Shown here: positions 1 to 32,872 of the stretch, in pieces
Position numbering within the stretch: position 1 is the stretch's first letter
Layout of the letters: each line of letters opens with the position of its first letter
Assembly: GCA_044336965.1 (NCBI GenBank)
Contig: JBIIOL010000001.1
Location: 1 to 32,872 of the forward strand
Source: Pirellulales bacterium
Lineage (GTDB): Bacteria; Planctomycetota; Planctomycetia; Pirellulales; UBA1268
Length of the DNA stretch: 32,872 nucleotides
Direction: 5' to 3'
The notes under the pieces: model-generated
What the model was told of the DNA's origin: nothing
The model's database searches: none
What the model saw: the letters and a program-made list of their open reading frames with translations, nothing else
Position numbers and translations under genes: made by a program

Positions 1-1214
1 TCCTGCGGCACGCCATCGACCTCGGTATAGGTGGCCTTGAGCGCGAAGCCCTGATCGTCGCGGTTATGTTTCTGCAGCAGGATGCCACCCACTCCGACGA
101 CGAGATTGGAACTGGCGTATCCCATCCGTTCGATACGGGCCAGGACTTCCTTGAACCGCTCGTAATAGAAGCCGTCGCCATAGATCAGGCCGACATTCGG
201 ATTGAGAACGCGAAAGCCGCGGGCATTGACCGTACTCCCGAACGTCTCGTCGAGCAGTCGAATCGCCCCCTTGCCCTCCGGCGTGTTGTCCGGGGCGTTC
301 GGGTCGCCGCAGAGGATATGCTCCGGGTTGCCGGAATCCGGCCGGAACACGACCCGGCCATCCCGCTCCATGATCCGGTTCCGAAGCCGCCCGCAGAAGT
401 TCGTGAGCACGTTCCAGAGGTTGTACGTATCGCTCACGATCGACACGACGCCCGAGGGATAGAGGTCGAGCATCCGCTCAAACGCCATGAACTCCCCATC
501 ACGGCCATAGCTGCACATCACGGAATGCTCCGATGCCGGGACGCTGACGCCGATCGGTTCCTCGCCATCGTAGAACTTCGACAGCATCCAGACCGCGGGC
601 ACCGTGTCACCACCAAGAAAATTGATGAGGTGGGCGGCCCCACTGAGCGATGCGGTCTCCTCGCTCGATACGCCACGGTAGCCGAAGTCGTGCACTTGAT
701 AGGGGAGGTGGGTCTCGTCGTCGCACGTCCGCCGGGCGTACTCGAGGACCAACTGATAGAGCTTCTGGCTGTAACTCGCCACGGTCGTGGTGTTCCAAAC
801 CTTCAGCAGGAGGCTCTCGAAGAAGCCGACCTGCCAATAGGCTTCGGGGTCCGTGTTCGTGATCGTCATCAGGACGTTCTGCACCGGAACGACGCTTCCC
901 TCCGGCACTGCCTTCACGTCGAGCGACACGTACCCGCGGTCGACGAGGCGATCGAACTTCTCCCGAATGTCAGGACTCGGGTCGGAGCCGAGGATCATCT
1001 TCCGGTAGTGGTAGTACTCCTCGACGTTTTCGCGGGTGATCCGCTGCGTGAGGTAGCGGTCGAGAAAATACTGGAGCCCGAAAAACACGCTGTAGGGAAG
1101 CACTTTACCGGAGCGGGCCATCAGGTAGCTGTAGACCTTGTTGGTGCCAGGTCGGTACTGTTCCATGTGCCCCATCTTGTAGACGTCGGTGCACAGCAAC
1201 GGGTTGTGGAACAC
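1..1214 (-). CDS. nadV: Nicotinamide phosphoribosyltransferase (NAMPT/NadV family). N-terminal part only; the C-terminus runs off the window edge. GTG start at 1214.
   Basis: Minus-strand translation begins VFHNPLLCTDVYKMGHMEQYRPGTNKVYSYLMARSG...GYRGVSS...IYGDG. This matches the NAMPT N-terminal signature (NxLLxTDSYK) and the core. An in-frame TGA lies just upstream of the GTG. The long plus-strand ORF 66..1829 is its antisense shadow. Confidence 0.8.
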   Translation of the reverse strand, partial: MFHNPLLCTDVYKMGHMEQYRPGTNKVYSYLMARSGKVLPYSVFFGLQYFLDRYLTQRITRENVEEYYHYRKMILGSDPSPDIREKFDRLVDRGYVSLDVKAVPEGSVVPVQNVLMTITNTDPEAYWQVGFFESLLLKVWNTTTVASYSQKLYQLVLEYARRTCDDETHLPYQVHDFGYRGVSSEETASLSGAAHLINFLGGDTVPAVWMLSKFYDGEEPIGVSVPASEHSVMCSYGRDGEFMAFERMLDLYPSGVVSIVSDTYNLWNVLTNFCGRLRNRIMERDGRVVFRPDSGNPEHILCGDPNAPDNTPEGKGAIRLLDETFGSTVNARGFRVLNPNVGLIYGDGFYYERFKEVLARIERMGYASSNLVVGVGGILLQKHNRDDQGFALKATYTEVDGVPQ

Positions 1215-1256
1215 GGCAGGATCCTTTGGAAAGAGGGTCTGAGCGGGCAGCAGGTG

Positions 1257-2147
1257 TCAGACATGAAACTCCACGAGCCCCGGGCACGGTCGATGCGAGC
1301 GAATCGAGTCGGTCGTGAATACACCGTCGAGCCGACCTTCGTCGTCTCGGCAGGCCAGCAGGCGGTCGAGGCCGTTCGAAAAGATGCCGTGGGTCACGTA
1401 GAGGTGCACCGCCGCTGCGCCGTGATGGCGCAGCATCTTGGAAAGTTCCAGGAACGTACGGCCGCCGTCGCAGATGTCGTCCACGATCAGGCAGGTCTGG
1501 CCTGCCACATCGCCGCCGGCCTCGAGTTGCATGCCGATGATCGCACCGCGGTTCGCCACGTCCCTGGTCTTCGTCGCCTGGACGGTGGCAACGTGAGGAC
1601 ACCGGCTCTCCAGTGCCCGGAGGATGGCGTGCACGCGCTTGGCGGCTCCGGCGTCGGGGATGACGACCCGCGTCGCCCCGCTCTGCGCGACCGCCTCGGC
1701 AACGTGCTCGTGGATTGGCAGCGGACGGCACCGGTCGATCACGGCGGCAGTGACGTCGGAATGGGGATCGAGCACCAGGACCTCACCGAACCCGCATGCG
1801 TTGATGACATCGGCCAGAACGCGGATTGAGAGCGGGTCGCCGGGGACCATCCGCCGGTCTTGCCTCGCGTAAGGCACGTATGGCATGAACAGGTCGAGCA
1901 CGACCCCGGGGGCCCCCCCGCGGATCGCATCGGCAGTCAGCAGGACAGCCAGGAGATCATCCGACGAGTTGACCCGGTGGGCGACCAGAGCACGCCGACT
2001 CTCCTGGGGCAGGTCGGGGAACTGAACATGGACTTCGCCCCCTGCGAATACATGCCGCCGTGGTCGGATGACCCGCGTCGAAGGGATGCTGCGGCAGATC
2101 GCCGGTTCCCAATCGGGGTCGATCACCGAGATCAAGTCCCAAGTCAT
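1257..2147 (-). CDS. Ribose-phosphate pyrophosphokinase-like protein (Prs paralog, 297 aa). It sits directly upstream of nadV and is co-oriented with it.
   Basis: Carries MPYVPYARQDRR (Prs ...YARQDRR motif) and LIVDDICDGGRTFLELSKML...YVTHGIFS (PRPP-binding DDxxDTGGT loop). The N-terminus diverges and lacks the canonical housekeeping Prs start. A 42-nt gap separates it from the nadV start. Confidence 0.75.
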   Translation of the reverse strand: MTWDLISVIDPDWEPAICRSIPSTRVIRPRRHVFAGGEVHVQFPDLPQESRRALVAHRVNSSDDLLAVLLTADAIRGGAPGVVLDLFMPYVPYARQDRRMVPGDPLSIRVLADVINACGFGEVLVLDPHSDVTAAVIDRCRPLPIHEHVAEAVAQSGATRVVIPDAGAAKRVHAILRALESRCPHVATVQATKTRDVANRGAIIGMQLEAGGDVAGQTCLIVDDICDGGRTFLELSKMLRHHGAAAVHLYVTHGIFSNGLDRLLACRDDEGRLDGVFTTDSIRSHRPCPGLVEFHV

Positions 2148-2170
2148 CGTGGGCGGTTCCTTTCTCTGCC

Positions 2171-2185
2171 GTGGGGCTTCCCCAC
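2171..2185. promoter_or_regulatory. Perfect short hairpin gtgggg-ctt-ccccac in the 5' leader of the prs-like/nadV unit (also within the divergent intergenic region).
   Basis: 6-bp inverted repeat with a 3-nt loop, read directly. Function unknown. Confidence 0.25.
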
Positions 2186-2400
2186 ACAGCATCGTCTCTA
2201 TCCCTTTTTCGAGGGATCCTACCCCGCTGTTTGCCGCGTCGCAACGCTGCCCCACAAAACGGTTTCTGCGACCGCTCCCCCCCAGTAAACGGGCACCGTG
2301 CCCGCGTTCGCTCCCACCGTCCAGCCAGGAAGCGTTTTTGCAAGACCCCTTCACCGTGTTATTCTTCCCCCCTAAGAGAGAGCGAATTTCTGCGCCATCG

Positions 2401-2406
2401 AGGAGG
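2401..2406 (+). promoter_or_regulatory. Shine-Dalgarno AGGAGG, 5 nt upstream of the GTG start at 2412.
   Basis: Seen in sequence: cgaggaggtttccGTG. Confidence 0.6.
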
Positions 2407-2411
2407 TTTCC

Positions 2412-4466
2412 GTGTCCCCCCACAACGTCATCTGGCTGGTTGCAGCGCTGGCCGCGGTCGTGCCCCTGCTCCTGTTTTTGTTTCTGTTCCTCGTCAACGT
2501 CGGCTCCGACCGAATCGCCATCCTTGAGCGTCGCTTCCTCGGCAAGGAACTCGCTCCCGGCCGGGTATTCGCCCTGGCGGGCGAGGTCGGATCGAAGGCG
2601 GCCTATCTCGCACCGGGACTGCACCTCGTCGCATGGCCAATCGTCCGAGTCGTCGGCAAGCCCCGGTTCGTCACGATCGGCGCCAACGAACTCGGTATCG
2701 TCGAGGCGACTGACGGAGCGCCTCTTCAGTCGGGCCGAATCTTCGCCGATGATCCGGCCGGTGAACACCACGGCGATTTCCAGCGGCCGGTGGATTTTCT
2801 CACGCACGGGGGCATCCGCGGCAAGCAGTTGCGATTCCTGACGAACGGCACCTTCAAGATTCATCCGGGGCTCTTCAAGGTGACCAAGATTGCGAAGACG
2901 GTCGTGCCGGAGGGCAAGATTGGCGTGATCACGGCCGCCGACGGCGCTCCATTGGCCCCGGGCAAATTGCTCGGCCGCAGCGTGCAGGATCATGACAACT
3001 TTCAAAAGGCCGAGTCCTTTCTTCTGCAAGGCGGCCAGAAGGGGCCGCAAATGGATTTCCTGCGGCCCGGCACCTACAACATCAACACGGAGATCTTCGC
3101 CGTCGAGATCCGCGACGCGGTCCAAGTCGATGAGAACGAAATCGGAATCGTCGACGCGCGCGACGGACTCGCTATGGCCCGCAGCGACGTCGTGGTACAT
3201 ACTCCGGCCGAGGTCAACAGTTTCCAGGACGGGCAACTGTTCCTTGACCACGGCGGGAATCGCGGCCCCCAGGAAAACATCCTCACGCCGGGCACGTACT
3301 ACATCAATCCGTACATGTTCGCCGTATCCAAGCGCAAGCAGACCCTTGTGCGGCAAGGCGAGGTGTCCGTCCTGATCTCGAACATCGGAAAGGATCCGGC
3401 CGAGTTCACCGACACGGCGAAACAACCACACGCCGACGACTCCGGAACGCGGCACGTCGTTCCGAAGGGCTTCCGCGGCATCCAGCGAGAGGTGCTCGGC
3501 CCCGGCGCCTACAACATCAACCCGCTGGCATACTCGGCGATCATCATCCCCACCACGACTCGCTCCGTCGACTGGAGTGAAGAGAAGACGAAGCCTGCCG
3601 AGGCGGCCGCCTTCGACCCCTTCCAGGTCGTGTCACACGACGGCTTCGAGATGAAGGTGGAGGTCCGATGCCAGTACCGCATTCTGCCCGAGAACGCTCC
3701 CTACATGGTGCAGAAGATTGGCTCGATCGACGAACTCGAGAAAAATGTGATCCATCCGCAGATAGACGGCATCTTTCGCGCACAGGTTTCGCGATCCCCC
3801 GCGATCGCCTACCAGCAGAACCGCGCCGAAGAGCAGAAGGCCGCGGAGGAGGCGGTCCGGCAGGATCTCTCAAAATACCGGGTGGAGGTGGTGTCCGTCA
3901 TGATCACCAACATCCACCTGCCCGAGGCGCTGATGAAGACCACCCAGCAGAAGAACCTCGCCGAGCAGGAAAAGTCGATGTTCGACGCCAAAAAAGATGC
4001 CGAACAGAGGCGTATCGAATATGAAAAAACGAAGGCGGAGGCCGACGCGCAGGTCAGGATCATCACAGCCGAGTCGGGCATCAAGGTGGCACAGCACGAG
4101 GCCCGCCAGGTCGAGGAACGGGCGAAGGGCGAGGCCTCGCGGGTGCGGATGATTGCCGAGGCCGATGCCGCCAAGACCAAGCAGGTGGGCGACGCCGAGG
4201 CGAGCGTGGTGCAGTCAAAGGGCGAGGCGCAGGCAAAGGCGTATCGCGATCAAGTCGACGCCCTGACAGCACAGGGGGTCACCACCGTCGAAGTCATGAA
4301 GGCCATTTCGGCAGCGGGCCTCAAGATCACACCCGACATTCTCGTGGCGGGCGGAGGGGAATCCACTGACACCGGCGGACTCGTCAGCGTGTTGCTCGCA
4401 CAACTCGTGCAGAGAAAGCAGATCGACACGAACCCGTCTGTGGCTGTTCCCGGAACCATCCCCTAG
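2412..4466 (+). CDS. SPFH/band-7 (flotillin-like) membrane protein of 684 aa. It has an N-terminal transmembrane helix, four internal ~90-aa repeats and a C-terminal coiled coil.
   Basis: N-terminal hydrophobic stretch VIWLVAALAAVVPLLLFLFLFLV. Repeats of G(G)xRGxQxxxLxPGTYxINPxxFxV occur four times. The SPFH-like core reads YRVEVVSVMITNIHLPEALMK. The E/K/A/Q-rich C-terminus is flotillin-like. Confidence 0.65.
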   Translation: MSPHNVIWLVAALAAVVPLLLFLFLFLVNVGSDRIAILERRFLGKELAPGRVFALAGEVGSKAAYLAPGLHLVAWPIVRVVGKPRFVTIGANELGIVEATDGAPLQSGRIFADDPAGEHHGDFQRPVDFLTHGGIRGKQLRFLTNGTFKIHPGLFKVTKIAKTVVPEGKIGVITAADGAPLAPGKLLGRSVQDHDNFQKAESFLLQGGQKGPQMDFLRPGTYNINTEIFAVEIRDAVQVDENEIGIVDARDGLAMARSDVVVHTPAEVNSFQDGQLFLDHGGNRGPQENILTPGTYYINPYMFAVSKRKQTLVRQGEVSVLISNIGKDPAEFTDTAKQPHADDSGTRHVVPKGFRGIQREVLGPGAYNINPLAYSAIIIPTTTRSVDWSEEKTKPAEAAAFDPFQVVSHDGFEMKVEVRCQYRILPENAPYMVQKIGSIDELEKNVIHPQIDGIFRAQVSRSPAIAYQQNRAEEQKAAEEAVRQDLSKYRVEVVSVMITNIHLPEALMKTTQQKNLAEQEKSMFDAKKDAEQRRIEYEKTKAEADAQVRIITAESGIKVAQHEARQVEERAKGEASRVRMIAEADAAKTKQVGDAEASVVQSKGEAQAKAYRDQVDALTAQGVTTVEVMKAISAAGLKITPDILVAGGGESTDTGGLVSVLLAQLVQRKQIDTNPSVAVPGTIP

Positions 4467-4533
4467 CCGCCGGCCGTGTGACCTGCGCCCCCGCACTTCG
4501 GTCGTCCTGCGACGCGATGGTAGACGGCGCTCG

Positions 4534-5496
4534 TTGAACGACACCACGAACAAGCGGTCATTGAAGACGATGCCATCGGAGTCTCGCAACGTGAAGGCCT
4601 TGGTCTGCCGCAGGGGACGCGTGACGTGCGAATCAAGAATCGCACCGGAGGTCGGACATCCAACAGATGTCCGCATTCGTGTCACCTGTGCTGCGATTTG
4701 CCGAACGGATGCCTACGTCGCCAGCGGAAGGATTCACGTGTCCGACGGCAGGGTGCCGGGGCACGAATTCACTGGAATCGTGGACTCCGCGGGCGCGGCG
4801 GTAACACGGGTGCGGCCCGGTGACCGAGTCGTGGTGAACCCGCTGATCGCCTGCGGCGACTGCCCGAGTTGCCGGAGCGCCCGGCCCCATCAATGTGTCG
4901 CTACGCGTTTTCTGGGGATCGATTGTGACGGCGCATTTGCAGAACTCGTCGTCGTTGACGATTCCATGGTGCACGTGCTGCCGGCAGGCATTCCCGACAC
5001 CGTGGGCGCCTACGCCGAGCCGCTTGCTGCGACGATGGCCGTTCTCGACGCTGACTTGCCGCCGGGGGCGAGCATCGCTGTCACGGGTACCGGCCGCATC
5101 GCCACCCTGACGGAATTCATCCTCCGAGAGTTTGGCCACGATGTCCACGCGGCCACCAGCGACGCCAACGAATCTGACGTGGTCGTCGAAACGAATTTGT
5201 GCTCGTCGAATCTCGAGTCGACCATTCGACTGCTGAAACCCGGCGGATTGCTGGTCATGAAGAGCCGTCAGCCCGAAACGGTCGAGATCTCTCCACTGGT
5301 ATGCATCCCCTGGCGGCTCAGGATCGAGTGCGTGTATTACGCGGACTTCGGCCTCGCTCTCGGACATCTCGCGCGATGGTCGCCGCAACTGCAACGATTC
5401 GCCGGAAGCGAGTGGCCACTTGCCCAGCACGAGCAGGCATTCGCCGAGGCATGCGAAGACGAGACGGCGAAGGTCTACTTTCGCCCCAACGGGTGA
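4534..5496 (+). CDS. Zinc-dependent alcohol dehydrogenase (MDR superfamily). The start is uncertain: TTG at 4534 or ATG at 4570.
   Basis: Contains GHEFTGIV (catalytic Zn His/Glu) and CGDCPSC (structural Zn cysteines). A KALVC motif lies near the N-terminus. Confidence 0.75.
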   Translation: MNDTTNKRSLKTMPSESRNVKALVCRRGRVTCESRIAPEVGHPTDVRIRVTCAAICRTDAYVASGRIHVSDGRVPGHEFTGIVDSAGAAVTRVRPGDRVVVNPLIACGDCPSCRSARPHQCVATRFLGIDCDGAFAELVVVDDSMVHVLPAGIPDTVGAYAEPLAATMAVLDADLPPGASIAVTGTGRIATLTEFILREFGHDVHAATSDANESDVVVETNLCSSNLESTIRLLKPGGLLVMKSRQPETVEISPLVCIPWRLRIECVYYADFGLALGHLARWSPQLQRFAGSEWPLAQHEQAFAEACEDETAKVYFRPNG

Positions 5497-5503
5497 ACTG
5501 AAT

Positions 5504-7309
5504 ATGTGTGGAATCGCAGCCATCCGCACACCTCGTCGGGACGGGATTGGGCACGCCTTGAGCGCCGCACTGACGGCTATGCACCACCGGGGGCCCGATG
5601 ACACCGGCGTCTACGTTTCTTCACGGGCGGACGTGGGCCTCGGATCCGCGAGACTGGCCATCATGGATCCTGCCAATGGTCATCAACCCGTTGCAAACGA
5701 GGATCGCGGCATCCATGCCGTCGTGAACGGCGAGTTCTATGAAAGTGACCGTCTGCGAAAAGCACTCGAAGACAGGGGGCATCGCGTCCGCACTGGCAGC
5801 GACAGTGAACTGCTCGTGCACCTCTACGAGGAACACGGCACGGGATGCCTGCGATTCCTCCGGGGTGAGTTCGCGTTCGTGTTGCTCGACGAATCGGCCA
5901 ACCGGCTCTTCCTCGCCTGCGATCGCTTCGCCATCAAGCCGCTTCACTACGCACGATCCCGTGGCGGTTGGATCATCGCTTCGGAAATCAAGGCGCTCAT
6001 TGCCATGGGGATGGAACCCCGGTGGGACCTGGCCGCCTTGCAGCAGTCCCTTGCATTCCAGTACGGAAAGCCGGGCTCGACGCTCTTCGAAGGTGTCAGG
6101 CAACTGCGTCCCGCCCACGCGATGGTCCTGGATGGTGATGATTGCAAGGAGTTCGTCTACTGGGAGCCCTGCTTTGAACCTGATCCGACCATCACCGCCG
6201 AGGCGATCGGTGCCGCCCTTCGTGAGGCGGTACACCTGCGACTGCGGGCCGACGTCCCCATGGCATGCACGCTGAGCGGCGGATTGGACTCCAGCGCGGT
6301 TGCGGCGATATCGGGTATTCGTGACTGTTTCTGCGTTCGGTTCGACGCCCCTGAATACGACGAAGGCCCGCAGGTGTTGGAGGATGGTCCGAGTGATGTG
6401 CGAATCCATCAGGTCCCCGTGACGCGTCGCGATCAGGTGATGCATCTGGAAGATGCGGTGCGACACAGTGAGGGATTGGCCATCAACGGCCAGTTGGTCG
6501 GCAAGTTTCTCTTGTCTCGCGCCATCCGGGACGCCGGGTTCAAAGTGGTCCTCGCGGGCGAAGGGGCTGACGAAGCGTTTCTCGGCTACGCGCACCTCCA
6601 GCAGGATTACACCGACACGCCACCGCAGATTGCGTTGCAGCAGGGCATCATGCTGCCCGCTCCGGGAGAGTCTTTTCCCTGGCGCATGCCGACGTGGCTC
6701 GAGCGTGTTCCCACATTCCTGCAGGCGAAACTGGCCACGGGCCGTCATGCAGCCGCATTGCTCGCCCACCCGCCGAACCCGCAGACGATCCTCGACGACT
6801 GCCTCGGCGGCATCGACTTGCCGTCGGGCCCATTCGTGCGCCGGAGCGCGTGGTTGTGGACCCGCATGGCGCTGGCGGGCTACATTCTTCGTACGCTTGG
6901 CGACGGTGCCGAGATGGCCCACTCCGTCGAGGCCAGACTCCCATTCCTCGATCACGAACTCTTCGCGGTCGCCGCGAGGATTCCGCCGCCGGCACTCCTC
7001 GACCATGAACATACAAAGCTGGCGCTTCGCGAGGCGTTGCGTGGGATCGTGCCGGAGACGGTCCGCACGCGCAAAAAGCATCCCTTTCTCGCCCCACCGC
7101 TCGACGGCGATCAGGCAGTCGACGATTTCGTCCAGGATACGCTCGCCAGCACGGCATGTCGCGAACTGCCGCTCTTCGACCATCGAGCCGTTCGACGATG
7201 GGCTGCTGCGCGATTCCGGCTTCCCGATGCCGATCGCCATCGGCTGGATCCGGTTCTGATGCAACTTCTCACCGCAACGCTGCTCCAACGATGCTTTCGC
7301 ATGACATGA
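5504..7309 (+). CDS. Asparagine synthetase-type class II glutamine amidotransferase (AsnB family) with an N-terminal Cys nucleophile.
   Basis: Starts MCGIAAI. Carries SGGLDSS (PP-loop ATP pyrophosphatase motif) and the typical AsnB core FVLLDE/IKPLHY. The ATG is at 5504, 7 nt after the ADH stop. Confidence 0.85.
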   Translation: MCGIAAIRTPRRDGIGHALSAALTAMHHRGPDDTGVYVSSRADVGLGSARLAIMDPANGHQPVANEDRGIHAVVNGEFYESDRLRKALEDRGHRVRTGSDSELLVHLYEEHGTGCLRFLRGEFAFVLLDESANRLFLACDRFAIKPLHYARSRGGWIIASEIKALIAMGMEPRWDLAALQQSLAFQYGKPGSTLFEGVRQLRPAHAMVLDGDDCKEFVYWEPCFEPDPTITAEAIGAALREAVHLRLRADVPMACTLSGGLDSSAVAAISGIRDCFCVRFDAPEYDEGPQVLEDGPSDVRIHQVPVTRRDQVMHLEDAVRHSEGLAINGQLVGKFLLSRAIRDAGFKVVLAGEGADEAFLGYAHLQQDYTDTPPQIALQQGIMLPAPGESFPWRMPTWLERVPTFLQAKLATGRHAAALLAHPPNPQTILDDCLGGIDLPSGPFVRRSAWLWTRMALAGYILRTLGDGAEMAHSVEARLPFLDHELFAVAARIPPPALLDHEHTKLALREALRGIVPETVRTRKKHPFLAPPLDGDQAVDDFVQDTLASTACRELPLFDHRAVRRWAAARFRLPDADRHRLDPVLMQLLTATLLQRCFRMT

Positions 7310-8061
7310 AGACGACCGAACCGTGGTGGGAGTCCCTGTACGACGATCACGTCGCCGACGTGCTGTTGGAACGAACAACTCCGTCGGAGATCAGCCTCGC
7401 CACCGACTTTCTGATGGAGGTTCTCGACCTCCGCGAAGGTTCGATGGTACTCGATCAATGCTGCGGCACGGGGCGGATTGCGTGGAGTCTCGCCGCACGC
7501 GGAATATCCGTGCTGGGAGTGGACATCATCCCTTCCTACATCGAGCGGGCACGCCGTCGCGATACGATCGTGCCGCTCACGCCCCGCTTCGAGACGGCGG
7601 ATGCGTTCGAATTCAGTGCCAGCCCTTTCCGCGATGCCGCCTTCAACTGGTGGACGAGCTTCGGCTATGCCCGGGATGACGCAGACAACCTGCGGATGCT
7701 CCGTCGCGCGAGGGAGTCGATCCGCTCGGGTGGATCCTACGTTGTCGACTTCATGAACATACCGGGCATCCACAGGCATTTCCTGCCTCGGGTGACGACG
7801 TGCGCCGGCGACGTGACGCTCGTGCGAGACACCACGCTCGACCTTGCCGACAACGTGATGCGCAAGACGTGGACGTTCACGTTCGGCGACGGTCGCCAGA
7901 TCGTCCGTCGCAGTGCGGTGCGACTGTACGACCCGGCCGCCTTGCACAGCCTGTTCCTCGAGGCGGGTTTCGACACCATCCGACTCTACGGCGACGTCGA
8001 TGCGTCGCCACTGACCGTTGAAAGCCCGCGGTGCATCATCTACGGGAGAAATCCGCCTTGA
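7291..8061 (+). CDS. Class I SAM-dependent methyltransferase. An alternative ATG at 7306 would overlap the asnB stop as ATGA.
   Basis: VLDQCCGTGRIA is a motif I glycine-rich SAM-binding loop. The fold length is ~250 aa. The start overlaps asnB. Confidence 0.7.
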   Translation: MLSHDMKTTEPWWESLYDDHVADVLLERTTPSEISLATDFLMEVLDLREGSMVLDQCCGTGRIAWSLAARGISVLGVDIIPSYIERARRRDTIVPLTPRFETADAFEFSASPFRDAAFNWWTSFGYARDDADNLRMLRRARESIRSGGSYVVDFMNIPGIHRHFLPRVTTCAGDVTLVRDTTLDLADNVMRKTWTFTFGDGRQIVRRSAVRLYDPAALHSLFLEAGFDTIRLYGDVDASPLTVESPRCIIYGRNPP

Positions 8062-8084
8062 ACACGTCTTTCTTCCAGCCGGAG

Positions 8085-8900
8085 ATGCCGTCCGACTCCC
8101 GCACCACCCGAGACCGGATCTTCGCTGGTGCCGTCTACTTGAAATCAGCCGGGCCGGCATCTCTCGCTTTCGTCGCCAGCGTGCTGCAACTGATGCGGGA
8201 AAGACTCGAAACGGACGACATTCGCACGGCCCACGACAGATGGAGTGCCGACGAGTGGTTCACGCGTATCGGATCGCTTCGCCGGACCATATACGTCGAG
8301 CCGGAGTTTCAATCGCATGTTCGAGCCGTCGTGGCGGAGTGCGGGTTCGATACCGAACGCGTTGTCTTCGATCCGGCGCGGTTGCGTGTCGTACAGCCCG
8401 GCGGCTATCGCAACCCGCTTGCCGCACCGGTGTACTACCCGCACCGAGACACGTGGTATGCCCATCCCCAGTGCATGATCGTGGGGTGGCTGCCACTGCA
8501 CGATCTCGCACCCGAGGAAACCTTCGAGTTTTACCCCGACTGTCTTTCGAGGCCCGTGTCAAACGACTCAGAACGCTTCGACTACAACGACTGGATCAAG
8601 GACGGTCCGTCGCTGAAGATCGGCTGGCAGGAGCGGGACTCAGGGGTGACCGCCCGATACCCTCGGGCGCTGGAGACGACGGTGCCGGAGCGGGCGGAGC
8701 GATTCTCGTGCCATGCGGGTGACACACTTGTGTTTTCCGGCGCTCACTATCACCGGACGCTGCCTCACGACCTGCTGCAGACACGCTACAGTCTCGACTT
8801 CCGAATCGTAGACCGGGATGACATCGCCGCTGGTCGGGGCGCACCGAATGCGGACAATCGTTCACGGGGGACCACGCTGAATGACTATGTGGGGTTCTGA
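8085..8900 (+). CDS. PhyH-like Fe(II)/2-oxoglutarate-dependent dioxygenase (putative hydroxylase).
   Basis: YYPHRDTWY (HxD) together with a distal GAHYHRT His gives a 2-His-1-carboxylate facial triad arrangement. GGAG lies 4 nt upstream of the ATG at 8085. Confidence 0.55.
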   Translation: MPSDSRTTRDRIFAGAVYLKSAGPASLAFVASVLQLMRERLETDDIRTAHDRWSADEWFTRIGSLRRTIYVEPEFQSHVRAVVAECGFDTERVVFDPARLRVVQPGGYRNPLAAPVYYPHRDTWYAHPQCMIVGWLPLHDLAPEETFEFYPDCLSRPVSNDSERFDYNDWIKDGPSLKIGWQERDSGVTARYPRALETTVPERAERFSCHAGDTLVFSGAHYHRTLPHDLLQTRYSLDFRIVDRDDIAAGRGAPNADNRSRGTTLNDYVGF

Positions 8901-11502
8901 GTTCGAGAATCCGTTCGTTCTTGCACTGTCTCGCGTGGTCGCGACCCACGGGATGAAGACTGCTATCGAGACCTCCGGTAGCCGGCGTCTGTGCTACCGA
9001 GAGTTGTGGGACGCGGCCATCGCCATGAGCGGCACCATGCGCTCGCACGGCATCGCTGATGGCTTCTGCGTGGCCGTTGTGTTTCCGCGTTCACCGGAGT
9101 TCGTGACGGCCCTGATCGCCTGCTGGATGTGCGGTGCGGTAGCACTCCTTCTGGACTCCGACCTGCCGCACGCACGGCGTCGCAAGATCCTGCGGCAGGT
9201 GCGTCCCCACTTCGTACTCGACCGGAACGGATGCCGTCCCTCCCCCTTCCCGAACGAGACGGCCTTTCCGGCCAGGCAGGCGCCCGCGTACCTGATCTAT
9301 ACCTCGGGATCTACCGGGAGACCGAAGGGCGTGCTGGTGTCCCATACCGGTCTCATGCCGGTGCTCCAGGCGCAGATCGAAACGTTCGAGCTCGATGACG
9401 AGAGCCGATGTCTCTGGGTGCATGGCACTGGCTTCGATGCTTCCCTGTCGGACATCGGCACCACTCTCCTCGCAGGGGCGACGCTGTGCATGGAGGAGGA
9501 ACCGCTGCGAGATTTGGCCGTGCTCGGTCGCTGGGGAATCACACACGTCGACTTGCCGCCGTCGCTCCTGCCGTGGCTCGACGAACGCGCACGCCTGCAT
9601 ACGATCGTGATCGGTGGCGAAGTATGCCCGACCGCAGTCGTGCGTCGGTGGGCGGAACGGACGAATCTCGTGTGCGTGTACGGACCCACGGAAGCGACGA
9701 TCTGCACGAGCATGATTCGCTGTGGCCCGGACTGGGATCGGCCTTGGATCGGGACCCCGTTGCCGGGTGTCACGTATTCCGTACACGCCACTGACGGAAG
9801 CGAAGCTTCGACTGGAGAACTGTGGATCAGCGGATCGACGGTGGCCCTGGGTTATCCGTGGGAAACGGAACTGACTGCGGAGCGATTCGTGAACGCGGGC
9901 CGTACGTTCCGCACCGGTGATCTCGTCAGGCGTCATGGTCGCGAGTCGTACGAGTTTCTCGGCAGACTGGACCGACAGTTCAAGCTCAACGGACGACTGA
10001 TCTGTCCGGAAGAGGTCGAACTGGCGCTGCTCGAAACGGGACTGGTGCAACGCGCGCGGGTTCTGCGCTACGGTCGGGGCACCCATGCCGCGTTGGGCGC
10101 GAGCGTGGAGTCCACCGTCGGTTCCGAAATCCTCGGTGCGAGGCTGGGCCAGACACTCCCCTCGTGGATGGTCCCGACGTGCTGGGACACGACGAAAGCG
10201 ATTCCAGAGACCGCCAACGGCAAGCCGGATGACGCATCCATCCGCGAACGCCTCGCCTGGCGGGAGACCTGCGAAACGGAACCAAACGACGGCGATGAAA
10301 GGGCCATCTGCCGCCTGATGGCAAAGTGCTTGCAGCGCACCACGGTGGCTGCCCATGAAGATTTCTTCACCGACCTCGGTGGGGACTCGCTCGCCGTGGT
10401 GGCCTTCACGTCTCTGGCCGCCGGAGCCGGTCTGGAAATCACCCCGGAAGCACTCTCTCTGGGTCGCACTGCGTCGGGGGTCGCGGCCATGATGCGTGCG
10501 CACACAACCGAGGCCCGTGCTCCGCACGAGTTCGCAGCCGATGTCGAATTGCCGTGGACGTTCCCGAATCAGCAGTCCGAAGCTCCCCGCCGGCTCCTGC
10601 TCACGGGTGCAACTGGCTTCCTGGGTTCGATCCTCTCCACGACACTCGACGGCGAGGTGCTGCCGCTGTCGAGAGCCAACGGCGACGTTGGCAGGCCGTT
10701 CTTCGGGTGGAATGAAGCGGATTGGCGGGCGCATGCCGACACCGTCGACACGGTTGTTCATCTCGCGGCGGATGTCCGTCTCTTCGCACCGTACAGCGAG
10801 TTGGCACGGACACAGGTCGCGGGTACACGTGAAGTCCTGCGATTCTGCGCGACCGGGCGACCCAAGACACTCCATTACGCCTCGACCCTTTCCGTATTCG
10901 TCGATGCCGACCCGCGGGACAACCTCTGTCGGGAATCGGATGGACGCCGCCAGGTGTCGTGCCTTTACGGCGGATATGCCCAGTCAAAATGGGTGGCGGA
11001 ACAACTCGTGCTGCGCGCCATGGAGAGTGGATTGCGGTCGGGCATTCATCGTCTCGGATTGTTGGCACCCTGTACGCGGACCGGCGTCCGCCCGCGGAAC
11101 GACTGGTTCACACTGGCACTTCCAGGGCTCCTGGAGCGATCACGTGATGCGGACCCTGAACTGGCGTTTGACCTCACCCCGGTCGACTACGCAGCCCGAG
11201 TGATGGCGTGGCTCATCAACAAGTGCCACGAAGGCATTTTCCACATCGCGGCGCCACGACCGACGACACTGCGCGACCTCGAGTCCACTGGTCTGCGTCC
11301 ACGTCGTGGACACGACAGTCCGGTGACTGAACTCGCCGCGAGTGGAAAGCATCGGTCGCTCGGCGTTTTGAAGTGCACGCACACTCGATTCGATCGCACG
11401 CGGACAGAGCAGGCTCTCGCCGGGAGCGGGATTGTTTTTCCGGAAATCGACAATACCTATCTACAGACGTGCCTCCAGCACGCTGAAAGTGGTGTCGAAT
11501 GA
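8881..11502 (+). CDS. NRPS-like single-module enzyme with adenylation, peptidyl-carrier (T) and terminal thioester reductase (R) domains (A-T-R). Predicted to be an acid- or amino-acid-reducing enzyme that forms an aldehyde.
   Basis: A-domain cores: LIYTSGSTGRPKGV (A3), YGPTE (A5), GELWISG (A6), FRTGD (A7), NGK (A10). Carrier: FFTDLGGDSLAVV (phosphopantetheine Ser). R domain: LLTGATGFLGSIL (Rossmann) and YGGYAQSKWVAE (YxxxK). It overlaps the upstream gene by 20 nt and the downstream gene by ATGA. Confidence 0.85.
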   Translation: MTMWGSEFENPFVLALSRVVATHGMKTAIETSGSRRLCYRELWDAAIAMSGTMRSHGIADGFCVAVVFPRSPEFVTALIACWMCGAVALLLDSDLPHARRRKILRQVRPHFVLDRNGCRPSPFPNETAFPARQAPAYLIYTSGSTGRPKGVLVSHTGLMPVLQAQIETFELDDESRCLWVHGTGFDASLSDIGTTLLAGATLCMEEEPLRDLAVLGRWGITHVDLPPSLLPWLDERARLHTIVIGGEVCPTAVVRRWAERTNLVCVYGPTEATICTSMIRCGPDWDRPWIGTPLPGVTYSVHATDGSEASTGELWISGSTVALGYPWETELTAERFVNAGRTFRTGDLVRRHGRESYEFLGRLDRQFKLNGRLICPEEVELALLETGLVQRARVLRYGRGTHAALGASVESTVGSEILGARLGQTLPSWMVPTCWDTTKAIPETANGKPDDASIRERLAWRETCETEPNDGDERAICRLMAKCLQRTTVAAHEDFFTDLGGDSLAVVAFTSLAAGAGLEITPEALSLGRTASGVAAMMRAHTTEARAPHEFAADVELPWTFPNQQSEAPRRLLLTGATGFLGSILSTTLDGEVLPLSRANGDVGRPFFGWNEADWRAHADTVDTVVHLAADVRLFAPYSELARTQVAGTREVLRFCATGRPKTLHYASTLSVFVDADPRDNLCRESDGRRQVSCLYGGYAQSKWVAEQLVLRAMESGLRSGIHRLGLLAPCTRTGVRPRNDWFTLALPGLLERSRDADPELAFDLTPVDYAARVMAWLINKCHEGIFHIAAPRPTTLRDLESTGLRPRRGHDSPVTELAASGKHRSLGVLKCTHTRFDRTRTEQALAGSGIVFPEIDNTYLQTCLQHAESGVE

Positions 11503-12488
11503 CAGCGCCAGCGGCGAAAACAGGAATGCTGTTGGGCAAGTTTCTGCCGCCGCACTGCGGGCACCTTTATCTTGGCGCCTTTGCGAGGCATTTCGTCGAA
11601 GATCTCACCATCGTCGTAGGGACCCTGGAACGCGAGCCGATCCCGGGCAGACTGAGATTCGAGTGGATGCGTCAACTGTTTCCCGGGGTGAACGTCGTGC
11701 ACCTCGCCGAGGAACTGCCGCAGGATCCGTCGGAGCATCCGGACTTCTGGCGGCTCTGGCAGACCTCACTGCTGCGAATCCTGCCCTCTCCCCCAGACGT
11801 CATTTTCGCGTCCGAACCGTACGGGGAGAAACTTGCAGAGGTGCTCGGAGGCCGGTTCATCCCCGTGAATCCTGATCGCAGCATCCATCCTGTCAGCGGC
11901 ACGGCTGTTCGCGAGAACCCGTGGGCGCACTGGGATCAACTTCCGCCTCCCGTGCGTGCCTACTATGCTCGACGAGTGTGCGTCTTCGGTCCGGAATCCA
12001 CAGGCAAGTCGACCCTCGTCCGGCAACTCGCTGAACACTTTCGCACGGTCGCCGTCCCGGAATATGCCCGCACGCTCCTCGAATGGCGGCGTGGGCGGCT
12101 AGACCCGGAGGATTTGCCTGACATCGCCCGTGGGCAGGCGGCCAGTGAGGACGCGCTCGCACCCTTGGCGAATCGCGTTGTCTTCATGGACACCGACCCG
12201 CTGGCGACGGTGGTATGGTCCGATTTTCTTTTCGGGTCCGTGGACCCGGAGGTTCAGACGCTCGCACGATCACGGACGCCGGACCTGTATCTGCTGACGG
12301 ATGTCGACGTGCCGTGGATACCCGATCCGGTGCGGTACCTGCCGGATGAGCGAGCGAGCTTCCTCGCCCGCTGCGAGGAGGCACTCACATCGCGAAACCG
12401 ACGCTTCGTCAGGATCAGTGGAAGTTGGAACGAACGCTTCGCGATTGCCGTTCAAGCCGTGGAGTCGCTCGGGATCGCGGCACCTTGA
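11499..12488 (+). CDS. NadR-type bifunctional NMN adenylyltransferase / ribosylnicotinamide kinase that lacks the N-terminal HTH domain.
   Basis: GKFLPPHCGHLYL (HxGH nucleotidyltransferase motif) and SGTAVR (SxTxxR). Then VFGPESTGKSTL (Walker A) and VFMDTD (Walker B-like), arranged as in the NadR RNK domain. The start overlaps the A-T-R stop as ATGA. Confidence 0.75.
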   Translation: MTAPAAKTGMLLGKFLPPHCGHLYLGAFARHFVEDLTIVVGTLEREPIPGRLRFEWMRQLFPGVNVVHLAEELPQDPSEHPDFWRLWQTSLLRILPSPPDVIFASEPYGEKLAEVLGGRFIPVNPDRSIHPVSGTAVRENPWAHWDQLPPPVRAYYARRVCVFGPESTGKSTLVRQLAEHFRTVAVPEYARTLLEWRRGRLDPEDLPDIARGQAASEDALAPLANRVVFMDTDPLATVVWSDFLFGSVDPEVQTLARSRTPDLYLLTDVDVPWIPDPVRYLPDERASFLARCEEALTSRNRRFVRISGSWNERFAIAVQAVESLGIAAP

Positions 12489-12593
12489 ACCGAAGTCGCG
12501 GCGGAGCCGTGCATCTCCGACGTGTTCAGCGACACCGCCTGGAACCCACGGGTCACGTTGCTCAGCGGGTCCCACGCAGCAGCGGACTTGCGG

Positions 12594-12817
12594 CGATGGC
12601 GTGGATGAGCGAGCGGACGGTGAACGAGGCTCTGGACAAGAACCTTCCACTCGGCGACCTCATCGATCCCGACTTCACCTACACCAACACCTCTGTCAAC
12701 CGGGACATGTACGCCAAGAGCGACCCACTGTCCGCCAACGGCGTGCTCGCCGGCGGCGGGGGCTTCCGCGACCTGTTGCTCACCGTGATCGCGAGCGAGT
12801 CATTCCGCACACGGTGA
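12594..12817 (+). pseudogene. Remnant of the C-terminus of a PSD1/DUF1553-like planctomycetal protein (gene fragment).
   Basis: Protein-like, non-Arg-rich translation MAWMSERTVNEALDKNLPLGDLIDPDFTYTNTSVNRDMYAKSDPLSANGVLAGGGGFRDLLLTVIASESFRTR. It ends like the intact PSD1 protein in this window (…LIRAFAASRLFLDR). No N-terminal portion is present. A possible degraded DUF1501-like Tat N-terminus follows in frame 3 (…RQALEQRAVVPAALLPD…). Confidence 0.35.
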
Positions 12818-13390
12818 ATGGACGCCCACGGCAGGCACTGGAGCAGCGTGCCGTCGTGCCCGCGGCTTTGCTGCCAGACCGTTTCGAGCGGCGTCACCGA
12901 CTATTCCCGCCGTCCGGCCGGCTCGTCATACGTGCACTGCATCGAACGTTGTGGAGCCTGCAGCACCGCAGGGATCATGTCGAGAAAATCGCTTCGTTGG
13001 ACGAGGGCCATAATTGTCGCCTCAGCTTGAAGAGTGCCGCGACCCGTGAGGTCATGAACGCCGTGATCACGAAGCCGTCGTGCGACTCCGTCTCTCTTTA
13101 AGCTACCACCAGCACTTTCGACGAATCCAACCTGCGTACTGCCAGCAACTCCCCCGAAGTGCCCTCGAGTTGAAAACTTGCCGCCACGGGCGACAGTACA
13201 TCCCATACCGAACACGACTGGCTTCGTCCCCATTCAGTCTGGGCAAGGTGTTCCGGCTGGACCGGTGCGGTCGCACCGGTCGTAACGGTTTAACCTCGCG
13301 TTTCGGGCAATCTGGTTGCTCCGACCGCGCCTGCCTGCGGACGCTCCGTGGACCGCTGCCGAAAGAAAAGAAGCGGGCTCTATCGCCCGC

Positions 13391-13397
13391 AAGGAGG
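13391..13397 (+). promoter_or_regulatory. Shine-Dalgarno AAGGAGG, 6 nt upstream of the ATG at 13404.
   Basis: Seen in sequence: gcAAGGAGGcgatcgATG. Confidence 0.6.
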
Positions 13398-13403
13398 CGA
13401 TCG

Positions 13404-14141
13404 ATGCGCAAGAGAGCATGTGGGCTAGTCGCAGTGCTGGCGATGATCATGGTGGTGATGGTGGCGGATGTCGCTTCGGCCAAGCCCTTCGGCCATATCT
13501 GGGAGAAGCGGCGGGCCGAACTCTATGCCCGGCTCTCGCGGGATGTCTCCGTCCGCGTACAGTCCCGCGTCAGCGCCGCGAAGACAGAGCTTCAGGACTC
13601 CCTCGACACGCGGTTTGCCGAGGAGGCAGCCAAGCTCGAGGCGAAGCTGGCGACCGGCTCGAGGGAGCTCGACGACCGCTTCGGCAACGAGATTCGCTCG
13701 CTCAACGAGTCGTTCGCGGCCGAATCGAAGGCGCTCCGCGAACGGTTCGACCTGCAGCTCGCGGTGCTCAAGAAGAAGATCGACGCCGAACTCGCGGAAG
13801 CCGGGCGGAAAGCCGCGGAGCAGGCGGTCGCTGAATCGAAACAGGCGGCGGAGAAGGCGGCGGAGCGGGTCGATGTCGAATCGAAGAAGGCCGTGGAGCG
13901 GGTCGATGCGACGGCGAAGGGCATCGAGGAAAAGACGACCGCCGAACTGAAGAAGATCGAGCAGCGATCGGTGGCGGAAGTCGAGAGGGTGATGGCGGCC
14001 GCCGAGAGGAAGGTGGACGGCGAGGTCGCGAAGCTGAAGGCCCGCCTCGACGAGCAGGTTGCCGGCATCGCCAAGCAGCTGCAAGAGCAACAGTCCACAA
14101 ACGCCACGCCGGTCGAAGCCAAGGACGGCGAGGCGGAGTAG
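13404..14141 (+). CDS. Secreted coiled-coil protein with apolipoprotein-like amphipathic repeats. Has a signal peptide and is A/E/K-rich.
   Basis: MRKRACGLVAVLAMIMVVMVADVASA is a signal peptide. The rest is almost entirely helical heptad/11-mer repeats (…AEEAAKLEAKLATGSRELDDRFGNEIRSLNESFAAESKALRERF…AVERVDVESKKAVERVDATAKG…). The long 13080 ORF is an upstream extension artefact. Confidence 0.6.
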   Translation: MRKRACGLVAVLAMIMVVMVADVASAKPFGHIWEKRRAELYARLSRDVSVRVQSRVSAAKTELQDSLDTRFAEEAAKLEAKLATGSRELDDRFGNEIRSLNESFAAESKALRERFDLQLAVLKKKIDAELAEAGRKAAEQAVAESKQAAEKAAERVDVESKKAVERVDATAKGIEEKTTAELKKIEQRSVAEVERVMAAAERKVDGEVAKLKARLDEQVAGIAKQLQEQQSTNATPVEAKDGEAE

Positions 14142-14346
14142 GTCAAACGATGGTTGGAAGGGGTCGCAGGTCTTTTTCGATTTCCTCGTCGCCTCTCACG
14201 CCGGATCGAGCGGGTGTATTCTATGTGCATCATGATGTCACACTGTTCTGGGGAAGTGCCTTACGCGGCCTTGCCCGCCTCTCTTGACCGGCTCACCCGC
14301 ATGAGTATACTTCTGTACACAAAGAGCAACACCGGAGCACCCTCGC

Positions 14347-14535
14347 ATGAGTCCTGTCAAAGAAACGATGATCGACATCATCGGCCGGCAGCCAGACGAC
14401 AGCAGCTATGACGAGATCCTGAGAGAACTGGCTTTCGCGAGGATGGTCCAGCGGGGTCTTGACGATGCCGATGCCGGTCAGACACGCAGCGACGAAGAGG
14501 TTGCCAAGGTGATCGACTCGTGGCGGAGCGTTTGA
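14347..14535 (+). CDS. Type II antitoxin (addiction-module component, ParD/RelB-like).
   Basis: 62 aa, acidic. It overlaps the downstream ParE/RelE-family toxin gene by 16 nt. Its position and size are typical of an antitoxin. Confidence 0.55.
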   Translation: MSPVKETMIDIIGRQPDDSSYDEILRELAFARMVQRGLDDADAGQTRSDEEVAKVIDSWRSV

Positions 14536-14828
14536 CGAAAATCGTGTGGACCCTCGAGGCGATACGTTGTCTCGAGGGAATCCACGAATACATCGCAGCA
14601 GACAGCCCTCGGGCGGCGACTGACGTCGTGTCAGGCATCTACGCAAAGGTGCAACTGCTTCGTGAGCATCCCCGACTCGGGCAGCGGTACGAACCGATCC
14701 GCGATCGTGAGGTCCGCGAAACGTCTTACGGTCACTACCGGATTGCGTACCTGATCGTGGATGAGATGCGGATCGATCTGCTTGGAGTTTTCCACGGACG
14801 CATGGACATCGAGCGACACCTCCGCTGA
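14520..14828 (+). CDS. ParE/RelE-family type II toxin.
   Basis: 102 aa. Reads …WTLEAIRCLEGIHEYIA…YRIAYLIVDEMRIDLLGVFHGRMDIERHL, a ParE-like C-terminal ILHGxxD-type motif. GTG start. Confidence 0.6.
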   Translation: MAERLTKIVWTLEAIRCLEGIHEYIAADSPRAATDVVSGIYAKVQLLREHPRLGQRYEPIRDREVRETSYGHYRIAYLIVDEMRIDLLGVFHGRMDIERHLR

Positions 14829-14846
14829 ACTCCCAAAAGCGGCGTA

Positions 14847-15536
14847 TCACCCCCGGCCCGGGCGGCGGCGGGCCATGATCTCGCGGCGGCTCGACACGTG
14901 CAGCTTCTCGTAGATCCGCTGCACGTAGGTGCCCACCGTCGATGTCGAGATCCCGAGCCGCTGGGAGATCTCCTTGTAGGAAAATCCCTCCACGAGCAGT
15001 TCGAGCACCTGCTGCTCACGGGACGTGAGCGACTCTTCGTCCGGGGATTCAGCTGGCAACCGTGCGGAGGATGTGCCCGCTACCTCAGCGGCCTCGCGGC
15101 TGCGAAATGTCTCGATCACCTTCCGCGCGATCGTGCGGCTCATCGGCACGCCGCCGGCCCGGATCTCCCGGATCGTCTCAAGCAGCCGCTCCGGGAGCAC
15201 CGGCTTCACGAGATAGCCGTGGGCGCCGGCGGCCAGCGCCTGAAACGTGGTGTCGGGGTCCTGATAGACGGTCACCATCAGGATCTGTGTGCCGGGAAGC
15301 TTTGGCGCGAGCATCTTCACGCACTCAACTCCCGTGGTGTCGGGCAGGTTCACGTCCATGATCACCACGTCGGGTGCGAGCGCGGGAATGCCGGCCACGG
15401 CCTCCGCCCCCGTCGCAAATGCCCCGAGGCAACGGCACTCGGTGGAGCTTTCCAGAACGTCGACAAAAGTCTGCCGCAGCCGAGCGTCATCCTCAACCAC
15501 CGCCACCCGAATCGTGCCCACTTGGATCGCGGTCAT
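14847..15536 (-). CDS. NarL/FixJ-family response regulator (REC plus LuxR-type HTH), copy 1.
   Basis: VAVVEDD…DVVIMDVNLPD (REC acidic pocket) and LTSREQQVLELLVEGFSYKEISQRLGISTSTVGTYVQRIYEKLHV (LuxR HTH). ATGA overlap with the kinase upstream. Confidence 0.85.
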   Translation of the reverse strand: MTAIQVGTIRVAVVEDDARLRQTFVDVLESSTECRCLGAFATGAEAVAGIPALAPDVVIMDVNLPDTTGVECVKMLAPKLPGTQILMVTVYQDPDTTFQALAAGAHGYLVKPVLPERLLETIREIRAGGVPMSRTIARKVIETFRSREAAEVAGTSSARLPAESPDEESLTSREQQVLELLVEGFSYKEISQRLGISTSTVGTYVQRIYEKLHVSSRREIMARRRPGRG

Positions 15537-17407
15537 GATCTTCCTCCCTTGCGAAGCGCGGAGGCGGTCGCGTGATCTATTTCCAGCGGCACGGTCAGCT
15601 CGATCCGCGTTCCCGACCCCGGCCTGCTCTCAATCACAAACCGCCCGCCCAGATCTTCTACCCGCCGCCGCATGTTGGTCAGGCCTGAGCGGCCCGTATT
15701 CTGCGCTGCTGTCGCTGACGACGGTAGCGAAAAGCCGCGGCCATCATCCTCGACGGCAATCACGAGCTGCGGACCGTTCGCATGGCTTCCGTCCGCCACA
15801 CCGTTTTCCAGCCTCACGCTGAGCCGCACGACCTGCGGATCGGCATGCTTGACGGCATTATTGATCGCCTCACGGACGACCAGAAACAGGTCGTGTCGCA
15901 CGGTGCCCGCAAGCGGCAGCGGCGGCACCTTATCGGGCACGTCGAACCGCACGCTCACGCCGGCGGCGTCGAGAAACTGCTCGGCCGAGTGGGTCAGATA
16001 GGGCACGAATCGGTCGAGCGTGTCGTTGGCGGGATTAACCGCCCAGACGATCGCATCGACGCTCCGCACCAGATCCATCGCTGAAGCACATGCCTTTTCG
16101 GCGCGGGCCACCGTGGCCGCGGATGCCAGACCCTGCACATCGCGGCGGACCCAGTCGGTCTGCATGGCGATCTCGGTGAGTCCCGCGCCGATGTCGTCAT
16201 GAAGATCCCGCGCGATCCGCGCCCGCTCGCGGTCGAGCGCATGGATGCGCTCCATCTCGTCGAGCCGTCTCCGCATCTGCCGGAGCGACACCGCCCGCGC
16301 CACGAGCGCACCGGCCACGAGGCCCACGGCCGCGCACCCCGCCCAGACGTCGCGACGCCAATACCACGGCGGCACGACCACGACCCGCACGCCGGCCTCG
16401 AGGCCCGTCGGTTGGCCGCCCGGCAGAAAAGCGGCCACGCGAAACCAGTAGGTGCCGGGCTCGAGCCCGCCATAAACGGCGGTTGCGCGACCGCCAAGGC
16501 CCAGCGAATACGCTGCCCGCCACGACGCGGTCACCACGTCTCCCGGTTCGACTGGCACGGCGATCCCTCGGCTCAACCACGACCCATACTCGGTGGGATC
16601 GTCATCATCGATCACCAGGATCGGTGTTCTAGACTCAGGTCGCACCGCCACGCGGCTCATCTCGCCGCGGGATCCCGAGCGTCCCCACCCTGTCGGCGTC
16701 GCCAGCGGATGCACGTTGTCGCCGAGCCCAGCGAGCGACAAGGCCTTCCGACGTGGCTCACGCCCCTCAGCGGCGATCGAGAGCACGACATCGTCGATCG
16801 CCATCGCGCCCACGACCTCGTCGCCGCCGTTGGACAGCAAGTTCACCTTCACCGACGACGCCAGCGGCGGCGCTACGCCCGTCAGCGAAAAGGCCTTCAG
16901 CGGTGAGGTTTCCGGCAGGCCCCGCCAGCCCTCCGACGTTCCATGCATCTTGGCGTCGGAACTGCCGACCGTGCTGCCGCCGGTGTCGAGGAATGTCAGA
17001 CTCAGGCGGCCATGCGCCGGCGCATCCCGCCAGTCGGCATCGACGCCGTCGAGACGGTAACGCAGCCGGCTGCCGCGCAGCGCTGGAAGGATTGGTGTCG
17101 CCGTGCCGCCAGCAGCACCGGCAGGCACAGTCGCACGACCCGCGTCCCCCTGCTCGGCCTCACCCTCAAAGACGAACAGGATGCGGCCCGCGTTGGATGA
17201 CACGCGAAGCGGTGCCGCGTCGGCGGCAGCCGACCCATCGATAGGAATATCCCGTCCATCGACGACGGCCCTGATGATCCGCACGTCGGCAGCTGCCGTC
17301 GCAGCCATGGCGCACCACGCGCAGGCAGCGACCAACACGGCAAACGGTTTCGGGACGGTGCGCACGGGGCATTTCCTGACGGCTATACTTTCGCCTCTCG
17401 ACAGCAT
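15533..17407 (-). CDS. Sensor histidine kinase, copy 1. It has a signal/TM segment, a periplasmic sensor with a Y_Y_Y-like motif, and HisKA_3 plus HATPase domains.
   Basis: GTYWFRVAA (Y_Y_Y), ERARIARDLHDDIGAGLTEI (HisKA_3 H-box), NNAVKHA (N-box), DDGRGF and GLTNMRRR (G-boxes). ATG at 17407. The listed 850-aa ORF is an N-terminal over-extension. Confidence 0.8.
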   Translation of the reverse strand: MLSRGESIAVRKCPVRTVPKPFAVLVAACAWCAMAATAAADVRIIRAVVDGRDIPIDGSAAADAAPLRVSSNAGRILFVFEGEAEQGDAGRATVPAGAAGGTATPILPALRGSRLRYRLDGVDADWRDAPAHGRLSLTFLDTGGSTVGSSDAKMHGTSEGWRGLPETSPLKAFSLTGVAPPLASSVKVNLLSNGGDEVVGAMAIDDVVLSIAAEGREPRRKALSLAGLGDNVHPLATPTGWGRSGSRGEMSRVAVRPESRTPILVIDDDDPTEYGSWLSRGIAVPVEPGDVVTASWRAAYSLGLGGRATAVYGGLEPGTYWFRVAAFLPGGQPTGLEAGVRVVVVPPWYWRRDVWAGCAAVGLVAGALVARAVSLRQMRRRLDEMERIHALDRERARIARDLHDDIGAGLTEIAMQTDWVRRDVQGLASAATVARAEKACASAMDLVRSVDAIVWAVNPANDTLDRFVPYLTHSAEQFLDAAGVSVRFDVPDKVPPLPLAGTVRHDLFLVVREAINNAVKHADPQVVRLSVRLENGVADGSHANGPQLVIAVEDDGRGFSLPSSATAAQNTGRSGLTNMRRRVEDLGGRFVIESRPGSGTRIELTVPLEIDHATASALRKGGRS

Positions 17408-17434
17408 GCCAGTTCCGCCGGACGACACGCAACC

Positions 17435-19261
17435 ATGCCTGTGAGCCACAACCGGGCACTCCTCCGGGCCATTGCGGCCATCGCGGTCGTCTTTGCACAC
17501 GCGGCGCCGACCCCGGCGGCCGAGACGGGCCCGGCCCATGCGCGGCCCCCCAACGTCATCGTCATCCTCGCCGACGACGCGGGCTACGGCGACTATTCGT
17601 TCGCGGGCAACACGAACCTCTCGACGCCCGCGATCGACTCGCTCGCGCGGGATGGTGCGGTGCTCTCGCAGTTTTTCGTGCAGCCGGTCTGCTCGCCCAC
17701 CCGGGCCGAACTCCTCACCGGCCGCTACGCCCCGCGCAGCGGCGTGCGGGGCGTCTCGCTCGGCCAGGAACGGATGGATCCCGCCGAACGCACGCTGGCC
17801 AACGTCTTCCACGACGCTGGCCGTGCCACCGGCTGCTTCGGCAAGTGGCATAACGGCACGCAGTGGCCCTACCACCCACAGGCCCGCGGCTTCGACACCT
17901 TTTACGGCTTCACTGAAGGCCATTGGAACAGCTACCACGACGCCCCGATGGAGCACGATGGCCGGTTCGTCCGCGGCACGGGTTTCATTGTCGACGACAT
18001 CACCAGCCGGGCACTCGATTTCGTCAGGCATTCGCAGGCGGATGGCAGACCCTTTTTCTGCTACCTCGCGCTGAATACACCCCATTCCCCGATGGATGTG
18101 CCGGATGACGAGTGGAACCGGTTCCGCGACAAACCGATCGAACTTCGTGGCCCCGAGGGCGACGGCGAGGACCTGCCCTTCACCCGCGCCGCCCTGGCGA
18201 TGATGGAAAACCTCGACACAAACGTCGGCCGCGTGCTCGCCACGCTCAACTCACTCGGCATCGCCGACGACACGATCGTCGTGTTCTTCTCCGACAACGG
18301 CCCCAACAGCAGCCGCTGGTGCGGCGGCCTGCGCGGCCGCAAGGGTAGCACCGACGAAGGCGGCGTGCGGAGCGTCTGCTGCATTCGCTGGCCGGGACGG
18401 ATCAGGCCCGGCACCCGCATCCCACAACTCGCAGCCGCGATCGATCTGCTGCCGACGCTCGCGGGCTTGGCCGGCGTCGCACTCGGCCCGACACAGCCGC
18501 TCGACGGCCTCGATCTCTCGCCGCTCCTGCTCGGCACGGCAGCGGCTGAGTCGGTGGCACAGCAGGCCGCCGCCCGCACGATAGTCGCGAGCTTCGGCGG
18601 CAAGGTGAGCGTCCGCAGCCAGACGCACCGGCTCGACGCGGAGGGCAGGCTTTACAATATGGACGCCGATCCCGGCCAGACCCACGACCTGGCCGCCGCG
18701 GAACCCGAAGCAGCCGCGCGGCTCGGGGCCATCGCTGCCGCCTGGCGGCGTGATGTGCTCAATGCGGTGCCGCCGCCGGCCGAGGAACGCTTCCCCGTGG
18801 CCGCTGCCGGTGCGCCGCACACAGAGCTGCCGGCCCGTGACGGCCTGCCGCACGGTGGCGTCGCCCGTAGTTCAAAAGCACCGAACTGCTCCTCCTTCAC
18901 GAACTGGAAGACGACCGACGATTCGATCACCTGGACCGTCGACGTGCTCACCGCAGGCAGCTACGACGCCGAACTCTGGTACACCTGCCCCGAGGCCGAT
19001 GCCGGATCGACGATCGTGCTCGCCTGCGGCGCCGCATCGACGCAGGCCACGATTCAGCCCGGCTGGGATCCGCCGCTGGATACCACCCACGACCGCGTGC
19101 CCCGCAAGGGGGAGGGCTTCGACAAAGAGTTTCGGCCGCTCGCACTTGGCCAGATCGAACTCGCCTCGGGCCCAGCGACGCTCACGCTTCGGGCGACGAC
19201 GATTCCCGGCGGCAGCGTCGCCGACGTCCGGCGGCTCGTCCTCGTGCCGAGCAATCGCTAG
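17435..19261 (+). CDS. Formylglycine-dependent sulfatase (arylsulfatase family) with a signal peptide and an extra ~130-aa C-terminal beta-rich domain.
   Basis: PNVIVILADDAGYGD and CSPTRAELLTGR (C-x-P-x-R FGly motif). The C-terminal tail reads …SFTNWKTTDDSITWTVDVLTAGSYDAELWY…. Confidence 0.85.
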   Translation: MPVSHNRALLRAIAAIAVVFAHAAPTPAAETGPAHARPPNVIVILADDAGYGDYSFAGNTNLSTPAIDSLARDGAVLSQFFVQPVCSPTRAELLTGRYAPRSGVRGVSLGQERMDPAERTLANVFHDAGRATGCFGKWHNGTQWPYHPQARGFDTFYGFTEGHWNSYHDAPMEHDGRFVRGTGFIVDDITSRALDFVRHSQADGRPFFCYLALNTPHSPMDVPDDEWNRFRDKPIELRGPEGDGEDLPFTRAALAMMENLDTNVGRVLATLNSLGIADDTIVVFFSDNGPNSSRWCGGLRGRKGSTDEGGVRSVCCIRWPGRIRPGTRIPQLAAAIDLLPTLAGLAGVALGPTQPLDGLDLSPLLLGTAAAESVAQQAAARTIVASFGGKVSVRSQTHRLDAEGRLYNMDADPGQTHDLAAAEPEAAARLGAIAAAWRRDVLNAVPPPAEERFPVAAAGAPHTELPARDGLPHGGVARSSKAPNCSSFTNWKTTDDSITWTVDVLTAGSYDAELWYTCPEADAGSTIVLACGAASTQATIQPGWDPPLDTTHDRVPRKGEGFDKEFRPLALGQIELASGPATLTLRATTIPGGSVADVRRLVLVPSNR

Positions 19262-19263
19262 CG

Positions 19264-19291
19264 TCCGCAGTCTGTCAGCATCCGCAGTCTG
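19264..19291. repeat. Direct repeat tccgcagtctg ×2 in the 34-nt convergent intergenic spacer.
   Basis: Seen in sequence: cgTCCGCAGTCTGtcagcaTCCGCAGTCTGcc. Confidence 0.4.
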
Positions 19292-19295
19292 CCGG

Positions 19296-19988
19296 TCACG
19301 CCCGGCCGCGAGACGCTTCCACGACGACGAGGTCGTAGAAATAGCGGCCGCGGGCATTGCGGCCGCGGAGGAGCCGGAAGCCACAGCTGAACACTGTGGA
19401 CGGCTGCCCGCCGTCCGCCGCGACCGGCGCCGGCACAAACCCGTTCTCGCCGCGGTGGTGAATGACGAACTCGAGTTCTGGGCCGCGGGCGTCGATGAGC
19501 CAGAACTCCGTCACCCCGGCGGCGAAGTAGGCAGGGGGCAGCCGACGACGGTCCTTGCCAACCGACGCATCGCTGACGATCTCGACCACCAGTTCCGGAC
19601 CGCCTTCAAGCTCGACAAAACGGTCGGTCTCGCCCCCGGCTTTCGGCGTGAGCCTGACCCGGTCGGTGTCGATCGCGGCATCCGACACGGCGACCACATC
19701 GGGCTCCGCCGACACGTTCCCCGCGACCGACGAAATCCTCGTCTCGCCGGTGAAGAGGTTGTAGCCCGTGCGCCGCGCAAGCGGCCACAGCGACGCGACG
19801 ATCGCGGTCTTGAGCGTGCCGTGCGTGAACAGGTCTTCCGGTGACATATCCACCTCGATCTGCGAGCCAACCCAGTCGATCCGGCCACGCTTGGGAAAAG
19901 CTTCGGAGAGCGCCCAGTGGCGAAAGGCCGTGAGCGTCGCCACCGTGCCCGGAATTTCGACCTGGTCTTCGACAAGCACCGTGGCCAT
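19296..19988 (-). CDS. Uma2-family (DUF820) putative restriction-endonuclease-like protein.
   Basis: MATVLVEDQVEIPGTVATLTAFRHWALSEAFPKRGRIDWV…DVVAVSD…ELVVEIVSDAS…AGVTEFWLIDARGPELEF. This is the classic Uma2 layout with a PD-(D/E)xK-like core. Confidence 0.7.
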   Translation of the reverse strand: MATVLVEDQVEIPGTVATLTAFRHWALSEAFPKRGRIDWVGSQIEVDMSPEDLFTHGTLKTAIVASLWPLARRTGYNLFTGETRISSVAGNVSAEPDVVAVSDAAIDTDRVRLTPKAGGETDRFVELEGGPELVVEIVSDASVGKDRRRLPPAYFAAGVTEFWLIDARGPELEFVIHHRGENGFVPAPVAADGGQPSTVFSCGFRLLRGRNARGRYFYDLVVVEASRGRA

Positions 19989-20003
19989 GGGATCACCCTC
20001 AGA

Positions 20004-20041
20004 GAACCTGATGAAGATGTGGAACCTGACGAAGATGAACC
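20004..20041. repeat. Tandem ~18-bp direct repeat (gaacctgaYgaagatgNN ×2) immediately upstream of the Uma2 start. Possible operator.
   Basis: Seen in sequence: GAACCTGATGAAGATGTG GAACCTGACGAAGATGAAC cgaggagg. Confidence 0.5.
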
Positions 20042-20205
20042 GAGGAGGAAATTGGACGCCTGTATAGCATCGTAACAGCCCGACGGCAATCGAGCAAACC
20101 AGCTCTGTCGAGCAGACGAGGCCTCGACCCGCGCCCATTCTCGGCCATGCCATATATAGTCATGATGGATGCTGCGATGATGAACGCCGCGAACATGGAT
20201 ACCGT

Positions 20206-20913
20206 GTGGCCGACAGAGAATCGAACAAGATTGAACCCAACATGGAGTCCAACATGGAAACCAACAGAGAGTCCCGGGCGACCCACGCCCGCAAGGAATA
20301 CGAGCAGGGTGCGCTCGACGAGTCGACCTGCGACTCTAGCCCGATCAGGCAGTTCGCGATCTGGTATGACGCGGCCGTGGCCGCCGGGGTGCCCGAGCCC
20401 GAGGCGATGACGCTCTCCACCGCCACGCCTGACGGCCATCCCTCGGCCCGCATCGTGCTCTTGCGGGGCTTCGACGACCGCGGCTTCTGCTTCTACACAA
20501 ACTACGAGAGCCGCAAAGGCAGGGAATTGACCGATAATCCCCACGCCGCGCTGACTTTTCACTGGACGGTGCTCGAGCGTCAGGTGCGGATCGAGGGCCG
20601 CGTGGAGCGGACGACCGCGGCCGAGAGCGACGCCTATTTTCACAGTCGGCCCAGCACCTCGCGGATCGGGGCCTGGGGCTCGCCTCAAAGCCAGGTCATC
20701 CCTGACCGCGACGCCCTCGAACAGCTCTTTGCCCGCTTCCGCGCGGAGCACCCCGACGACGCAGCGATCCCAAGGCCGGACCACTGGGGCGGCTTCCGAC
20801 TCATCCCCGAACGGATCGAGTTCTGGCAGGGCCGTCCGAGCCGGCTGCACGACCGCCTCCGCTTCCGACGGGACGCTGCGGGCCCTTGGATCACGGAACG
20901 GCTCGCCCCGTGA
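20206..20913 (+). CDS. pdxH: Pyridoxamine/pyridoxine 5'-phosphate oxidase. Start uncertain: GTG at 20206 or ATG at 20242 or 20254.
   Basis: [27 protein letters not shown]…[16 protein letters not shown]…[16 protein letters not shown] is the canonical PNPOx core. A 12-bp tandem (ccaacatgga) within the 5' end creates the MESNMETN N-terminal peptide. Confidence 0.85.
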
Positions 20914-21026
20914 CGGAGCCCGGGCTATTCTGAGGTGATCCTGCCACCGATGCTGCGCGACAGGAGTCCGGAACGACCTGTCGGATCGCCTACCTCGCTC
21001 CCGTGCAACCAAGGGAAAACGCCGCC

Positions 21027-21902
21027 ATGAACCTGAAACCGTTCGCCACGCTCATGATGGTGATCTGCTCGTTGTGGGTTCCTGCCCTCGTGCCGGCGGT
21101 GGGTCGTGCCGAACCCGCCGTGAAAACCGGCGAGAAGATCGCGTTTCTCGGCGACTCGATCACGCAGGGCGGCGCCAACAACGCGTCTGGCTATGTGCGG
21201 CTGGTGATCAGCGGGCTGGAGGCCAACGGCATCAAGGCGGCGATGATTCCCGCCGGAATCAGCGGTCACAAGTCGAACCAGATGTTGGAACGACTCGACA
21301 AGGACGTGATCAGCAAGAAGCCCGACTGGATGACACTCAGCTGCGGCGTGAACGATGTCTGGCACGGGGCGAACGGCGTGCCACTGGACGCCTACCAGAA
21401 GAACATCACCGCCATCGTCGACCGAGCTCAGGCCGCGGGCATCAAGGTGATGATCCTGACCGCCACGATGATTCGCGAGGATGCGACCAACAGCGAGAAC
21501 CAGCGGCTCGCGCCCTACAACGACTTCTTGCGAATGCTGGCGGCGGAAAAGAAGTGCCTGCTCGCCGACCTCAATACCGACATGCATACCGCACTCAAGC
21601 CCGGCCCGCATCACGACCACCAGCTCACCTCCGATGGGGTCCACATGAATCCGCTCGGGGATCGGATGATGGCCCGCGGCATTCTGAAAGCCTTCGGCCT
21701 CTCCGACTCAGAACTGAAAACGGCCGACGACGTCTGGTTGAACGCCCCGAACACCTGCGAGGTGGGCGGCAAGACGAAGCTCACGCTGCGGCAGTACGAA
21801 CAGCTCCGGAAGCTCGCCGCCACACGCGGCATGTCGGTCGGCAGCCTCATGCAGGACGAAACAACAAAAGCGATCGACGCGCTTTTGAAAACCGCTCCCT
21901 GA
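21027..21902 (+). CDS. Secreted SGNH/GDSL-family hydrolase (esterase/lipase-like).
   Basis: Signal peptide MNLKPFATLMMVICSLWVPALVPAVGRA. IAFLGDSIT is GDSL block I and DGVHMN is block V (DxxH). Confidence 0.75.
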   Translation: MNLKPFATLMMVICSLWVPALVPAVGRAEPAVKTGEKIAFLGDSITQGGANNASGYVRLVISGLEANGIKAAMIPAGISGHKSNQMLERLDKDVISKKPDWMTLSCGVNDVWHGANGVPLDAYQKNITAIVDRAQAAGIKVMILTATMIREDATNSENQRLAPYNDFLRMLAAEKKCLLADLNTDMHTALKPGPHHDHQLTSDGVHMNPLGDRMMARGILKAFGLSDSELKTADDVWLNAPNTCEVGGKTKLTLRQYEQLRKLAATRGMSVGSLMQDETTKAIDALLKTAP

Positions 21903-21956
21903 TCGAATGCCATCAAAGACAGCTGGGACACAATCCCGCTGGAATGGAGACAACGT

Positions 21957-22298
21957 ATGTCCGACACGCCACTCGAAGTCTCCGCTGCGGAAGCCAAACG
22001 GCTCCTCTGGGAGGCACACCCGGGAGAGATGCTCTTGCTCGACTGCCGCACGCCCGACGAGCATGCGACGGCGAAGATCGCCGGGGCGTTGCTCGTGCCG
22101 ATGCAGGAGCTGCCCGAACGCATCGGTGAACTCGATGCCTGGAAGACGAAGCCGATCATCGTCCACTGCCACCACGGCGTTCGCAGCCTGAGAGTCACGC
22201 ACTGGCTCCGCGAACGCGGCTTCTCCGCTGTCTCGAGCATGCAGGGCGGCATCGACGCCTGGAGCACCGACGTCGATCGAAACGTGCCGCGATACTGA
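21957..22298 (+). CDS. Single-domain rhodanese (sulfurtransferase).
   Basis: 113 aa. IIVHCHHGVRS is the active-site Cys loop. GGAGA lies upstream. Confidence 0.75.
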   Translation: MSDTPLEVSAAEAKRLLWEAHPGEMLLLDCRTPDEHATAKIAGALLVPMQELPERIGELDAWKTKPIIVHCHHGVRSLRVTHWLRERGFSAVSSMQGGIDAWSTDVDRNVPRY

Positions 22299-22399
22299 CG
22301 CCACGTTCTGCCGCGTCTGCGAGTCGTGTCATTGTTTTGAGTACGGCGGCGATCGGCCTGGAAAACCGACTATAACGCGGCGAAGGAGTGGAACGCCGC

Positions 22400-23776
22400 A
22401 TGATCGACAGACTGCCGCTTCGGACGATGGGCCGCCTCCTCACGGCCGTCACGCTCGTCGTCACCCTCTCCGCGGCGTCGGCCGCCGGGCCACCCAACGT
22501 GCTGATCATCTTCGCCGATGACCTCGGATGGGGCGATCTCGGCTGCCACGGTCATCCCCACCACAAGACCCCGAACATCGACGGCCTGGCCGCCGACGGG
22601 ATTGATCTCCGGCAGTTCTCAGTGGCGGGGCCGATCTGTTCGCCCAGCCGAGCCGGCCTGTTGACGGGCCGTTTTCCGATGCGGTTCCGGATCATGATGC
22701 CCTTCGAGATGGCTCGAAATATCGCGATCGACCAGCCCGACTGGCTCGATCCAAGCGGCCTGACGCTCCCGGGACTGCTCCGAGATCATGGCTACCACAC
22801 CGCCATATTCGGCAAGTGGCATCTGGTCGAGGAGCGGGCGAAGGTGATGGCCGATGCCCCCAAGCCCTCGGCCTATGGCTTCACCGACTGGGGACTCATG
22901 CGCGGGCCGTGGGACTCGGCGTTCGAGCCACGCGGTTCGTTCGACGCCGCCGTAGCCTACCTGCGGCAGCCGCCGCAGCAGCCGTTTCTGCTCGTGGTCA
23001 CGCCCCACGAGCCCCACGTTCCCTACATCGCCTCCCCGGAAGCGTACAAGGCCAGTCAGCACGTCGATGAACGCGCGCGGAAGTACGCCGCCAGCGTCAC
23101 CGATCTCGACCGCGGCGTCGGCCGGCTCCTCGACACGCTCCGCGAGGAAGGCCTCGACGACAACACGCTCGTGATCTTTTCCAGCGACAATGGTCCTGCG
23201 GCCCGCTATGAGCAACGCGACGCAGCCCACGGGCAGTATTTCAACGCCGGCTCCGCGGGCAACCTCCGCGGACACAAGGGCGAGGTCTACGAGGGGGGCG
23301 TGCGGACGCCGTTCATCGCCCGCTGGCCGGGCCGCATTTCGCCGCGAACGATCGACACGGCAAGCGTCGTGAATGCGGTTGACCTGCTCCCCACGATTGC
23401 CGCGGCCACGGGAGTGGCGTTGCCGGTGGCCTGGCCCGGGGATGGCGAAAACAGGCTCGCCGTGCTCGAGGGTCGGCCGACGCCGCGACTCAAGCCGCTG
23501 TTCTGGCGGACGGCCCGGCAGGAGGCGGTGCGGGATGGTAACTGGAAACTCGTCGCCAGCATCGACGGCACGTCGGTCGAACTCTTCAACCTCGCAGCCG
23601 ATCCCCGCGAGATGACCGACGTGGCCGCCCGCACTCCAGCCGAGGCTCTGCGGCTGGGCAGCCTGCTGCGTGACTGGCGGGCCGGCCTGCCCACCACCAC
23701 CGACCCCGCCTGCTGCTCGTCGGGCCGCACCGCTTCATCGCCCCCCGGCCGGCAGACTCAACTGCCACCGCCATAG
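22400..23776 (+). CDS. Formylglycine-dependent sulfatase 2 with a signal peptide.
   Basis: PNVLIIFADDLGWGDLGCHG and CSPSRAGLLTGR. AAGGAG lies 12 nt upstream of the ATG at 22400. GTG at 22388 is an alternative start. Confidence 0.85.
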   Translation: MIDRLPLRTMGRLLTAVTLVVTLSAASAAGPPNVLIIFADDLGWGDLGCHGHPHHKTPNIDGLAADGIDLRQFSVAGPICSPSRAGLLTGRFPMRFRIMMPFEMARNIAIDQPDWLDPSGLTLPGLLRDHGYHTAIFGKWHLVEERAKVMADAPKPSAYGFTDWGLMRGPWDSAFEPRGSFDAAVAYLRQPPQQPFLLVVTPHEPHVPYIASPEAYKASQHVDERARKYAASVTDLDRGVGRLLDTLREEGLDDNTLVIFSSDNGPAARYEQRDAAHGQYFNAGSAGNLRGHKGEVYEGGVRTPFIARWPGRISPRTIDTASVVNAVDLLPTIAAATGVALPVAWPGDGENRLAVLEGRPTPRLKPLFWRTARQEAVRDGNWKLVASIDGTSVELFNLAADPREMTDVAARTPAEALRLGSLLRDWRAGLPTTTDPACCSSGRTASSPPGRQTQLPPP

Positions 23777-23840
23777 AATTGTGTTGACTGCGGCCCGTTG
23801 ACCGGGCTACTGTTCAGTGCCGTGTCTGCCGGAATGAATC

Positions 23841-24140
23841 ATGCCCTCCTCGATTCTCAAAGCCGCCCGCCGCACCGATGAGTTCTTCATGGCCATCTCC
23901 CCGATCCATGAGACGATGCAGCGTCTGACGCAGCTGATCGTCGGGGATTTTCCGGGGGACAGACTACCCAAGCCGGTCTCGTTTCCAGCGCCTGAAACGG
24001 TCTCAGAAACCGGTGCCGACGGCATTCCTTACGTGTCGCTCAATACGCTCCTGGAACTGAAGCTCACCAGTGGCATGACGGCGGCGCATCGGCGTTGGTC
24101 GGGAATCCACTTCATCGGATACCAGGAAGTTCTTCCCTGA
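23841..24140 (+). CDS. Small hypothetical protein (99 aa) in the convergent spacer. It overlaps the end of the sulfatase 3 gene by 29 nt.
   Basis: Strong GC3 codon bias throughout. No recognisable motif; …IPYVSLNTLLELKLTSG… only loosely resembles nucleotidyltransferase-fold C-termini. Confidence 0.3.
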   Translation: MPSSILKAARRTDEFFMAISPIHETMQRLTQLIVGDFPGDRLPKPVSFPAPETVSETGADGIPYVSLNTLLELKLTSGMTAAHRRWSGIHFIGYQEVLP

Positions 24141-25911
24141 CAAGCTCGACGGTACGACTTCGACCGTGTTTTCGGTCGACGAGTTCGAGCCGGACCCTCG
24201 TGCCGGCCTGACCTCGAATCATGTCTATGCACCTCCGGAGATCCACGCCCGTCATCTCCGAGCCGTCGATCGTGCGGCCGTCGATTCGGCTCTGGAGCAT
24301 GTCCACCCATTCCTGGAAATCCACGCCCTCCGGCTCCGCTCCATCGATCGTGCGGATGACGAGTCCCGGGACCAATCCTGCACGCCCGGCCGGCGTGTCA
24401 GGAAGCACTTCCTTGATCACGATCTTTTGGTCCTCGACTCCCAAGATCATCCCAACGCCTGCGAAGGAACCCGGAGCCGGGCAGTCATCGACCGGTGGAT
24501 CGATATGTGCCGTCTGCTTCCGTTTCGCCATCGGCTTCGGCCCCAGTTGCTTTTCCATCAAGCTGGCGTGTTCCCGTGCGATCGCGTCGCTTCCCGGCTC
24601 GTCGATCACATTGAAATACTCGGCCCGATCCCGCCCGTGGTCGTAGAGCTCACGTGATCCGTCGGTCCGTTCGGTGTAGCGATAGCGTGCCGTGCGAATG
24701 GTGCGGCCGTTCCCCCACTGGCAGCAGCCGCCCGCCTTGCCGTCAGCCTTCGGATCCTTGACGAGCGGCAGAAAGCTCCTGCCAGCGAGCCCGTCGGCCG
24801 CGGGCAGCCCTGCGATGTCGCAGAAGGTCGGAAACAGGTCGAGCAGTTCGACGATGCCATCGGCTGTCGCGGCTTGCGGCCCGCCGGGAAACCGCACGAT
24901 CAGCGGCACCCGCATCACCTGCTCGTCGATGCTGTGCTTACACCACTGGCCGCGCCAGCCGAGGTGGTAGCCATGGTCGGACGTGAAGACGATCACCGTG
25001 TTGTCGAGCAGGCCGCGGCGCTTCAGGTCGTCAAGCAGGCGGCCGACCTGTTCGTCAAGCATGGTCACCGCGGCGTAGTAGGCCCGGATGCCCTCGCGCT
25101 GGTGGGCTTCGCTGATCTCCATGCCAGGCTCGTCCCGCAGCGACCCCGGCGGCAAGGGCGAGGCGTCGGCTGGCGTAGGCTCGAGCGTGAATGTCGCCGA
25201 ATCATGCGCATCGAAACAGGCTTTGGTCGTGTCCCACGACACGTGCGGCGTGTGGAAGCCGACGGCCGCGAAGAACGGCTTGCTGGCATCCCGCTCCCGC
25301 TCCAGAAACTCGATCGCACGGTCTGTCCGCGCATGGTCGAGCAGCGCCTCTGCCGTGGCCGCCACACCGATGAAGGAGAGCTTCTGCCGTTTCAGCCCCA
25401 GATCCTCGTGCCAGGGCGTGCGCGGCCCGAGATGCACCGAAGGCTTCACATCGGCGACGCGGATGTCCCATGCCTCGGGGTCCACATACTCCTCCGTGTG
25501 GTCGATCTTGCCGACCGAAAACGTCTGGTAGCCGTGCTGGCGGAACCAGCGGCCGAGCGTCATCGTGTCGGGATGCTTGCGGAAGTAGTCGGGCGGCACC
25601 CGTCGGCCGAGCATGAATGACGTGCGGCTGGGGGTGCAGACGGCCCCTTGGCAGTAGGCATGCGAGAACACCACACCCTCCGCCGCGAGCCGATCGAGGT
25701 TGGGCGTGATCGCGGCCTTGTCGCCGTAGCAGCCCAGCCGCGTGGCGAGGTCGTCGGCGACCAAAAACAGGATGTTGGGCCGTGCGACCGGAGGCTTTTC
25801 CTCCGCTGACAAAAGGGGCGACGGCAGCATGGCACCACAGGCGATCACCAGCCCGCACAGGATCCGCGCCACGAACGACGCATGCGCACGAAGGCTTTTC
25901 GTCATGTTCAT
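24112..25911 (-). CDS. Formylglycine-dependent sulfatase 3 fused to a C-terminal PDZ domain.
   Basis: Signal peptide. PNILFLVADDL and CTPSRTSFMLGR. C-terminal GVGMILGVEDQKIVIKEVLPDTPAGRAGLVPGLVIRTIDGAEPEG…GTRVRLELV is a PDZ (GLGF-type carboxylate-binding loop region). AGGA lies 8 nt upstream of the ATG at 25911. Confidence 0.8.
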   Translation of the reverse strand: MNMTKSLRAHASFVARILCGLVIACGAMLPSPLLSAEEKPPVARPNILFLVADDLATRLGCYGDKAAITPNLDRLAAEGVVFSHAYCQGAVCTPSRTSFMLGRRVPPDYFRKHPDTMTLGRWFRQHGYQTFSVGKIDHTEEYVDPEAWDIRVADVKPSVHLGPRTPWHEDLGLKRQKLSFIGVAATAEALLDHARTDRAIEFLERERDASKPFFAAVGFHTPHVSWDTTKACFDAHDSATFTLEPTPADASPLPPGSLRDEPGMEISEAHQREGIRAYYAAVTMLDEQVGRLLDDLKRRGLLDNTVIVFTSDHGYHLGWRGQWCKHSIDEQVMRVPLIVRFPGGPQAATADGIVELLDLFPTFCDIAGLPAADGLAGRSFLPLVKDPKADGKAGGCCQWGNGRTIRTARYRYTERTDGSRELYDHGRDRAEYFNVIDEPGSDAIAREHASLMEKQLGPKPMAKRKQTAHIDPPVDDCPAPGSFAGVGMILGVEDQKIVIKEVLPDTPAGRAGLVPGLVIRTIDGAEPEGVDFQEWVDMLQSRIDGRTIDGSEMTGVDLRRCIDMIRGQAGTRVRLELVDRKHGRSRTVELVREELPGIR

Positions 25912-25929
25912 CGAGGTTCCTCTTACTGT

Positions 25930-25953
25930 TCCTTGGATGTGTCCTTGGATGTG
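25930..25953. repeat. Tandem 12-bp repeat tccttggatgtg ×2 in the 5' leader of the sulfatase 3 gene.
   Basis: Seen in sequence: tgtTCCTTGGATGTGTCCTTGGATGTGcac. Confidence 0.45.
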
Positions 25954-25962
25954 CACAAGATT

Positions 25963-28689
25963 TCAGCGGTCCAAAAACAGCCGGCTCGCCGCGAAGGCGC
26001 GGATCAATGACCGGACGCCGTATTCCGAGCCGGCCGTCGCGGCGACGATCTCGTCGATCGTCTCCCGGTCGGCATAGGAGACGTCGGCGCCGGTGGCGTA
26101 GCGGGCGAGATGGCCCACGAACGCCTTGGCAAGTCTCTTCGGATGCGCGGCGAGCAGCTGCGAGAAATCGTCGATGCCTGTAAACGCTTTGCCGTTTGGG
26201 AGCGAGCCCGAGGCATCGACCTTGGGGCCCAGCTGGTAGCTCGCCCAGAGGAGTTCCTGGGCGGCGGCGGGCGCGGGGTCGCCCTTGCCGGCCACACGAT
26301 AGCGGTCGCGAAAACCGCCAATCGGATCGAAACATTCGAGGGCGAATCCGGGCGGATCGATCTTCGCGTGGCAGGCGGCGCAGCTTGAGTCGCTGCGATG
26401 GAGTTTCAACTGCTCACGGACGGTCGTCGCGCCCCGCGTGTCGGGGTCAATCGCCGAGATGCCCGGCGGGGGCGGGGGAGGAGGCCGGTTGAAGAGCCGG
26501 TCCATCACCCAGACGCCGCGCTTGACGGGTGACGTCGTCGTGCCGTTGGCGGTGAGCTTGAGAATAGAGGCTTGCGTGAGCAGCCCGCCGCGATGGCTGC
26601 CGGCCGGCAGCGCGACCCGGCGGAGCTCGACGCCATCCACACCAGGGACGCCATAGTGCTCGGCCAGCCGCTGCGAGAGCATTGCGAAGTCGGACCGCAC
26701 AAACGTCCGTACCGGCAAGTCCTTTTCGATGAGTTCACGGACGAAGGCCCGCGTCTCCGCGAGCATCGCGTCGCCAAGGAGCCCCGAGTATTCGGGGTAA
26801 AGCTTCCGGTCTGGACTCGTTTCGTCGAAGCGGTCGAGTTCGAGCCACTGGTCGCAGAAATCCTCGATGAAACGTTCTCCCTTGGGATCGGCGAGCATCC
26901 GATCGATCTGGGTGTGGAGCTCTTTGTCATCGCAGAGCGTGCCGTCGTGGGCAGCCTTGAGCAGCGTCTCGTCCGGCGGACCGTTCCAGAGCCACGCCGC
27001 CAGCCGCGAAGCGAGTGCCACCGGCCCGAGCCGGCCGCCGGCCTCGGTGCCCTCCGGAAGAAACAACACCTCCGGGCTCGTGAGCACGGCCACGTAGGCC
27101 CGCCGCATCGCGTCTTCGAAGCAGTCGCCGTCGTCGATTCGTGCCCGCACGAGTGCCACGTAGGGTTCAATCTCGGTCGGCTCCACCGCGCGGCGGAAGG
27201 CCCGCGGCAGGAACTTCGCCAGCAGCTGTTTGGCATCTTCGGCCGGCTGGCTTGTCTGCACCGTCTCCAGCGGCGGCTTCCGCTCCGCCCGCGGAATGTC
27301 GAGGTATTCGCTCGGCAGGTAGCCAGGCGTGCCGTGGATCGGGGCCCGCGTGGGCGGCATCGCGTTATCGCCGGATCGCAGCGCCGCAATCGGCAGCTCG
27401 GCAAAGAGTCGCCGATGGCTCTCCGGTGGCCACAACGGATTGAGCGGTCCCTCCACCTCGAACCAGTCGACCGCCACACCGGGGCCGACGTGCCTGGCCG
27501 TCCGCCCGCCGATCTGCCGCACGCTGAGGCCCCGAAAAGGAATCGACACCGGATCGAAGACGACCGACTCATGGGCGTCGAGCCAGGTCACGATCTCGTG
27601 CGTGCGCGGTTCAAGGGACGGCGCGGTGAACGTGGCCAGGAGCCGGCCGCCCTCCTGCTGCCTCCCCTCTTCGTGGGCCCGCAGCACGGCGGCCTGCGAC
27701 GAAGCGATCGGCTCGACCGTTCCTTGATTCCATTGAAAACCCCAGAGCGAGAGACGCAACGCGTAGTGCCCCTGGTAGATCGGCGCGACGTTGAGAGCCG
27801 CCTCGTAGCCGGCGAAGTTGGGCACGAGCAGGCCGACGGCGCTGCTGCTCTCGGCGATCTTCTGCTGCTCCATGAGCTTCTTGCGGTCCTCGAGATCGTC
27901 ATTGGCATTCGGGGCCGCGATGTAACGCTTCACATCCTCGAAGCCGCCGCGGAGCGGCAGCGCCGGATCGGGCTGGCCACCTTGGAGCAGCACGAAATTG
28001 CCGTGGAGCAGGTTCATCTCGAACTTGAATTGCCCGGCGGGATAGATCCGCCGCTTGAACGCTGGCGGTGGCGTGCTCCGGGTGGCGATCGCCGCCGTGA
28101 GTGCCCGCTCCGCGGCGTCGGCGTAGGCCGCCAGGTGCACCGGCGACAGGTCGAGGCCGTCGGCCACCTTATTGAAGCCGGCCACCTCGCCGTCGGGAGG
28201 CAGGAGCGCCGTGATCTCCAGCCTGGGCAGGGCGAGCAGGTCCCGGAGCGTGTTTTCATATTCGCGCCGCGTGAGCCGCCGCAGGCGGGATCGTCCACGG
28301 GTCGCAATCCGCTCGCGGTCGGCCGCGAGCAACTGCGTGTCGAGCCAGCCGGTCACGGCCGCGACCTCCCGGCTGTCTGGCCGCTCCTCGTCGGCCGGCG
28401 GCATCTCGCCGGCGGCGATGCGGTCGTGGATCCGCACGAATGACTTCAGGATGGCGGGGTCGGAAAGGTCGCGGGAAAGGACGGCCAGATCGAGACCGGC
28501 CTCCGGCGTTTTGCCGGAGTGGCATGAGAAGCAGTGCCGCTCGAAGAAGGTTTCGAGCACGGCCACGGATGGTTCGGCATTCGCCTCGATACCACATGCC
28601 GCCACGACCACCGCAAGCAGGGCACCGCGAAGCGTGCTCCCGAAGTCCGCCACTCGCACATCGCCGGCACGACCAGCCCACCGCGTCAT
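25963..28689 (-). CDS. Planctomycete PSCyt1-PSCyt2(DUF1549)-PSD1(DUF1553) protein (908 aa) with an N-terminal cytochrome-c-like CxxCH.
   Basis: Signal peptide. FFERHCFSCHSG is CxxCH. Length and the C-terminal …LIRAFAASRLFLDR are typical of the DUF1549/DUF1553 family. Confidence 0.7.
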   Translation of the reverse strand: MTRWAGRAGDVRVADFGSTLRGALLAVVVAACGIEANAEPSVAVLETFFERHCFSCHSGKTPEAGLDLAVLSRDLSDPAILKSFVRIHDRIAAGEMPPADEERPDSREVAAVTGWLDTQLLAADRERIATRGRSRLRRLTRREYENTLRDLLALPRLEITALLPPDGEVAGFNKVADGLDLSPVHLAAYADAAERALTAAIATRSTPPPAFKRRIYPAGQFKFEMNLLHGNFVLLQGGQPDPALPLRGGFEDVKRYIAAPNANDDLEDRKKLMEQQKIAESSSAVGLLVPNFAGYEAALNVAPIYQGHYALRLSLWGFQWNQGTVEPIASSQAAVLRAHEEGRQQEGGRLLATFTAPSLEPRTHEIVTWLDAHESVVFDPVSIPFRGLSVRQIGGRTARHVGPGVAVDWFEVEGPLNPLWPPESHRRLFAELPIAALRSGDNAMPPTRAPIHGTPGYLPSEYLDIPRAERKPPLETVQTSQPAEDAKQLLAKFLPRAFRRAVEPTEIEPYVALVRARIDDGDCFEDAMRRAYVAVLTSPEVLFLPEGTEAGGRLGPVALASRLAAWLWNGPPDETLLKAAHDGTLCDDKELHTQIDRMLADPKGERFIEDFCDQWLELDRFDETSPDRKLYPEYSGLLGDAMLAETRAFVRELIEKDLPVRTFVRSDFAMLSQRLAEHYGVPGVDGVELRRVALPAGSHRGGLLTQASILKLTANGTTTSPVKRGVWVMDRLFNRPPPPPPPGISAIDPDTRGATTVREQLKLHRSDSSCAACHAKIDPPGFALECFDPIGGFRDRYRVAGKGDPAPAAAQELLWASYQLGPKVDASGSLPNGKAFTGIDDFSQLLAAHPKRLAKAFVGHLARYATGADVSYADRETIDEIVAATAGSEYGVRSLIRAFAASRLFLDR

Positions 28690-30011
28690 GCGTCAAGCCC
28701 TCGAAGCGTGCCAGTGCTCGAGGAAAACACATCGGCCTCGACGCCGAGCTTCTGGAGCATGGTGACGAAGACATTCGCGAGGGGTTCGTTCCTCGACTCG
28801 TCGAAGGCCAGATGGCCCGGATGGCGGTAGCCGCCGCCGGCCAGGATGAGCGGCAGATTCACGTTGGAGTGGGAGTTGGCGTTGCCCAGGCAACTGCCGT
28901 AGAGCAGTTGCGTGCGGTCGAGGAGCGCGCCTCCTGCTTCCGCCGACTTCCCGAAGGCGTCGATCAGGCCGCCGAAGGCCTGCATCTGTGCCTCCTCGAT
29001 CTTTTTCAGTTCCGCGATCTTCTCCGGCTCGTTGCCGTGGTGGGTGAGGCCGTGGGTCTCGTTCTTCACGCCCGGAACCGTCGGCACGACCGAGAAGGTG
29101 GCGATCGACAGCGAGGCCACCCGGGTCGAATCGGTTTCGAACGCCAGCCGTACGAGGTCGAACATCAGCTTCGACTTCTCGATCACGCGATTCGCATCGG
29201 CGATGTCTTTCGGCTCGGGATAGTTCACCGAGGGCTTCGGACGATTCTCCCACTCCACTGCGCGCACGAGCCGCTGCTCGAGCTCCCGCACGCTCTGAAA
29301 ATACTGGTCGAGCCGCCCGCGGTCCTCAGGCCCGACCGCCCGTTCGAGTTTTCCGGCCTTGTCGAGCACAAGGTCGAGCACACTGCCGCCGGCCTTGATC
29401 CGCCGCAGCGTCGCCGCCTTCTCCGCAGGCGTGCCCGCCACGAAGAGGCTGCGGAAGAGCCGACTCGGGCTCGTCTCGGCAGGAATGTCGACGCCCGCCC
29501 GCGATACGGCGAGCGTGCTCGAATAGTGATGCCCCTGCTCCACGGCGAGCGCGAGAAACGGAAAGCGGGTGTCGAGACCGATCGATTCAGCGGCGACCTG
29601 ATCGAGCGACATCCGGTTGCGGAAGCTCGGCTGGCCGGGATGCGGCGCACCGGTGAGGAAGCACTGCCCGGCATGGTGGTTGCCATCCACGTCGGGATGC
29701 GAGAGCCCCGAGAAGACGGTGAACTTCCCTCGCTGGTCAGCGAGCAGGTCGAGGTAGGGGCTCGACGGTGGGCCGCCCGCTTGACCGCCTGCCGCCGACT
29801 TCGCCGGAAAGAAAAACTGCGGCATCATTCCGAGCGGCACATGGATGGCGAAGAGCCGCTGAGGCGGTGTCGTGACCGCTGCCGCGAGGGCCCGGCTGCG
29901 GGCCGACAGTCGAAACGCCGGCACCATGCCATCGAGGAGCGGCAACGCCACCGCGGCGCCGGCAGCCCGCAGGAGAGCGCGGCGAGGAATGGGAGCCTGG
30001 GTGGGCGACAT
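28686..30011 (-). CDS. DUF1501-family protein with a Tat signal (sulfatase-like fold).
   Basis: MSPTQAPIPRRALLRAAGAAVALPLL carries the twin-arginine motif. 441 aa. ATGA-coupled to the PSD1 gene downstream, as is usual for the PSD1/DUF1501 pair. Confidence 0.7.
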   Translation of the reverse strand: MSPTQAPIPRRALLRAAGAAVALPLLDGMVPAFRLSARSRALAAAVTTPPQRLFAIHVPLGMMPQFFFPAKSAAGGQAGGPPSSPYLDLLADQRGKFTVFSGLSHPDVDGNHHAGQCFLTGAPHPGQPSFRNRMSLDQVAAESIGLDTRFPFLALAVEQGHHYSSTLAVSRAGVDIPAETSPSRLFRSLFVAGTPAEKAATLRRIKAGGSVLDLVLDKAGKLERAVGPEDRGRLDQYFQSVRELEQRLVRAVEWENRPKPSVNYPEPKDIADANRVIEKSKLMFDLVRLAFETDSTRVASLSIATFSVVPTVPGVKNETHGLTHHGNEPEKIAELKKIEEAQMQAFGGLIDAFGKSAEAGGALLDRTQLLYGSCLGNANSHSNVNLPLILAGGGYRHPGHLAFDESRNEPLANVFVTMLQKLGVEADVFSSSTGTLRGLDA

Positions 30012-30211
30012 GGCTACGTTGTGTCCGAGGATGCGTCGCGTTTTCAGAATGCTTTTTTCAGAATGCTTTACGAAGCCGGTGTGGTCGTCGTCATGGCGAA
30101 CGGCGTTTGTGTTCTCGAACGCGCCGCTTAGACTCCACTTAGGAGTGTAGCGCGGGCCGTCCCCGGACGCGTGTCACAAAAATCGCTACACGACTCGGGG
30201 CACCGACGGGG

Positions 30212-32020
30212 TTGGGCATGGGTATCAGCCGCATTTCGCAGCCCGCGCCAGGGGCCTTTCGATCGGCCCAGCTATCTGGAATCTGGCTGTCTGGAATCTG
30301 GCTGCTGCTTGCCGCCGCATGGCTTCCGTCTGGCCACGCACGTGCCGGCGTCGAGATCACTGCCGTCGTGGTGGACGGCCGTGAGGTGCCGCTCCCGGCA
30401 TCCACGGCAGGAGAGCCTGTCGTCGTCCGGGTTCCAACGACCGCCCGGCAGCTGCGGTTTCTTTTCCAGTCTGAGCCGGGGACGAACCGAACGAGTACCC
30501 CGGAGAACTCTCCTGCCCCGCGGCCTGGCACGCGGCTGCGATTTCGGCTCGATGGCTCCGACACCGCCTGGCGGGATCTGCCAGCCAGCGGCCGTGCGCT
30601 CCTGCAGTTCGTGGCTGCTGACGGGGCCATGATCGGGGGCGAACAGGCCCTGTTTCCAGGAGAGTCGCCGGGCTGGACCGGCCTGCCTGAGACCTCCGAC
30701 TTCGTGCCGCAGGAACTGTCGGCCGTCGCGCCGCCGGGCACCACAGGCGTCGTCTTCTCCATCCTCTCGCACAACGCCGAGCAGGTCGTGGGCTCGATCG
30801 CCATCGACGATGTCATCCTGCGGGTCGACCGCGCCGGTGAATCGGCGGAGGCTCGCCCGCTCACGCCGCTGGAGGTGGACGAGGAGGCCCTGTCTGGCCG
30901 CACCAACCCCCGGGGCTGGATCCGGCCGGGCAGCCGGCCCGACATGAGCCTGGTACGGACGCGGCGTGGTCCCGCCCCGCATCCAGTTCTGGTGATCGTC
31001 GATGACGACCCGACCCGCTTCGGCAACTGGTCGACCGCCAAACCCAATGAGATCGAAGTGCGGCCGGGCGACCGGGTGACTGCCTCGTGGACCGCAGCCC
31101 ACAGTTTCGGCATCGGCGGAACGGCGGCGGCGAGCTATCCGGCACTGACCGCCGGCACCTACTGGTTTCGCGTGGCCACCTTCACGGCCGGCGGCGAGGC
31201 AACCGGGGACGAGGCGAGCCTGTCGGTGGTCGTGGTGCCGCCGTGGCATATGCGCCGCGACGTCTGGGTGGCGGCGGCCGCCGCGGCCGCCGCCGGACTG
31301 CTGCTCGCCGGCCGGGCCATCACCACCCGCCGGCTGGCAAGGCGACTCGAGGAGTTGGAACGCAGCCACGCCCTCGAACGCGAACGTTCCCGCATCGCCC
31401 GCGATCTGCATGACGAGATCGGCGCCAAGCTCACCGAGATCGCCATGCGGGCCGACACGGTGCGGAGCGAGGTCGATGGCATCGCCCGGCCCGAGGTCGT
31501 GCAGTTGGCCGGCGGCATCTGGCAGATCGCCGCCGACTTGGTCCGCAGCGTCGATGCGATCGTCTGGGCGGTCAATCCCGCCCACGACACACTCGACCGC
31601 TTCGCAGCCTATCTCGTGCAATCGACCGAGCAGTTTCTCGACGCCGCCGGCATCGCCATGCGGTTTCAGATCCCGGAGGACCTGCCGCCAGTGCCGCTCG
31701 ACGGCACGGTCCGCCACAGCCTCTTTCTGGCGGTCCGCGAAGCGGAGAACAACGCGGTCAAGCATTCCGGATGCACCACGATGACCATCTCGCTCACGCT
31801 CACCGACGGGCTCCTCGAGATCGTGATTGCCGACAATGGAAAAGGCTTTGATCCCCACGACCAGAAGGCCACGCCCGACCGTTCGGGCCTGACCAACATG
31901 CGGCGGCGGATGGAGGAGATCGGCGGCCGCTTCGCGATCGACACGAGCATCGGCCGCGGTACGACAGTGCGGCTCACGCTTCCACTTCCCGCCGTCCCGC
32001 CACCGCGAGGCCCATCATGA
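30212..32020 (+). CDS. Sensor histidine kinase, copy 2. Paralog of the 15533..17407 kinase.
   Basis: Same architecture as copy 1 and collinear homology along the whole protein. GTYWFRVATF, ERSRIARDLHDEIGAKLTEI, NNAVKHS, DNGKGF, GLTNMRRRMEEIGGRF. Confidence 0.85.
   Translation: MGMGISRISQPAPGAFRSAQLSGIWLSGIWLLLAAAWLPSGHARAGVEITAVVVDGREVPLPASTAGEPVVVRVPTTARQLRFLFQSEPGTNRTSTPENSPAPRPGTRLRFRLDGSDTAWRDLPASGRALLQFVAADGAMIGGEQALFPGESPGWTGLPETSDFVPQELSAVAPPGTTGVVFSILSHNAEQVVGSIAIDDVILRVDRAGESAEARPLTPLEVDEEALSGRTNPRGWIRPGSRPDMSLVRTRRGPAPHPVLVIVDDDPTRFGNWSTAKPNEIEVRPGDRVTASWTAAHSFGIGGTAAASYPALTAGTYWFRVATFTAGGEATGDEASLSVVVVPPWHMRRDVWVAAAAAAAAGLLLAGRAITTRRLARRLEELERSHALERERSRIARDLHDEIGAKLTEIAMRADTVRSEVDGIARPEVVQLAGGIWQIAADLVRSVDAIVWAVNPAHDTLDRFAAYLVQSTEQFLDAAGIAMRFQIPEDLPPVPLDGTVRHSLFLAVREAENNAVKHSGCTTMTISLTLTDGLLEIVIADNGKGFDPHDQKATPDRSGLTNMRRRMEEIGGRFAIDTSIGRGTTVRLTLPLPAVPPPRGPS
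30275..30304 (+). repeat. Tandem 15-bp repeat ctggaatctggctgY ×2 inside the kinase 2 signal-peptide region (encodes LSGIWLSGIW).
   Basis: Seen in sequence. Confidence 0.5.
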
Positions 32021-32733
32021 TGACACGCACCATCGGCGTGGCCGTGGTCGAGGACGACGCCTACCTGCGGCGGAGTTTCGAACGGGTGATCACCGCGGCG
32101 GAGGGCTGCCGGCTCGTGGGTGTCTGCGCGACCGTGGCGGAGGCGATGAGGCGAATTCCGTCGCTCGCACCCGATGTCATCCTGATGGATGTCAACCTGC
32201 CCGACGGTAGCGGCGTCGACTGCGTGGCCGAACTGTCGGGACGGCTCCCCGACACGCAGATCCTGATGGTGACGGCCTATCAGGATCCCGACACGGCATT
32301 TCGGGCGATCACGGCCGGGGCCCACGGCTATCTCGTGAAGCCGGTGACGGCGCAGAAGCTCGTGGAGGCGATTCGGGAGATCCGCGATGGGGGCGTGCCG
32401 ATGAGCCGTGCGGTGGCTAGGAAGGTGATCGCCGCCTTCCGCCGGATGAACGAAAAGACCACGCTGCCGACCCGACAGTCCGCGGCCGCCACGGGACACT
32501 CGCCCCAGCAGACGACCACCGACTCGATGCTCGCGCCGCGGGAACAGCAGGTGCTGGAATTCCTGGTCGAGGGCTATTCCTACAAGGAGATCGCGGGGCA
32601 GTTGGGACTCTCGACCGGCACGGTCTCCACGTACGTCAACCGCATCTATAAGAAGCTCCACGTGTCGAGCCGCCGTGAGGTCGTAGCCTGGTCGAAGGGG
32701 GGCGGCGATCCAAAGCAGCCCGGTCGCCCGTGA
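32017..32733 (+). CDS. NarL/FixJ-family response regulator, copy 2. Paralog of 14847..15536.
   Basis: VAVVEDD…DVILMDVNLPD and LAPREQQVLEFLVEGYSYKEIAGQLGLSTGTVSTYVNRIYKKLHV. ATGA overlap with kinase 2. Confidence 0.85.
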   Translation: MMTRTIGVAVVEDDAYLRRSFERVITAAEGCRLVGVCATVAEAMRRIPSLAPDVILMDVNLPDGSGVDCVAELSGRLPDTQILMVTAYQDPDTAFRAITAGAHGYLVKPVTAQKLVEAIREIRDGGVPMSRAVARKVIAAFRRMNEKTTLPTRQSAAATGHSPQQTTTDSMLAPREQQVLEFLVEGYSYKEIAGQLGLSTGTVSTYVNRIYKKLHVSSRREVVAWSKGGGDPKQPGRP

Positions 32734-32872
32734 TCCGGCAGGATTCGCCTCTGGCAGCCGGGAGTCTGCGAAAAAGGGGGGTGGCACTGCCATCAAAGAT
32801 ATGACAGGCAACCGCCCCAGCCTCTCGCTACATTTTTTTCGGTGGGTCGTGCGTTTTTATCTCTCGTGCTTG

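What the first reader, a model, noticed from the sequence alone, without database searches (positions are those of the whole stretch)
1..2147. Divergent Prs-like gene immediately upstream of nadV: a candidate NAD salvage or NAD reconstitution (NARP1-like) pair
The pyrophosphokinase has the PRPP-binding loop (VDDICDGGRT) and the YARQDRR motif. It lacks the conserved housekeeping Prs N-terminus and is otherwise divergent. It is co-directional with a NAMPT-family gene and sits 42 nt upstream of it. Established knowledge gives two precedents. Bacteria frequently pair nadV with a prs-like gene. Phage NARP1 systems use a Prs homologue (ADPR-pyrophosphate synthetase) together with a NAMPT homologue (nicotinamide ADPR transferase) to rebuild NAD+ after immune NAD depletion. 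Sequence alone does not tell whether this is Prs with NadV or an Adps/Namat-type pair, so the question is worth testing.
Basis: partly seen in the sequence, partly recalled or inferred. Interest (0 to 1): 0.55.

Follow-up and report, generated by a model that had tools for sequence, protein, structure and literature searches.

The report
Adps-like kinase paired with clamp-less NadV
A planctomycete chromosome carries a two-gene operon resembling the phage NAD+-rebuilding pathway NARP1: the first enzyme has every sequence hallmark of the ADP-ribose pyrophosphokinase Adps, but the second belongs to an uncharacterised NAMPT-family branch that lacks the published adenine-binding clamp of Namat.

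Summary
On the minus strand, a 296-aa Prs-like gene (2147..1257) lies 42 nt upstream of a NAMPT-family gene (starts at 1214 and runs off the window).

The Prs-like protein is not housekeeping Prs. It falls in the Adps clade (NJ bootstrap 0.99 against 8 other Prs). It has the Adps donor-site loop (CDGGRTF, identical to a Felixounavirus Adps), the hairpin Lys/Ile, and no C-terminal helices.

The NadV keeps the whole catalytic core but fails the published Namat signature: it reads GGILLQKHNRD, not GS-aromatic-x-x-x-aromatic-x-TRD. It belongs to a third NAMPT-family clade ("GG type", bootstrap 0.97), separate from the validated Namats and from the Nampt references.

In all 24 genomic contexts I could see, GG-type genes sit next to an Adps-like gene, and two further proteins are fusions. 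In 6 of 15 phage contigs they also sit beside ADP-ribose-processing Macro or NADAR genes. Cultured phages and plasmids hold no close relative (at most 43% identity).

Best reading (about 0.58): a clamp-less NARP1 variant that rebuilds NAD+ from ADP-ribose and nicotinamide, resident in a bacterial chromosome. Main rival (about 0.28): PRPP-to-NMN salvage completed by a NadR-like NMNAT 9 kb away. Only enzyme assays can decide.

The parts
1257..2147 (-). Adps-like (Prs-family) gene, 296 aa plus stop
   Evidence: ORF and start context. Pfam PF13793, PF00156 and PF14572. Scores 238 bits to phage PHROG 619, against 135 bits to TIGR01251, and falls far below every housekeeping Prs equivalog cutoff. 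Lies in the Adps clade with bootstrap 0.99.
1..1214 (-). 5' part (404 codons) of the NAMPT-family gene nadV (GG-type clade); full length is 488 aa
   Evidence: GTG start matches the start of homologue P0121. NF006629 scores 468 bits against a cutoff of 405, and PF18127 plus PF04095 are found. Full length comes from a contig with the identical neighbour gene.
1215..1256 (-). 42-nt intercistronic spacer with AAGGA ribosome-binding site at 1226-1222
   Evidence: Read directly from the sequence. No terminator-like site lies in the spacer.
1455..1484 (-). PP loop VDDICDGGRT (residues 222-231), followed by F232: the Adps-type ATP-donor site
   Evidence: Identical to the wV8 (Felixounavirus) Adps and the Shewanella Adps-like loop. 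Canonical Prs have D-D-x-[IV]-[DSN]-[TS]-[GA]-x-T followed by L/I/M/A. The rule comes from the ICP1 Adps structures, PMC13586617.
1545..1571 (-). Start of the catalytic beta-hairpin KTRDVANRG; K193 corresponds to ICP1 Adps K185. I203 (just 3' of this, nt 1539-1541) corresponds to I194.
   Evidence: Alignment to ICP1 Adps. K185A abolishes ADPR-PP formation in ICP1 Adps (PMC13586617).
1851..1871 (-). YARQDRR motif; R95 corresponds to ICP1 R87, which contacts the ADPR adenine side. The preceding P92 is the Adps state (canonical Prs have G).
57..89 (-). Region equivalent to the Namat selectivity-clamp helix: GGILLQKHNRD (residues 376-386). Non-aromatic, as in Nampt.
   Evidence: Validated Namats have GS[FY]T[YT]Q[YFHC]xTRD, Xcc Nampt has GGALLQKVDRD. 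The motif is defined in PMC12774641.
1092..1118 (-). Region equivalent to the Namat selectivity-clamp loop: ARSGKVLPY (residues 33-41). K37 aligns with SPbetaL1 Namat R40. The loop is 2-4 residues shorter than in Namats and 1 longer than in Xcc Nampt.
267..317 (-). ILCGDPNAPDNTPEGKG insertion after RPDSG. It is shared with the Namat clade and absent from the Nampt references.
2148..2411 (.). 264-bp divergent intergenic region between the operon and the Band_7 gene; presumed promoter region
   Evidence: No sigma-70-like match was found, and only one weak palindrome at 2329-2352. No NrtR gene or homologue is present in the window.

Best explanation
The two genes form a chromosomal, minimal NARP1-type NAD+ reconstitution operon of a previously undescribed variant.

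Step 1 (inferred): the Prs-like enzyme is an ADP-ribose pyrophosphokinase (Adps). ADP-ribose lies across the old ATP and ribose-5-P groove. ATP binds at the remodelled PP loop (C226-D-G-G-R-T-F232). K193 on the beta-hairpin assists transfer of the beta,gamma-pyrophosphate to the distal ribose, giving ADPR-PP.

Step 2 (inferred): the downstream NAMPT-family enzyme has an intact Nampt/Namat catalytic core. It replaces the pyrophosphate with nicotinamide and so gives NAD+ directly. Because it lacks the aromatic adenine clamp of canonical Namat, it probably has lower or broader donor selectivity and may also accept PRPP.

In a free-living planctomycete, with no prophage context, the likely role is recycling of the ADP-ribose and nicotinamide released by NAD-consuming enzymes. 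Those enzymes could be housekeeping ones or the cell's own NADase immune effectors.

Shown here: gene structure, family placement, signature residues and gene linkage. Inferred: both substrates and the physiological role.
For: (1) The kinase is in the Adps clade. The clade holds 97 Adps-like sequences, including ICP1 and SPbetaL1 Adps (assayed in vitro) and wV8, a Felixounavirus proxy for Bas63. It separates from 8 canonical or other Prs with NJ bootstrap 0.99. The kinase scores 238 bits to PHROG 619 and fails all housekeeping Prs equivalog cutoffs.

(2) At every position that separates Adps from PRPS in the ICP1 Adps structures (PMC13586617), the window protein has the Adps state: C226, G228, F232, I203, K193, P92, and no alpha11-alpha12 tail.

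(3) SPbetaL1 Adps gave no product with the PRPS-type substrate (the text writes 'PRPP and ATP'; the Fig. 2D legend specifies ribose-5-phosphate) (10.1101/2024.02.11.579819).

(4) GG-type NadV genes are linked to an Adps-like gene in every context seen: 15 distinct phage-like contigs and 9 bacterial loci including the window. Two more are natural fusions with Adps-type PP loops. No full-size NMNAT lies beside them. By contrast, the Nampt-type phage genes of ACP17 and B23 sit beside an NMNAT.

(5) Six of the 15 phage contigs carry Macro or NADAR genes in or next to the pair, and one has the order Adps-like, Macro, NadV. This is the NARP1-AP layout, in which a Macro phosphatase feeds ADPR to Adps (10.64898/2026.01.28.702374).

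(6) Seven of the 8 bacterial GG-type loci recovered from genomes have the ADPR-responsive regulator NrtR upstream (PMC2330246).

(7) The window kinase is closer to Adps-like proteins partnered with canonical Namats (43-45% identity, including the planctomycete Zavarzinella) than to those partnered with GG-type enzymes in phages (27-32%). This suggests partners have been exchanged within one pathway.

(8) The GG clade shares the CGDP...KG insertion and the IYGD segment with Namats, not with Nampts.
Against: The NadV fails the published Namat signature. At all eight AMP- or adenine-contacting positions where the Namat clade differs from the Nampt references (SPbetaL1 numbering 190, 362, 391-394, 396, 398) it lacks the Namat residue. 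At six of them it carries the exact Nampt-reference residue: G190, G362, G391, L393, L394, K396.

In SPbetaL1 Namat the double clamp mutant R40A/F392G loses about 16-fold NAD+ synthesis and all anti-defence activity, yet keeps NMN synthesis (PMC12774641).

A NadR-type NMN adenylyltransferase is encoded 9 kb away, which would complete a PRPP/NMN route.

The window has no Macro, NADAR or NrtR gene. Positions inside the Adps clade are unresolved (bootstrap 0.15-0.66). No member of the GG clade has been assayed.
Confidence: 0.58

Rival explanations
1. Classical PRPP-dependent nicotinamide salvage. The Prs paralogue makes a dedicated pool of PRPP from ribose-5-P. NadV acts as a true Nampt and makes NMN. 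A NadR/NadM-type NMN adenylyltransferase, possibly the NadR-like gene at 11499-12488, then makes NAD+.
For: The NadV entrance residues are Nampt-like and NF006629 is passed. A NadR-type NMNAT/RNK (TIGR01526, 271 bits, full-length match) lies in the same window. This is how prs-nadV operons were interpreted historically (PMC2330246). Clamp-less Namat mutants keep NMN synthesis.
Against: The kinase has the Adps donor-site signature and clade membership, not the PRPS ones. A characterised Adps does not use ribose-5-P.

GG-type genes in phages travel with Adps-like and Macro/NADAR genes, not with NMNAT genes.

The NadR-like gene is on the other strand, in a different and translationally coupled operon with NRPS-like, AsnB-like and methyltransferase genes. 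It is absent from the related Pirellulaceae locus L012.
Confidence: 0.28
2. Dual-output variant. The kinase makes ADPR-PP, while the clamp-less transferase takes both ADPR-PP (giving NAD+) and cellular PRPP (giving NMN) at comparable rates. The nearby NadR-like enzyme mops up the NMN.
For: The sequence character is mosaic: Namat-like insertions with a Nampt-like entrance. KVP40 Nampt can make NAD+ from ADPR-PP although it prefers PRPP, and SPbetaL1 Namat can make NMN from PRPP. A NadR-like gene is in the window.
Against: There is no direct evidence. The NadR-like gene is not conserved next to the pair.
Confidence: 0.1
3. Phage or prophage anti-defence cargo, or a decaying remnant, that happens to lie in this contig.
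For: The closest NadV relatives outside the window's own clade (60-69% identity) are in phage-like contigs.
Against: The flanking genes are typical planctomycete chromosomal genes (PSD/PSCyt, DUF1552, sulfatases, a two-component system) with no phage genes. GC of the pair is 0.63 against 0.65 for the rest of the window. Both ORFs are intact. A clade of relatives at 54-97% identity (kinase) and 76-90% (NadV) exists, including a Pirellulaceae MAG.
Confidence: 0.04

Closest known systems
NARP1 (Adps + Namat) of phages SPbetaL1, Bas63, ICP1 and DyoEdafos, and the bacterial NARP1 of Paenibacillus foliorum (10.1101/2024.02.11.579819; PMC12774641; PMC13586617)
   Same: The gene order is the same: a Prs-family kinase followed by a NAMPT-family transferase. 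The kinase lies in the same clade and has the same PP-loop, hairpin and truncated C-terminus. The transferase has an identical catalytic core and shares the CGDP...KG insertion. Chromosomal bacterial copies outside prophages are already reported.
   Different: The transferase lacks the GS-aromatic-x-x-x-aromatic-x-TRD clamp helix and has a shorter clamp loop. It forms a separate clade (bootstrap 0.97, against 1.00 for the Namat clade). No member of that clade has been assayed.
NARP1-AP (Adps, Macro phosphatase Adpp, Namat; Vibrio phage Gary) (10.64898/2026.01.28.702374)
   Same: Phage relatives of the window NadV have the same three-gene layout with a Macro protein (L106-108, L100, L123).
   Different: The window itself has no Macro gene, and the transferase is GG-type.
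NrtR-regulated prs-nadV operons of Shewanella, Acinetobacter, Chromobacterium and Cytophaga (PMC2330246)
   Same: A second prs paralogue is co-transcribed with nadV in a bacterial chromosome. Most bacterial relatives found here (70 of 80 loci) have NrtR upstream.
   Different: No NrtR gene or homologue is in the window or in the related Pirellulaceae locus. The Shewanella pairs found here carry a canonical Namat motif (GSYSYQYVTRD), unlike the window.
NARP2 and bacterial NadV-NadM/NadR salvage (Nampt + NMNAT; KVP40; phages ACP17 and B23; Xanthomonas Nampt, PDB 7YQO)
   Same: The active-site entrance is Nampt-like (GGxLLQ...RD, G190, G362, G391). A NadR-like NMNAT is present in the window.
   Different: The immediate partner is an Adps-type kinase, not an NMNAT. 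The NadV is in a different clade and carries Namat-type insertions.

Membership tests
Adps (ADPR-PP synthetase, NARP1 step 1) | Falls in the Adps clade, separate from canonical Prs | tested here: met
   NJ tree of 105 sequences with 200 bootstraps: the Adps-like clade including the window separates from 8 Prs with support 0.99. Placement inside the clade is unresolved.
Adps (ADPR-PP synthetase, NARP1 step 1) | Remodelled PP loop / donor site (ICP1 C215-S220 plus F221) and hairpin residues (K185, I194) | tested here: met
   The window has C226-D-G-G-R-T231, F232, K193 and I203. The loop is identical to the wV8 Adps loop. Canonical Prs have I/V, T/S and L/I/M/A at the same sites (rule).
Adps (ADPR-PP synthetase, NARP1 step 1) | Loss of the C-terminal alpha11-alpha12 module of PRPS | tested here: met
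   The protein ends at ...GLVEFHV, aligned with E. coli Prs ...LPNVRT. The E. coli tail that follows (the last ~25 residues, [24 protein letters not shown]) has no counterpart.
Adps (ADPR-PP synthetase, NARP1 step 1) | Adjacent NAMPT-family gene | tested here: met
   42-nt spacer, same strand.
Adps (ADPR-PP synthetase, NARP1 step 1) | Converts ADPR plus ATP to ADPR-PP and does not use ribose-5-P | not testable with these tools
   Needs an enzyme assay.
Namat (nicotinamide ADPR-transferase, NARP1 step 2) | NAMPT fold with conserved catalytic and NMN-binding residues | tested here: met
   Conserved (SPbetaL1 numbering): D13, Y15, F189, R192, D215, A242, R306, D308, G360, D361, G390, R399, D400.
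Namat (nicotinamide ADPR-transferase, NARP1 step 2) | [quoted passage not shown] | tested here: not met
   The window has GGILLQKHNRD, with I at position 3 and K at position 7. All 23 Namat-clade sequences have S at position 2 and F/Y at position 3.
Namat (nicotinamide ADPR-transferase, NARP1 step 2) | Clamp loop supplying an adenine-stacking residue (R40 or the following residue) | tested here: inconclusive
   K37 aligns with R40, and a Tyr follows 4 residues later. The loop is 2-4 residues shorter than in Namats.
Namat (nicotinamide ADPR-transferase, NARP1 step 2) | Clusters with experimentally validated Namats | tested here: not met
   The window lies in a separate GG clade (bootstrap 0.97). 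The Namat clade has bootstrap 1.00.
Namat (nicotinamide ADPR-transferase, NARP1 step 2) | Prefers ADPR-PP over PRPP | not testable with these tools
   Needs a competition assay.
Nampt / NadV (PRPP-dependent) | Passes the curated NadV model | tested here: met
   NF006629 scores 468 bits against a cutoff of 405, even though the protein is truncated. This model does not separate Namat from Nampt.
Nampt / NadV (PRPP-dependent) | Clusters with validated Nampt and is partnered with an NMNAT | tested here: inconclusive
   It is not in the Xcc/ACP17/B23 group. Its neighbour is an Adps-like gene, not an NMNAT. However, a NadR-like NMNAT lies 9 kb away on the other strand.
Housekeeping class I Prs | Reaches equivalog scores; DTGGT PP loop; regulatory C-terminus | tested here: not met
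   Scores of 66-113 bits against cutoffs of 296-536. Both the PP loop and the C-terminus differ.
Housekeeping class I Prs | Is the only prs gene in the genome | not testable with these tools
   Only a 32.9-kb window and 16-kb contigs are available. No second prs is in the window.
NrtR-regulated prs-nadV operon | NrtR gene or operator next to the operon | tested here: not met
   tblastn with two NrtR proteins finds nothing in the window at E <= 0.1. No convincing operator lies in 2148-2411. The two genes downstream of nadV are outside the window.

The most novel reading that the evidence does not exclude
GG-type NAMPT-family enzymes together with their Adps-like partners form a biochemically distinct NAD+ reconstitution route. 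This group is abundant in uncultured phages and also resident in planctomycete and Bacteroidota chromosomes. Either the enzymes recognise the adenine of ADPR-PP by a mechanism other than the published aromatic clamp, or they are deliberately dual-donor, producing both NAD+ and NMN. In either case the published 'Namat signature' would miss a large share of natural NARP1-like systems. In bacteria the pair would serve housekeeping ADP-ribose recycling rather than anti-defence.
Probability: 0.3. Interest if true: 0.65.

Novelty: new variant of a known kind. Interest (0 to 1): 0.5.

Why it matters
NARP1 is currently recognised by two rules: an Adps-type kinase, and a Namat with an aromatic adenine clamp. 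This locus and its relatives meet the first rule and break the second, yet they keep the tight gene linkage, including fusions, and the ADP-ribose-processing accessory genes expected of NARP1.

If the pair does rebuild NAD+ from ADP-ribose, two things follow. The clamp is not required for the chemistry in nature, and annotation rules and anti-defence finders based on it under-count such systems. If instead the pair makes PRPP and NMN, then the Adps sequence signature does not predict substrate.

Either outcome is informative and can be reached with two purified proteins. The locus also adds a clean, non-prophage, NrtR-less chromosomal example to the open question of what bacterial NARP1-like operons are for.

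Tried and rejected
- **Solved Adps structure.** I looked for one to compare by sequence. The PDB copy holds only PRPS chains, so I used the residue lists in PMC13586617 instead.
- **KVP40 NadV.** I could not retrieve it as a reference. The NMNAT-linked Nampts of phages ACP17 and B23 and Xcc Nampt were used instead.
- **PDB 9KE8/9KEO.** Its origin is unknown: the best phage match is 58%. It falls in the Namat clade with an atypical motif.
- **Second prs gene.** A canonical prs in the same genome could not be checked. None is in the window or in any fetched locus.
- **Synteny.** Synteny with the Pirellulaceae MAG locus L012 is limited to the two genes, so the neighbourhood gives no functional hint.
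- **Promoter, terminator and operator scans of 1-2500.** No promoter-like match; one terminator-like site inside nadV, no more than chance; one weak palindrome.
- **Cultured phages and plasmids.** Neither holds a close GG-type relative: best identities are 42.8% and 42.4%.
- **NARP3.** This is PnuC+NadR and is unrelated to the pair.
- **Small nucleotidyltransferase.** A 139-153 aa protein found near two GG-type loci (L124, L019) is not a consistent partner.
- **Tree limits.** The trees are neighbour-joining with Kimura distances because no ML program was available. Deep nodes inside both clades are unresolved. The NAMPT tree is unrooted, so I cannot say whether the GG clade is sister to Namat or to Nampt.
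- **Structure prediction.** Not run, because the tool returns no coordinates or ligands and so could not settle donor specificity.
Full report
**1. What is in the sequence**

Both genes lie on the minus strand.
- The Prs-like ORF starts at ATG 2147, with GAAAGGAA 8-15 nt upstream, and ends at TGA 1259-1257 (296 aa).
- After a 42-nt spacer containing AAGGA (1226-1222), a NAMPT-family ORF starts at GTG 1214 and runs off the window start. 404 codons are visible.
- Pfam finds Pribosyltran_N, Pribosyltran and Pribosyl_synth in the first protein, and NAMPT_N plus NAPRTase in the second.
- A metagenome contig encoding the identical kinase shows that the NadV is 488 aa and is followed by convergent genes. 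The operon therefore has two genes.
- The 90%-identical homologue P0121 aligns with solved Namat and Nampt chains to about residue 470.

**2. Genomic setting**

The rest of the window is ordinary planctomycete chromosome:
- a Band_7 gene divergent from the operon;
- a plus-strand operon (ADH-like, AsnB-like, methyltransferase, NRPS-like reductase, NadR-like);
- a HisKA_3/LuxR two-component pair;
- two sulfatases;
- PSD/PSCyt and DUF1552 proteins.

There are no phage genes. GC of the pair is 0.63, against 0.65 for the rest of the window. The closest genome record is a Pirellulaceae MAG, with the kinase 59% and the NadV 84% identical. There the pair sits in a different neighbourhood.

**3. The kinase is Adps-type, not housekeeping Prs**

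*Family models.* It reaches only the broad TIGR01251 subfamily model (135 bits against a cutoff of 113). It falls far below every housekeeping Prs equivalog (for example 113 bits against 297). It scores 238 bits to the phage family PHROG 619.

*Pairwise identity.* It is 36-40% identical to Adps of Gram-negative phages and 43-45% identical to its closest bacterial Adps-like proteins. It is 25-29% identical to E. coli, B. subtilis and other Prs.

*Tree.* I built a neighbour-joining tree of 105 sequences with 200 bootstraps. It contained 8 phage Adps, 80 bacterial loci from a scan of GTDB genomes, the window clade, and 8 canonical or other Prs. All Adps-like sequences, including the window, separate from the Prs with support 0.99. 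The window clade itself has support 0.99. Its position inside the Adps clade is unresolved.

*Structural signature.* The structural paper on ICP1 Adps (PMC13586617) shows three things. ADPR lies across the former ATP and ribose-5-P groove. ATP binds at a remodelled PP loop (C215-S220, F221) and a beta-hairpin (K185, I194). The PRPS C-terminal helices alpha11-alpha12 are lost. The window protein has the Adps state at each of these positions:
- C226-D-G-G-R-T231 and F232, identical to the loop of Felixounavirus wV8 Adps and of a Shewanella Adps-like protein;
- K193 and I203;
- P92 before YARQDR;
- no C-terminal tail.

Canonical Prs have I/V, T/S and L/I/M/A at the corresponding PP-loop positions, and they carry the tail.

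**4. The transferase is neither a canonical Namat nor in the Nampt reference group**

All catalytic and NMN-binding residues of SPbetaL1 Namat are conserved.

[quoted passage not shown] In the window this region reads GGILLQKHNRD. For comparison:

| Protein | Clamp-helix region |
|---|---|
| Window NadV | GGILLQKHNRD |
| SPbetaL1 Namat | GSFTYQYNTRD |
| wV8 Namat | GSYTYQYMTRD |
| DyoEdafos Namat | GSFTYQHNTRD |
| Gary Namat | GSFTYQYVTRD |
| Xanthomonas Nampt | GGALLQKVDRD |

The Namat clade differs from the Nampt references at eight AMP- or adenine-contacting positions (190, 362, 391-394, 396, 398). At none of them does the window carry the Namat residue. At six it carries the exact Nampt-reference residue (G190, G362, G391, L393, L394, K396). 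K37 aligns with the clamp-loop residue R40.

An NJ tree of 60 NAMPT-family sequences gives three groups:
- the Namat clade (bootstrap 1.00), which holds all validated Namats and the Bacteroidota and Shewanella partners, every one with the aromatic motif;
- a "GG" clade (bootstrap 0.97), which holds the window;
- the Nampt references: Xcc, and the NMNAT-linked phage genes of ACP17 and B23.

The window is about equidistant from the other two groups.

The GG clade is mosaic. Like Nampt, it lacks the 8-residue insertion after beta2, has the one-residue deletion in ...LL-LK..., and has the Gly-rich entrance. Like Namat, it has the roughly 15-residue CGDP...KG insertion and the P-x-V-G-x-IYGD segment.

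**5. What travels with GG-type genes**

*Bacterial loci.* The genome scan returned 80 loci with an Adps-like gene. Fifty have a canonical-motif Namat within 6 kb (Pedobacter, Flavobacterium, Shewanella, Zavarzinella and others). Eight have an adjacent GG-type gene: the Pirellulaceae MAG, five Pedobacter, one Mucilaginibacter and one Bacteroidetes MAG.

*Phage contigs.* The closest NadV relatives outside the window's own clade (52-69% identity) lie in phage-like contigs. These carry a portal, a terminase, DNA polymerase B, ERF, DnaB and ribonucleotide reductase. All 15 distinct contigs have an Adps-like gene with a DD[ILM]xDGGxTF-type loop (one has Y for the first G) next to the NadV.

*Fusions.* Two of the 150 best cluster representatives are natural Adps-like/NadV fusions with Adps-type loops and GG-type motifs.

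*Accessory genes.* Six of the 15 contigs carry Macro or NADAR genes in or beside the pair. One has the order Adps-like, Macro, NadV, and one has a Nuc_deoxyri_tr2 gene between the two. Macro phosphatases inside NARP1 operons convert ADPR-1''-phosphate to ADPR for Adps (10.64898/2026.01.28.702374). The same accessory families occur in a nine-gene NrtR-controlled operon around a canonical Adps/Namat pair in Pedobacter.

*NMNAT.* No full-size NMNAT lies beside any GG-type gene.

*NrtR.* Seven of the 8 bacterial GG-type loci recovered from genomes have NrtR upstream. NrtR is released from DNA by ADPR (PMC2330246).

*Databases of cultured entities.* Cultured phages and PLSDB plasmids hold nothing closer than 43% identity.

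**6. Interpretation**

The kinase evidence points to ADPR pyrophosphorylation. If ADPR-PP is made, the co-transcribed transferase must use it, or the product is a dead end.

The following all argue that GG-type pairs carry out NARP1 chemistry:
- invariable linkage, and occasional fusion, of GG-type genes with Adps-like genes;
- association with ADPR-producing Macro and NADAR genes rather than with NMNAT genes;
- control by NrtR in Bacteroidota;
- apparent exchange of Namat-type and GG-type partners among related kinases.

Against this stand three points. The transferase's AMP-side residues are Nampt-like at most positions and Namat-like at none. Clamp mutants of SPbetaL1 Namat lose NAD+ synthesis but keep NMN synthesis. 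The window encodes a NadR-type NMNAT/RNK (TIGR01526, 271 bits, full length) 9 kb away, which could complete a PRPP/NMN route. However, that gene is on the other strand, in an unrelated-looking operon, and is not conserved next to the pair.

My estimates are:

| Reading | Confidence |
|---|---|
| Clamp-less NARP1 variant | about 0.58 |
| PRPP/NMN salvage | about 0.28 |
| Dual-donor version | about 0.10 |
| Phage remnant | about 0.04 |

**7. Comparison with what is known, and novelty**

Three things are already known:
- prs-nadV operons (2008);
- phage NARP1 (2024);
- bacterial NARP1 homologues outside prophages (2024, 2026).

What I did not find described in the papers I read is a distinct NAMPT-family clade that is consistently coupled to Adps-type kinases yet lacks the clamp. 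Nor did I find its presence described as a minimal, NrtR-less operon in planctomycetes.

I file it as a new variant of a known kind. Membership in Adps is supported on every testable feature. Membership in Namat fails on two defining features. Membership in the validated Nampt group is inconclusive.

**8. Limits**
- No enzyme data exist for any member of the GG clade.
- The trees are NJ, and the NAMPT tree is unrooted.
- The wV8 proteins stand in for Bas63.
- A second prs gene in this genome could not be looked for.
- Phage status of the uncultured contigs rests on their gene content.

Noticed in passing
window 11499-12488 (+): A 329-aa NadR-type NMN adenylyltransferase plus ribosylnicotinamide kinase without the HTH domain. 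TIGR01526 scores 271 bits (E 1.6e-80, full-length match, below the curated cutoff of 341), and Pfam finds AAA_28. It is the last gene of a translationally coupled plus-strand operon (4534-12488) with ADH_N, AsnB-like, methyltransferase, an unknown gene and an NRPS-like AMP-binding/PP-binding/reductase gene. That is an odd company for an NAD salvage enzyme.
   Followed up: partly
L042 (Pedobacter sp. KACC 23697) 5180-12306; similar layouts in many of L013-L091: A nine-gene ADP-ribose-centred operon: nrtR, Adps-like, Nuc_deoxyri_tr2, ADP-ribosylglycohydrolase, Macro, Tpt1/KptA, Metallophos, a small Adpp-like protein, and Namat (GSFTYQYNTRD). In 50 of 80 bacterial loci the Adps-like gene and a canonical-motif Namat lie within 6 kb, often 1-5 kb apart with such accessory genes between them. 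Seventy of 80 loci have NrtR.
   Followed up: partly
L100, L102, L106-108, L122, L123, L124 (uncultured phage contigs): GG-type NadV/Adps-like pairs in phages are flanked by Macro, NADAR, Nuc_deoxyri_tr2 and, in L122, an inorganic pyrophosphatase. L121 also carries an ART-PolyVal ADP-ribosyltransferase gene.
   Followed up: partly
P0250 (766 aa) and P0261 (779 aa), from the representative search: Natural fusions of an Adps-like domain (PP loops DDLCDGGRSF and DDMCDGGRTF) with a GG-type NAMPT domain, in both domain orders. Several other representatives of 750-1050 aa have the NAMPT domain split or extended by unknown inserts.
   Followed up: partly
PDB 9KE8/9KEO (chain sequence seen): A solved NAMPT-family chain of unstated origin with an atypical clamp motif, GAQTYQRNTRD. 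It falls in the Namat clade next to the SPbetaL1 group, and its best match in the phage collection is only 58%.
   Followed up: partly
L019 (Pedobacter cryoconitis) 8349-12074 and L124 830-1249: A small (139-153 aa) CTP_transf_like nucleotidyltransferase, weakly similar to the NMNAT of phage B23. It occurs near GG-type pairs in one bacterium and one phage. L019 also has a 220-aa Pribosyltran and a second Nudix gene nearby.
   Followed up: no
window 2412-4466 (+): A 684-aa Band_7/SPFH protein with a long N-terminal extension, divergently transcribed from the operon. The Band_7 domain covers only residues 354-536, and there is no NCBIfam match.
   Followed up: no
L096 (Azospirillum brasilense plasmid p3) 928-3451: A different Prs paralogue (35% identical to E. 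coli Prs, with a canonical-type PP loop) sits directly downstream of a PncB-type nicotinate phosphoribosyltransferase. This is a separate, PRPP-type prs/NAD-salvage pairing.
   Followed up: no

Follow-up and report, generated by a model that had tools for sequence, protein, structure and literature searches.

Six plus-strand genes at positions 4570-12488 of the window, i.e. the whole stretch of 32,872 nucleotides of Pirellulales DNA that was analysed, form a conserved operon that at least 130 bacterial species, spread over about eight phyla, have in common. They encode, in this order, a Zn-dehydrogenase, an AsnB-type amidotransferase, a SAM methyltransferase, a Fe/2OG oxygenase, an NRPS-like A-T-R protein and an HTH-less NadR-like protein. 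To our knowledge, NadR has been described solely as an enzyme of NAD salvage. We give slightly less than an even chance to the reading that this cassette is a horizontally mobile biosynthetic operon wired to NAD metabolism, with the NadR-like protein acting as a pathway enzyme and not in housekeeping salvage.

The open reading frames, domains and motifs listed for the six packed genes in a preliminary description of this DNA could all be verified, and the genes are separated by one 7-nt gap followed by overlaps of 4, 4, 20 (or 14) and 4 nt. For the Zn-dependent medium-chain dehydrogenase (4570..5496, plus strand, 308 aa; ADH_N domain and motifs), ATG 4570 is most likely the start rather than TTG 4534, as 308 aa equals the length of the homologue in Propionivibrio. 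Its stop at 5496 lies 7 nt ahead of the start at 5504 (MCGIA) of the AsnB-type glutamine-hydrolysing amidotransferase (5504..7309, plus strand, 601 aa; GATase_7, GATase_6 and Asn_synthase). An ATGA overlap at 7306-7309 joins the latter to the class I SAM-dependent methyltransferase (7306..8061, plus strand, 251 aa; Methyltransf_25/31/11), for which the upstream ATG 7291 is a possible alternative start that would lengthen the overlap to 19 nt. The oxygenase, assigned by motif and fold to the PhyH structural class of Fe(II)/2-oxoglutarate enzymes (8058..8900, plus strand, 280 aa), probably starts at TTG 8058 and not at ATG 8085, because its homologues are 280 aa long and align from MNTSFF; this creates a 4-nt TTGA overlap with the methyltransferase stop, and the same form of the junction is found in Prosthecobacter and Propionivibrio. 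The A-T-R gene (8881..11502, plus strand, 873 aa; AMP-binding, PP-binding and NAD_binding_4) overlaps the oxygenase gene by 20 nt if read from ATG 8881, or by 14 nt if read from ATG 8887, as in the gene call of a 94%-identical homologue of 871 aa (P0001); the 14-nt overlap also occurs in Prosthecobacter. A last ATGA at 11499-11502 links it to the gene of the HTH-less NadR paralogue (11499..12488, plus strand, 329 aa; AAA_28 and alignment to NadR). Most junctions proposed earlier (the 7-nt gap, the ATGA overlaps and the 20-nt overlap) were confirmed in this way, while the gap between 8061 and 8085 was replaced by the start at TTG 8058. An Rfam scan of the window gave no riboswitch or other RNA match, and scans for promoters and terminators gave counts no higher than those in shuffled controls.

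Since both the junction pattern and the gene set recur across phyla, the tight packing goes beyond chance. Scanning 185,579 species genomes, we found 131 stretches that encode a relative of the oxygenase, and all six genes are present together in 23 of the 31 fully covered loci, in about eight phyla and among unrelated flanking genes. The synteny search, which had been set beforehand as the test able to refute an operon, strongly favours one. A chance neighbourhood of six unrelated genes packed together in a single genome, for which only the dense gene content of the window speaks, is refuted by this recurrence, and we regard its probability as negligible. Verrucomicrobiota, Betaproteobacteria and other Planctomycetota retain the identical gene order within unrelated flanks (e.g. 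Prosthecobacter, L001; Propionivibrio, L002; Stieleria maiorica, L086), and a permuted one occurs in Myxococcota, Legionella, Nocardia, Acidobacteriota and others. Across loci the dehydrogenase and AsnB-type genes are adjacent in 49 of 50 cases, the methyltransferase and oxygenase genes in 63 of 72, and the A-T-R and NadR-like genes in 41 of 52. The NadR-like protein is the best conserved across phyla (73-77% identity, compared with 53-69% for the other five). Relatives encoded on plasmids (Sinorhizobium and Aminobacter replicons) were rejected as members of the same system, their oxygenase homologues being only 26-32% identical; the one such locus inspected (L089) holds none of the other five genes. 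A full-text literature search, limited to papers outside paywalls, found no account of the gene set. The earlier view of an uncharacterised small-molecule operon is supported by the synteny.

The A-T-R protein consists of an adenylation domain (about 8881-10260), a carrier domain (about 10303-10488) and a thioester reductase domain (about 10588-11400), and no condensation domain was found in it. The reductase core described earlier is confirmed in each part. All A-domain cores are present (TSGSTGRPKG, FDAS, YGPTE, GELWISG, GRLDRQFKLNG and NGKPD; AMP-binding domain in Pfam, 189 bits), and the residues Asp235 and Lys517 typical of alpha-amino acid substrates correspond to D186 (FDAS) and K448 (NGKPD). 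The carrier serine lies in GGDS (aa 500-503, 10378-10389; PP-binding 25.9 bits, cut-off 20.8), and the R domain carries TGATGFLG at aa 575 and YAQSK at aa 699 (NAD_binding_4, 120 bits). The domain models TIGR01746 (159 bits, cut-off 213) and TIGR01733 both match below their cut-offs, and the PDB matches are NRPS A domains and the R domain of MxaA. Domain order, core motifs and the missing condensation domain are shared with single-module reductases (the MxcG terminal module, AusA module 2, Lys2, the fungal glycine-betaine reductase ATRR and carboxylic acid reductases), from which one would expect, by analogy, reductive release of the loaded acid as aldehyde or alcohol. However, the protein stays far under every equivalog cut-off, e.g. 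325 against 2300 bits for MxcG, its best full NCBIfam model; Lys2, the alpha-aminoadipate reductase, matches over the R domain only (128 against 1030 bits) and was rejected. We know of no kinase or nucleotidyltransferase partner for any of these reductases. The specificity code extracted from the window is DASDVGVICK (DASD[VI]GV[VI]CK in the family), unchanged in 58 of 60 sequences including distant fused variants; among the codes known to us, that of alpha-aminoadipate reductase included, it has no counterpart, the nearest presumably being those for Lys (DAESIGSVCK) and Gln (DAQDLGVVDK). In one homologue (P0104) methyltransferase domains are fused to the A-T-R protein.

The AsnB-type protein carries the N-terminal Cys (MCGI), HRGPD, NGEFY and the PP-loop SGGLDS, with TsnB9 hydroxyamidotransferase (7ylz) and AsnB (1ct9) as best PDB matches. 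The retained Cys nucleophile and a score above the TIGR01536 cut-off (361.1 against 267.1 bits) mark it as a true glutamine amidotransferase. A place among the beta-lactam and carbapenam synthetases (BLS, CarA), in which this glutaminase nucleophile is lost, was rejected, since Cys2, HRGPD and NGEFY are retained. The methyltransferase has the SAM motif VLDQCCGTG; its best PDB match is a putative methyltransferase (9ri2), and the next include small-molecule N- and O-methyltransferases (CcbJ, GenN, PEAMT and RebM). A role in SAM aminocarboxypropyl transfer was considered and found no direct support. The window oxygenase gave no Pfam match (PF05721 included) and no NCBIfam match; among its homologues, at least 960 in number, PF05721 hits a few. 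Its facial triad (H129-x-D131 and H232) and 2OG-binding R243 are invariant in 33 sequences, and the AF2 model (pLDDT 93.2) retrieves PhyH-class folds exclusively among the top Foldseek matches (probability 1.0, TM 0.4-0.5: PtlH, SptF, FtmOx1, ThoJ, EvdO2, SnoN, PHYHD1, SyrB2, KanJ and MysH). On motif, predicted structure and double-stranded beta-helix fold, the earlier PhyH-like assignment is upheld, with the protein as a distant branch of the PhyH-type Fe(II)/2OG class.

The dehydrogenase had been proposed to reduce the released aldehyde. The enzyme is present with intact catalytic Zn ligands (C40, H65-E66 and E150, the latter in AEPL 149-152), a structural Cys4 Zn site (CGDCPSCRSARPHQC) and the nucleotide-binding motif GTGRIA, and it is 55-57% identical in Prosthecobacter and Propionivibrio. 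Judging by its EPL motif and its best matches (Tdh, IolM and GatD in NCBIfam, all far below cut-off, e.g. Tdh 108 against 380 bits), it is predicted to be of the polyol/threonine-dehydrogenase type, which does not fit neatly with an aldehyde-to-alcohol step; action on a secondary alcohol or ketone appears at least as likely. ADH_N matches with 92 bits and ADH_zinc_N not at all, the cofactor domain is short, and the best PDB alignments (4ej6 and Tdh 2dq4) cover only the N-terminal ~190 aa.

The NadR-like protein combines an NMNAT-like nucleotidyltransferase domain (about 11499-11948; HCGH, SGTAVR) with an RNK-like P-loop kinase domain (about 11949-12485; GPESTGKS), and HCGH, SGTAVR and Walker A are conserved across the cassette family. 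It aligns over its full length to the NadR structures of E. coli (8x7f), H. influenzae (1lw7) and the NARP3 phage Bas30_86 (9x6f), with which it shares the two-domain architecture and the HxGH, SGTxxR (ISxT-type) and Walker A motifs. No HTH match was obtained, the protein beginning 8 residues ahead of the GKF motif; phage and Lactococcus NadR likewise do without this domain. It falls below both NCBIfam NadR cut-offs (TIGR01526, 270.8 against 341.15; NF005988, 136.4 against 201), and TIGR00125, which it also matches, is a nucleotidyltransferase superfamily model. In the NMN-contacting beta3-alpha5 loop (PQDPSEHPDFW in the window), PQxPxEHPDFW replaces xPxYP(N/H)GW in 60 cassette sequences, i.e. 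the window and 59 loci, whereas E. coli, H. influenzae and Bas30_86 NadR retain YP(N/H)GW. The NMN-binding loop of Bas30_86 holds E80, P84, Y86 and G89, and mutating E230 or D275 abolishes its conversion of NR to NAD (PMC13464706). Equivalents of E230 and D275 are conserved in the cassette proteins; because these and the catalytic motifs are retained, the enzyme could still act on NR and NMN, and the loop differences could be lineage drift inside an old NadR subfamily.

The genomic setting sets this protein apart from canonical NadR: it was always met together with an A-T-R gene and never with pnuC, which was not seen at any cassette locus inspected. All five close homologues sampled lie in cassettes and none adjoins pnuC, so that the gene, as had been supposed, is a genuine if unusual member of the cassette. 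In a distant subfamily the A-T-R protein carries a fused NadR-type kinase domain, and an AAA_28 domain stands at the C terminus of 7 of the best 120 A-T-R homologues. At one locus (L003) the fused kinase is intact (GPESTGKST), while the separately encoded NadR-like protein has lost a working Walker A and part of its kinase domain.

These findings bear on the idea that we are dealing with an ordinary small NRPS-like cluster, in which NadR only boosts the local NAD(P) supply to the two reductases that use nicotinamide cofactors, or is co-regulated with these. Hydroxylation, methylation and amidation would then tailor a product derived from an amino-aldehyde, e.g. an amino alcohol, a pyrazine, a piperazine or a cyclic imine. 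Clusters built from one A-T-R module plus tailoring enzymes are a recognised type, MxcG and AusA are the best NCBIfam models, and both the R domain and the ADH require NAD(P)H. However, a gene for cofactor supply would not be expected to be the best-conserved member, to be confined to the cassette or to be translationally coupled to the A-T-R gene in most loci, nor would one expect a kinase-R domain fusion beside a decaying stand-alone copy. We know of no other NRPS-like cluster with NadR, and the literature search found none. We consider this explanation quite improbable.

The link to pyridine-nucleotide metabolism suggested earlier is borne out by NrtR, NadV and NadM-Nudix, which recur beside the cassette. 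NrtR, with its NUDIX and NrtR_WHD domains, is encoded within about 3.4 kb upstream in 8 loci and directly adjoins the first cassette gene in 7 of them, in operon or divergently; tandem palindromes in three of these intergenic regions are candidate operators. NadV and NadM-Nudix lie in the cassette gene string in four loci; nadV shares one string with the A, R and NadR-like genes in L071, L074, L075 and L083, and in L074 NadM-Nudix, a canonical NMNAT, stands in one string with the NadR-like gene. No nrtR was found in the window. Its nadV (NAMPT; 12-1214, minus strand, clipped by the window start; 39% identity over 411 aa to the NadV of L074 by tblastn) and a divergent prs-like gene (1257 to about 2200, minus strand; Prs domains in the ORF 1257-3455) lie about 2.3 kb upstream and outside the conserved cassette. 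The pair noted earlier is real, but it is absent beside the closest cassette relatives, and the tie to NAD runs through the other neighbours. The cassette loci share NrtR, nadV and nadM-Nudix with NrtR-controlled NAD salvage operons (nadV-prs, nadM-Nudix, pnuC-nadR), but differ from these in that five of the six cassette genes are not known to take part in NAD metabolism. The neighbours would be compatible equally well with a plain NAD-supply role.

This raises the possibility, which we hold to be unlikely, that the NadR-like protein truly works as an NR kinase/NMN adenylyltransferase and the other five enzymes form an NrtR-controlled route making or recycling a pyridine precursor, e.g. a ring formed from an amino-aldehyde whose nicotinate-type carboxylate is amidated before NadR completes NAD. 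It would agree with the full-length similarity to NadR, the conserved catalytic motifs and E230/D275 equivalents, the position of NrtR next to or inside the operon, the shared strings with nadV and nadM-Nudix and the nearby nadV/prs of the window; AsnB-type amidation also resembles in its logic the step of NadE (NAD synthetase), which is an amidation. On the other hand, the conserved set contains no phosphoribosyl- or ribosyl-transferase, so that the cassette itself could not turn a new base into a nucleoside. The sporadic spread of the 131 stretches looks accessory rather than core, and the hosts are mostly large-genome bacteria, which usually have standard NAD pathways. NadM would be redundant with the NadR-like enzyme in one string, the kinase-R domain fusion is hard to explain with imported NR as substrate, and pnuC is missing from the loci seen. 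A de novo route to the pyridine ring was considered as well, and direct support for it was not found.

If the cassette is instead a dedicated biosynthetic operon, the A domain would adenylate a single specific alpha-amino acid, polar or basic, and load it onto the carrier, and the AsnB-type enzyme would install a carboxamide on a second carboxylate with ammonia from glutamine. The oxygenase may hydroxylate, and the methyltransferase methylate, the substrate or the tethered intermediate; both steps would be accessory, because distant cassette variants lack both genes. The R domain would free the thioester reductively as amino-aldehyde or alcohol, and the polyol-type Zn-dehydrogenase would interconvert alcohol and carbonyl. 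In the NadR paralogue, the kinase domain could then phosphorylate the resulting primary alcohol and the NMNAT-like domain adenylylate the phosphate, giving an NMN/NAD-like, ADP-linked metabolite by the logic of NR to NMN to NAD. Alcohols are converted to NDP-linked compounds in several such series (NR/NMN/NAD, riboflavin/FMN/FAD, pantetheine/4'-phosphopantetheine/dephospho-CoA and choline/phosphocholine/CDP-choline), and pairs of a kinase and an HxGH nucleotidyltransferase share the logic of the last two proposed steps, as an analogy only. More specifically, and as a rather doubtful proposal, the product might be an ADP-linked, NAD-like dinucleotide in which an amino alcohol with a carboxamide takes the place of nicotinamide riboside; the six-gene form would add a hydroxyl and an N-methyl or cationic nitrogen, and the NadR paralogue would have changed its substrate. 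No transferase, exporter or resistance gene hinting at the fate of an ADP-linked product was seen in the cassette.

Were this the case, an acyclic or aza-sugar mimic of NAD or ADP-ribose could serve as a new cofactor, regulate NrtR-type sensors or inhibit NAD-consuming enzymes, e.g. NADase toxins and defence systems, and such a product would explain the tie of the operon to the NAD regulon. With a dedicated NadR paralogue, the succession of kinase and adenylyltransferase known from NAD, FAD and CoA synthesis would reach a new metabolite, and NRPS-like chemistry would gain a new class of product. That NrtR, NadV and NadM keep recurring beside the cassette suggests a role of the product in NAD homeostasis or in NAD conflicts, which are now central in phage defence and toxin biology. 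A known anti-phage defence system was rejected, as PADLOC gave a generic match of the methyltransferase only (mad2, E = 1e-12); of the other five proteins, four had no match and the NadR-like protein one at the reporting threshold (E = 0.0099), which is not significant. No phage homologue of the oxygenase was found.

Among the variants, one encodes a Metallophos phosphoesterase within the cassette, and Archangium violaceum has a reduced form with only a 290-aa protein lacking a Pfam match and the A-T-R and NadR-like genes nearby. The full six-gene set is present in cultured strains with complete genomes, namely Stieleria maiorica Mal15, Limnoglobus roseus, Sulfidibacter corallicola M133 and two Nocardia.

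By ORF listing, translation and domain scans of the window, six genes were defined on the plus strand: a Zn-dehydrogenase of 308 aa with an ADH_N domain (ADH, 4570-5496), an AsnB-type amidotransferase of 601 aa (5504-7309) with an MCGIA start and a score of 361 bits against TIGR01536, above the cut-off, a SAM methyltransferase of 251 aa matching Methyltransf_25/31/11 (7306-8061), an oxygenase of 280 aa without family match (8058-8900), an A-T-R protein of 873 aa with AMP-binding, PP-binding and NAD_binding_4 domains (8881-11502), and a NadR-like protein of 329 aa with an AAA_28 domain (11499-12488), which scores 270.8 bits against TIGR01526, below the cut-off of 341. The six genes with these domains, and all motifs quoted in the preliminary description, are present at 4570-12488 and at the expected positions of the proteins. 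The tight packing claimed there also holds (in order, a 7-nt gap and overlaps of 4 nt (ATGA), 4 nt (TTGA), 20 nt and 4 nt (ATGA)), except that the oxygenase start has to be moved from ATG 8085: since the homologues are 280 aa long and align from an MNTSFF N-terminus, and the same 4-nt overlap with the methyltransferase occurs in the called genes of two related loci, L001 (Prosthecobacter sp., Verrucomicrobiota) and L002 (Propionivibrio MAG, Betaproteobacteria), translation probably starts at TTG 8058. For the A-T-R protein, ATG 8887 may be an alternative start; the protein would then have 871 aa, like its 94%-identical homologue P0001, and the overlap would be 14 nt, the same as in L001.

A search with the A-T-R protein returned homologues at 50-62% identity. 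L001 and L002 both carry all six genes in the order of the window within wholly different flanks, and their contigs repeat the 4-nt and 14-nt overlaps; identities to the window proteins are 55-57% for ADH, 63-65% for AsnB, 58% for the methyltransferase, 68-69% for the oxygenase, 53-55% for A-T-R and 73-77% for the NadR-like protein. We scanned 185,579 species, each represented by a single genome, with aligned oxygenase homologues and found 131 stretches encoding an oxygenase relative; 80 loci were fetched. They come from Verrucomicrobiota, Planctomycetota, many Myxococcota, Alpha-, Beta- and Gammaproteobacteria (Legionella among them), Acidobacteriota (Sulfidibacter corallicola M133 and one Holophagae MAG), Actinomycetota (two Nocardia isolates), one Candidatus Xenobia MAG and others. 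In S. corallicola the six genes are contained in 1.2016-1.2224 Mb of NZ_CP071793. Gene content of the fetched loci was counted after tblastn with the window proteins. The possibility that the six genes belong to separate neighbourhoods and never co-localise elsewhere is rejected: of the 31 loci that extend at least 9 kb to either side, 23 have all six inside 9.5 kb. The order of the window is the commonest (22 loci), followed by ADH-AsnB-ATR-NadR-MT-oxygenase (9 loci), and certain pairs stay together: ADH-AsnB in 49/50, MT-oxygenase in 63/72 and ATR-NadR in 41/52 loci. The six genes very probably form one conserved pathway with the NadR paralogue as a working member.

The NadR-like protein is the best conserved of the cassette in the comparison with L001 and L002, and its N-terminal NMNAT-like half reaches up to 83% identity between phyla. 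The best 120 matches in a search with this protein all show at least 58% identity, and the five homologue contexts sampled (Stieleria maiorica Mal15, Limnoglobus roseus, Archangium violaceum, an ENA 2-Mb contig and Phycisphaera sp. RhM) were all cassettes. The Stieleria cassette occupies about 6.3619-6.3705 Mb of CP036264.1. Compared with canonical NadR (E. coli, H. influenzae and phage Bas30_86), the cassette proteins keep HxGH, SGTxxR, the Walker A motif and residues equivalent to E230 and D275 of Bas30_86. The window protein scores below the curated NadR cut-offs and lacks the canonical NMN loop: xPxYP(N/H)GW in the beta3-alpha5 loop is replaced by PQxPxEHPDFW, a replacement shared by the 60 cassette sequences that were compared. 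In Bas30_86 the NMN- and NAD-contacting residues E80, P84, Y86 and G89 sit in this loop (PMC13464706). The NadR-like gene is thus very probably an integral, specialised member of the cassette.

Variant loci rearrange the same parts. Seven of the best 120 A-T-R homologues are about 1100 aa long and carry a C-terminal AAA_28 domain; L003 and L005, two loci of the form ADH-AsnB-(MT)-[A-T-R-kinase], continue with a separate NadR-like gene. In L003 (10001-14292) the kinase domain fused to the A-T-R protein is intact (GPESTGKST), whereas in the stand-alone NadR-like protein downstream the Walker A is destroyed (GGSPDARAN) and the kinase domain truncated. The kinase function has thus been transferred to the reductase, and L003 cleanly exemplifies the passage of a domain between partners. 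An Acetobacteraceae locus, L074 (11023-17882, -), encodes consecutively on one strand a nadM-Nudix protein, nadV, a stand-alone A domain, an R protein and a NadR-like protein, with MT-oxygenase divergent from this string and no ADH or AsnB nearby; a small carrier-protein gene may be concealed in the 318 nt that separate A from R. The string therefore places two NMNAT-type enzymes in one run of adjacent genes, and the same tblastn pattern was seen in three further loci (L071, L075 and L083; two Acetobacteraceae, one Burkholderiaceae). In one cassette a Metallophos phosphoesterase gene is inserted between methyltransferase and oxygenase (L090, 4735-5223), which hints at phosphoester intermediates. 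A reduced form in Archangium violaceum CP069396.1 (L088, 6127-11023) combines A-T-R and NadR-like proteins with a 290-aa protein without Pfam match, possibly the oxygenase, and has no ADH, AsnB or methyltransferase within 10 kb. On plasmid C of Sinorhizobium americanum (L089, 1341996-1362781) a 32%-identical oxygenase homologue stands alone, accompanied by none of the other five genes, so the oxygenase family extends beyond the cassette.

As to the chemistry, the earlier assignment of the oxygenase as PhyH-like Fe/2OG enzyme is borne out despite its missing family match: H129-x-D131, H232 and R243 are invariant in the homologue alignment, and the AF2 model (pLDDT 93.2) has only PhyH-class Fe/2OG enzymes as its best PDB fold matches, among them SyrB2, whose substrates are carrier-tethered amino acids. 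SyrB2-type halogenases are the basis for reading the triad Asp as a mark of hydroxylation rather than halogenation; because this Asp is present, hydroxylation would be expected. The AsnB-like protein retains the Cys nucleophile and the PP-loop and should therefore amidate a carboxylate, with glutamine as the source of the ammonia. The dehydrogenase shows polyol/threonine-dehydrogenase signatures and a shortened cofactor domain, and the nearest solved relatives of the methyltransferase are small-molecule N- and O-methyltransferases. In GrsA numbering, the A domain of the window has the ten-residue code DASDVGVICK. Of 60 family members, 50 carry D-A-S-D-[VI]-G-V-[VI]-C-K and 8 more deviate at a single position; the distant fused variants have this code too, which argues for a single substrate throughout the family. 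The nearest codes are presumably those for Lys (DAESIGSVCK) and Gln (DAQDLGVVDK), and Asp278 together with the small Ser239 suggests a long side chain with a cationic or amide end. A text search of the literature for the code gave no match.

Among the clustered extra ORFs around cassettes, one family recurs, NrtR (Pfam NUDIX + NrtR_WHD). In 8 loci it is encoded upstream of the cassette at a distance of no more than about 3.4 kb. In 7 of these it is immediately adjacent to the first gene, co-directionally in L013, L043, L057 and L058 and divergently in L023, L060 and L065; in L010 the distance is about 3.4 kb. A palindrome scan revealed 19-23-bp palindromes, two copies each, beside nrtR in three regions: AAGAGT-N7-ACTCTT (L023, 3497-3790) and ATAGTGGC-N5-GCCACTAT (L065, 6083-6300), both between nrtR and the first cassette gene, and AAGTGT-N7-ACACTT upstream of nrtR (L010, 2150-2430). 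These are candidate NrtR operators; the window has no such site ahead of its ADH gene. It does contain, 2.3 kb upstream of the cassette, nadV (NAMPT; 12-1214, -), truncated at the edge of the window, and a divergent prs-like gene whose Prs-domain matches are all weak (1257 to about 2200, -). The pair could be an ordinary PRPP synthetase and NamPRT salvage pair or a NARP1-like ADPR-pyrophosphokinase/Namat pair. The NAD-gene association thus recurs in several independent forms (NrtR, the nadV/nadM-Nudix string of the L074 type, and nadV/prs in the window). The link to NAD metabolism put forward in the preliminary description gains from these recurrent neighbours, but the nadV/prs pair cited there is absent from the closest relatives, L001 and L002. 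No pnuC occurs among the neighbour families of cassette loci.

With NAD-supply genes as neighbours and every catalytic residue retained, the paralogue could also be a true NadR, the cassette feeding NAD synthesis. These two points speak for this explanation, but it is weakened by the conserved set, which contains no ribosyl- or phosphoribosyl-transferase, by the sporadic distribution and by the redundancy of NadM and NadR-like proteins, and we regard it as unlikely. We tentatively suggest instead, with somewhat greater confidence, that the NadR paralogue acts on the pathway's own alcohol. Considering gene set, conservation, intact motifs, kinase fusion and NAD-regulon neighbours together, the most economical reading is a four-part pathway, whose individual steps and product we infer throughout. 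An alpha-amino acid would be loaded and reductively released by A-T-R; AsnB would add an amide to a second carboxylate; in the full form, oxygenase and methyltransferase would tailor the compound and the dehydrogenase would adjust an alcohol or carbonyl; and the new primary alcohol would be phosphorylated and then adenylylated by the NadR paralogue. This last part would follow the same logic as NR to NMN to NAD, riboflavin to FAD and pantetheine to dephospho-CoA. Should an ADP-linked NAD mimic prove to be the product, the cassette would make a new metabolite class.

The component parts belong to known families, and the A-T-R protein falls within the NRPS-like enzymes. PADLOC, Rfam, plasmid and phage searches gave no match accounting for the gene set, and literature searches no description of it. 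The cassette is an NRPS-like reductive-release cluster set apart by its dedicated NadR paralogue and its NAD-regulon wiring.

The remainder of the window encodes sulfatases, PSD/PSCyt and DUF1552 proteins, a content typical of Planctomycetota. An ORF at 66-1829 (+), antisense to the nadV/prs-like genes and without family match, is probably spurious. A SPFH/Band_7 gene (2412-4466, +) lies between nadV/prs and the cassette, and downstream an ORF (13080-14141, +) encodes a coiled-coil, apolipoprotein-like protein with a hydrophobic stretch about 115 residues in; neither is conserved beside related cassettes. At 14847-18085 (-) a LuxR-type response regulator is paired with a HisKA_3 kinase. The kinase ORF overlaps a sulfatase ORF (17435-19261, +) by about 650 nt, and one of the two starts must therefore be over-extended. 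At around 16000 the GC content increases from about 0.62 to about 0.69 and remains high downstream, the cassette lying within the lower-GC part.
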